Of a stretch of 64,000 bases of DNA, positions 1 to 64,000 are shown piece after piece (position 1 is the stretch's first letter; each line of letters begins with the position of its first letter). The notes under the pieces are model-generated. The model was not told the DNA's origin. It did not search any database and saw only the letters and a list, made by a program, of their open reading frames with translations. This DNA is from Balanoglossus misakiensis (taxonomy: Eukaryota; Animalia; Hemichordata): the NCBI GenBank assembly GCA_040954595.2, contig CM082581.2:6998699-7062698 (forward strand). The letters are read 5' to 3'. The position numbers were made by a program, and so were the translations under genes.

Positions 1-448
1 CTAATATGCCAAACAGATTGAAGAATTTTGAGAACAAGCTCAAGCCATCAGAGCATGTACATTACCAAGTCAGTTTATTAAAAAGTAATTTTACGTTGCA
101 TCAACTATTTCAATACTGTGCATGTACTAGTATTCACCCCTCTCAGATTTAGACCCAAGTTGAATGTTAAACTGTTCCAAGTTTTGCAAAAAAGGGCCTA
201 TTTTGTGCAAGTCATTCGGTCCATGTTAACACATTGACTAAAAGCTGTCAGCTTCACACAGTAAGGAGATACCCATAACCTTCGCACTAGTTCAAAAAAT
301 CTGATTATCCTAGAAAATTCTAAGCGTAAAAGATTGTTTGATTACATCATTTCTGCATGCATGCATGCAGAGAATAGAAGATATAGTTACAATCAGACCA
401 TAACGTTTCTCTCGCTGGTTTTATACACACAATTTCACACAAACTTAC

Positions 449-651
449 TATTTTGAAGACTCTGCAAGGTGAAATTTGTGTCTTTCCAGGAAACATCTCT
501 GAATTCCGCCATCTTTCCACACCATTCTGATCTTCTCTCTCTCATCCTGGTCGATCGGCAGACAGTACTTGCAATCCGTTATTCGGATTCCAGAACAGCA
601 ATTCCCGTTGAAGTTGTTCGATTCCATTGCACAGAGTTCATCAGACACAAA
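449..651 (-). CDS. G-alpha coding exon 3 (helical domain alphaB-alphaE, with Cys-rich insertion)
   Basis: Acceptor tgtttcaacag|TTT at 651, donor AAATA|gtaagt at 449/448; 203 nt, phase 0 to 2; encodes VWKDGGIQRCFLERHKFHLAESSKY. Confidence 0.88.
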
Positions 652-3600
652 CTGTTGAAACAGAATTTTGTACCGGGTACATGTCAGTATTTTATTGTAT
701 TTTCTTTCAAGGACAAATGTTATGAGGGACTGCAGACAAATGTATGCTTTTCCCCTTATCACCCCCACCATCACCACCAGTTCTATTCTGCTATGACAAA
801 GCAAGACTATTTAGCAAACTACTTGCACCAATTTGTCACACCAAAATAAACCCTGAGCAGCTTTTACAAGTGACATCTGGATGGTAATGAAAATTCGATG
901 AGATCCAATGATTTAGTTTCGCGAAATCTAACCAGGATTGATCGCCGAGTAACAAACTCATATCGCCACTATTCATCGTCATTACATCCTGTGTGATAAC
1001 ATTCGCCACTGAAACAGGAAGTATGAGGAAGTCGTACGCGCCGAGAGGTTGAGAAATTTTCCTCTTCTCTGCCAACTTTCGTTTCCAATTACCAGTTTAT
1101 GCACATTTCGGGAGTAATATTAAGTTTTCCCAGCAAAAGCCATAAATTCTGTCACAGCACTGCTGACAGGTTTCATGGCTTTTTCAAAAACCAATATAAT
1201 TCAAGCAGCTTAGGATGTTTCTACTGATGGACGTCGACGTTTCATAAAATGCTCCTTTTGCACCATTTGTGGGATCTTATCACAATTTTCCAGATCAATG
1301 TCTGAACAGCCAATCGAATTGAATCATTTTTGATGACAGCCAATCATTTCTGATGACAGATAATGATGACAGGAATATGCAGATAGCCCCACGCATCAAC
1401 ATATTACCTGACAGTGATTGGCTGAGTGGATTACCCCACTTCTAACACAATATAAAACCTAATTGTAACTGATCGAAAAACAGCTCGAGTTGTCACTAGC
1501 TGCAAAACTTAGACAATTACCTCAATTTCAGGATTTTCAAAGTCAATACTCAACGTCTTCATCGCACTGATGAGGATGTGAACAGCTCTGCGCACATTGA
1601 AATAGACCTGCGACTGGAACTTCATTCTCTCACACTCGGGATATCCATCCCCGTATAATATCCGTAATTGTTTGCTAAAAGTGCTCTTGCCAGATCCTGC
1701 TGAACCTGGAAAACAAAACAGACATTAATTTTCAAATTATTCAATTGTTGAGAATTTAATACTAGCAATATGTCTTGGTACAGCTGCGTTACCACAGCTA
1801 ACTTGAAGGTGAAGGTGAGTTCTTTGAAGGCGGGAACTTTTTATGATCAATGAAATGTTAGCGAAAATGCACAAACAACTTTGAGCACAGCTATACTGAC
1901 GACGTATCGTTGAGTTCACAAAAGAATTCAAAATTGCTGCTGGCACAAAATTCATCCATTGTCAATTTCATTGAAAAGACATGAAAAAAACACAGAATCA
2001 CCAATGCCATTTCAACGAAAGGTATGTTCTATAGTAATATCTGCATTTCGATCTAAAAGGTTTCATCAAAACTGGAAGCAAATACGACAAAAACATCTGC
2101 CATTTACATTTTCCCCACTGTTGGAATGATTTTCAAAAAGGTTCAAGTTTAACGTGACATTGAGGGTGCCTCGATGCATATAGGCGCTGCATTTTGAAAC
2201 GGAACACTCATGTTCAATTTCATCAAGCGTGGCCGTGAAATCTTTAATGTCCTGCAGTCTTTGTGAGCATGCAATCTTTTAGAACATTCTGTTCTATCTG
2301 AAAACAAAACCAGTTGACAGTCTGTCAGTCTCTGATGGTATGATTTCTGTAGGTGATGGACTTGGGTAATGCTGTCAAAACTAATTCACTGTGACGCACT
2401 GTTTTGCTGCCTGGATAAACAGAAGCTAGACCCTCCAAGATAAGATTTGCAATTCACTGGGAACGACTGAGTCTAAGAGGTTAATGAAAAAACACTGGGC
2501 CGGCATCAAGCCACATTAATAATTAATGTCTCTGAATTACTTTCAAGTCTCTTCAACTGGATGAAGTGACAGGCAAGAAACCTTTGAATATTAATTCACA
2601 CAGCTCCTACAAAAACGAGAGATGTCAAAATGCTGTAAGTTACAATTCATTTTCATTGTTTATTCAGTATACTAGGCCAGGCCTCTCCATTCAGTAATTG
2701 ACAATATTGAGTGTTTATCCATATTTTGACGAACGTTCTCTCAGTGTGACATTATTGAAAATAAATTTTGACAGATTATATAGTAACATTGCTGGAGTGT
2801 TTTGATGAGAGAATTTGAGTAAATTCATTATCACCTTTTACTAGCAGTATATACACACTATCACTATGGCCTGTGAGTTCTCTGATGAGTCACCAATCCT
2901 GAAAACTCCACACATCGATGGATGACACAACAATTCTCATTACTTTCAGAGTAAAAACATCTCCTTCAAGAACAAATTCTACTAACGCTGACTGACACTC
3001 CTGTCAGATACATTGCGCAGATGTGATTAAACTTAAAAAAACTTCGAAAAAAACAACAACGCATTGATTTGAAGAGCAAACTTCAAGCTAACTCTCAGAG
3101 GATGTCAGATGTCAGTCACTTCTTGCTGGAAGTAATTTCATGACATAGTAATGCCTCCAACATGAGCAATAAAATTAAATTGCATTCTATTTACCCACTG
3201 ACACAACGACACATACAACTGCATTTCTGCACTATGCTATTTTGCAAACAAGAAAACCCATAAAGCCAAAGTTCACTATGACTAAAAGCTTTACATTAAA
3301 GCCTTCCATTAAAATAATTTAAAATTTTCAAGGAGGGAATAGTGATGGAAAACAAGTTTTATCTCAATTATGGGCAACAAGTTTCTTTATAATTTCCGAC
3401 CAAAGCAGTGCAGAGGTTGAGATGGAGGAATCTAGGTCTTCCTGATGCAAACATTGCATTCTCCAGTCGAGCCGAGGTTATTTATTATAGACCCTCACTA
3501 CTTAGTAAGCTTTCAATTGAGTGAAATCAGCTACAATACAGCCAGTCCCAGTTTTACCCCGAGGCCGCCACATTTCCGGACAATTTGGCAGAACGGATTC

Positions 3601-6600
3601 CATCTACCTGCTTAAAAATATTTGTCAGGAAGCAGGGGCCGTCTAAAGCCCATTAGGTAATCTATATAGCTAATAGTTCTCTGCCAGAACCTAAATTAAT
3701 CTTCTGCTGATAGCTTAGCTCTTTGTGACTGAAATCAGAGTCATCTGTTGCACGGAATTGGTAATGTTTATGATTACAGTCTGTGCCCATTTTTGTGAAT
3801 TAATATTTTTTTCTGATGTTATTTGTTTTCTTTTAAAATAAAATTTTCTATTAGAATAGTTCTACTGGCATGTGTGTACACTACTTCCCAATGTCTTTCA
3901 TAATTTTGATTATTACACTATGCCAATATTTGCTGAAGATCTAAGAGCTGCAACAGCCTGCATTATCAAGCTGATGAATAATGAAACGTGCTAACAATGA
4001 TAACAATGATAGTATTGGGAGATTTCCAAAATTTTGTTCTGAAAATGCCCCATTCCTTTTGATTACTATACCCTTGTACATGCATGTAGCTGTTCTTCCC
4101 AGGGTCCTTATTTTTTTGGATTTGTCCTAATGTTTGCAAGAGAACACTTGGATTCGATTGCTACAGGGGGATATGGGGGTCTGAGGGTTTTCCTCAAGTT
4201 AGCTTTAATATCAATTAAAGCTGCAAGCAGCGTTGGCGGGGCACAAGCGGTTCCCATGGTGACCAGCAAATGCCAAGGCTGTATCTGCTGGGGATACCAA
4301 GTTATGGGAAAGTAGGTCACCTGAGGTCACCTGAGGTCACCCCAAAATTGGGCAAAAAAATTGGACCCCATACTAGTCTAGATCCAACAAAAAACCAGAC
4401 CCCTAGCCCTATTGGTTCGCCTACAATTAGGTATGCGCATAATTAATGAGGTATTGTGTAAGACTCCATTATGTGCTCAATCCCCATAAAAGCCAGGGCT
4501 CTAACTGCCCTGGATGCTGAGATATGGGAAAGTAGATCAAAGGTCATCCAAGGTCACCCAAAATTTGGGCATAAAATTTTGACCCCAGAGTGGGCCATGT
4601 CCAACTAAAACCAGACCTCTAGCCCTATTGGTTAGCCTGGAATTAGATATGCAGAAAAATGATGTTTCAGAAATAGGTCAAGGGTCATTGCCAAAATTAC
4701 CAAAATATTTGTGTCATGTCCTGGCAGCATTGGTACCCATGTCCACAAAATTCATGACTGTGGTGCTTTGACAAGAGGAGGTATGGGGAATATGCATATA
4801 TAATTAGTTGTTTTAAAACTAGGTCAAAGGTCATGTGAAAATTGCCCCGAAAAATTGTGACAACTTCCGGTCATATGATGACTCATATCCAAAAAAAGAA
4901 TTTCCGTGCTGTCAACATTTTGGCTACAAAACGGAATTTTCATTTTTCAATGGTTTTCCGATAATCCAACATGGCCGCCATAATGATCGACCAATCACAG
5001 TGCGCTTCGCAAACTTGATAGACATAGGTTAGGTGACCACATACCCCGAATCCCGTGACTCGGCAATCGCTGGTTCTGGAGAAGAAGATTTTTAAAGTTT
5101 TAAGTAGTTTTTCAGAAAAACAATTGTAGCAAAAAAACTTTATGTGTGACGTCATGATTTCAATGGGGTAAACTGATGGACAGAAGGTAGGCTACCTGCA
5201 CACCAAATTTGAACTCGATCGGCCCAGCAGTTTTTGAGAAGGACTCGTTTAACGATTTTCAGGAAATCCAATATGGCCGCCAGGTCACGTGACTAATTAA
5301 ATATTCACGAGCCCCTGCACGTCTACTCATTGGCCCCTATCACCCTACCAAGTTTCAGCCCCCTAGGTGCTGCGGTTTTCCAGATCTACCTGGCCGATTT
5401 TCTCGGAAGAAGAAGAATAATAATAAAGAAGAAATATTCCAACAATACCAATAGGGGCACAAGCCCGATAGGCTTGTGCCCCTAATAAAATGTAATTGTA
5501 ATACTGTACCACTATATAATGCCTATGTAATCAGACACGTGTTCAGCTAAGAAAGTCTACAACCTGAATAAATAACACTTCAAACTGATAGGTTTCAAGA
5601 CAAAATCAAAGATGTACTCTTCTTTCATCCCAAGCATCTCAATATTCATTCCATGTACCAGTATATCACATTACATGAAAACACCTCAGGTAATAAATCT
5701 AAGAAAATGTCACAGCATCATCTAGCTGGGTATCATACACTCAATCATTCAAAATGAACTTTCTAGGTTGGCCTGGAAAATTTTTAGGTCAGAAATGTGA
5801 TTTTCAAAAGAGTGATTGTGCTGACATTGGTGTACGTTTTTCACGATTTCTGAAATTTAAGACCATTGTATAGCAAAATTTTGCTCCATGGTAATGACTT
5901 CATGGCTCAATTTCTACAACTCCCAAGATATCAATTTTCAATTCATTCGCCTCAGAGCATGACATATTAGATGAATGGCCTGCATGGATTGTCAAACCAT
6001 GCCATGAAATTACACCACGCTACGTTTATGAGATAACATCCACTCTGTGGCTGTTTAAAGTATTAATTATTCTTGCTAGTACGTGTACATCTAAAGTTAC
6101 CGTATGCCTGACAATTCTGTCAGCTGTATTTCAATTTAGGTATAGCTGAGTCCGTTCAATGTCTATACCGCTGGCCTACATTTGCTTGAATAGATGATTT
6201 ATGATAAGTTTTACAATTAGCTGCCGTTTTTCTTTTTAATCTAGACTCAGTCGCTGGAAAACTTTTATTTGGATTCTGGGAAATTGTAAATTATTAAACG
6301 TATAAAATGATGCTATCCCATGCATTCCTTTCATGCTGTTCAATCTGTTTTGATTATAACAGATACCCTCTCATTCATTTTGAACAAGAGTGATCAGACG
6401 TACCATATTTTCTTATGAACAAAAATCATGCCCTTAAGGAATTGAAAATGGGTGTGAAAATTGCTTGAGTTGTTGGGAATTATTTCACTGGGTGATAAAT
6501 CATAAAATCTCGGTAAAATACTACCACTGCTACATGAAATATCTTTCAGTCTAAACACAAGGGCAAAATGAGTGCTGTGTATATCTGTCGGGGTGTGTGT

Positions 6601-9600
6601 TTAAAGTGGGAATATATCAAGAATTCAAATCAACTGCTTGCCATCTGGCAAGATCTATCACACAGCACATCACTTTTGTAATTATGGTTAAAGCCTGCAG
6701 CTAACTGGATAATACTGCGAATAAAAGTGATGGGAATTGCGTTACCGTATGCCACGGTACAATTTCATGTCATTTTGTTCTTCCTGAAAAAACTCTTCAC
6801 TGAAACCCACTGACTGAACTAAAGCAACTGTATTCATATACACAAGTTTCACACATAAGATTATCAAAATTAGTTACATTCCACAGTATTTCTATTTTGC
6901 CATTAAAATGGTGAAAATATGCCTTCAAATCTACACGTCATTCATTTACGTACGTCATTAATTTAGCATGCAGTGAGCAAATTGCTACCTAAAAAGTACA
7001 TGACATGCAGAAACTATTAAGTGAATTCGTATCATGTATCATGTTTATAGAAATACGTATTTATGATACAATTCGCACAAAGTACATGTACCTTGTGAAG
7101 ATAATGAAGATAAATAAATGCTTGTACATTGAGTGGTTTAACTGCATATAGATTCTATGATTAATTGGATAATACAGTTGTAAAAAATATAGCCTTCGCT
7201 AATGCTGGGAAAATGGTATCTATGGCAACAGAACAGAATATGGTACCATAGATTGATTAATAAGATTATTTCTGCACTTGAGAGGGTGAGAGAGATGAGG
7301 GGATTATATTGGTCAAGTTTGAATTATATGCTTTAACCCTGTCAACCCAGTTCCCTCTCCAGAGGTCAACTTTACCATAGAAAACAATGGCTTTGGACCA
7401 AACCATGGTGGTGAAATTGTAGTGTTCACAGCATCAATGAATTTCAGAGTTTGGTCAACATTCTTGTACATTCTACTGCACTGTACTACAACAAAGTTTT
7501 GGCATGTAAAGACTACTAAGAGTTCAAAACACCTTGTTTAAAATTTGAACAGAGAATTTCCAATGTGTTGACAGAGGCATATACGTCCAGTAATTATCAC
7601 AATCATGCTTGAAAATTACTGCACTGTACGTCGCACATTAAGAGCCCCAAGTTCCTTTTAATCCTTAATTTTGAAATTCTGAGATTGGTTGCACTCTAAT
7701 TTAAGTGTCTGCATTGCTTGATTTAGCCTCCTGCTACTTTTGCACAGAGAAAATAATGAACCCTCTCTGTTTCACTGCTTTGCCCCTTTTTTGCCACGAA
7801 AAGAAATACCTGAACAGGAAGGAGAATAATGGCAGTAATTCTTTGCAAAAGGTTCATCAAGGCCATCGAAATCATTTCAGCACTTGGCAACAACGCACAC
7901 TACACACATTAAAGGAATGTGTTTTTTGGCGAAAACAAATATAATTCAATTAATAACAGTACTCAGCAACGGTTGGAAATGTACCACTGGCACTAAGTAT
8001 GTTTTTATTTTTTTATTTTAACAAATAAACGCGATACATGAAAGATGGCAATTGCTTTGTAACAGGATTCATCAGTGCCCTGGCAATGTGTTACAGCATG
8101 TGCCTTCTGCCAAGGCAACGTCAGCAGGAAAGAAATTAAGCCGCCTTGTTATTGTGAGGTAGACGATACATGACAGCTCGAATTACGAATGCAAAATTTG
8201 CATACGCCATAATTATATGCACGCTAGTCCCCATACATGCGATGCACTATATGTTAAAACAGACTCGTCACTTCAAACTGTGATAATCTTGGTGTCGCGG
8301 AATGCACAGAAATGGTAATCTTGCTTCTCTACTAGTGTAACGCACACCGTAAATTTAAATAAACGCCCCAGTACACTGAAAGCCACTTGACAGGAGAAAG
8401 CTGAGAAGGTCGTAGAACCTGCCAGTCAGCCATAATTTAGTCATTAAACTGAAAATCGAACGCTGAAATGTTTGACTAGTCGCAGTTGCAGCTGGATTGA
8501 CGTGGGGTCGATTGAGGTCGCGACGCTCATGGTTACAAAACAAACTTGTTCGAAATCTACATTTTTCTGTTGACGCAATTTAAGCGATTTCTTCAGGGAA
8601 TTCCCTCCCTTTTTAAAAAAAACTCTGGCCTCAACTTCGTGCTAATGATTTTTACCGTGGCCAAATCTGATAAACAACACACTTATAAGAGCCCTTGAAT
8701 ATTAATTCCTTGTGGGCTGGCTGCCATTTCAATTCAGCTGTTTGTGATTAACTCGCCTACTTGTGAAGAGCCCAGACATTTACATTGTAACTTCACAGGC
8801 ACAATGGTTTAAACTTTTTAGAAAGATGGAAAAAGGAACAGTGAATTTTTCTATTTTGCCCAAAACTGTTATTCTACCATCTAAAGTTCCCAAACTAACA
8901 CAGAAACACAGAAATAGTTTGAATCTTGCTAAAAATATAACATGGGAATTTCATCTGAAGAGATTCGTTTGACTCGAAGTAATGTTTAATCTAATTCAAC
9001 TCGCAGAGTTTTTTTCATCAGTTAAAAAAAATTGCGACTTGTAACCTAATCATGGATATTGAACGTGTGTATAGAGAGACCTGTGAGCCTCTATCACTCG
9101 TAAATGATTGGAAAATTGCGCGCCCTACCTTAAAATTCGACTGATTTCACCGACAGCTGCCTTGATAAAGTTTGGTACTCAATCACGTATCACTTCATGA
9201 GCATCAAAATAAAAAGAGTCATTTCTTCTCATATAATCTCCCGGTATAATCTCTGGACAGATCTAGGCTCATTACTTAATACTTCAGGATTTAACCGATG
9301 ACATCCAGAATGCAGCAATGAAAACTGTGCCATTTCTAGTGACAATGTATCTATTACAATCATTTTACAACTCAACACATATCATTTCACATCTACACCC
9401 AGATGATCCTTCGTAATATCTCAACAACAACTCTGTTCAGACACTGAATTGAACAGATTAGCAGAATTCGCCGAGAAATTTTCAAATTTCAGCTGATATG
9501 CCCCCCAAAATACGTTCTCAATTTAACGACAGATAATGACATTTCAGACCGTTCATGATCCATCTAATTCCATCAATGGTGCAAAGAGAGCTGGCGTAAT

Positions 9601-12600
9601 GACCGGGTCATCCAATTAAAAGTGTCGTGCCTTGGCAACTGCACAGGCCGGCGACAAACTCGGAGGCTCAGGATGGGGTTGCCATAATCGACAATTGAGA
9701 ACGGAACGGAAAAGTTACTTAACGAAGGCTGATTGAATATAGTAATCAGGCCGCATGTCAGCTCACAACAATGCAGTTTCTAATGGAGTTCATTTCATCA
9801 AATCCATCCATTGTGAAGGGAATCTATATGCAAACTAATGGACTCTGAACTCTTATTGATAGAGACTGCAGTTCAGTGATGAGTTAAGAGGAAAATGGTA
9901 CACGGAAAGCTCACAGCCATACATGCTGGAAGGATTTTATATAAACACGGTCTGGGCCTTCTTACTATTCTAAAATCCCATAGGATTTCAAACAATATTG
10001 TTTGTAGTTTTCAAAATTACATACACGCTGCTGTTTACAACATCAATTTGCATATATGAATGTCACGACCGAGATATACTTTGCCAGACATCATAATAAA
10101 CATACACACACAACATGCAATTGCACGCAAATTATTGAATTAGCAATGGACAAAAAACGTCATAAAAAGGGATCTTTATTTGCACAAACTGTGCAGTATA
10201 ACTACATGTACACATACTGCTTTTGAAAAGTGTAATACTTCAAAGAAACAGCTCAACTCTGATAAATGTTTGATATGTCAGCTATAAATAAAAGAAGAAA
10301 CATTATAAAAGATTATCATCATCCTAATTTCCCAATTACATTAGACAGTCTTCATTTATTTTTAAATATTTTATGGGTTTCTCATCTATTACGCATTCCC
10401 TGTGCAACAGTAATGATACATCTGTGCATAAACTGAATGCTGTTCATCTCTCATTATGTGTATTTGGACATCATTAAGTGCAGCTACGTCCATGTACCTT
10501 GGTTATCATTAATGATTGTCGGCAAGCGATTACTTGTTTGGGTGTAGAAGAAGAGACATCCTGGAATAATGGAATGAATGTTGTAGTCTTATATTCCAGC
10601 AAGTACATGTGTAATATATACAAGGGCAAGAACAGAGACAGACAAGATGCATGTGCACATGCACACGCGCACACATAGGCACACAAGCGCACACGCACAG
10701 ACACACAGACTACCCGTACTTTACCCTCTGCATGATTCATCTAAGCCATCCCACGCGAGACACAGCAAAATCTGTCTAAAAAGCCACAGGCAGGCATTGT
10801 TGCAACACTGACTTATAAATCAGCCATTCCACATAATGCTCGTATCAAACATTCCGCCCCTCAAATCCCAAATCACCCAAGTGAAACCCGAGATTTACAC
10901 AAATGCATTCGTCAAATTCACTGGAGTGAATTAAATCAAAAATATTTATCATTGTCAGGGAGGGAAGACGCAGTGATTTGAATCAAGAGGCACATTAGTT
11001 AAATCCCTCCATGATATATGGGATTAAACTGACTTGCACCTAATATGGACAAATGGTCTCTCAAAGAACGGGCGCTACTTTTGACACGAGGGAAACCATC
11101 ATATAATAGATGGAGAGTAAAAGCCTGTAGGATCCGGGATATCTACTTTTGAGAAAATTTCTCTTCTGTCGAGTCCTGACTTTAAAAGCTGTCAAAGACT
11201 CAGTGACAATTAGTCCAATGGCTAGAAAAAAATCAGCCAATTCTTTCAGAGTGCAATTAACCAAGATTCTAATGGAGAAAATCCATTTGAAACCACATTA
11301 GAGGAATACTTCTTTACTGCATGGTTTAAAAGAAAGTAATGCACATTCAAAAATAGGAAGACCTTTAAAGAGACACTATCTGCAACTTTTGGTTATTTAT
11401 TTTTTTGAGTATTTTTTCCTCTCTAAAATACTTAAATTTTCCAGACAAATTCTGAAAAGGCAGAAGCTATACTGACACAAGAAACTTAAGCAAAAAACGA
11501 CACACTCCTGTGTACCTTCTCTGACATCTTGATTGACATTCACGCACCAAGTCTTGAACTTTTGTGCATTTCACCGCACATCAAAAGGTACCACCGTGAA
11601 TTCTGAACACGTAGCATGTACACCCTGATTGCGCACCATCTGACCAGCCATGAATGCTTAAGTCACTTTAGAAAGCTATAAATTCCACACAAAGTGGTTT
11701 TTCTTTTTCCTCCATCTATTTTTAGGCACAGCGCGTTCACTTTAGCTGCAGGATGTTTTAAAATTGAACCATCTCGCATTGTCACAGTTTGGCAGTGGGG
11801 GGTCCTGGATGAGCACACAAGAGGTGTCACCTGAGGCCCTGGATTTTCACACCAAACGCCTTAAGCATCTACATCTTTCAATTTCCTGTGACTTTCTTTC
11901 GCGACTTTCTTGGAATGGTTATGTTTTCTATAAGCTTTGACACACTGCCTTGATGAACGACATATACTGTCAACAACATACTAACCCCCTTGTAACATCA
12001 CAGTAGCGGAAGGACGCATTATTATGTCGTCAAAGTTTCATGGTACGTAGGGTTTTACCTCTACATTTGTGAAAGCTGTTAATGGTCTGACTGATACGTC
12101 AGAATGAATCTGAGCTATAACTTGATCACTTTTATGGGTCATGAAGTATCGCTGTTAGAAGCTTCCACATTCAAGAACAGCTTGTTTCTAACACTTTCCC
12201 TGTCTTTCACCCCCCCCCCCCCCCCAGGTCCCTTTTTACAGGACCAACCTTACCATAGAAAACAATGGGTTTGGACTGAACCATTGTGAAAGAGTTTTAT
12301 AATGACTGTCAGTGCCAACAGCTAAGCACATATAACTGGTAGAGACAGATGCAGCTGATGTCGACATTGACGCTGATTCATCACGAGGTCATAAAATGGT
12401 GTCAGGTGAGAATCTTTGGGTTGTGTACGTGCAGGCATGCATGCATCTTCAAAGAAAAAATTAAGCACAATTTACCCTTATTTCCAGTCTACACCTGAAT
12501 GTAAAATAATTACAATACAACATCTACAAAAATCCAAACAATTTCAGAATTTTAGAAAACACTTATTGGTTACTCAGAAATTCCCACATTCCTTTTGATT

Positions 12601-15600
12601 ATCAATTGTTGCTTTAGTTTCACTGTATTTAGAAAAAAATTTATGCTGAGACATGCAGTATCTAAAATCGTAAAAATGATTCCTTTTGTATTTATATAAA
12701 GAGTTGACGAATTTCCATGTGATAAATCTCTAATCTGAAGCAGCAAAAAAATGCGCTGTCACGTGTATTCATTCACTTGTAATTGTAACTCAATCAACCT
12801 GTCAGACCGTTCGACGATGACAACTCGAGAGTGCTCAACCATGCGGAGAATGGCTCTGTGATGATGATGGCTCGGACTGGCTGTACAGAGCCTCGCTAAT
12901 GCACGAGAGACATGTTTCAGCTTACAGCTTATTAGAGAGAGACTGAAACCACAGGCCTCAGCTAGCAGAGAGAGTAATATACCCCTGGGATAAAGCTCAA
13001 AACTCGGTCACAGGCTGTTCGGCCAGCCGAGAGCACTATAGCCCAGAGAGTGATGTCAGAGAGTGGAAGACAGAAGTCGAACGAATTAAAATTTTATCTG
13101 GGACAAGCAATTTTCCATCAGCTATACACATATATCATGAAATGTTCCGCATGCCTTATGTATATACCAATCAATTTATAAAATGGGTATTCTTGGAGGG
13201 TGTGTTCACATATTTATTTGCAGAAATATAAAAATTGGCAGTAATCCGTACAGTTAAGGGTGTAATTGGAAAACTACAACTATGTACATTGAATATTTGA
13301 ATATATTTAGATTAATTGTCTGTTTTTGGCTGAATTTTGGATTGTAACAACAGCACAGCATGTTCGAGTCAACTTGTAATAGAGTAATGTCTGAAGACAT
13401 ACAGACAAAAAGACGTATGATCTGACAAAAATTATATGACATGCTGACAGGGAGGAGGGCATACATTCTCTCGTGCTCAGGGAAATAAAAACAGAACTCT
13501 TGGGATTTGCAATAAAGGACATTTTATATTCCGTCTTTACGAGGCAATGACCTGGAGGGACTTGCAGTCGATTGTAAAATATTCAATACATGCTCTCAAT
13601 GAATAACTGACTGATATCCAGGCATCATGGGAAATGTATTTTTGAAGCAGGGTACTGCAGGTTGGAACACAATTAATTCCTGAACTTCAGGGAACGTCAA
13701 GTTCCGGAAATACCTGTCAGTTGGAAATAATCCGACCTGGTTCTTGTTGATTTGGGTTTGATGGGCCTATTTGATCAGGAAATTAACTTGGGAATCAATT
13801 AGGTTGTAGGCCAAGGAGAGAAAAAAGTATTGTTCCTTGCATTTGGGAGGGGGAAAGAAAAGAGGTGGTGACCAATCTTTGCCCTCTCCCCCCAACCAGT
13901 ACCAGTAAAAATTCACATGTGAAGCTGTTTGTTTGGAATTGCAGCAAACACAGCAGTCAAGTCGACGCTGAGAGAGACCCCTATAATATGAGGTTTCAAT
14001 GTTAAGGCAGAGGACAGCCGATATTGCTCTATCTTCTGACAATCTGACTATAGGTATACTTTCCACAAAAGTAATTACTCTGTTTGGCCCTTATCACAAG
14101 CAAGGTGATTTCCCAAAGGGATCAGTATAGGATGAAACATTGATTCTTTAATGGTCCACTTCCCATACTTCCGTGACACACACAAACACATGCAGACATC
14201 ATAACTGTCACATGACCTTTCAATGTGACTGGTAATAGATGTCTACCACAGGAAAGTATGACATAAAGTACGACCAACGGATTTTATAAACAGATCGAGA
14301 CATATCCATACGTCAGAGATGTGAACAAATCACTACTAACAGTTAAAGTACAGGGTCTAAGAATGTCTGTATTAAAGTTGCACCTGTTATGCACCTGTTT
14401 CAGGACTGCAATGACCAATCAGAAGTAACACAGTCTTCAAAAAGTGGCAAAGAGCAAAGAGCGAGCTATACATGTACTCCTTGCATGGTTTCTGTTCTAT
14501 CTTAATTCTGGTAGTTGACCACATCATATTTTTAACTGCACCAAACTATACGATTTAAATGTTTAATGCAGCAAAAGAACTATACTCTTTTCTATTCATG
14601 TGCTCTTGCAGCTGTGGTTTTAGTACAACAATATACAGCAATATTTTAGTTTATAAATTTCACTATATTTTCAATCTTGCACCCTATGCATTATACATTA
14701 TTCATGGCCCCTCGCTAAGTCGCGGCCCTCGTTAAGTCGCGGTTTTCCCGATGGACCCCGCCACCCGCGACTTAGCGAGGGTCTACTGTATTCGTCATGT
14801 TACGAAACTTGCCCATTATGATTTAAATACCTTGCTGCCACACAAGAGTCAATTAATTTAACAAATCGTACAGAACATTAGATGTCTGGAAGAACTGTTG
14901 AAGTCGCTATGGTTACTATTGAAAACAGTTGCCCTCCTGGAGGTCCTCCCACACACATTTTGGTCAATTACGTCAATTTGGACGCCAACTGATTGGCTGA
15001 TTAATTGGATAATATGCTGCTTCCCCGGGTTGGGAATGTTAGAATATATTCAAGAACTGAAACATTTTCCCCCGTTTCATAAAATTAGTCTGAGTAAAAA
15101 TATTTACTTCGTGTGCCATTGCTAACAAAGCTTTTTTGACGCTTAATGAGTTGACAGACACATTTCTGTGATTGCCTGATGCCGAATTATATCAACTTGT
15201 TCGGAGCAATTTCTAGAGCTACTTTAGCGAGTGTCAAAGTGATTTGAGTTTTCCATTAATAAAATGACAGATAAATCTTATTTGAAAAAAAAACATCAAA
15301 TGACATTCTTGTCACTTCACCGAGACCTGCAAGTCACAGTGGCCTACAAACCCTGAGGCAAAGTTTGTGTCCATTATAGCATTGGAATGCTCGTCAAACA
15401 TACGTCAAACATAATGATAGGCAGCTCAGAGTCACGCTCCTTGTAACCAACAATTTTCATATGCACAGTCAGGATTTCTCCTTGTCCTTTGCTTGAATTT
15501 GCATCGTAAATTCACAAGTCACTGTGAGTGACCCTTAGTATTTCAGCTTCTGTGTCTCTGAATTTTCCTAAAATATCCTATGGATTTTAATAGTATCTCT

Positions 15601-18600
15601 GAGATTTCCACAAAACAAAACAACTTAGCCTGTATTTGTTTCATTATCCAAACTGAGTTTGTACATGTTATTCATCTAAAAAAGTATGCGCCTACTCACA
15701 GGTATATTGGCATGCATGCATGGTGCCTTTTTACCTCGCGAACAAAGTGAACCTCAGCAAGGACAAGTGAAGTTAACTTTAACCTTGGCAACTTTGGATT
15801 CTCTCACACACATCACGACTACAGCAATACTGGTACATGACGTGTCATACTTTCTATCAGTAAAAAGTCAATGGCAGGAACACAATAGAAGCCCACTTTG
15901 GTTGTCGCGTGACAAATTAGCTCCATGAGTTACTGTTCAGGACGACTTCACAATTCACTAAAAATGCCCAAAAAGCTTTTCCACAATGGTGTTCAATAAA
16001 CCATCATTGGACAATGATTATTTTATGATGCATTCAATTGAAAACTCTTCCTTAATATCACTGGGTTTTATACGCGTCATTCAAGGAAACAAAAAATTCC
16101 TGTTATGATGTGTCATAATTAAATTTCATTAGATATTCTGATGCAATGAAAGTTGACTTTTATGTGGCACTGTCTATTACAAGATAGATTCATTGGGTGT
16201 CAAACATGGCCTACAGATCATTTACAACATTTATAATGGTCTCCTCGCTTCTGTTATTTAATGTTTTTTAAGGCTTTTGTTGAAAACACTGTTAGCTAAC
16301 TTCTGTGTGATCGTGGTTATTTGAGTTTTGAGCAGGCGAGGAGAGGCAGGCATATAATATTAGTGTTATAAAAAGAATTTAAATTCCACCTTGGTCACGT
16401 AAAACTTTGAAATTGCATTTCTGCAGACACTTTGCTATCAGTATCAACATGTCATAATGATACAATTTAATACTTATTTGTCCCCACAGACATAGTCCAC
16501 GGGAGGGGGGGGGGGGGTATTGGGTGATATGACTGCAAATCTGTGCGTCTGTAGCGTAATACTTGACTTGCTCGGACTAATTTCTTCATATATGCATGTC
16601 AATTTTGTTTTGAGATCTGATCCAATACAGCTACCAGTAAAAAAGCAGTCAAAAGTTAAAGATAGTGGAGCTTTAATACAAGTGTTCTGTATCATTATAT
16701 TTTCATCACCCATGATGCCTCCCATCTCTGAGATACAACCACACAGCGTGTCGTAACTATAGAGTTTTTACAGACGATTAATTTTTTGTCAAATTTTCAG
16801 AGGTGGAAAATTCACTGGTGTGGAAATGGTGATTAAGTGTATTTTTAGCCGGGGTCAAAATACGGATCTGAATCACATTCGCAACAACATGTACAACACT
16901 TCAGCTCAAACCTTAATAATTGGGTAGATGTAACGAAAATTAAGAATTTTATTTCAGTACCTGACTTATGTTATGTGGTTCCAATAAAATGCTTTGGAAA
17001 AACTGGATAGGTAGGAGATTATAAATTCTTTAATTTAAATTCAACCCTTATTCCTTCATAAATGACTTGAAGGTCGGGTTATTGGAACCACACAATTATT
17101 TTGTTTGCTTAACATCCGTGACTAGTCCATGTTGGAGAAAGTCTCGATGATTCTCAGTGGATTGAGGACGACCCCATATCATTGGCTGTTAGCAATATGA
17201 ATTATGGTTCTACATGTATGATAAGAGAGAGGGATAATGCAACTTATGAAAGCAGACACCAATACATCACTTTGTATTCTTTAATCCTCAGTAAATTTGA
17301 AAAGGAAACAGAACTGAGAAATAGCCTTCGAGCAACAACTTTGCAAAATTCGATAACCGTAGATCTTACTGGTACAATAAACGCATCTTCTTTTCTTGAA
17401 ATACCTATAACCTCGCATTCGGTTGATACATTCTGGAAACATAAATGAATTGGAGCTCTTTCCAGTGCAAACTTTATCGTTTCATGCATTTGGGAGTTTT
17501 GCCACACTGCACGTTGTCATGGTGACCAGCCGTAGAGGTGTCACTGGGCCTAGCCTGCAGAATTGATTGCCCAGATGCTTTTGTTCAAAAGGTTCACGAA
17601 TCAATTTGGTATCAATATTGCCGCGCGTAATAGGGCGAGGAAACTTGGCATTTTCCCATTTTCACGAATAAACAGGTATGAAACCTACGTGTCAAATCAG
17701 CGACGCTTTGAATGAAACATTTTCTCCGTCATTTTCCACCTGAGTGAAAAAACAGGCCATATGTGCAGGATACAGTGACAAAAGCGTTCCTATCATTCCG
17801 TTAAAACTCGTGTTATTTCGCCTGGTGATGACGAAAATGATAATATTCAACGTCGCGTTTTGAATGCAAGTTTTCAAACATGAATGCCGGGATCGGTTTC
17901 ACCTCTGAGGAATTCGTCAATTAATCACCGTGATAGCGTACGGCCAGCTTTAAAATGTAGGATTATGACTCAACGTTTCAAAATAGCTTTGCGCCCAATT
18001 ATACTCAGCTGATGTACGTTTGAGCCTAATCCCAGCATTCTGCAAAATAATTAGGCCAGCAGGACCTATATTTACGGTTGTTCCAAGGTTCAACGGATCA
18101 TATCTTTCTTCTTCAACAGGTTGGCTTAACTTGTATCATGTGTATTGAAGTGGGGAATGAGTCGTTGTTTTCCATATAACTGTCAGAGAACGTAGTACCC
18201 CAAATAAAACAGAAGCCGCACCATTGTTAGGGCACAAAAGCACTCTGTTATAATGTTTAAATAATACAAGCCTACTATAAAACCGTATTGCTTCTGAGAG
18301 GAATTTTACAAATATGATAGTTTTTGTCAAGCCCTTCACTAACCTCAATATTTTCTACCAATACAAACTTGTCATGTACAATATAGTGACCTTGTAGGAT
18401 ATACTTATATTAGTAACCAGCCTAAAATTACAATTTTTAGGCCTGGAATTCATCTGCATTATAGATCATCAAAACTATCACTTGACAGGTCAATGCCGCC
18501 CGGATGTTTTACATACTGGCTTCCTGTAAAAAATGTAATTCCAAGAACAGATCTGATGTGTAATTAACATTTTCTGAATGACTGCTGGTCCAATTCTCTT

Positions 18601-21600
18601 GACATTTGGTCACATGCAAACAAATGACAATAGTTCCTGGTGTTACATTTCAAGAAAAGGAAACAAGAATTGAAATGGGAACAATAACTCATTATGACAC
18701 AGCTGGAACACTGTTCTCTTTTTCTAGAATGTGATCACTGTTTAATACCAGAATGAAATAGTATACAGTTCACCTATGGTTTTAGTGCAATGACATATGA
18801 GTCAAAGCTTTGTACTGCCCTCTAGGCCACCACCGACGCAAAAAAAAAACTCTCCACTGACTCAGTTTTCATCCTACAGGTTGTGGAATATTAATATCAG
18901 GCTACTTCAAAAATTCCTCAAACCAATCCAGACATGAACTGAGCAATGTTCACATAATTTGATAAAAATGTGAAGATGAGCAGTAAATTGTCAGGAAACT
19001 CACTGTTGTCTTTCAGTGCCACTAGTCTTGATTATAAAGTCCTGCAGAAATAAATAGCCACATATTACAGCAAATGCCCCTTTAAGGCCGGGCAGCTATT
19101 TTCTTCCCTTTATAAACAAGAGATTCAGCATTGGATGCAAATTTAATCATCGACTATAACTTAATGTCCCTTTAATATATAGATATCATGGCTTGTGGTA
19201 AAATGACCCAGTAAAATGTATTTGGCAAAAATATTTACACCCTTAGGCCTTTCTCTGTATGTGAGCTACACATTTACAAATCAATATTCTGCGTGTATGG
19301 AGACTTGACAATCAAATTTCATCTCTCATAATGCAATCTGCAACGGCTATTATTTGACTGAAACAGTCCCCATTAATAGAACAGCTATTTGGTCACAGCT
19401 GGATGATCGTGTCAATATTTATTTTCTTCTTGCGTCTGTGACAGTGCTGTATACAGACGCAATAAACAAATTTGTACAAAGACGCACAAAAATGACACAA
19501 TTATGAAGAATAAATTGACCGAAATACTTCTACTTCAGCGATAATCTCTTTCAGATGTGTCCTTCTCACATAAACTAGTCCACATGTTTCCTTCCCATAA
19601 CAAAATGTATTGGGATTTATAATTACATCAAAGAATGCAATAAAAAAGTGTCTTTCGAATGTGTTTAGTTGGATTGTTTCATTTGATGGAGGCTATTTAT
19701 CTTATCTTTAGAGGTCCGAGTTTGCCATAGAAAACAATGGATTTGGAACAAACCATGTCAGTGAAAAGTAAAATATTAATTAATGCCACAGAATGAAGGT
19801 TATTTACTGACCTCATGTTGCCCAGCTTATAGCGCCTAATTTTCTTGCGACATAAATTGGCAATTATGTCAGTGTTTCCTCATACTACCGGTACATTTAA
19901 CAATATCCTGCTTTTATGCACCAATCACCAATAATCAATGGCCAATGATGTTCAATATCGACACACAAATTTTCTGCTCTTAGTTTTAGTTTTTGGTTAA
20001 TATGTATTTTACTATTTTATGTGTTTTCAATTACCAGCCAAGGTATTTTTCTGATTGTACATTTCTCTGACAAATATTAGCTTTTAAGTATTAACAATAT
20101 CATAAAAAGTGTTCCCCATACGGTGTGGTTGAAATGTATACATCAAACTATATTCCTATTTACTCAATTCGAATTGCCTCCTAAGTTGTTATTTCTAAAC
20201 CCAGACGCTTAATACACAGTATTACAGACAGGACTATAAACAGAATACATCTTTCCAAACCCTTTGTTGTGCTTACATTGGTAGAGTTAATGGAAATGCC
20301 ACACGTGAGAATACTCGCGCACAATTTTACAAAATTGAAAAATACTGTTATCGTTATGGTGACTGTAATTTGAATATTAGGTAAATAGCGTACAATCCTT
20401 TAACATTCCTCTATACCGATACTGTGTCACCGAGACCTCCATGGGTCGAGTTAAGCTTTTTCTGTATAAAACACTTTTTTTCATGCTAATACACAAAAAA
20501 GTGCCGACATTATATTAAGAAATCCTTTTCTATCTAATTCTCTGCAAGACGTGTGTACACTCACAATGGAACTGTGTTGTTGCTATGGAACAATACTGAA
20601 AGTTGTTTCTAATACATATCATTCATAGGAATTAGTATTCATTTTACATGGCTCCTGAAGATCCACAGCGTGCATATTCAGTTCCCAATTGAAATTTTAT
20701 GCCAGTTTGAAGTGATTGGCCCCATAAATTTCCATTATAAAAGCCTTATGAAAATGTTATTTTGTTAAAATGTTATTTTGTCAAAGGCAGTGAGACTCGA
20801 CTTCCTAAAAAAAATCAATACATTTCTGTTTTATAAACTATGAAAACTAGTCTGTTACTTTTCTCTACAACCAACAGCATTTACACTGAAAATTTAAAGT
20901 GTCAATAATAGAACAACCATGTGCATGTTTATCAATGCAAGAATACAGAGTAGAACATTATAAACTGTGGTTGTTATACCAGGTAGGGTAGAAGAGAAAA
21001 AGAATGGAAACAACATCTAAAAAGAGAGACTGTGCGACAACCCAGTAAAATGTTCTATTTCATCAACATCATCAACAGCCCCAAAAGCACACACTACTAT
21101 AACCTCACGTACCCATCACAGAACTTAAAACAGATGGTTCAATATGAGCCAGTTAAATTGAGTAACTACGACAACAGCTTGTGAGCAAATACGGGGATAA
21201 GACACCAAGCACGCACACATTTGAAACACACTGTTAATTATAACCGTTACACTATTCTCCCAATGAGAATAATAAGACGCAAGTGGATAGTTGAGACAGA
21301 GTGCGTGTTGAGCAAAGAATACGGTTACAGCAAACTTGTCATCAACCATGTGTGAAATGCTACACCCTTGGAAATTAAGTTAGTCGCAAACACAGCTAGA
21401 TCTGAATTCAATCCAACATGTATAAACAGTAAGCAAATGACACTTTACATGTCGATCTCTTTACGATTTGTGAGTGTGTGAAATCCGGTCATTATTGAAC
21501 ACTGCACAATGCATCGCACACTCTCCATCCAGTCGCTGGCGCATCTCTGTCAACACGTTCGATGGCTCCGATGAATTGTGTGCGAGGCATATAAAAGGTC

Positions 21601-24600
21601 TCCAGAAGATGACCTCGGCCAGCCACATTTACAGGTTGACGGAGCTCGAACCAGCGGGATCACGCATGATGAAACGCGGCCAAGCTGATATCTCACTCCC
21701 CCCCCCCCCCCCCCCCCCCCCCGAAGTTGATGAGATAATTCCCTCGGCTGTGACAAATGCCAAATTACCGTAAATTAGCGACTTACATGAGACATCCTGT
21801 GATCAGCGTGTATTTTCAGGCCAAGATGTCCTCTGCTGCTGCGCGCTGGGGATTGAAATCATCCCAAATTGCACATTTATACAGAAATGCAGATAATGCA
21901 AGATCGCAGTTTCCTGCCATTCCTGTTGATAGAAGCCAGTGGGAAAACCGCATGCATTTATCGAATCCTTCCGACGGGTTAATTCGGACAGGGTTCATTC
22001 ACTTGAACTGAATTTGATTTCATGGAACGTAGAAATGATTTATTTCCTGATCGACTGCACGATACAGCCATATAGTTCAAAGAAAATAATCTTTGAGAGT
22101 TAATGTTACTGATGTACATATACAGCAGCTTTACTCATTCTTGAGGCAAAAAAAAAAATTCTATCCCTTCTTGGGTCCAATCTTGAAACCCTATAAAAAT
22201 TCACTTCACTATATACACTTTAACAAAGAAGTACCCGCACAATGCTAATGTGTCATTAAAATTATAATATTGGAAATTTTAAGAATTTATCAAACCGACT
22301 GGAGTATCAATTCAATCAGTGTATGGACAGCGAATTAATTTTTTAATCATTTATCAAAGACCCTTGTGAAAATGTTTTTTTGTCAGACAATCAGGCTATT
22401 GGAATTCTGGTCAGAGCCCAGTGCTTACCCATCGCTGCTAACAGGGCCATAAATCTCAAGTCTCTATTACATTTTGTGTAAGTAGCTGTGCTCATCGATA
22501 ATTACAAGTCTGTTAGATTCCGAGCCACCTTGTCCATCTTGAACACCAAAGTGGCATTTGCATACAGCACTGTCTATGTAGCGACTGAAAATTAGTTTTT
22601 TTAATGAACACTGAGAAAAAAACTGAGGCCATATAATATCACTACAGACATCAGACTGTGATTCCCTTTAAGGCAGAACGCACCTTGAAAATTACAGTCT
22701 TAAACTGTTTCTCATATTTTGCTTAAGGCAAGTTGAGATACCTCTCCTTAAATTGAGAATGAAAATTGGGGTCGATCACCGTGCAAAATATTGAATGAGA
22801 GAGTAAAATTGTCTCAAATCTGAAAATCAAAATGGCCACCAATTTCTGTGTAACTCTATGGAAAGTTGTGATTTTTAATAAAAACAAGATGGCGAACACC
22901 CTCTTCTTCTTAATTGTATTTCCCTCAAAATCTCCTCACACACTCTAATATAGCAAAGAATTGAAAGCTTTGGAGGACTTTAAATTTTTTCTGAAAATCT
23001 GTCCCTGAGGCACAAGACTACTTTAATACCGAAAGCCTATGCTCTCCTCGTAGCCGTCTGTTTTTATTGCTCCGATATTTCATGTTTACAGATAGTCTAA
23101 CTGTGAGAATTACCATTTTCTGGGAAGCTCTTTAAGTCTATATTACAGTCTTTACAAAAACATCTAATGCCCACTCCAGAAGATCTGTAATACCACTGAC
23201 CCAAACATGAAGCAATGATTTTTTTTTATTTTCAATGAGAGGAGATTAATTTTTTTACTGTCAAACACGAGAAGATGAAAATAGCGTTGGGGATTGTGCA
23301 GACCCTTCAAAACCCTGGCAGTCAAAGCTGTTTATATTTCAATTCATATTATCTATTCATAACAGAATCTATTCATTTTAATTCACCAGATAGTGACAGC
23401 TTAGGAACAGCTTTTTTGAATGGCAGCCATTAAGGTAATGTACCCCTTGTAATCTCCGAGGCAATGAGAGTCATACCTCCACGGGCAAAAGTGTTCGGCT
23501 TCATTGAAATTTGAGAGCTCTCTCTCTCAATTGAAAATGTGTTTTGTATGGCGAATGTCCAAATGATATCGCTTATAAATGCAATATTATACTGTGTACA
23601 CATTTTTTGTGGCACGCAATTTATACCTCAAGACTTTGCAAGTATGAAGAGTATAGAAGCAATTTTGTGTCTTCATTGTGGAATACTACAATCTCAGACC
23701 CACGCTCAAGGAACCTGGATAAGATTTCTCACACGAGTTGCGGGGATATTCTGTTTAACACGAGTGTGAAACAAATATTCCCTAACAAGTGTGAGAATTT
23801 TAACACAAGGCACTTAGTGTGACGTGTGAAGTTCTTTTTCTCACATGACCACAACAAGTAAATTTGCGCTAACAGCACTGAATTATCGACCGCATGACTC
23901 TCGTCTGGCAAGCTGTATTTCCTGTCTGCGTACTTGTACACATCCTGTTGTTGGATAACATTTCAGTATACTCATGTTAGGTAACACTTTCAAGTCTGTG
24001 AAAGTGTACATGGGACTGACTGCATCCCACATTGTCAATCCAACAAACTCCCAGCGGTCAAGAATGTGAGAATTATTTCATATTCCCTGTAGTCCTTATT
24101 TTCTATGTTGACAGAACTGCGTTTATAATTAAAGCAATTGTTTGCTTGATACATGTGCCGATAGATAAAACATCACACCTGATAAATTTCACTCCATCAA
24201 TGATTGACAACTTTGTCTGACATCCATGTGCGAACATTGTGTACATGTCTTCCCAAGCATTCATGCAAGAAGGTGCAGTACGACTTGGGTCTAATAAAAG
24301 CCCTTTCACCACCATGGTTTGTCCAAATTTATTGTTTTCTATGGTAAAGTTGGACCTCTAAAGAGGGAAATGGGGGTGACGGGGTTAAAGTTCAGAGCAA
24401 AGCCTTCACGTTGTGCCTTTGAGCAGTACACTCTACTTCCTATTGCTTCTCCGTTTACCCAGGAGCATGTGGGTACTTCAGCCTGTAAATGGGTCTGACA
24501 TACCAGTACATTGTATTTCTTGTGAATCTAATTGGTACGACTAACGATTTTATCATGCACTGCACACACACTTCACCATTAAGCCATTCAAGTTTGAAAA

Positions 24601-27600
24601 AAAAAATATTCACCCAGTCACTACCTGTTTTTCATTTACATGTAAGCCACAGGCTATAAAGAACACACTAGCTCCCCTCAGTCACCATTACTACCTAACT
24701 GTTTCATCAAACCCGTCATCCCAAATACGGCCAGAATTTTTTTATCCACGGAGAAAAAATTAAAAAATCTAGCTCAAAATCCACCCATCTGTCACAGCTG
24801 TCACATTTATAGTAGCATCAGAAATTCAATCTACAAGTATCCAAAGTGTCAAAATGTCAATGATTTATTAGCTGCATTTTTGACTCCCCCAGCATCAAAT
24901 CTCCTTTTTGGTGAAAAGAGGATTATGGCAATGTATCGGTATTTTATTTTCCTTTGAAACTGTCATCCATAGTGATAAAAAAGTTGGCTACAGAGAGAAA
25001 ACCCCAGCTTTTAATGTACATGTATGTACACACATACAATTAAACATAGGACTCTACTGATGAAACTTTAATTTTCCAAACCTTTGAACTCTCCCAGTCT
25101 GCGTACACCCACCCACACACACCAATAAGCAGGAGAGAAAAGGGAATTTGCTTTCTCTAGGAATGTTCTGATTTCTAACGTTCAAATATACTCATGCCGC
25201 AACCAATCAAGCGTGGGATGCCCTTATGATTACAAAGGTCCTATCTGATTGATGCCGGGTACACACACTTTAATTGGCAAAGATGGAGAGGAACAAGAAG
25301 AGCAAACACAGCTGCATGATTGCACACAAATATTCCGCAGTGCATCATCCAATCTTGGTCAATCTCCTGTCTGCATGGAACACATTTCCACTCTGTGAAT
25401 TGAGTTAACACTCAATGTCAATATTTTGCATCAGCTGCTAATTAAAGAGGGATTTTTAATGAAATGTTATCACTTTCTTTTCCCGATAATTATTTAAAAT
25501 CAAGATAATTACCAGCATTAGGTTACTAGTTAGCATACCGGGGCTATTTACCGTTATATACCAGTATACCGGTATAGGACAATGAATGTAACGTACATCA
25601 CCATGAATGGATGGGATTCAAATTACACACATCTTGTTTGACAATGCAGATCTGTGAGGGCATGATGGCTCCCATGGCTTTTTAAAAAAAGGCCATTTTG
25701 TAAGAAAAGTGTTTGCGTCAATGCAACCACACATGGTTTGAAAATGCAGGTAGACACAGAGGCAGCACAGTCAGTTAGTTGTACATTGAAGCTCAGAATT
25801 TAAAATGATGTCCACAGTTTTCAGTTACATTCCCCACAGCCATTACCCAGATAAAAATAAATGTATGTACAAGTTCCATCAAAGGATAACATATTGTCTG
25901 CAACATAATGAGACTGCAATTGTCAAACTGGTTTTATCTTTTGACTGCATGGGTCTCTCGCTGTGAGGAAACGGCCTTGCGGTCAACAGTACATACACAA
26001 GATGATGTTTGTGTGGAAAGAAATTAATCTCATAGTTTTATGTTCAAATTCCAAGAAAGCAAAAACCAAGAGTTCCAGTTAAAACCCCTGTATAAACAAA
26101 TGCAATGCTAATTTTTGGCTATTTTTTCATTTTTCTTCTCCTAATTGTATCAACCCTGGTTTCTTGTTCTACTCTTGATAGCTTTATGAAATGTTTAGTC
26201 TTCATAGCTTCTCAAGAAAGCCTGTATATTAGATGTATGAGTGAAAACATTCTCGCATCAAATTTTTTTGAAAGCTCTTCAAAGGACACTTCCAAGTCGA
26301 ATCGTATCGTATCACACTTCATTCTGCTTCACATTAAAGGTCAACACAGCAACTGTCGTTTGCATAAATGCCACAGAGAAACAGGAAAACATATAAACCC
26401 TAGATAAAACTCATCCATTTTAGTAATTTTCTCTGATTTGCCGTCCAAAGTACAATAGAACTGCACTCATATGAGTCGTTTTTTGAAAACAGAAAACTTC
26501 AAACTCCTGGTAATTAGTGCCCCCGGTCAATCGGATAAAAAATATCAAAATGCTAATAGTATCAATACAAGGATGGTTATGATACATTCAGCATTTGCAA
26601 TAAATGAAAATATTTCATATAAACTCTTTCTTCAATTGTGTCAAATCTCATACCTCTTGCTGTGTTCACAGCCAATATGTGTATTGCATTACTTAATTGT
26701 TACAAAATCTGTTAGTTCTAGCTTGAATCTTTGGTCTCTTTCTTCTGCCCAAGGTTATGATCACTAAGTTCACTAAGTTCAATGCTCTAAACACAATGTT
26801 CCTATCTGGTGACTTTTAGTTGTAGCCACCAATCCCAGAATTCTCGGCTGTCACGTGATAACTCAGATGAGCGCACCGATCACAATTTATATGTTCCGAC
26901 TTGCCAACTTTCGGTTGTATATATGCACACTAGACTACAAATTTCTGTCAAACCTGTCTCGTGAACTTTAACCTCACCGTGACGAATGACAGGTTAGTCC
27001 AGGGTCCTATCATCACGGGGATCAAAGTCAATTACAATCGCAAATTAAACGTTCAGCCTGGCTGACTCCAGACATGAAGACAATTCAGTTGCGGCCGGGG
27101 TCGTCTTTCTGAGATCTGGGGGTGTTGTGTGGGGGTGGACTATAATTATCATGCACAGTGTATCACCTTTAGTGATCGATGAACGAGAGAGAGCCGTGTC
27201 TCATCTAAATACACACAATGACGCAACGCAAGGTGTCTCTACTTCAAACGAATATCCATCATCCCTTTGTGTAGTTCTAACCTCTTCCTATGTTATGACA
27301 GTAGTGTATCTCTCTGCATATACCGTATAACCATCTCCCGTATTAGTACAAAACACCATGGTATATCTGGCTTAAACCGTGAGCGTCATATTAATGCTGG
27401 GAGCACTGCATGCCACGATTTTTGTACATCACTGTGAGTTACGAGAACTGCTCTTTTTAGTCCTGGGGCCTAAATGTGAGCTGCATCCCAGGAAAGCGTT
27501 GATGTCTCTCTCAAAGTGTAAATGAAATTCACACACAACCTCGTAAAAGCTTGCCTGCGACGGCACAGTGAAAATTCTTCTGTGTTTCACTTGTACTTTT

Positions 27601-30600
27601 ACCTTATGAGAAACACTTTCACCAAATTATATTACATTCCCGCTACAATATTGGCTGTTTTTAATTTCGGCCATTGGCTGAGGGGTGATTTTTGATCTGT
27701 GTTTCAGCTGCTGGTTTTTCTATCGACTAGTTTTGCATGATAAAAATCCCGAGCATTATCAACGTTCTTAAGCTTTGCAGAGATGAGCTAGCTGCTCTCT
27801 GATATTGAAAGAGGAGGAAATTAAAAAAAACAAACATGATACTGTTATGTAACTGGCGCAGTGTACTTCTCACCTTGAAAACATGAAAAATGTTTTATCA
27901 ATTCATTCAAGCATTTTGTCATGTATTGATTCAAAATTCAGTCTATCTACACTTGATCCGAAATAATACGTTCCTCCTTCTTGTACTTAGCGTGGCAATA
28001 TTTACACTGAAAAAATACCAGATCCAGAAATGTACCCAGCAAATGGCTTTTTTAGTATTCACAACGGCCACAATTTAAAATCTGCACATTTAATATATGG
28101 TTTGGGGCTGGCTAAATGGTATTATCAACGTACACGACATTTGCTGCCTTTAGTACCTGCGCCGAAACAGACATGCCCTTATTTTGCTCCGATAAACCAC
28201 ATCCCCTGTGAAAATGCACATGCATCAGCCGCATTTATAGGAAATGCCGGCGGCATCCGGGTAATTTGCACGAAACAAGCATCCGTGCATTCTGGATTAC
28301 AGTCAAGTCCTGCCCACTGGGAGACGGATCGCCAATGGATACGTGATACGGTTAGACGTGCAATTTCATCCCAATCCCGACGGATAACCACATCTGCTTC
28401 TCTGGGATTTTTTTCCTCCTCCTCCTGCCCCGGAATCCCCACCAACATTCCATTTCTACACGTCTATTCCCCTTCCCTCCATTTTTTTGCCTGTTCTCCG
28501 GCATTGTTCAAAACACGAGGAAAAAGTCGATCGTACAGTGGCTCATATTAAATGTCCATTTACGCAAACGCGTCTAGAATTTCAAAGCAGGGGGGAAAAT
28601 GAAAATTCAATATCAACTGGCATATTTATTACCGATTGAATTCCGCAAATATTGACTAGCATGTCTGAACGCGCTACTTTAAAAGAGTAAACCACAGCAT
28701 ACAACGCATAGAGAAGCTTATCATAAATCCATATTTAATGGCTATTCAGAATGCACTGCACACGTCGGCTCTGTTTATGTGCTTGGGCTGTGCACTAACC
28801 AGAATGCAGAATTGATGCATTTTCAAGTTTTTTTCAACTCCCTGTCTATATATACCCCAAATAAAGACTGCTTGTGTTGATAAATCTACAAAAATAATTA
28901 AACATTCACTTAATTCAAGAAAAAAAATCTTGAATATCCATTATATCCATATACTCGCAGATCATAGTAGGACATTTTCTCAAACTGCCAATATTTACAA
29001 GTGTTCTAAGTGACCACATTCTTTTTTAAACTTAATGAGGAAATATTTGCTTGTAGATTTCTAGATAAACAATTCGTTTTTTTTTTTTTTATAATTTGCA
29101 AAAACAGCGGAGTACTTAATTGAGACAGGCTATCATTTCTCCGTTTAATAAATCTCACAAATGTGTGTTAGAAACATATGACACTTTAATCTTTTAGGAC
29201 AGTTTGGGACTTATTAAGGACTTCACCCAGAGTAGAAAGGCTGCTTGTGGAGCCATTTCCAAGCCTGCCTTGTAAAAAACTTACTATGCAATAGCACAAG
29301 AAGACGTGCGGAGAAAATCATCCATTATACATTGCACACACTCATGCCTTCTAGGCCAATATGGTGCACGACTGATTCTGAAGGATTTTCTTTGACTTGG
29401 AGAAAATGTTTCCCAGTGCAAGTGATGACAGGTAGGCGACTCGAAGGAATTTCTCCAATTCCCAAAGCAATTTCAGGGTCTCACAAATCTTGGCCACGCT
29501 TAATATGTATTGCTCCTACAAGACCTACACTTTTGACCTGTGCCTCACACATTGCATTATAGTCTAATGACTGTCTTGTCCATTTTTTTAAAACTTGCTG
29601 AAATGCCACTGACCACAGAGATTTTATTATCTGCTACCAAATTCTAGCACAGATAAAGTTAGTATAAACTGTAAAACAGCAAAACACACCTTGTGGGGTT
29701 GTAATATTTTGTGCAAAAACTATCTTGAAACTGGTTTTTCACAAGAAAAATACACATCCATCTATCTTGATCTGGAGATCTTTTACGTCGTTATTTTTCT
29801 CACCGACAATGATCTTGCCTCCGACCTTACTAGCCTTTGACATTTCACTCTCATTCTGTCTGGGACCTAAAACCCATTTGAAGCGCTATGAGGTCACAGG
29901 AAGGAGGCTGCTCGCGGAACAATTACAGAAAACACAAACCCACGCGTCTGTTACCACACACTTGCATTGGGGGGGGGGGGGAGGCAATTTCAGCGCAGAC
30001 AGAATAAGACCTCACGTAACGACCGGGATTAGTCTGTCACTGCGCAGGAAAATGACGCAGTAAAAGGGCAGAATTCGCCCACACTCGGATGACTGCCTGA
30101 ACCGGAATGCAATTCCTTGTTCCATAAATTGATTTCCAGTTCGAGACAAATCCCCCAACGGTTTGCGAATCAGATCCCGGCATTATCTCGATATAATCTC
30201 TTCCTGATATGTCAACTTTTTTTCCCTTTCAGGTGATGTTGTTTTTCACTGCGATCTCTTTTTTTTTTATTACCCGAAACTTCGAATAATTATGCAATCA
30301 CGTAATTGAAGAGCAAGAAAAAGGGCGAGCACTGACGCACGAGAAGACAAGGGATGCATACTAACGCGCCAAGAAAACGTGACCTCACCTATTCACGGCA
30401 GTCAAATCCATAAATTCCATGATTAAAACATTTAAAAAAATGGGAAAAGGGCAATTCTGTGAAATGACTCGGTATAAAAAGGGAAGTGGTGATATACTAG
30501 ACAGAGATGTCAGCCAGACTGGAGTGATAATCTGTTTATAAATTGGAGACTAACTGAATGAGTGTGTATACCCGGTGAATTATTTGTCTGTTTGGGCACC

Positions 30601-32268
30601 GGTGAACATTCCAATAATGCCAAGATTTCCAATTTGGAAATAATGGACGGTGGCTGCCAGGCAGGAGCAGGAAGAAAAAGGCCTGTGTGTGTGTAATTGC
30701 ATTACCGAGGAGCCTCCAGAACTCCTTGTGTATGCGGTGTATACAACCAGGAGTAGTTATTCAGATCTATGTCAATCTGCGTGTTTGCTCATGTGATGGA
30801 AAATAGATGAAGCAAACAGTTAGTCACACTAAAAGCCCGGCTAGCCTTGGATTTATTAGATCAAATTTAGCTTGGGGTGTTCTAACTTACTTCGATATGT
30901 CTAAAATGCAAATTCAGAATTTTTTTTATAATTCTGTGATATTTTAGTCTTGTTTTAGTATAGTAAGCTCTTCTTATTGAAAAAAAATGTCCAACTTCTG
31001 TGATATTTTAGTCTAATTTTATGTAGTAAGCTCGTAACATTGAAAAAAATGTCCATCTAACAGTAAGCAGGGCCTAGTTAATAATTATGTATACATGTAC
31101 ATTGTATATAAATACACTAATGACAGACACCGATGGCTTTATCAGCAATATATTATAACACAGTGAATTACTATGCCTGCCAACTAGTAATACATGTATT
31201 TATGTATTTTTAGTTTATTCATGTCTTATTTTAATTATTTAAATTTATGTATATATGCAAATTGTCACTGTTATTCATTCACTGGGGGGGGGTCACCTAC
31301 TTTTAAATTTTCAATGAGGGGGGGGGGGGGTCACCCACTTTTTGATATCCAAAAAATAGAACCCCCCCCCCCCCCCCCCAGCTGAAGAAACTGACCAGTC
31401 CCTAAGAACAAAGTATGGATGGGCGTGCTGATTCATGGACTCAAAGACATCAGTGTTCCTTCCTGACCACAATTCCCACCTTGTTCCAGGCCCACTATTT
31501 TCTAACAGTGTGTGTACACCAGTTAGAGTGACCCCTCTCACCCATACCCCTCTCCCCCTGTGAGTAGTAGGATTAAAGGGACCACAGAACACACTTGGGA
31601 TGAACCACTGATTTGGAATGTCAAGGGGGAGGTGAAAATCTGTGTGGAAAGTAAAAAAAAAGGTGACAATTAACTACCCCTCCCACCCCATAACCCTCCC
31701 CCCCCCCCCACCCCGTGCAATAGGATGACCACAAAACACATCAGGGATGAACCAATAAATTAGAATGGGAGGTGTGAAAATCTTTGTGTCAAATGTACTG
31801 AAGAATTAACAAACTCAACCCGCTTGAATATGCCAGCAAACTAGTCAACATGAAGTAAAGGGAGAACCATTTGATTTCTGGGGGGGGGGGGAGAATTTGG
31901 GTATGTCAGCAATTTTGTTTTCAGCAAAAAAAAATTGATTGCCAGTTCATCTTTGTAGAAGCAAAGTTCTTTTCCCTCTGCACCATCTGGCAACAAACGT
32001 TTTTTTTCTCTCCAAAAATCCTCCCCCAAGAAATCAAATGGTTCTCCCCTAAGCAAAAGTTCTTTTCCCTCCACACCACCTGTCAGCATTTTTTTTGCTT
32101 CAAAATCCCCCCCCCAGAAATCAAATGGTTCTCCCCTAAGCAAAAGTTCACCGTACCTAGAGTCAAAAGCTGAATTTCCCGTTGACGTTTCTCCCTTTCT
32201 TCATCCAAAGCCACATCAATGTTGTGACTTCTGGCAGCAGCTTCCTTCACAGCTTTTCTTCTGATCAT
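449..32268 (-). CDS. Divergent heterotrimeric G-protein alpha subunit, 5' part (3 coding exons: 32268-32157, 1705-1521, 651-449; continues beyond the left edge)
   Basis: GT-AG splicing in compatible phases (1, 0, 2) gives MIRRKAVKEAAARSHNIDVALDEEREKRQREIQLLTLG/SAGSGKSTFSKQLRILYGDGYPECERMKFQSQVYFNVRRAVHILISAMKTLSIDFENPEIE/FVSDELC...IRMVWKDGGIQRCFLERHKFHLAESSKY. This aligns with the G-alpha alphaN-beta1, P-loop (GxxxxGKST), KQM(R/K)IIH and LWxDxGIQxCF..R..YQLxDSxxY motifs. Confidence 0.92.
1521..1705 (-). CDS. G-alpha coding exon 2 (P-loop, alpha1, alphaA)
   Basis: Acceptor tgttttgttttccag|GT at 1705, donor GAG|gtaatt at 1521/1520; 185 nt, phase 1 to 0; encodes (G)SAGSGKSTFSKQLRILYGDGY. Confidence 0.93.
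3990..5490 (+). mobile_element. Non-autonomous Helentron/HINE(DINE-1)-like element (boundaries approximate)
   Basis: Internal ~230-bp degenerate direct repeats (4314-4425 vs 4541-4640) and AGGTCA-rich modules. A (GAA/TAA)n microsatellite at ~5406-5432 is followed by a perfect 14-bp terminal hairpin taggggcacaagcc-cgata-ggcttgtgccccta (5452-5484), the usual HINE 3' architecture. No coding capacity. Confidence 0.6.
7333..7417 (+). mobile_element. ~90-bp TTAA-type mini-MITE family, copy 1
   Basis: Begins ttaaccctgtca; core ttaccatagaaaacaatggctttggaccaaaccatggtggtgaaa recurs at ~12200-12295, ~19706-19768 and, reversed, at ~24300-24388. Confidence 0.7.
12200..12297 (+). mobile_element. ~90-bp mini-MITE family, copy 2
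   Basis: Shares core ttaccatagaaaacaatgggtttggactgaaccat with the copy at 7333. Confidence 0.6.
14706..14790. mobile_element. Truncated Tc1/mariner-pogo-type MITE end
   Basis: Ends ...gcgacttagcgagggtctactg-TA (CAGTA terminus plus TA target site). Repeated ccctcg(c/t)taagtcgcgg units form an inverted repeat with 14765-14781. No left terminus seen. Confidence 0.65.
19706..19768 (+). mobile_element. ~90-bp mini-MITE family, copy 3 (partial)
   Basis: ccatagaaaacaatggatttggaacaaaccatg matches the family core. Confidence 0.55.
22668..23026. mobile_element. Degenerate TTAA-flanked non-autonomous DNA transposon (Kolobok-like)
   Basis: ttaa-ggcagaacgcacctt at the left and ctgtccctgaggcacaagactact-ttaa at the right form an imperfect inverted pair flanked by TTAA. 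Confidence 0.4.
24300..24388 (-). mobile_element. ~90-bp mini-MITE family, copy 4 (reverse orientation)
   Basis: ccctttcaccaccatggtttgtccaaatttattgttttctatggtaaag...gggtgacggggttaa is the reverse complement of the 7333 copy and shows imperfect TIRs (cccttTcacc / ggtgacgggg-ttaa). Confidence 0.7.
30932..31056. repeat. Two-copy ~65-bp tandem duplication
   Basis: ttctgtgatattttagtct...tagtaagctc...attgaaaaaaatgtcca occurs twice in succession. Confidence 0.8.
31580..31790. repeat. Degenerate two-copy repeat with ~147-bp period
   Basis: gaccacagaacacacttgggatgaacca...ggaggtgaaaatctgtgtg at 31580 is echoed by gaccacaaaacacatcagggatgaacca...ggaggtgtgaaaatctttgtg at 31727. Confidence 0.6.
31859..32148. 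mobile_element. MITE with ~20-bp TIRs and a tandemly duplicated right half
   Basis: Left TIR agggagaaccatttgatttct(ggggg). Right TIR agaaatcaaatggttctcccct occurs twice (ending ~32050 and ~32137), each followed by aagcaaaagttc. Confidence 0.75.
32157..32268 (-). CDS. G-alpha coding exon 1 (alphaN helix and beta1)
   Basis: ATG at 32268 (acaATG, in-frame TGA 12 nt upstream); encodes MIRRKAVKEAAARSHNIDVALDEEREKRQREIQLLTL-G. Phase-1 donor CTAG|gtacgg lies at the intron position typical of animal G-alpha genes. Probable exon acceptor ttttttagcag at ~32486. Confidence 0.85.
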
Positions 32269-32589
32269 TGTCAGCACTCATTCACAAATGGGCGATTCCT
32301 CTGCATTCACGCAATGGATCCTATAATACACCACTTCTCAAGTTCCACTAGCAGAGAGTGACTGCATGTACAGATCGGTCCCAATCTATTCTTGACTACC
32401 TTGAGCTTGTTTACATGTCAGTGTCAGCTGTGGCCTCAGTCATGAAGTATACATGTACAACTCTCCTTCCCAGTCAGTGGTTTAACCTGCTAAAAAATAA
32501 AAAATAAAGTTTCAAACACCACTTTCAGGCTTTACTTCACATAAAAATATAAAATGGTTAGCTTTATTTCAACATATTCATATATTCAA

Positions 32590-32672
32590 GTGTGTGTGTG
32601 TGTCTGTCTGTCTATGTGTCTGTCTATGTGTCAGTGTGTGTGTCTGTCTATGTGTCAGTGTGTGTGTGTGGG
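32590..32672. repeat. (GT)n/(GTCT)n compound microsatellite
   Basis: gtgtgtgtgtgtgtctgtctgtctatgtgtc... directly visible. Confidence 0.9.
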
Positions 32673-33229
32673 TATGTACACATTATCATGTGTGAACTAG
32701 GATGGAGATGAACGGACTGTAACTCACCCATTCTTCTTCACTTCAGGGGATTTTTTACACTGAACAGCTACTTTGCCATGAATTGGTTGACACCTAGCAT
32801 GCATACACCGATTTTATCAAAAGACTGGAAAGGTAATTACATCTGATGAACATTTGGGATATATTTTTTAAAAACCGTGTTCTCAGGGATACTGCACGTG
32901 CATATCATTTTTTTCTTTTAAATACTCGGTAACAGACTGGTGCCGTGTTTCTTTTCTAAGTTCAGTTTTGAAAGAGTTTGCCGGCTGAATCGGTTCGCGT
33001 TGAGCGGTAATTTTAATAGGTAATTCGAGTCTAAACGAGAGTGCGAAAAACGTTGCTGATCTCACCTATCTCGACACGGTGGTAAACTGTAATTACATTT
33101 TTTCCCGTAGCAAGCAAAGAACGTCGGTCACGAAGACATCTTTCCAATCAACGACCAATGATGAAATTGCGCTGACATACATGTATGAACATCGTCACGC
33201 TGATTCCAAGAGTCAAACGTTTAACTTAC

Positions 33230-33369
33230 CTCCGAAGTTCGTTCTCGCATCGCCCGCCGCGTTCTGCACATCGGCGCAATAGCCGAGATTCGTTCAATCG
33301 GGGACTTCCATCATTATCATCACTCTCGGAGGATGGCGCTCGTCCTCTTTTTCTGGGAGGAAAGATAAT
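33230..33369 (-). other. Putative non-coding 5' leader exon of the G-alpha gene
   Basis: GC/CpG-rich block ending in a strong minus-strand donor GGAG|gtaagt (33230/33229), upstream of the acceptor at ~32486. The 5' boundary is uncertain. Confidence 0.45.
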
Positions 33370-33463
33370 CTAACAGGCGATTTGAAGTGTTTTCCAGTCA
33401 GGAAAACTGAGACTGCCATCGCCGATGAAAGGTAGAGATAATTTATCTAATTTTATACCTTAA

Positions 33464-33637
33464 AGGTATACGGTCACCTCCAATTTACATATCGCCATAT
33501 ATAGTTGAAATGGCGTATTTGAGTGTTCTAAAGAACGCTTTATTTTCGCGTGTGCCACCCACTGAAAATCTGTGATTGGTTAGATCTCGATTTACCATGG
33601 TAACTGTGGCTAAATTTGTATAGGTGACCGTATACCT
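33464..33637. mobile_element. 174-bp MITE with perfect 16-bp TIRs and TTAA target-site duplication (Kolobok-like)
   Basis: TTAA-aggtatacggtcacct ... aggtgaccgtatacct-TTAA (33460-33463 and 33638-33641). Confidence 0.88.
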
Positions 33638-33828
33638 TTAATCATGTATGATGACTGATGTAGATATTATCAACAATCTGTTGCCATTCGTAAATGCCGG
33701 GTGTTATTTTATCATGTTTATACCGTGAGGTCGTGTCTCGATCGCGCACGTACTTGCAAAAACCTGTGGGTATTATAAAATAACAAAACAAATTGCGGAT
33801 TTTGTGATAACCAAACTCCACCGACATT

Positions 33829-33878
33829 CATTTCATTCACTGAAATGTACATTTCATTCACTGAAATGTACATTTCAT
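33829..33878. repeat. 21-bp tandem duplication
   Basis: catttcattcactgaaatgta repeated twice plus a partial copy. Confidence 0.8.
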
Positions 33879-34169
33879 GGTTATATAAACAAAGCCACGT
33901 GACTGACAGCTACCGGTATTCGTACTATATAAAAGTAAAAAAAAAAAAAAATCATAATAACTTGTAGGTTCGGTAAATCACAATATCAACCCGAGGGTTG
34001 GGATTCGAGTTGACATACCATTCCCCTTGCCCCGGGGAGAAGGCGGGAGACCAGTTGCATATCCTTGTGTTATATATGTTGTGAAAAAGTTTTAAACCCA
34101 GCCTCGTTCTGAGTAAAAGCCAAACAAACCTGAAAACGTTGAAATTAAAGTTGGTAACGTCTTTTGTAA

Positions 34170-34560
34170 TATTCAGAATTGGCTATCACTCGTAGTTTGG
34201 CCTTCTGATTATTGCCCGATGTGTTTTTCTCCTAAAAATGGACAAGTTTAAGTCAAAAACGTACCCATCTCACCCTCACTGAGATAAATGTGTTTCTAAC
34301 CTTTACGAAAATGGTAAAGTCCAGTCATAGAAAGCAACGTTAGATCTAATTGGCCAATAAAAACAGTCATATCAGAGAGAGGCGTAATCTGATTGGTAAA
34401 CTATCAGAGAGACTATCAACATGGCGGAAAGTTCGTCGTAAACATATCGAGCTCGTTCCGTTCCAGAGAAGTTTTTTCTGAAAGTCGTTTATTTTGCACT
34501 CTACGTGAAGTTATAGCACAGCAGCTAGTCCGGCGGAGATAAGTAACAGATTGGCGCAAG
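34170..34560. promoter_or_regulatory. Putative bidirectional promoter between the G-alpha gene and SERAC1
   Basis: Head-to-head genes. CCAAT boxes in both orientations (attggccaat ~34349, gattgg 34391 and 34549), a YY1-like aacatggcgg at ~34419, and minus-strand donor-like sites at 34264-34300. Confidence 0.55.
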
Positions 34561-34681
34561 CAGATCTATTCTAACGTTACCACATCAATTTGCTGGACGC
34601 TGCGAGCGAGTGATGTGATTGCGAACACATATCCAGGTGAATCAGGATTCCGAGGCTGTGTTTAATGGTTCGCGCACAACC

Positions 34682-37600
34682 ATGCGATTTCTTAGGATTC
34701 TGAGAAGATTTGTGAGCAATGGTGTTCCTCAAGGAAAGCCGCCATCACGTAAGAGTTGTCCTATCCAAAATGTTCACACTAATTATCGTCATTTATTTTA
34801 CCGCTGCGAATACAAGCAGACGACTGCAAGTGTGACACCGCGAGGTCGTGTAAGTTCACTCGCGGGTGCTTACGTGCCTTTCTACATACCCGATCCTGGC
34901 CTTGTCTAACTACTCTCGCCCCTGCATGTTCTTTTCACTCCTACGTCCTCAACTCGTTCACCACCAACCAAGATCGGTGTACGCGTCGTAGTCAATCCAT
35001 ACTGAACGATGTACACAAAAATTACGTCATCGCAGTCGCGTTGATTAATGTGACCTCGTGTGACCTTAGTTGTTTACGTTTTGGTTAACCGTGTCATTGA
35101 CTCAGCCAAGCGGCTTTTGTCCGCAACGACGCATTTTTCAAGGGCTTTTGTTTTGTTTACGTCGATGTTAAATGGTTACAACTGTGATATTTTGTATTTT
35201 GATCTGATAAAACATCCAATGAAGGTTTTTGTACTAGACACCTGCTATCTATTGAGGCTATTCTGTCATTTGTGATTTCTGTACACAGGAAAGGGTCTGT
35301 ATGCTGTATCAGCAGCTGCTGTGATTGGGTGAGTTGTCATGAAAATCATATATCCTTTGAACCTTGGTCAGAAGAAAACTTCTGACATCATAGGTCACCG
35401 CAGGGTCAGGGTGCAAAGTGATGATTTGCTGGTATAAAAATGTCGGTTAATAGGGCAAAGACCTTTATGCAGCATTCCCACTGTGCGTAGTCAAGTTGTG
35501 ACACTGATGGGGTATACAATGTATATATGTATTTGAATTTATTTATTTATCATGTAAATAATAAATTCTTTGTGAGTATTTATAGTAATATATATATTCA
35601 TTTATTTGTTTATTAGTGGTGTAGCTATTTACAGAGAACTGAATTATCTCAACCATGCTGTGCAATACAAGGTAAATGGTGACTCTCAAAGCCTGGATGA
35701 TGAAGAAGGTAAAATTCAGTGTTTTGGATTTCAGTCAAGATATAGGTTTTTGGTGAATCAAGCTTTACTGATAGTAATATTTTTTCTATCACTGAAGAGT
35801 GCTTTAGGTAGAAGAATATCCCATACAACCCTCTGCCCTTGTAAAACTGTACTTTAGTTGGTATACACAGAATTCGTTGTTTGGCCAAAGTTGTGACATT
35901 GCCATAGTTCACATTGTTGAAAATATAAACGACAGTCTAAGTAACTATAAAGGCTGCTGCATTTGAATTAGCATGATATCACTAATAATTGGTGCCAAAC
36001 TTTAATGAATTACTGATAAAGAAAAACTTCATCATTCTTGTCTATCGTAGCTGACTTGTTCGGCCGAATAAAAGCCAACTTTGAGGAAAGGCTAGAGATT
36101 TACAAGAGAAGGATTCGCAGTCTGGGACTTCTCTTCAATGAAGAGTCGGAAGAGGAGCGTAAGTACTACCCACCTATTTTACCATGGATAGTGGTCTGAC
36201 CCATTTGTCTTGTAATGGTTTGGTTGAATCCATGTATCAGACAACAGGGGTGACAGAATACACAAGGAAAGTTCACACAAGCTACTGTAATACTTTACCT
36301 TACGGCCGAACTTAGTAGACTCAGATGGGATGTGTACATGTATATATGTATTGTTGATGATTGCGTAGTTGGTATAGTAATATCTATGCGTGTGTGTTTT
36401 GTGTTAAACCTGTCTACATGTATATAACATACTGGTTCTCTTCCTTTAATGATACAGCCTCCTGGTGGTCCAGGCTGGAGGTGAAAAGTGATAATCCCTG
36501 GAAACTGCTGACAATGGCCAAGTCTGACGTGAGAAATGTCAGACTCCAAGGGGTGTATGGTCTCTCCAAGAAACAGAACTGGCTTGGTGAGTACTGCATT
36601 CAGTAGCCCCTGTAATGTGATGTGCCAAACATCCTATTTCAACCTTTCACAAACAGATTCAGCTTTTCACTGTGAACATTTCAATTCCAGCAGAAAAAAT
36701 GTAAAACTATTGTGTACAAAGAACTCTGTTTATGTGATGGATCAATGTTTTGAGTTAGTTGTGTAAGGCTTTATAAAGGACCAAATTTATGAGGCTCATA
36801 AAATCCGCATCTTTGAATTTGGCATTTAAAGCTAATAAAAAGTGCTCACTAAGTTTGATAAGGCTAATAGAGTGAAGGTCTTTAAATTTGGCATCTGAGT
36901 GCTTGGTATGTTGGGTCTGTTTCCATGAAAGTTTGCCACATGCAAAAAAAACAACCTCAGATTTGTCTACTGGGCATGAACTCAGTATTACATATTACAT
37001 ATTCATGAGTGGCAACCAGAGATTGCAAGTGTTCTGCATCTTTGCATAAATGTCGCTGAAAAATCAGGGATTCATTCATAGATAATGCATAAATTGTGGG
37101 ATATTTCCTCATGCAAAGTGGATATTTTCTCCGGCAGATGCCGAGTACAGGAAGATTGCGGCTGCTCTTGATGATGTCACCAGGGTAGGACTGGCCAGAA
37201 GTAGACATGTGGATATGAGGTTCTTTGAAGGGCCACGAGAATATACCTCCTCAGAAGTGAGTTAGCCATCTTGAGTATTTGGAAATCAAGATGTGAGAGT
37301 CTGGTTTCTGTAGGAAATAAATACAAGGCTCTGTCGAAGCCTGAAAATTAGTTACTTTACTTGTTTACATGTACCATGGATATGCATACACTGTGAACTG
37401 GCTCCCATTGTTATCGATTGTCACTTTATGAGTACCTTTGATGGGTTGATTGATACGGTCGCTGATTCGTGGATTTGTGTTTTTTCCTTCTCAGGAGTCT
37501 CTGGAGAAGTCCTTCCGCAAGCTCTTGTCTTCACTTCCCATGACAGGGCTGGACAAGTGTGCTCAGTACTTCACTGCAGTAGCCATGCAGGAAGGCAAAA

Positions 37601-40600
37601 CTGCCTTGGCTGATGTCAGGGTGAGTTAGTGAGTACCCCTCCCCCCAAACAACAACAATAATAACACCACAAACAAACAATAACCCAACTGCAGTATGTG
37701 ATTTGGTCTGATGAATCAAACAGTTGAGATGTCACATTGTGCAGGAATCATAGCGGTGATGCGATTTAAGAATGACTGTCTGCTGAGCTGTGAACAAACA
37801 TGTACTTATTTCTAAGCTTTGCAAATACATGTATGATTCACAAGGGAAGGCAGTGTGAGATTTAGCCTCTTGTTTGTGTCCTCATTCAGGGCGGTATGTG
37901 GTGCTTCGGAGGAACTGGGCTACCTTTTGCCACAACTCTGAGTAACATCCCTGAGCAGAAAGTGGAGTTGTATTATTTGCAAGCACTTCTCAGGCACTCC
38001 GAGGTAAGCTAGAAAGATCATGGGTCAAATAAGATACCTCAGGTATCGCTTTTAGTTACTGTCTTGTGTTCCTATATGAATGTTGTGATGGTTTAATTGT
38101 GGGTATCTCACCTATATACGAATCTATGTCCGCCGACCATTAGAAATATCATCATTAATTAGTTCAGAAGTATCCTGTCTTTGGGTTGCTGTTACTTTGT
38201 TAATATTCTAATAAAAATACTTTTTTTTGTCTCCAAGCTACCAAGTCATTGTGATGTAATTGTACAAAATGGTGGTGTGGACTTGCTGCAGCATCTGGCG
38301 GAGAAAAGAGAGAATAGTCTGACATTACTCTGTAAGATTTGCAGAGTCATCGGCAATCTCTGCCTTCATGAACATCTCCATTCTGAGATTCTCAAGTCAG
38401 GTGAGTCACTGGAAATGTTTGTTTGTGTGTGTGTGCCTGTGTGTGCATGTCTCTGTCTGTCTGGACTTCGTAGTATAATTGGTGCTGGGGACTATATCTC
38501 AATTTTAAGCTTTTTATATCAAAGTCCACAATTAACCCCAGATTTGCTTTTACGTTTTCATTTTAATCTGGACCCTTCCACCCCCATATTCCAGTGCATG
38601 GTTCCAATCGCATTATGGAAAACACTAGAACTGGACCAAACTATACCTGGTTCATGTATGATGTCTTTTTTTTCCAGAATGGGTGAGTCTGCTAGCATCA
38701 TGGATGAAATCCAAGTACATTCCATTGTCCATCCATGCATCCAGAGCCTTGGCCAACCTGGACAGGGATTTCTCCAAGGAGAAATATGAACATGGCGTCT
38801 ATGTGATGCACCCGCAGTTTAGAACCAGGTCAGGAAAGAGGCAGATTCTATTAACAAAAGTTGTGTTTTAGAAAGATCAGACTCAGAGGTGTGGTTGTAT
38901 TTCTTCATTCCAGTGCAAAATTAACAGGGAGTGAATTTTGAGTAAGTTTTGCTTGTATTTCTGTAAAAGGCATTTGTGATTAGGTGGCAATCATACGAAA
39001 TTTGTTCCCTGAAGAACTAAAGGGGTTGATGCCAGCCACAGATCTATTGACAGGTTTTCACTTTTTTTCAGTGAATCGGCTGTTGCAGATGTCATCTTCG
39101 TACACGGTCTGCTGGGAGGTGCATTCAAGACATGGAGACAGCAGTATCCGGACACACCACCCGCAGAAGAGGCCCCGCAATCCATGCAGTCGTTCAGAAG
39201 TCGAAACCAGAACATCACCGACTGTTGGCCGAAGGTCAGTCAGGAATTCTTGCTTGTACCAGGGTTTCATCGCCCGTTTTTGTCAGAAATGATAAATCTG
39301 ACTAGCAATGTTGTGGAAAATTTATTATAAAAAACTTGCTAATTCTAGACATGGTTTAGTTACTTGCTTTTATAAGTGAGTACAATGCAGGCAGTGTGGT
39401 AGTGACTTGTAGCATGAATATAGCAGATACTTTGATGTATATTAATTCTCGTCTTTGATTTCAGAGTTGGTTATCTGAAGATATTCCGTACAGTCGCATA
39501 ATTACTCTGGAATATGATACTCAAGTTAGTAACTGGACCCCAAAGTGTCCCTTTGAAAGTGAAAAGTAAGTGAAATGTGTGTGGGTGTGTGCGTGCATGC
39601 ACGTGTGTGTGTTCAGGTGTCAATGTAGGTATACATGCCCTCATGCATGGTGCCTGATGCTGATGTTACAGTACAATGTTCATGCTAAGGGGTATGTCAG
39701 GCATAAATCTCAGTCACCTGGTCGGGTTGACAAGGGAAAAATAAATCCTAAAAGCCAAAACATGTAAACCAGTGCAAACCTGTTGTTTTGTTGTTTCATT
39801 GCAGACGTACCATCAGCAGCAGAAGTGCTGAGATGCTGAATAAATTAAAACTTGCAGGAGTTGGCGAGCGGCCAATCATTTGGGTAACCCATTCCATGGG
39901 AGGTAAGTCAGGGTATGTTAGGAGGGGAGGGAGCAAGTGCACAATAAAGACTAACTGAAGAGCAAATGAAACCAAGTCATCCTCACTGTTTTACACACAC
40001 TCTACAACACAGGTCTGCTCGTCAAGCAGATGATACTGGACGCGGAGAACAGCAAGGAATTCAAGAGCATGGCCGACCAGAGTCGCGGCTTCGTCTTCTA
40101 CAGCACGCCTCACAAAGGTTCCCCGTTGGCTGCGTATTCCCAGCAGGCCAAGATTCTCCTCTACCCGTCCGTAGAGGTTGAAGATCTCAGCACTGGTGAG
40201 TCCACTATCCCCGCCACAGGGCATTCCAACAGCACATCAAAAATCAAGTTAATTCTGTTTTATTTTCCAAGTGCGTGCAGATTCAAATTATTAGATGAAG
40301 CTTCAGATTGGCGGCCATATTTGGGGAGTACCCAAAAATATTAATGCACTCTCTTTAACCCATGTATTCTTACACTAATGAAATAGCTGAACAACATGAC
40401 CTAAAAGTTACTTCAATGACAACCCCTATGAAAACTTCACTCTTCTTTCTTTACTTAAGTCATTTTTGTGTTTTTTGATTTCTACAGACTCTACAGCTCT
40501 GAAAGAGCAACATGAAAAATTCCGGGCATTTGTGAGGAGGAGGAAGCTGCCATGTCTGAGTTTCGGAGAGAGGGATCCCACCAACATTGGTCTGGGCATG

Positions 40601-40998
40601 AAGCTAGTGATAGTGCCTGATGCATCTGCAAGTAAGTTGGAGATAGCACATTGTCAGTTACTGCCCCTAATCTGGAACACATGTCTTAATTAAATAATAG
40701 TACATGGTTCAGATCATCACAATGTATCATGGGTAAAAAGTTAACTACAGTCTTTTGTCACATGAGTCTGATTACGATATTTTTTGCCACGATTTCAGAC
40801 CCTGGTTTCGGCGACTACAAGCAGCTGCCCACAGATCATCTGAACGTATGCAAACCAGACAACATAGACGCTGATCTCTATCAATTTCTCGTCTGTTTCC
40901 TGGATGAGCTCGTTCCCAAGAGGGTCATCACAGAAATCACTGAAGTCCTGGATCCCAACAAAGCAACAGAGGAATATTATTTTGGTGACATGTTTTAA
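34682..40998 (+). CDS. SERAC1: Protein SERAC1 (serine active site-containing 1; phosphatidylglycerol-remodelling lipase-like), 16 coding exons, 665 aa
   Basis: Exons 34682-34748, 35289-35328, 35617-35708, 36051-36158, 36458-36586, 37138-37256, 37495-37620, 37890-38003, 38238-38400, 38678-38828, 39072-39234, 39465-39565, 39805-39902, 40013-40195, 40488-40631 and 40799-40998 all have GT-AG ends and sum to 1998 nt in one frame. Diagnostic motifs: [69 protein letters not shown]. Confidence 0.96.
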
Positions 40999-41737
40999 TT
41001 TACGAAAGAAAAATAACAAAACACAAAACTTTTTATATAGAAAAAGGTGAACTGAAATACGAGTATTTTTTTTTAGAAAGCTTCATTTGACAGCTTTTAC
41101 CTACTTTTTATATCGAAATGATTTGAGGTTTTCTGACATAAATGCATGCTGCATAATTTATAAAGTTATCCCAAACAGGGTACACAGTTGTTTTAGAACT
41201 TGTAGTGTAACAGCTTCAGTAATGATTGCGTCATGTGTACCATGCAAAACAGAACAGAAGAAATCTTAATTCTGTGTGAAGTCGGATCACTTACAACAAA
41301 GATGGAAATTGCAGATTTTTGAAATCTAAAAATGGGCTGATTGGTGTACATAGTTTCTTGTGATTTAGAAATTAGAGACGAGTCTTTGACTAAGACTTTC
41401 GTGTTTTCCATAATTATATGGAGCCTCTTATGTGAGCTATTGTTTCTTAGATAATTTAATGAAGGCACCAATATTTCTGAGAGTGTTTGTGTATATGTGG
41501 GTATGTGTGTGTGTGTGTGTGTTTAACTTTCAAAATACCACTACGAAGCATTCACAGATGACATTTATGACTTTTGACACTTTGCAAACTGTGAAAAGTG
41601 TTCATCTTTTACCCCCAACTCGTGCTGAAGGAATGTTACTTATTTTTCATTTAAAAAATAGACAAAAAACGTATAGCTCCCCTATTTGTTCTGTCTTCAT
41701 GAATTGTGAATTTTTTTAAGAAGGTATAAAATTGAAA

Positions 41738-41743
41738 AATAAA
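41738..41743 (+). terminator. Candidate polyadenylation signal of SERAC1
   Basis: AATAAA ~740 nt after the stop, followed by a GT/T-rich tract (gctgtgtatgttatttt). Confidence 0.45.
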
Positions 41744-41899
41744 ATTCCCCTTTCAAAAAGAGCTGTGTATGTTATTTTAGTATAGTTAATTGCACGAGTA
41801 GGTGCTCTGGTACAGTTCTAAACACCACCCTTATCGTCAGGAACTTGTAAACAGCACTCAGTCGAAACTTATACAACTATATACATCCTATTGGAAATT

Positions 41900-42560
41900 T
41901 ACTGTCGATAAATGTGCCGACTTTGCTTTGAACACCCACAATGCAATGGGGTGACCCATAGCTTGCAGAGGTCATTTATGCACCTGGTATAGATGTTTGG
42001 GAGGTTGACCAGACAAGTGGGAGAAGAGTTCCATTCAATGCAAATCTGCATGAGAAAAGACATGCTATACCACCTGTGTAGAAGGAAACTTTTAATCTGA
42101 TTGGTCAAATACATCGCTCCCTCTGCTTTACTGCGTTTGCTATTGGCCATCAAGAAGGCATTCAATCTACACATGCAGGAGATTGGTCGTAAGTGGTAGT
42201 TTTTGCATATTTAGATTATGGTCTATTCACGTGGATGGCCTGCCACGCCATTTTCGTGTTTTCCACTGGTCAGGATAGACCTTGTCAACTTCTCTGATAT
42301 TTCTGATACTGGCTACGGTAGTGATATTGGACGGTTTGTGTCTCAGTTTGACCTTGGTGATAGGCTACTCCCGTGGAAAGCACTACAAAAGGAGGTGAGT
42401 AACCAAATTTCTCCAGCAGTTTGTAGGTGGGGTGAAATGTAGTAGAGCGGTGGTGGACACGTGGAACTGTACAGAAAAGTTATTGCCTATGAACATGTAT
42501 GGTGTGGTTGTATGTTCCAACATGTAACAGCGACCTCTGTGGTCAGTTGGATATGAACTA
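41900..42560 (-). mobile_element. Degenerate CR1/L2-type LINE ORF2 fragments
   Basis: Minus-strand translations give NRPISLP*PVSEISEKL (cf. NYRPISLLPxxSKxxEK) and YSMSFLMQICIEWNSSPTCLVNLPNI (cf. SFxPRTxxEWNSLPxxxV), interrupted by stops. Confidence 0.55.
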
Positions 42561-44596
42561 ACGTCCAAGTGATGACGATCATGCATCACGATCTAACAGG
42601 TCATGCGGAGAGATGTTCAAACTTTCGGGAAGCTTGTTATCCTAATTATGCAATCTTCAATTACTTCCCCGCGTTTTAATAGGTGCCAACCGCGTAATAA
42701 CATTCACTTCGCGACTTCTTGTTCATTGTGAAAGGATGCGACCCTGTACTTTTATGGCCTTACGCTTTTTCCAAGTCAAACGCTTTAAAGTTGTGTTACG
42801 GGTTACCTTGACACCACTAATACCCGAAGACACGCGTTGGGGGTGTTGTTGATTGGCGCATTGTTGATGCCTCAGAGATGGGCCCTTGCATGTTCGGCTG
42901 GTTGTCGACAAAGGGTATGGACGCACCTTTACTAATCAAATCAAAACAAAGCGAGGTGCTTCTTTCTGTTGTGTTTTTGTCATCGTACGTACGTTGCTAG
43001 AGTGGAAACCAATTAGCAAGGATTTTTTTTTTACAAATTACACTCCCATAAAAAATAGCACAATCTCGTAAGGAATGACCAGACCGCCACAAGCCGACTC
43101 CGCGATGATAGTATCTGTATTGTAAATCCGAGTCACATTTTTTTCGGATCTTCGAGGTTACCGCGTGTAACAGGTCTGTAGTTTATTGCGATAGTCGCGT
43201 CCATCCTCAAAAAGCTACATAATTAAATAAAATTGCAAAACCGCAAGGTACAATAAAAAAAGTTTTATTTGATAAAAGTTACTCAGTGAAAACTTATTAT
43301 AAAGGCACATGCAATTGTGGCATAGAAGCTGTCTCCATTGGGCCTCAAACCCAGAAAAGCTAACAATTAGTTGTCAGTAAAATCTGAAGATCGAATATTA
43401 GTATTTCGTGATACTTGTAGATTCTACAATCCGCGCAAATTGCCGTTGGGACGGACATGCAAACTGCGAATGGACGAAACCTTAGAATTGCACGAAAATC
43501 TGAGTAAATAAATAGTGTTACAGATTGCATTAATATTTGAAATCTTTGATATCAAGACCACAATAATGACTAAATTTTCTCTGAAGCGAAGTTTTATTTG
43601 ATCTACCACAAAGTCCTCCTGATTCTGTGGAGATGTTAGCGCCGTGTAGTCTGATGGCTAGAATTTTAGAAGCCTTAAATATCGAGCGCAAACCCACACA
43701 CGGACGACACTATCCTTGGTTAGTTTTAATGTTAATTGAAGCACCACAGGATGACTGCTTTATGTCGACACGTTTACATGAAAATCCTTTCACTTTAAAT
43801 TCACTTTAATTCATGTCTGTTGAGGCAACACACCTTGTTATGCAAGACCTGAATTAGATGTCGTGTGTTGCATGAGATGGAAGTGAAGGTTATATATTCT
43901 ACAACGAATACCTAATCGTTTCTTTCATTTTTCATTCAGGGGGTGCCATTCACTATGGATAGCGGAGTTGATAATAAGCCCCTATCGATTTCCTTGCCGT
44001 GTTCCAGTCTTCCTCCAAGGACATAGGCCTATAGGAAAACACCAATGAAGGTAGGCTAATGTTTTACAATATGCATTCACTGTGTCTGTGGTGTTTTATA
44101 ACTTTTCATTTTCATGTGTTGCCATTTTGACTTGATGAGACGCATGCGTAGTGCCGGCGACCATTCCCTTTAAAACGGGCATAAATTTACGTGTACACAT
44201 AATACGTCGAGCTTACACCGACATACGCGGACGTGTACTTAAAACCCTTTCTCGTGTTTTTCTCAAACCAACTTAAAGTTGATGATAACAAAATAGGGGT
44301 CCTCGTGTAAGTTTTTTCTTCTTAAAACAAGATGATTGTTTCCAAAAGAATCCCCGCATAGGTTAATGTAGTAACGACTTGAAAGGTTTGGGGAACTTAT
44401 TTTTTTCTGAAAATCTGCCCCAGAATTGATTGCTACCTCTAAATCCTTAGTCAATGTCTTAGAACGCCATGTCTGGTACAATGCTATGGACGTACAGCAA
44501 CTATGAAGTCAACTATTCTGTGATAAAAATATTATGTCTCAAATAAGCCTATAAAATAGCAAATGTGTTTGCCATACCCGTCTGTAGGTGTTTTTT

Positions 44597-45823
44597 TCAT
44601 ACAAAACTGGCTTCTTGTTCGCTTCCATTGAAATCACACTTTCCTTTTCTTGTGCTGCCCGCTGTCTCGCCGGAAAGTCTCGATAAGATCCCGCGTCTGA
44701 CCTTTGGTTTACTCTTGTTCATAAAACCGTTCATTTTGCTGGATTTTGCGCCGCTCTTTTGGGTCGTTGCTTGGGAACGGAAAGGCAGTTTCTTCCACAC
44801 TGCTTTCAGGTCCCGTCGGTGTTTGCCTGCCGACAGGGTATATACGTACGGGTTGATGGCGCTGTTGGCGTAGCTCAGGCAGATGCTGGTCAGGTAGAGC
44901 GCGAAGAACGCCCGGGACGGCGGCACCGCCGGGTCCATGTGGAAGACGTACACGAACTGGATCACGTAGAAGGGTAGCCAGCAGACGACGAAAATGACCA
45001 CGTACAACGCGACCATTTTGATCACTTTCACCGACGATCTCCGCCTCTTCTCCTCCGCGGCCGGGCAGCGGTTTCGCAGCAGATTCCAGGTGATCAGCGC
45101 GTAGCAAATCAGGATTATGGTCACCGGCAGAGCGAACCCGACGACGAAGGTGTACACGAGGAAGTGCTTCCGTCCAAAGTTGCCGGGGAAGATGATGTTG
45201 CAGGCATAGTTGCCGTCCGGTCTTCGCACAACCCGGGAGTAAAGCCACATCGGCAGAATGATGAGCTCGGAGACGACCCAGACAATCGCGGATATGATCT
45301 TGGCGCGCTTGGGGTTCCTCAGCGTTCTCATTTCCATGGGATAAACGACGACCATACACCGATCGAAGCTCATGAAGGTCAAGAACAGCACGCCCGTGAA
45401 TTGGTTCAGACCGTCGATCGCCAGGACGACCTTGCACATGGCCGTGCCCAGCTCCCACGAAGGAGACGCAAGGGCGTAGGCCAAGAACGGAATTCCAAGC
45501 ATGAACAGCATATCCGCAAGTGCCAGATTCAAAATGAAGACACTCGGCACGGACTTCAGTTTGTCGTACCGACATATCAAGAAGATGGCGAGGCAGTTGC
45601 CTATCACCCCCGGGACGAAGACGACCCCGTAGACCACCGGGACGTAGATGTCGTAGCGGCCCATGTCGGGGTAACTCACGGAGGAAGAATTCCCATCATC
45701 TTGGCCGAATTCGAAGGACGCGTTACCTGTCGAGCTCGAGTCGACTGTCCCGGTCGCAGAATAAGAACTGGTGAAGTTGGCCGCCTGGGTGACTGGTCCG
45801 CCGTATCCATAAGCTGTGTCCAT
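44597..45823 (-). CDS. Intronless class A peptide GPCR, somatostatin/allatostatin-C/MCH receptor-like (408 aa)
   Basis: Seven hydrophobic segments. Motifs GN (TM1), NLALAD (TM2), W-x-L-G-x-x-x-C-K, TM3 AIDGLNQFTG with the conserved Asp, MSFDRC, CWLPFY, YANSAINPYVY; N-terminal N-glycosylation sequons; strong GC3 bias. Confidence 0.95.
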   Translation of the reverse strand: MDTAYGYGGPVTQAANFTSSYSATGTVDSSSTGNASFEFGQDDGNSSSVSYPDMGRYDIYVPVVYGVVFVPGVIGNCLAIFLICRYDKLKSVPSVFILNLALADMLFMLGIPFLAYALASPSWELGTAMCKVVLAIDGLNQFTGVLFLTFMSFDRCMVVVYPMEMRTLRNPKRAKIISAIVWVVSELIILPMWLYSRVVRRPDGNYACNIIFPGNFGRKHFLVYTFVVGFALPVTIILICYALITWNLLRNRCPAAEEKRRRSSVKVIKMVALYVVIFVVCWLPFYVIQFVYVFHMDPAVPPSRAFFALYLTSICLSYANSAINPYVYTLSAGKHRRDLKAVWKKLPFRSQATTQKSGAKSSKMNGFMNKSKPKVRRGILSRLSGETAGSTRKGKCDFNGSEQEASFV

Positions 45824-48800
45824 GATTGCCTATGTGGAATTGCTTGAAATTGTCAATTCCTAATGAGCGACTTCGTAAATGACACCATGCCGACGTATAT
45901 GTTAACACGGTCCTCTCAGAGAAATGGTGCCAGTAAAGACGATTCTAATGTGAGCTGATCGATGGACAACGTACCGATGCACAAACATAAACTTGACCAT
46001 AGCCACGCCTCCAATCGACCCACGGTCCGGACAACGTCACAACGTCGCTGTCTGGCTCAGCCAGTCGGAGCTTACCACTCTGTCGTGCCTGACGAACGAA
46101 AATAGACAATTGACAGTACGCAGTCATACGGAATAAATTGAGTCAAGAAATCTAAATTAATTCTGTTACGACAAAACGACGGGGGAAAAATATAAACTAT
46201 TGTTGGATGAAAACATGCCACAGGGTATGTCTAGGCCGACTGGTGGTGCAGTAATCTCCCTCTTGTTAACGTCATTTATAATTAGCTCCCACCACCACAG
46301 TGGTATTTAATTAGCCACATTTAGCACGAAAGACATCTAATTAGTTCTCAGGTACGTCAGAACATTTGGCGGGTTTGTACTTTGCATCCACCAGGCCAGG
46401 CCAGCTGTTTCAGTTATTTTGAGTGTGTTGAGTCGACATTCATCACAATTACCACGATAGACACCTTGGGATTGTGGTTATGTACCATCGACGGCGCTCG
46501 GAGATCGTTGAATTCTCCTGTTCACTGTACGTATGCGATCAGTCTAGAAGTTGAGGAAAGTAAGATGTCTTGTTCGCATATTTAATTAAGGTAACGTCGG
46601 TACACTGAGTATGCGATACTTGCAGAAATAGCGCGATTCTAATGGCGTCGCTTAATTATATTGATTAAAATAGAAAACACCTGTATGAGATCCTGTCAGA
46701 TTATTGAAGGAAAGGGCGTTGATTTTTTTTTTCTGTCTTTGCTCTGCTGTCTCCATGATACCGATAAGTTAAGGTGCGGGCTCTTTTGAATACTACTGCC
46801 ATCGTTAAAGTCCCGTCGACGAATGAGAAACTACATTTACAGGACTTTCAGAAACGCGTACGAGGGTCGAAGCGTTCAGGCGCTCGTATGGGGGTGCTGC
46901 CAGCCAGGAGTTTTGTCAATCAAACTGTCTGGTATAATTGCAGACTGGCAAATACGTCGCAGAAAAGTAAACTTGCAGGAATCAACCTGTAGTTAATTTA
47001 ACCACCGGGAATGCAGAATGCGCAAATAAACAATACAAACTTCACAGTTTGGTTTGATTAACAAATCGGTTGTGTAATACCGCAGAAGGTATCTGCTGGA
47101 AAACAGTGGTGCAGACCACAGTCGCGTGGGATTTGTCCGCACTGTGGTGCAGACACTGCAAACAGCGTTATATTATAGTAATGATCCACCCCATGTCCTT
47201 TTACAACAATGAATTAAGACATGATATTCAAAATTTCGTTCATTCATCTCCGAATGGGAGATCTTTCCACGGCTGTGCTTCAGTCATTAAGACGTGACCA
47301 TCCGTGTCTTCGGGTTTTTCGGACAGCATCTCGGCAATGCTGTGTGAAGATGACGGTGGTCACCTTCTCGCAAATGTCAAACACTGTCAAAGTTTCATAA
47401 ATAATTCACAGATCTACAAGCGTTTCTCAATTAGCGAGGCGCGGTTTACTGAATCATGTATAACTGCATTAGAGTACCCCGAGTTACATAACCAGCGACC
47501 ATATTCACATCATCACGTGTTAGCGATCATTTCATTTCATCGACTGGCGACATCATGGCAAAAATTAGAATCTCTTGCGTGAAGCGTTATTATTACCGTG
47601 ATTTTTAATGGTAGCATCGCGGAAACGAAATTACAAACAAAAGCTAGCTCCCAAGAATATTGTCATGTCGTCATGTTGATGGTCATAAATTTACCGTCGC
47701 CAGAAAGAACACATACCCAGACTACTGCGTTTGCTATCGCTCAGCCTCACGTGAACGCATTCTTTCAGTGACGCAGAGTTGTCTCCCGGTAAAACTTCGT
47801 ATTTGGGGAAAAGATTCGAAACTTCCACCAAAGTAACGCACCCCCCCCCCTCCCCCTTCCCCAATGCACTTGAATGCACTAAATGAAAGAAAATCTCTAG
47901 GCCACACTAAGTTCAACAATGATGACATTTAACTAAAAAATACCTTGATAGTAAAAAGAAAACAAACCTCAAGACAAAACCTGCCAGGTCTTCGCTTCGT
48001 AGGTAGTACAATGTACAACGTTTTTTCGTTCGCTATCAAACGCAAGCTTCCCAACCGATGACCCTAGTTTATGAATGTACTCACTGCGAGCTAACATATT
48101 GCGCAATTAATAATAAAATTATTTCTATTCCAGCGATTTGCGTAAAAATCGAGTTTTCAATGCGATCGTCATCATCGTGTTGGTTTTCATATTGGTCAAT
48201 TAAAACGGCAGTTTACTTACTAAGACAGAAGCTGGCTGGGTAAATGGCAAGCCAGATCAATTAGACACGAGTCCGCGCATAGTCCGTCAGCTCATTACAT
48301 GTACCATAAGCACCACTGTCCCTCCATCACAGAAAAGACTGTGCGCAGTTTGGCAAATGGCGATGATTTGTTTTAAATGTGTAATTATAGCATTTGCGCA
48401 TATCACTTCATGATTACATCACTCTGATACACATATGAATTTACACCTACGTAATTTGCATGACTATTAAAAGTTTAACCAAAATGGTCGATTCTCTAAC
48501 GGGATCACTGCAATGTCTCTTACAAAACGAGTTTTTGCTGCGATCACTAGGGCTATTGTCAGAGAATTGTCGATGACTACTTGTCTAGTAATTTGATTTG
48601 ATTATTTATTTTTTATGATGTGTAATGAACGCTAACTAAATCATACGACCTTCAGATATTTTCGCTCACTCTCATTGGCAAGTTGGCAACGACTTTCAAC
48701 TGTCAATACCAGGTGTCGCATTCATTTGAATGAAAGTAAGGTTGAATCGCTCTTAATTGAATATCTGTAATAGTTTGCATATACGTGTGAACGACCGGAG

Positions 48801-49929
48801 TGCACACATGCTTTGACGTTGAGATTATCGGATAATATCGGTTTGTGTATTACAACGGTGGGGCTCTGCTGTTTTATCGGATAATATCGGATACATTATT
48901 TTCCATGTTAGAGTACTTGGCCTCGTGCTCTTGGAACAATCTAACTTTGACATCTAAAGAGACGAAATCAATTCATAAAGGCTAATGTCATGCCTTCATG
49001 ACTTTCAATTTGACACCCAAAAGATATACATGCTTGATTATCAATAGCTTGAAAACTTGTAATTTCTGTACCATGGTTGTTGTTTATTGCCCAGATCCAA
49101 GAACACCATAAATATAATTTCAGAATTGCTTGAGGACCCAATACGTTGAAAGGACACCCTTCCAACCAAATGGAATAATTTATGGGGGTGCGCAAGCTGT
49201 TACTCAACGTTAGTTTCTGTTTTGCGTAATATGACAAAAACTGACACTGTTTTCGGTAATAAACATATGCATAACATGCGTTATTTGAATGACATCGCAA
49301 AGGCAAAATACCAGTATAGCTACACTCTAATGATGTTTATTAACGCGCGTCAATCATAAACTTCGTGGGGTCAGTTGGAAAAAGAGTCAGGTTGAGTTTT
49401 AAATGTTGTCTTCCTGGAATTTCGCGTTGTTTGCCATTTTTAGAATGTGATTTTTATCGCCAGATGCAATTTTTGGATGATAAAGGTCTTATACCTAGTC
49501 CCGTAAATATCTGTAATATTTGTGCGAACTCCTAAATTTGCGAAAACTGTCACAGTGCTCTGCAACCAAATGACTCTTGCTCTGAAATTGCTCTCTCACT
49601 ATACGCCATCGTGAATTGACGACGCTCGGAGCGGCCATATTTGAAGGAACGGTATCGCATAAAGCTGTGGAATTGAGTCTATATTCATGAGAACCTTATC
49701 GTCTGACACCATCGACACCACCTGAAATGAGATAACTGAAATTTCACCGCCTTGAATAATTAAAAAATAATCATGATTCATCTGACAAACGAAGGTAATG
49801 AAAGTGAATTGGACATCACTAAGCGCAACGTATTATCATCCAGAAAATTTCCTGTTGCGGTTGTAATTCAGAAATGTTTTTTCGTCCAAAGTCAATTTTA
49901 AAGCGATCTCCAGTGATTGCCGATCTTAC

Positions 49930-50110
49930 CTTCGTCGTGAATCAACAAGATATCTATAAAGAACTGGTGAGAAATCCGACTTCGTTATTTCTTTCACGTT
50001 TTTCAGAGCGATGGCGCCCCTCTAAACTCCTCTCGTTCATAGGCGGACGTGACGCAGGTGGCCAGCACTCGAAGTTGTCTCTGCCAGTTGGTTGAAGTTC
50101 CCAGGCAGAT
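49930..50110 (-). other. Possible non-coding first exon of the GPCR
   Basis: CpG-richer block ending in a strong minus-strand donor GAAG|gtaaga (49930/49929); candidate acceptor ttaatttag at ~46152 upstream of the GPCR ATG. Not verifiable without transcripts. Confidence 0.3.
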
Positions 50111-51154
50111 CCGTCGACAACCAGGCGTGCTGCACACACCTATAATCACTGTGAAACATTCCCATACACTTGACAGTGACCTTCACAAACAACAAGCATG
50201 TCAGACTACATGTACATGTACGTTCAAAATCCGCTCAAACTAAACAACGGTACATGTATTATGTATTTCTTAATTTAATCATCACGGCGTTTTGCTGGGA
50301 CAATCAGTGAATCAACCGTCCAACCAGACAGTAAATCAAGCAATTGAATTAATAAACCAACAATATATAATTGCGAAATTAGGATTCAGGTAGGCATGGA
50401 ATTAATTCCCATAAGCAGGTAGAATGGAACCGTGTAACCCACATACTGGTATTCTCAATGTTTTCGTAGACAATCTATGAAAGCGTTAATTGATGACAGC
50501 TTACAAAGAAAGGGCAACAAAAGTCCCGTTAATCCTGTTTAATGAAGTAAACACCTAACTGTGTGGACTAAATTAAAAGTATTTTGTATGTCTAAATACT
50601 GAGACGGGTTAGATGAAGATGATGTCTAGATTCTTCAAAAACCCAAAGCAATTATTCTAGTGTAGCTAAATGTTATAGACCCACAGGGATTTTAGTCAAC
50701 CTCTGTTGGAAAATTGATACGCGTGAAGCATCAGGACGTCCCTTGGTGTCTGACTTTGCCCCTTTTTGCTTCAAGACGTTCTTGTTGCGCTTACTTGCTC
50801 GAAATTAGAACGAAATTTACGCGCGCGCGACAATTTTACTGTTACGACGTTCGAAGTTATGAATTTAGTGTTCGATAGAATCGTCGGCGCTACAGTTCTG
50901 CATGTTCTGCAGAATGTAACCACCGTTTCCCGACTTTCTACCATTATCCTAAGTGCAGAAAGTCGCGATTTCCCACGCTGTGTGTACTGTGTGCTCAAGT
51001 GAAGGTAGTTCTTTCAACAGACAGTGTTTTCCACAGTCTTTGGTGGAAAAGTGTGGTCACCAAGAGAACTGATTCGCCGGCGACGTGACCTTAACGCCCG
51101 AGTCACAGGACTTCTTCGAGTTCAGGATTGACGGTGAATTCTGCCATTCAAAAT

Positions 51155-52261
51155 ATGCCCCACACGCTCATCAAAGTTGTGTTTTGGCCAATTTGGTTAA
51201 CTTTCGCGGCAGTTCCTCGGATATCAAAGCTGTTCGGGGGTACCAGTACCGATGATGAACGCCCGCAAGAGGATGAACGCGCTGACCCAGGCTCTGACCA
51301 TGGCGACGCCGAAGGCTTCAGGGAACGGCTGACGCGTGTTCTTGATGCACTGACGGACCTGGTTCGACATCTGCCGGTGATCGGTCATTTCTTCACCTAC
51401 GCGGAGGAGCTGCGTCGATTTGTAACACGGATGGCCTCCCTCTGTAATCCGTTCACCATTGCCAGAAGTCTCTCGGGATTGGCCTTTGCTTGTCTGCAAA
51501 TGGCCGTCAAAAACGCGGTGTTTCTGGCCTTCGTCACCTTTCTGCTGATGAAGAGCGCAATGGGGCGAGTGCTTGGAACATTTGCGGCGGTCTTGCAGTT
51601 CGGTGGCACCGGCTGGGGTGACGGCGACTCGCTGGAAGAAATTGATCGGGATTCACAGGGTGCGTCGCCGCCGGTGGATACGTCGCCAACGACGCTCGGT
51701 TCAGTCTTCCGACTCAGCGAGCTGTCGGACTGGCTCGCCGGGCTGGCGACCACGATTCCCGTCACCGTCGGGAAATGCGCCCAGTTCGTCTTCCAGAGCG
51801 CCAGCTTCGTCATCATTCAGGGACTCTGCTCGCCCGTGAAAGCGCTGGTTGCCCTTCCAAAGCTCTGCCGCTGGGTCGTCCAGACAGTCGGGATGATCGG
51901 AAGGGATGTCGCGCGTCAACTGCAGGCAGCAATCGAGCGGGACAACAATAGCACCGACGGCGAAGATACTGGAGAGAACGACGGCGACGTCGACGATGGT
52001 GGTGCGATCGCGGACTCAGACCTGCTGGACGAGCAAACCCCGCGGACTCTGCTTCGACGCGTCCGGGCCCTGGAGAGACAACACGGAGAGGACAGCGAGG
52101 TGCTTCTGGCCACCCTGGCACGGATCGACATGTTCACCAGCAGAATGAGCAGCGGGTTCGGCCCGGTGGTGGCGGCCGGGGACGGCGCCGAAAAGATGAC
52201 ACCTAACTACGCCAACGTCGGACCCAGCATGTTGGCCTTCCCATCAGACAACAGCTTTTGA
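51155..52261 (+). CDS. Uncharacterised intronless 368-aa protein with hydrophobic helices and acidic linkers
   Basis: 1107-nt ORF from ATG 51155 (aatATG), GC-rich with clear codon bias against an AT-rich background; AATAAA at 52331. No recognised family motif. Confidence 0.8.
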   Translation: MPHTLIKVVFWPIWLTFAAVPRISKLFGGTSTDDERPQEDERADPGSDHGDAEGFRERLTRVLDALTDLVRHLPVIGHFFTYAEELRRFVTRMASLCNPFTIARSLSGLAFACLQMAVKNAVFLAFVTFLLMKSAMGRVLGTFAAVLQFGGTGWGDGDSLEEIDRDSQGASPPVDTSPTTLGSVFRLSELSDWLAGLATTIPVTVGKCAQFVFQSASFVIIQGLCSPVKALVALPKLCRWVVQTVGMIGRDVARQLQAAIERDNNSTDGEDTGENDGDVDDGGAIADSDLLDEQTPRTLLRRVRALERQHGEDSEVLLATLARIDMFTSRMSSGFGPVVAAGDGAEKMTPNYANVGPSMLAFPSDNSF

Positions 52262-52549
52262 AAAGATCTAAAAACACACGCGACAGTCTGTAGCCTCCAG
52301 TGGTTTAAGAGCGCACCTGTAATGTTGGTCAATAAAAGAACCTTTGAGAGTTCAATTCCTTTTCATATATCTTTATTTTTAATTAACGACCAAAAATACC
52401 ACGATAGATATTCAAGTTGTCGGTCTGATACTAAACAACAGCAACGCAGATGCCTTAACCCCAGGTTGCGTTTGCGTTTGGGGAAATACTGATGTAATGA
52501 CAAGGCCAGTGGGGTGGGGGTGAAAACTTCCACGTTCGATAAGTTTGTT

Positions 52550-53100
52550 ACTCATGGGTCGCCCTCTAACAAGCTTGACGTACCAACATTTGTTTTTCGG
52601 GAACTTCGACCATGTATACGGCGGCTTGTTCTATGTTTGTTTGGGGACGTGGACTTAGTCTGTAAGCAAATGTTTATTATAGCGGTGGATGGACCCCAGC
52701 ATTTCGACCCCGTCAATTTGACTCTGTTCATGCCGCAATACTCAACGTCCGTTGTCTCAAGACGACCACAATAAATGTAATTAGAGGTACATTCCCTACT
52801 GATCCAGGAGGGCGCACTTCATGATGGATGATTTGAAAGAGTCGAGGATGGAATATATTGCATCGTGTATGGAGGTATTTTGGCATGACCATGCCGAATT
52901 CCCGGCCCTACACGCACGCAAAGATGTAATAGTCCATGGACCATGACCCTAAGCATTTTCTCCTTTGGCATTCTTGCAGGATAGCTGCTTGCGCAGGGCC
53001 CATCTGTACAAGAATCCGTGTTGTCTGCGATTACGTAAAAGATGGGCGTGGCCTGCACTGGTCCAGCCGTGACATGACCTCCTTTTCGATTGACTCACAG
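52550..53100. mobile_element. Possible highly degenerate LINE RT remnants
   Basis: Plus-strand GSPSNKLDVPTFVFRELRPCI..LF resembles KSPGPDxIPxRVLKELAPxI; minus-strand ARMPKEKMLRVMVHGLL resembles RRxxxRLxMxYKxxHGLV. Weak similarity only. Confidence 0.25.
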
Positions 53101-53779
53101 TCCCTCAAGTGACTCTACTCAGATCCAGGAACCCCGTTACGTAACAAAGTGTTGTGACGTCCATCCAAGTCTTACAATAGAGGTAGGCTACCGATCCGTC
53201 TCATAATATCGGTGTTTTCTTGTATACTATAAGGACCCGGCCTACTCCACAGGTATTAATACATCTTCTTCAAACCACAATCAAAAACATGTAAATAAAC
53301 ACGTGTCATGATTTTTAATCAGGTTACAACTTTTAATCTGGTTATAATCATACCCCATAAATATTTGAGTGATAAAATATTAACCACACACACCTAGAGT
53401 GTTTAAATTCTGTGCAAAGGGTAAGGGCAGTCGTATTTATGTGTCTGATTTTATCGTTGCCCTTTGTAAATCCCGTTAAAGTGCGTACATTGGCAATTTG
53501 CATTTTCCACACAAGACAAAGCATGGATGTAATGTATAAAATGCAAATCACATAATGTACATGTGCGTTTTCTCGGAATGCCGAAAACTAATTAACGGTT
53601 AATTAACGATGGTTGCGTGGGCATGGCGGTACAATGCGATTCCGCGAATCACCATCTACTGTCTATGCGCGAATAAGTTCACGCTGACTGTGGGTGGATG
53701 AAAATTATCACTCGTACAGTTCGTGACGACGCCAATGATTTGCATATTAACAAGCGAAAGCTTTGCGTAACACAGGCGT

Positions 53780-56730
53780 GCACGATCCCAGTTGGTGATT
53801 TTGACCGCTTTCTAATGCACACACGGTCATAACCTCACTGCAGCCTCGAGCGACTTTCACGGACGGCGAAATCTGTGCGACACTACATTTTCAAAGAAGA
53901 GTGAAATCGCACCAGTCCCCTAAGCAGGTGAGTTACACATTTTTATCCTTTCGCTGAAAACGTCCGACTTCGTGCATACTAGTGGTACCAAGCGCGTTTT
54001 TTTTTACCGGGGTAATGTCTAAACGCAGTGGGCTTCATTCATTTCTTCGTGCAACGACCTTTTATCGCTCCACATTTCGCACAAAATGATAGCAAGTGGT
54101 AACGTTTATTAGTACTACCAACGAAGATTGTTCCGCTGTCTTCCGCAGACCAAAGTTGATAGACTCCCAATACCGTTCGTATTCCAATTTCCCTTGGAAA
54201 ACACCGGCGAACTTCGGTCATCGTAACACACAGTGATCCAGTTTGGTGGGTTTTTTTTAGCGTTGGTTGCTAAACATGAAAACACTTGTCTAAAAAATGG
54301 TTGTTTTCTTTCGCTTATCTCAACCACGTTCACCCCAGGTGACCGTGTCTGAACACATCCGAACGAGTTCGATTCAGTGCGGTGTCCTAGAACCACTTGA
54401 GTTTTTCCAGGTATTTGCTTTACCGTTACACAACACCCCAGCCATGACATAGAATTGCCGAAAAGGTCATTCACCGCCGCTGGTCTCCTGGCTGTGTGCA
54501 CAGACAGCGACACTTTTTTTGCAAGTCATGCCGTGGAAGAGACAAACGCAGACGGGGCAAAAACAACACCAGGGGCAACAGAAACAAAAAACACCAACGA
54601 ATCTATACCTTGTAGCCCTATGTACATGTAATGTGTTCTCAGTTCGTTTTGTGGGAATTTTTAAGTAAATGAAAACGAGTTTTTGTCTAGTCCTCAGTTT
54701 AGTTTAGCGTGCGTTAAAATGAAGACAATAATATAATAGTCGATACAGGATTGGTGACGTCTTTTCAGTCAATCCCCTCCCCCTAAAATCAATTCACATT
54801 ATCTATCTCTAAATAATTCCTATTTACCAAAACGGATAGTAAGTAGTATTAGTTTGCTTCATGTACTACCAAACCAAAAGATGATGCAATGGGCAAATGT
54901 CTTTCCGCGAAACCGCGAAAGCGATCGTTATTGTCCGAGTCTATTGTCCGTCACTTTGAATGGTCGGCCTGCAGGAGATAAAAACAATGCCAATTTGTAG
55001 TTTTTTTTAACTGTTTGTGCACTTGCTATGGGAGCCAATATAATGTGAAAATATACAGCTGCTGTTTTTGAAAAGACGTTTGTTTTGTGGCCAATAATAG
55101 CGCCTTAGCCTATTTTGAAATGCGTGTACGCGCGAGTTATTATTGTAAACGGAGAGTTATGATTTTATTTTCGTCGACGGCCTCTGCTTTTAACCCGGCA
55201 CATGCATTGTATATAAAAAAAGAATAATTTCGAGCTGTTTTCAAAGGGGGCACGGAGCAACCATCCCTTGGTATCGTAACCACCCTTTTCAACTACCGTT
55301 TCGTCACAGTGTTATGAACCAAATCCCATTATATTTCTACGGTAAAGTACTGAGACGTCTGCGTTCGGAAACGGAGGGGGGTGTTAACGTGGGCAACACT
55401 TTCATATTCATGATATTTATCCTTTCTTTTTCAGCCTTGAGGTCATTGACACGTCACTCGACCAGTTTATGAATTATTGAGCAGGCAGTGGTGAGTCAGC
55501 GGATTTTGAACGCCTACGAGTGTACATCTGTGACGGTGCGTGGGGGAGTCTTTTAATCCGCCTTCATCACTTGCCATGCATCTGCGGAATAAACCCGAAA
55601 GCAAGAGCGAAGGGTTAGTATCGCCGTTTACGATTCCTTTTCCCCGAATTCACGTTGAAGTCCGTGGTCAAGTAACGTATTGACTCAAAAGTGCTAGCAA
55701 TATTGCTGGAATGTTGAAAAATTCAATTATCAATGGGTTTCATCTGTTTAAGAGTTGTACTCTCGTTGTCATTCAATATTTAATTTTTTTGTTGGAGTGG
55801 TGCAGTGGGTTACCAGTCGTTGTACGTATAATATGACAGAACTTCATGACCTCTGCGCGCGATCTGTGCAGTACAGAAGTTATTTTCATGAGTGATAAGG
55901 TGTATTCTGCCGTGTATTTTTACGAGTAAAAAGTATTAGTTTATTTTTATAAAACCAACTTGTAAATAAGATTTTAAGTGTGAAAATTCTACCTTTACTG
56001 ATTCGTATACTTTTTTCCCAATTCAACAGACAGGAAAGGGCAAACAGAGGTGACAACCGCCAAAATTACGACACGGAGAGGCGAAACCGGGAGAACTTGC
56101 CGCGGGAACAAGTTTCCTCTCAGAGAAATCATCACGAACACGGGAGCACTGGCGCCAGCAGAAATGAACCCAGCGGCACAAATACCCCGAATCAGAACCC
56201 GGAGGTTTTTGGAAAATTCAAGAGCCGGCAAAATCTTGTCGATCTGCACTTGCGATGATGGCCCAAAATTGGCACCTAGGCTGTTGGTGTACTAGTAACC
56301 CTGTATATAAAGTGTTCTGATTCTTGTCGGCTGGTTTATTCCAGTTACACTTCTGATGTGGCGTCAGTCTCCCATGCAGGTTCTGCCCCCCATGTGATTT
56401 CCCACCGTGTAAAGCTAACTGGCACAGCGTCAAGAGGGCAGAGCCTGCGCAGATCGTGGCGACGCCTGGCCCGACAGACGTTGAGAGATGAAATCAGGTT
56501 GTGTATATAAACAAAAAAAAATGGATGTGGCGTGTTGAGGGCGTGCAAAGTTGTTCGTGAAGATTTTTTTAAAAAAGTTCTATTTTTGAAAGTACTGTGC
56601 ACACATTGTCAATATTATACCTTTAGCGTTTTAGGAATACGATTTATGTCACACTTTTAATATTTTGTGATTGTTGCTTCTTTGTCGTTCAAAATATTAT
56701 ATGCTTTAACTGAATAAATAACTGAAATAT
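53780..56730 (+). ncRNA. Candidate three-exon spliced lncRNA or micropeptide transcript
   Basis: Donor CAG|gtgagt at 53927/8; internal exon 55435-55490 (ctttctttttcag| ... GTG|gtgagt); acceptor ttttttcccaattcaacag| at 56030; AATAAA at ~56714. No long ATG-initiated ORF. Confidence 0.35.
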
Positions 56731-58181
56731 GAAATATATATTAGAATGTCTCGCTTGCTGATGTCGTTGTAAAAACTGCACTGTCAGCCGAGTCAGCTTT
56801 TCAGAAAAGTGATTTAGTATAACCGCGCCTATGTGCTGAACAACACCACTTTCCGTATCGTTTCAGAATAAACCGCAATGTTACTATGCAGGAACGGTAG
56901 TTTGGAGCATAGTCGCTGTGGTTTGGGGTGGTTCGCCATACCAGTACTGTAGTAGTAGTGATATGTACATGTATTTAGGGTAGTGTTGGCGTTTTTGACC
57001 GGGGAGGGCGAACACACCCCAGAAACGATACAAATGAACTCGGGACTCGACATTTGGTGGGTCAAATGTACGCGTATAGTTGTGCCCGAGTCAAAACGTG
57101 ACCAACGTGTCATTTTAGGGTCCCGATCTAAAGGTCCAAGAGACCTGTACGACATCACCATGGTCAAGATCATGATCACAGTCATCTCCATCCTCACCAC
57201 CCCCTCCCCGCCCCCCTCTCCAGACTTTACGTGTACTACACAATCACGAAAATACGTTTCTAAAAACTTGAAAGTAAAAACTTTATTTAAACCACTGGCA
57301 AGCAACGTAAATGTAGAATTCTCTTTACAAATATTTACAATTTAGACAAGGGAATATCAACTGCAAACTGTTATTGTATACTGAGTGAAGACGAAGTATT
57401 TACAAAAAAAAGTAATGCCTTGCATGATATACGATTACCCTGGTAACCAGAGATCGATGCGTCACAGACTCTAAAGCGGACGGACTTGCGTAAATTCAGT
57501 GATTAGTAAAGTTTATAGTCAGCTGTTAATACTGGCAAATAAAAACAAGTTACAGCCAAAATACGATTATTGTAGAAAGCCCTTGACCAGTTGTGTGGGG
57601 GCGAAAAACCCTGTTATTTGACAGTTTGAAAACTGGGGGGAGGGGCTAGCACTTGAATTACAGGCATTTTGCCTCAATGTCTAGGTTGATTATTTTTTGG
57701 CTGTATTTTAAACGACACTACAAGCAATTGAATTAATCAGGACGCGGGTAAAAGCATTAAAATCCAAAGGGTTGTCCGCAAGCCTGAGATGGCGCTCGCA
57801 AGTTAGCGACGAATCTCTCTGTCTTCTCGTGGCTGGTTCCCGTACCCAAGCACAGCGCACCCAGCGTTAGAAACTGGGATGGGAACCATATTCTCAGTAA
57901 CAACAGAATACAGCTGCAAATTATAGTGCAACACCCAGTACAGCGTTACACTCTGTAGTAAATAGTAGCACATGTTTTTGAAGTCCACATGATCGTTCAC
58001 AAACTCCAGTGTCCTGCATTGTCACTGTTATGTATAGGCGAGGTCAAGGAGTTACGTTGGCAATCATTTTGTTACGTAGATAATTCACAGTAACCATAGA
58101 GAACGGGTGCAGAAGCATTGCTTAAAATGCACGTTGCCATCGATCCGGCGTCTTACATATAATGTGGGCATCCGTAAATTC

Positions 58182-60832
58182 CTACTTCGTGTTTTGTCGG
58201 CGAAATTTCGCACTATGGCAGTATTTTTCGGTGTTGTTGTTGTTATTGGAGAAAATTCTATCGAGTCCCTGCGCCAGTTCCTTCAGCCTGGGGTCGTGCT
58301 GGATTTGCGGGCCCAGCTCCGTTGGCGTTGGCGGCGGTGTAGGGTAGCTTGACCGGCGCGAGCGTGACCTCCTCATATGCAGCAGAGTTCGTTCGTCGAT
58401 CGACAAAACTTTGCACATATTCGCCAACGTCTCCGAGCTCGAAGACGATCTCATCCTTTTGTTGTTCGGGTTTCTGATCCTGTATAGGATAGACCAAGAA
58501 AACAGAAGTTGGGTTATATGTACATTACAGTGTTTGGGTTATATATATTTAATTGGAGAATTGGAAAGAAAAAAACCCACAGGTCTAGTTCGCATTTTAA
58601 CTCAATCAACATTCTCCATTATTGTTGATTTTTATTGGCTCGATTTGCCCGTGATTAGAATACGACGGTCCGATTGTCAGCAGCATTGACGTGACGTCAC
58701 ACCAGCGGAGCTTGACCCCTGTCCCTACATATTTTACATACAATGTGGGCGTGTGTGTGACTACCCCCTATACATCCTGCTTGCCATGGTGGATATCTAT
58801 CCGCGACTGTTTGATAAACAACATACTATAAATATCAATATACTAATTGTTTTATGAATTTTCACGCCCACTCGTAATTCTTATGGTGACTTCAAGTTTC
58901 ACATGCAGTGTTAAATCATTCGAACAGCTGTGGTCAAACGTGACACGCGATTCAAATATGTCGACTTTCAGTGCAATATGTCAACGTTCACATTAAATAT
59001 CTACACTGACTCAAAGATTGGTGCAGCTAAACACAAACAATCTTCGAAGGCGTGGCCGCACCTCGAGTCATACGTCATGCGATATCTGACGAGCGAAGTA
59101 AACAGGATTGCATTATTTATAACTTTCGATGGTGTTTCATATCTGCGATGTTTAGAAAGCTATTATTCAACGTCGGGTTATTTGATGAGAATGATATATC
59201 AACAGCGTGTAGCCAGGACGCGAACGCGACAATTCTACGTAACCAAGTCTAAGTTAGAGTTATGCTTACGAATTTCCTTATTGACTGCAAATTTCTTTTT
59301 CTCGTTAACATATACACGGATTCGTGAGTCGTGAGCTTGCCGTGCGCGTCAAATGAACTCCTCGATGAAAATTCCCATATATATATACATAGGCCTACAT
59401 AAAGTAAATGACGAATTGTTCGATTATTTATGGTAATATTTACCAGATCGATAACTTATCAGTCGAACCAGGTAAACACGACATGTTTTCAACATAGGGC
59501 CAATCGAAATGTGATTGACAACTCATTTTATGCGGTTGTTTTATTTTTATAATATATGTTACCAGCTGTGGACGTGAAGGCACGCGCCGCCATTCCACAA
59601 ACACATATATCGCGTCGCTTGGTGGTAGCCTATATCCATATTTCGCGTAAACAACCACCTTATACAGGTTTGACACTCCAAGTGCGGCGGTCAAGCGTGT
59701 CAAAGTTCGAGAGGCATTTCGGACAGTCTTGCCGCGGTATTATTTGGTATTGCCCATTTGGAGTAGTCCCTTATCGCTTTTAATCAATGTGACAGGTATT
59801 TCTATGGGATTGCTTTTGTCATAAACAGAGCTCCGAATCTAAAAACGCAGAGCAAAAAAATTGACTGACCAAACCATATCTATTTATGCCGTAGAACGGA
59901 CTTATGTTATTTTTACAGGCAATAGTGAAACATGAATTGGATTTGAGGAAAGTTGGATTTATTGCTCATACACCAAAACACCGATAGTCCTATCCGTAGG
60001 GGTCCTGAAATAATCATTTTCACGGCGAGAGAAATGATAAAATATCGTCCTCTCTTGGTTAATATACCGGTGTTTGCTATGTAGCTTGCTCTTGAAGTCG
60101 TGGCCCACTTTCTTGACCATTTTGCATCGACACCAAAGGTATACTAAAAAGGTTTGTCGTAAACAACTAATACGGAATGACCCGTTCAAGACCCCGGGCT
60201 TCAAGAGCGCTTGGAATGCCCAGCGCTGAATAAATGATGCCGGTCGCCTTACACAGAGCAACGCGAAACGATATCACGTTGTAAAATAACACATGCTCGC
60301 AGAGACCGGCGCATAAACCAGTCGCTTAAATACCAGATCTTTTGGGGGAAAACAAAAAAGCGAATATTTTTCGTGAACTTTGACGGTAATGGATTGCAGT
60401 GCATGCGTGTAACATCATTTCATGGGTAGAATTCCGCGCATTGTACGGTTGATGTGGCTCACGGTACTGGCACGTAGGCATTCAACTTCTTCGGCCGACA
60501 CTTTCACGGCTATATACCCGGTCCCATCAAGATTGACTTGGACGCGGAAATACACATAAACGTGTGTTTCGTTTCGTCCATTTTCCGCCCCTTCTGCTGC
60601 CATGGAGACGCCCGCTTTGTGGCAGTATCGACTGTTCTATGAATTATAAATGAAGGTATCGGAGAGCTTACCCGGCCCAGTTGTTGGGTCTTGAGGAAAC
60701 CGGCGACGAGTCCGGTGTGATGATCTCGCTCGACGCCGTCGTCGTCGTCGTCGACGCGACTTCCCGATTCAGAACCGGCGTCGAGGTCTTCGGATAAACG
60801 CGTATGTCCTCAGCTTCAACTTCGCAGGCCAT
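58182..60832 (-). CDS. Two-exon 152-aa low-complexity/disordered protein (exons 60832-60672 and 58479-58182), BAD/BH3-only-like motifs
   Basis: ATG in good context (gacATGG), donor CGG|gtaagc (phase 2), acceptor atcctatacag|G. The joined ORF is 459 nt: MACEVEAEDIRVYPKTSTP...TPDSSPVSSRPNNWAG/IRNPNNKRMRSSSSSE...RRSRSRRSSYPTPPPTPTELGPQIQHDPRLKELAQGLDRIF...RRQNTK*. Both exons are GC-rich islands; minus-strand AATAAA at 57287-57282. Confidence 0.72.
58691..58700. promoter_or_regulatory. Perfect palindromic CRE (GTGACGTCAC) in the intron of the 152-aa gene
   Basis: Direct sequence match to the CREB/ATF consensus; further TGACGTCA sites at ~61710 and ~62776. Confidence 0.4.
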
Positions 60833-61610
60833 GTCTCAGTACACCATATCCGAGGCCATTGTCAGAACCTTGTGTTTAGCTTTTCTTTGCTGTCAGAAAC
60901 GGCACACGTCCACCCATGAAAACCAGACGTTGCAACGGTCGTCTCGTTTCGAGGAATACTGTTGCCGTGTTTAGTAATGGGGGATTTCTGACTGGCTCGA
61001 GCTGAGGTCACAATTTACATGTCGGGTTATCTATGCAACTCAAACATATGCAGATGTGTAGGCGGCTGTTCGGGTGTATCATTAAAGGGAAACTGCTGTG
61101 TCCACCCGCGGGGTCGTTGCGACCAAGCGCTGTGCCGCTCTGTGACAAGTGCGTCTGCGCGGCGTCGGCGACTTAATTATACCCTCTGATATTATATGCT
61201 CTTTTCGCATTGGACGAGAAGATGCTAATAGGTCTTAAATCGAAACTTTGACACCTATATCGATCCGCTACCCAGCCTACCCCGATGTTTCGTTCGTGGT
61301 TATATAACCAGCTTGTATATTGCCGATAAATGATTGATCTGAAAGGGACACTGGTAGCTCGTCAACCCTGGGGGCAAAACCTTCTAAATCAAGCCATTCT
61401 TTACATCGCGTTGCGTCATAAATCCCAATCCGATCGATGTGACAGCCCCCGGTCACGTAGTCTCCCGGTGTAGTCTCTCAGTGTGTCAGCGGGCATCTAC
61501 CCGCCGCTGATCTGACATATTCAGGCCATGGATAGGGTTGAGTGTGGATGAAATGTAATATAGCAGATACCACCACAATAACCGCCACCATGATCGTCAT
61601 CACCGTCATC

Positions 61611-61615
<5 letters not shown>

Positions 61616-61666
<51 letters not shown>
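61616..61666. repeat. (GAT)17 microsatellite
   Basis: Uninterrupted gat repeats. Confidence 0.95.
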
Positions 61667-64000
61667 CAGACCAGATACAGCAAAATGGGCGATTCAAGAC
61701 AGGGACGTGTGACGTCAAAATTGATCGCCTCAGCAATGTACTAGTAACCTTAATCTCCCAATTCGGTCTTTCACTACACAAGTAGATTAATAATTCAGTG
61801 ATGTCTATATTTAGATGTTTTCCATTGACGCGATGTTTGTTTGTCGTCCAAACCGAAAAATGAAGTGAGCGATTGAATCGAAGCCCAGCCTTCGCACTAT
61901 TTTTATCTTACAAATACCATCTCAGTAATATTCGCCGTTTTTTAATTACTATTTTCGAGCAATATAAGCTTTATATGGGTGATATGGAAAGCCATGTAGT
62001 TTTGTGGCCAGTTAACAAACCCTGTGCATCTCTGTCTAGCTTTAAATTTCAACCCTGTCATTTATTTTTTTCCGCCAGATTTTGAAACATACATAAACAA
62101 AATTAGCCACTGCGTGTATTGTCACTTTAACTTTCGGATACCATACTGAGCTTGCATCATATCACTGAGTATGTGTGTACACAATTCTCAGCCTATGCTG
62201 CTGCACATAGTCAGCCATTTTTTGGGTACACCCCAAAATAATATTTGCGCACAGGTGCTTTAATACTGATACACGTCGTGGAAAAAACAGCAGGTAGACG
62301 TCTGGACGAACACGACGGTTCGAGATAATCTCGGTCCGCAAAATCAACCAGTGTTACGTAATCTACAGATACGTGAAAAAAATAATCTTGCTGAAGGTTA
62401 ATGATAAATTGTATATTAATATGCAGATATTGAGACCTTACCCATTGTTTTTATTTAAAACAAATCATCCCTATCATCAAAATTTGATTGTTTCAATGGA
62501 GATACATGTGACACTGATAAATATTGTGAATATTGTCGGCCATGTAAACGTGGACAGGGCTGTGGAAAAGACCTTCACGCGCACCACACATGGTCATCAC
62601 ATCGACGGGACCTTTTGATACTCTCACAATGCACTCGGTGAATTATTAATGATTGTACGGGCATTTAGCATCTAAGTGGTCGCAGGGGAACGAGAGATTT
62701 TGTCGTGGAAGACAGAGGTAGTCATGTGTGCAAAAAAAAAAAAAAAAAAAAAACCCTCAGTGGAACATCACTTTGTGACGTCAACGTAAAAAGTAACATA
62801 AAATTGGCGTTTTTTCTCATCTGTAGATACCCGCTCCTTCAGCTCAACGTCACAAGTGACCTTGCTCGGCGATGTACCTGCACAATTCTATCGATATCTC
62901 CGATATCCCTGATGGTCACTTCGTCGGAAAGGCGCGGCGCATGTCAAATCTCGTGACTGGACTTTTCGAGAAAAAATACATGTATTACATATCGCATGAT
63001 ACATATCATAATCAGACCTTTGAACTCTGAAAACGTGGTATCAGAAAAAAACAAGATACATGTCCGAAGAAGTCAAACGAAGGAATGAAAAACAACAACA
63101 TCAAATGCGATGTGACAGCGATTGATTTGTTTGGATCAGAAAGACGAACCCTAATTTTCAAATTTGTGTGAATGCAGTCAGAGCTGCCACGAAGCATCGC
63201 ATTGATAATCCCGTAATCTCCCCTGTGTCATTAATGCGTAGACTCTGCTCTTCCAGATATTCATAATACGCTTTATAATAAATCATATTTTCTTAGACTC
63301 TGATGACAGGCCGTTAACGTGCCCTACTTTCACTCGACAAATTATGCCACCCAGCTCGTATGCCATACCGTGTTGGCTTTAGAGTCTGCACATACATGTA
63401 CATGTGTACATGTATCATCAGCTTTACTACCCGTTTTATCGCGAGCCGACGCGAAACCGTGACCGGGACAATCTATGAAGTGTGAATGTTATCAGCAAAA
63501 GTAAAACCACGCATAAACGCCGTAGAACGCGCTCCTCACTGTCCATGTTTGCAACTTCATGATTGAGCACAAGTTCGACCGTTTCAGTTGTTATCAAAAC
63601 AAGTCAACTGGCCAGATTTGCTCGAGTGGATGTGAACTTATTATTACCAAGTCCCTGTAAATTGACCAATGTTCTTAGTTCTATCTGAGTACCACCCAGT
63701 TTCCCGTCACATACAACACGCGCTTGTCCGACACTCGGTGAAAAACCAAGTTTTGAAATGTGCATTGCATTAATACTTGAAAACAATGCCCGACAGAGAA
63801 AAGTTTACGATGTTGAATTTAGGAATTTAATTTCATATAACTAGAATGATGGGATTACTCGAGACACATTTTGTAATTTAGGCTTCTTAATACTATTTCA
63901 AGTCCTAGCCGGTCTATAATATTTGGTCCTTGTAAGAAACTCTTTAGATTTTTGTGTTCGGGAAATGGTCCTCTGGATGTATACTTTACATTTATTCATC

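What the first reader, a model, noticed from the sequence alone, without database searches (positions are those of the whole stretch)
1521..1705. G-alpha subunit with a non-canonical P-loop (GSAGSGKST)
Seen: the spliced P-loop reads LLTLG-SAGSGKST. Known: animal G-alpha subunits almost always have GAGESGKS (Gi/Gs/G12) or GTGESGKS (Gq). The third residue is equivalent to Ras Gly12/Gi1 Gly42, and the following Glu salt-bridges to the switch I Arg; Gz, with GTSNSGKS, is a slow GTPase. Here these positions are Ala and Gly, and KQMKIIH has become KQLRILY. Inference: an atypical G-alpha outside the standard Gs/Gi/Gq/G12/Gv classes, possibly with altered GDP release or GTP hydrolysis.
Basis: partly seen in the sequence, partly recalled or inferred. 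Interest (0 to 1): 0.8.

Follow-up and report, generated by a model that had tools for sequence, protein, structure and literature searches.

The report
Sixth-class G protein missing nucleotide latch
This gene, likely from an acorn worm, encodes a G-protein alpha subunit of a little-studied sixth animal class (G-alpha-VI, also called Gc or G-alpha-a) whose sampled members all lack the glutamate and arginine that latch the nucleotide in other G proteins, so they likely release GDP more easily, which is untested.

Summary
They are 145 of 166 identical to a Ptychodera flava protein that has the same loop. The rest of the gene lies outside the window. The gene is no one-off: it nests (100/100) in a clade with Acropora Gc, Lymnaea G-alpha-a and the Nematostella gene, i.e. 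G-alpha-VI of a 2023 preprint, which knew no deuterostome member except amphioxus. Not found in my searches: across 53 clade proteins the P-loop Glu43 (0 of 52) and its switch III partner Arg242 (0 of 53) are gone, Glu245 is always Asp and Glu207 is lost. Catalytic Arg178 (50 of 52) and Gln204 (53 of 53) stay. This contradicts the preprint's 'GXGESGKS retained'. Most likely it is a working, receptor-triggered, unlipidated GTPase switch with looser GDP binding; I found no kinetic data. Ala42 alone is not special (zebrafish Gv has it). No earlier scan finding matched the Ptychodera protein. Verdict: new member of a known, barely studied class.

The parts
32157..32268 (-). Coding exon 1 (112 nt): start Met, basic alphaN helix without Gly2 or Cys, beta1 strand, first base of the P-loop Gly codon
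   Evidence: 38 of 38 residues identical to Ptychodera and Glandiceps proteins; in-frame TGA four codons upstream of the ATG
32269..32486 (-). Probable 5' untranslated part of the same exon (inferred), holding six upstream ATGs
   Evidence: pyrimidine tract and AG at 32488-32487; ATG list; no transcript seen
1706..32156 (-). Intron 1, 30,451 nt, GT...AG, phase 1, splitting the first P-loop Gly codon
   Evidence: joined form present in orthologues
1521..1705 (-). Exon 2 (185 nt): P-loop, alpha1 and alphaA; unsplit as in Gq-type genes
   Evidence: Pfam PF00503 E 1.2e-12; two Branchiostoma isoforms diverge after the same 61 residues
1680..1703 (-). P-loop codons SAGSGKST: Ala at Gi1 position 42, Gly at position 43
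   Evidence: same loop in P0001, P0002, P0003 and in none of 168 control G-alphas
652..1520 (-). Intron 2, 869 nt, GT...AG, phase 0
449..651 (-). Exon 3 (203 nt): helical domain to just before alphaE; Glu at Gi1 position Asp150
   Evidence: 58 of 67 residues identical to Ptychodera; Pfam G-alpha E 0.005
562..633 (-). Five-cysteine stretch in the helical domain, part of a 16-residue insert relative to Gq
   Evidence: 5 Cys here, in Ptychodera and in Glandiceps, 2 in Branchiostoma; 16 gap positions against Gq; pLDDT under 50 at residues 116-124 of the Ptychodera model
1..448 (-). Start of intron 3; exons for switch I-III, G4, G5 and the C-terminus lie beyond the window's left end
   Evidence: donor GTAAGT; no further tblastn match; no genome held

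Best explanation
The three exons encode the N-terminal half of a G-alpha-VI (Gc / G-alpha-a) subunit, likely from an acorn worm, that likely works as a receptor-triggered GDP/GTP switch with intact catalysis and is predicted to release GDP more easily than Gi or Gq because the class lacks the Glu43-Arg242 latch. Shown: exon structure, open frame, class membership, and the class-wide residue pattern in orthologues. Inferred from orthologues: the unseen half of this gene keeps Arg178, Thr181, Gln204, NKxD and TCAT, and reads DVAGQ. Inferred from human mutants: in Gi1, Glu43 holds Arg178 in the GDP state and passes to Arg242 on GTP binding; G-alpha-VI lost Glu43 and Arg242, changed Glu245 to Asp and mostly lost Asp150, so its switches would be coupled by other contacts and GDP would be held less tightly. 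With no Gly2 or N-terminal Cys it would reach the membrane through G-beta-gamma and its basic alphaN helix. Receptor and effector are unknown; a coral orthologue was activated by an opsin in vitro. Class membership about 0.95; working switch about 0.85; faster GDP release about 0.55.
For: Tree of 73 rows: the window is sister to P. flava (100/90) in a deuterostome group (98/89) inside a 28-row clade (100/100) that holds Acropora palmata 'alpha c' AFZ78087, Lymnaea 'alpha-a' CAA87631 and the Nematostella gene. The clade stays at SH-aLRT 100 with P-loop, G3 and alpha3 columns removed (62 rows). Tally, 53 clade vs 168 control proteins: Glu43 0 of 52 vs 155 of 165; Arg242 0 of 53 vs 165 of 168; Glu245 0 of 53 (Asp in all) vs 166 of 168; Glu207 0 of 53 vs 160 of 168; Arg178 50 of 52; Gln204 and Arg208 53 of 53. 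Asp150 is kept in 9 of 52 vs 156 of 167 (alignment less sure there). Relay Arg178-Glu43-Arg242 and triad Gly203-Arg208-Glu245: bioRxiv 2020.11.15.383679, passage. Go R243H and D151N speed GDP release, and Gi3 D150N does so about 20-fold (PMC5322562); Gs R265H, the Arg242 site, shows faster GTP uptake (PMC12423288). Coral Gc became trypsin-resistant with GTPgammaS and light-activated acropsin 1 (PMC3515558). AlphaFold model of the Ptychodera orthologue: pLDDT 84, two-domain G-alpha fold.
Against: I found no kinetic data for any member. Single mutations in human proteins need not predict a class that has had about 600 million years (recalled age) to compensate. Coral Gc gave no stable product in the dark, so basal exchange cannot be very fast under those conditions (100 uM GDP, 10 uM GTPgammaS, 5 min). 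The 53 proteins are kin, so the joint loss may be one event. Among controls, 8 of the 10 that lack Glu43 keep Arg242, so the two losses are not obligately linked. The window's own switch regions were not seen. The tree had no Gs, no confirmed Gv, and G12 only as four N-terminal fragments.
Confidence: 0.55

Rival explanations
1. Same class, ordinary kinetics: the lost contacts are compensated, and the odd P-loop is a neutral class signature.
For: Coral Gc, which lacks Glu43 and Arg242, needed light and an opsin to reach the GTPgammaS-protected state. Catalytic and guanine-binding residues are conserved. Unnamed protist-like G-alphas also carry Gly at position 43. Positions 41-44 vary freely within the class.
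Against: Loss of Arg242 or Asp150 changes nucleotide handling in three human G-alphas. Asp245 is invariant in 53 of 53, which looks selected rather than neutral.
Confidence: 0.22
2. Gz-like slow GTPase: Ala42, with Ala202 and loss of Glu207, hinders Gln204 and gives a long-lived GTP state.
For: Gi1 G42V is GTPase-deficient by crowding Gln204 (PMC3285607). 39 of 52 clade members have Ala, Pro or Ser at 42. The Aplysia and Pomacea models carry Cys or His at the Arg178 position.
Against: G42R keeps normal hydrolysis. Zebrafish Gv has Ala42. 13 of 52 members keep Gly42. Arg178 and Gln204 are kept in the acorn-worm orthologues. Gi1 G202A is recalled to hydrolyse faster, not slower (recalled; not confirmed).
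Confidence: 0.12
3. Self-activating switch: GDP leaves without a receptor, the protein rests in the GTP state, and an RGS-type GAP or G-beta-gamma sets the signal, as recalled for Arabidopsis GPA1.
For: Three brakes on GDP release (Glu43, Arg242, mostly Asp150) are absent together. There are no acylation sites.
Against: No dark, receptor-free activation of coral Gc was seen in the one published assay. Gs R265H fails to activate adenylyl cyclase despite fast exchange.
Confidence: 0.08
4. A diverged Gv or Gq paralogue rather than a separate class, or a pseudogene.
For: Best PDB matches are Gq, and exon 2 is unsplit as in Gq genes. No confirmed Gv was in the tree. Downstream exons were not seen.
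Against: The clade is separate from Gq at 100/100. Gv keeps Glu43 and two acylation sites. The frame has 166 codons without a stop, canonical splice sites and 87% identity to Ptychodera.
Confidence: 0.05

Closest known systems
G-alpha-VI (Hansen, Payne, McCulloch, bioRxiv 10.1101/2023.09.14.557824; abstract, passages and the G-alpha section read; supplements closed)
   Same: Same clade: anthozoans, spiralians, Branchiostoma.
   Different: The preprint found no deuterostome member but Branchiostoma; here are three acorn-worm-type members (window, Ptychodera, Glandiceps). It says the P-loop GXGESGKS is retained, but the Nematostella protein reads GSGNSGKST and 0 of 52 members have the Glu.
Gc of Acropora palmata (AFZ78087; Mason et al. 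2012, PMC3515558; abstract and passages read)
   Same: Same clade; no N-terminal Gly or Cys; no Glu43 or Arg242; Asp245.
   Different: Gc keeps Gly42 and DVGGQ (GAGCSGKTT); the acorn-worm proteins have Ala42, Gly43 and DVAGQ, plus a five-Cys helical insert; about 46% identity to the Ptychodera protein.
G-alpha-a of Lymnaea stagnalis (CAA87631; Knol et al. 1995, J Biol Chem, recalled only, not held)
   Same: Same clade; deviant P-loop, DVAGQ and no acylation site, which that paper is recalled to have pointed out.
   Different: P-loop GGPGAGKST; longer helical-domain insert without the Cys cluster; 42% identity.
Vertebrate Gq/11 (best solved relatives, e.g. PDB 2BCJ, 4GNK)
   Same: Fold, about 39-40% identity, unsplit exon 2, Pro at position 180.
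   Different: Gq keeps Glu43, Gly202, Glu207, Arg242, Glu245 and N-terminal Cys; separate clade.
Gv (zebrafish gnav1; PMC11087313, passages read)
   Same: Ala at position 42; an ancient class that tetrapods lack.
   Different: Gv keeps Glu43 (GAAESGK) and has myristoylation and palmitoylation sites.

Membership tests
G-alpha-VI / Gc / G-alpha-a | Falls in one well-supported clade with Acropora Gc and the Nematostella gene, apart from other classes | tested here: met
   100/100, one clade in 100% of 200 bootstrap trees; SH-aLRT 100 without the trait columns. That P0032 is the preprint's gene is inferred from species and clade.
G-alpha-VI / Gc / G-alpha-a | No N-terminal Gly or Cys for myristoylation or palmitoylation (noted for Gc) | tested here: met
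   Window: no Gly2, no Cys in the first 32 residues; Gly2 in 0 of 51 members, Cys within 20 residues in 2 of 51.
G-alpha-VI / Gc / G-alpha-a | Activation by a GPCR (opsin, for coral Gc) | not testable with these tools
   Shown only for A. palmata Gc by trypsin protection.
Canonical G-alpha (Gi/Go/Gq/G12/Gs) | P-loop GXGESGKS (the generic motif that the preprint also lists for G-alpha-VI) | tested here: not met
   Window GSAGSGKST. The Nematostella and Acropora type proteins fail it too, so it cannot define G-alpha-VI.
G-alpha superfamily (PF00503) | GxxxxGKS/T P-loop followed by a helical domain | tested here: met
   model and fold search on the orthologue
G-alpha superfamily (PF00503) | Switch I Arg/Thr, DxxGQ, NKxD, TCAT | tested here: inconclusive
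   Exons outside the window; all present in the 87%-identical Ptychodera protein and in Glandiceps.
Gq class | Groups with Gq/11/14 and keeps GTGESGKS | tested here: not met
   Gq rows form their own clade, 98/91.
Gi/Go class | Groups with Gi/Go/Gt; Gly2 myristoylation; intron inside the exon 2/3 segment | tested here: not met
G12 class | Groups with G12/13 | tested here: not met
   Against four N-terminal G12-like fragments only (one, P0174, labelled by PDB matches); separate clade.
Gv class | P-loop GAAESGK with Glu43, and N-terminal acylation sites | tested here: not met
Gv class | Tree placement with curated Gv sequences | not tested
   No confirmed Gv sequence came back from any search; Lokits supplement not held.
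Gs class | Tree placement with Gs | not tested
   No Gs sequence in hand; no chain named Gs among the best 60 of 353 PDB matches; the preprint's tree separates them.

The most novel reading that the evidence does not exclude
G-alpha-VI is an ancient animal class that switches without the Glu43-Arg178-Arg242 relay proposed as universal, is unlipidated, and loads GTP by itself, so that GTP hydrolysis or G-beta-gamma, not the receptor, limits its signal. Some gastropod members may even be natural GTPase-dead forms (Cys or His at the Arg178 position), and the acorn-worm form adds a cysteine-rich, possibly metal- or lipid-binding loop.
Probability: 0.12. Interest if true: 0.78.

Novelty: new member of a known kind. 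Interest (0 to 1): 0.45.

Why it matters
It extends the sixth animal G-alpha class to hemichordates, so the class was likely in the deuterostome ancestor and lost later in vertebrates and others. It ties three separately named proteins (G-alpha-a, Gc, G-alpha-VI) into one orthologue group that databases label as Gq-, Go-, Gi-, Gt- or G12-like. It also gives biochemists a natural test: a whole class without Glu43 and Arg242, whose loss causes disease in human Go and Gs, and which sit in a relay proposed as universal for G-protein activation.

Tried and rejected
No genome is held, so downstream exons could not be read. No RNA run was listed for 449-1705; this says nothing about expression, and no reads were laid. 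The search of 50%-identity representatives with exon 2 gave mostly single-exon fragments and no Gs or Gv outgroup. The metagenome scan gave 80 loci; their full-length ORFs were Gi, Go, Gq, fungal-like or protist-like, none a clade member and none recognisably Gs, G12 or Gv. The Lokits 2018 supplement is held as 145 characters, so I could not see whether that study had this gene. The preprint's supplementary tree is closed and may already hold the Lymnaea protein, although 'Lymnaea' occurs 0 times in its text. The 1995 Lymnaea paper was not found. Searches for E43A/G42A data (0 papers) and G202A kinetics gave nothing usable. A frameshifted longer N-terminus was considered because of upstream ATGs and rejected: both acorn-worm orthologues start at the same Met. 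Earlier-scan look-ups by sequence, words and nearby place gave no matching finding. No complex prediction was run, as no partner is known. The fold search shows only the general G-alpha fold.

Full report
Observation. On the minus strand, 1705-1521 is a 185-nt exon between a pyrimidine-rich AG acceptor and a GT donor, reading SAGSGKSTFSKQLRILY.... The preceding coding exon lies 30,451 nt upstream at 32268-32157 and ends LLTL plus the first base of a Gly codon. Together they give 166 codons without a stop. Exon 2 matches Pfam G-alpha at E 1.2e-12. tblastn with six G-alpha queries finds only these three exons in the window. The rest of the gene is off the left end and no genome is held.

Orthologues. 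Exon 2 retrieved 9 proteins among 21 candidates: Ptychodera flava (80%), Glandiceps talaboti (75%), Branchiostoma (64%) and coral sequences (53%). The three deuterostome proteins read LLTLGSAGSGKST unbroken, which confirms the long splice. The window is 145 of 166 identical to Ptychodera and 127 of 166 to Glandiceps, so the source is likely an acorn worm (inference). A search with the full Ptychodera protein and with a 37-sequence profile returned a group from anthozoans, molluscs, annelids, brachiopods, a nemertean, amphioxus and acorn worms. In one search these scored 425-625 bits against at most 378 for other G-alphas, except six long models (454-605 aa, 33-37% identity; probably repeated segments, not checked). 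No named vertebrate, echinoderm or ecdysozoan member was among the 120 listed, though echinoderm Gi and Go were; this is weak evidence of absence. Cluster look-up named two members: Acropora palmata 'alpha c G protein' AFZ78087 and Lymnaea 'G protein alpha-a' CAA87631.

Tree. 73 rows, IQ-TREE LG+C20+F+G4: the window is sister to Ptychodera (100/90), then Glandiceps (100/100), then Branchiostoma (98/89), inside a 28-row clade (100/100) with cnidarian and spiralian subgroups. Gq (98/91), Go (100/97) and G12-like fragments (100/100) are separate. With the P-loop, G3 and alpha3 columns dropped, a 62-row quick tree keeps the clade at SH-aLRT 100. Limits: 27 of about 55 clade proteins were used, the window fills 42% of columns, there was no Gs and no confirmed Gv, and G12 was four half-length fragments (one labelled).

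What is known. The class is G-alpha-VI of bioRxiv 10.1101/2023.09.14.557824 (abstract, passages and section read). That preprint equates it with coral Gc, reports anthozoan, spiralian and one Branchiostoma member and 'no results' for any other deuterostome, and says the P-loop GXGESGKS is retained. Mason et al. 2012 (PMC3515558, passages) showed that Gc lacks N-terminal Gly and Cys and becomes trypsin-resistant with GTPgammaS only when acropsin 1 is lit. A 1995 paper on Lymnaea G-alpha-a is recalled to have noted its atypical nucleotide-binding motifs; I could not obtain it. The term G-alpha-VI occurred in 1 of the 16 papers listed. Lokits et al. 2018 (PMC5896119, passages) recognise five classes; their sequences could not be checked. 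Zebrafish Gv reads GAAESGK and is acylated (PMC11087313, passages), so Gv shares Ala42 but not the loss of Glu43.

Class signature. I aligned 53 clade proteins with 168 other G-alphas (110 proteins, 58 metagenome ORFs), numbering by a gustducin row. The clade proteins were chosen by score and motif; three redundant or partial isoforms and all sequences outside 300-470 aa were dropped. Glu43: 0 of 52 vs 155 of 165. Gly42: 13 of 52 vs 163 of 165. Arg242: 0 of 53 vs 165 of 168. Glu245: Asp in 53 of 53 vs Glu in 166 of 168. Glu207: 0 of 53 vs 160 of 168. Gly202: 10 of 53 (Ala in 41) vs 168 of 168. Kept: Arg178 50 of 52, Thr181 52 of 52, Gln204 and Arg208 53 of 53, Lys270 52 of 53, Asp272 52 of 52, Ala326 53 of 53. 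Asp150 is kept in 9 of 52 vs 156 of 167; the window has Glu. Gly2 occurs in 0 of 51. The Nematostella protein reads GSGNSGKST and Acropora Gc GAGCSGKTT, against the preprint's statement. These are related sequences, so the pattern may be one ancestral event. Among controls, 8 of the 10 lacking Glu43 keep Arg242, so the losses are not obligately coupled. I found no description of this joint pattern in ten searches; the library lacks most subscription journals.

Mechanism. In Gi1, GTP pulls Arg178 off Glu43, Glu43 binds Arg242, and the Gly203-Arg208-Glu245 triad forms (bioRxiv 10.1101/2020.11.15.383679, one passage). Go R243H and D151N speed GDP release, and Gi3 D150N does so about 20-fold (PMC5322562, passages). 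Gs R265H takes up GTP faster yet fails to activate adenylyl cyclase (PMC12423288 and PMC11325797, passages). G-alpha-VI lacks this relay but keeps both catalytic residues, so I favour a working GTPase with looser GDP binding and rewired switch coupling (inferred). Against a strong effect: coral Gc was not activated in the dark. The Gz-like slow-hydrolysis idea is weaker: G42V is GTPase-deficient but G42R is not (PMC3285607, passages), and Gly42 is kept in a quarter of the class. With no acylation site, membrane binding likely rests on G-beta-gamma and nine Lys/Arg in the first 32 residues, though seven acidic residues offset them. An AlphaFold model of the Ptychodera protein (pLDDT 84, pTM 0.79) has the usual two-domain fold with a low-confidence Cys-rich loop. 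PMC9884665 and PMC5022103 (passages) added nothing on this class.

Verdict. A real, apparently intact gene; a new acorn-worm-type member of a named but almost unstudied class. The range extension is modest, since predicted Ptychodera and Glandiceps proteins are already public under wrong names. The class-wide loss of the Glu43/Arg242 relay is the part a specialist would want tested. Interest 0.45.

Noticed in passing
P0062 (Aplysia californica) and P0047 (Pomacea canaliculata), switch I: These G-alpha-VI models have Cys and His at the catalytic Arg178 position, the same substitutions as the activating Gs R201C and R201H (recalled). Could be real GTPase-poor forms or sequence errors.
   Followed up: partly
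window 44600-45829, minus strand: Single-exon rhodopsin-family GPCR (Pfam 7tm_1 E 2.6e-59), about 12 kb upstream of the G-alpha gene on the same strand; looks somatostatin/allatostatin-C-receptor-like (recalled). No evidence of a functional link.
   Followed up: partly
window about 38163-40995, plus strand: Several exons of a gene with an armadillo-like part and a GLLGG...HSxG-type hydrolase part, resembling SERAC1 (recalled; weak Pfam hits only), head-to-head with the G-alpha gene.
   Followed up: no
window 51095-52258, plus strand: 388-codon GC-rich open frame with hydrophobic and acidic stretches and no Pfam match.
   Followed up: no
window 32269-32486, minus strand: Six upstream ATGs precede the start codon in the probable 5' untranslated region, which may damp translation.
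   Followed up: no
P0082, P0114, P0124, L049, L062, L067: Unnamed protist-like G-alphas read GAGGSGKS, a separate Glu43-to-Gly change; P0124 has also lost Arg242.
   Followed up: partly
P0013 (unnamed, 362 aa): A G-alpha-VI that branches outside the named spiralian group and shares His207 with acorn worms; may come from a further phylum.
   Followed up: no
window about 31850-32150, minus strand: Short imperfect repeats with G and A runs at the start of intron 1.
   Followed up: no
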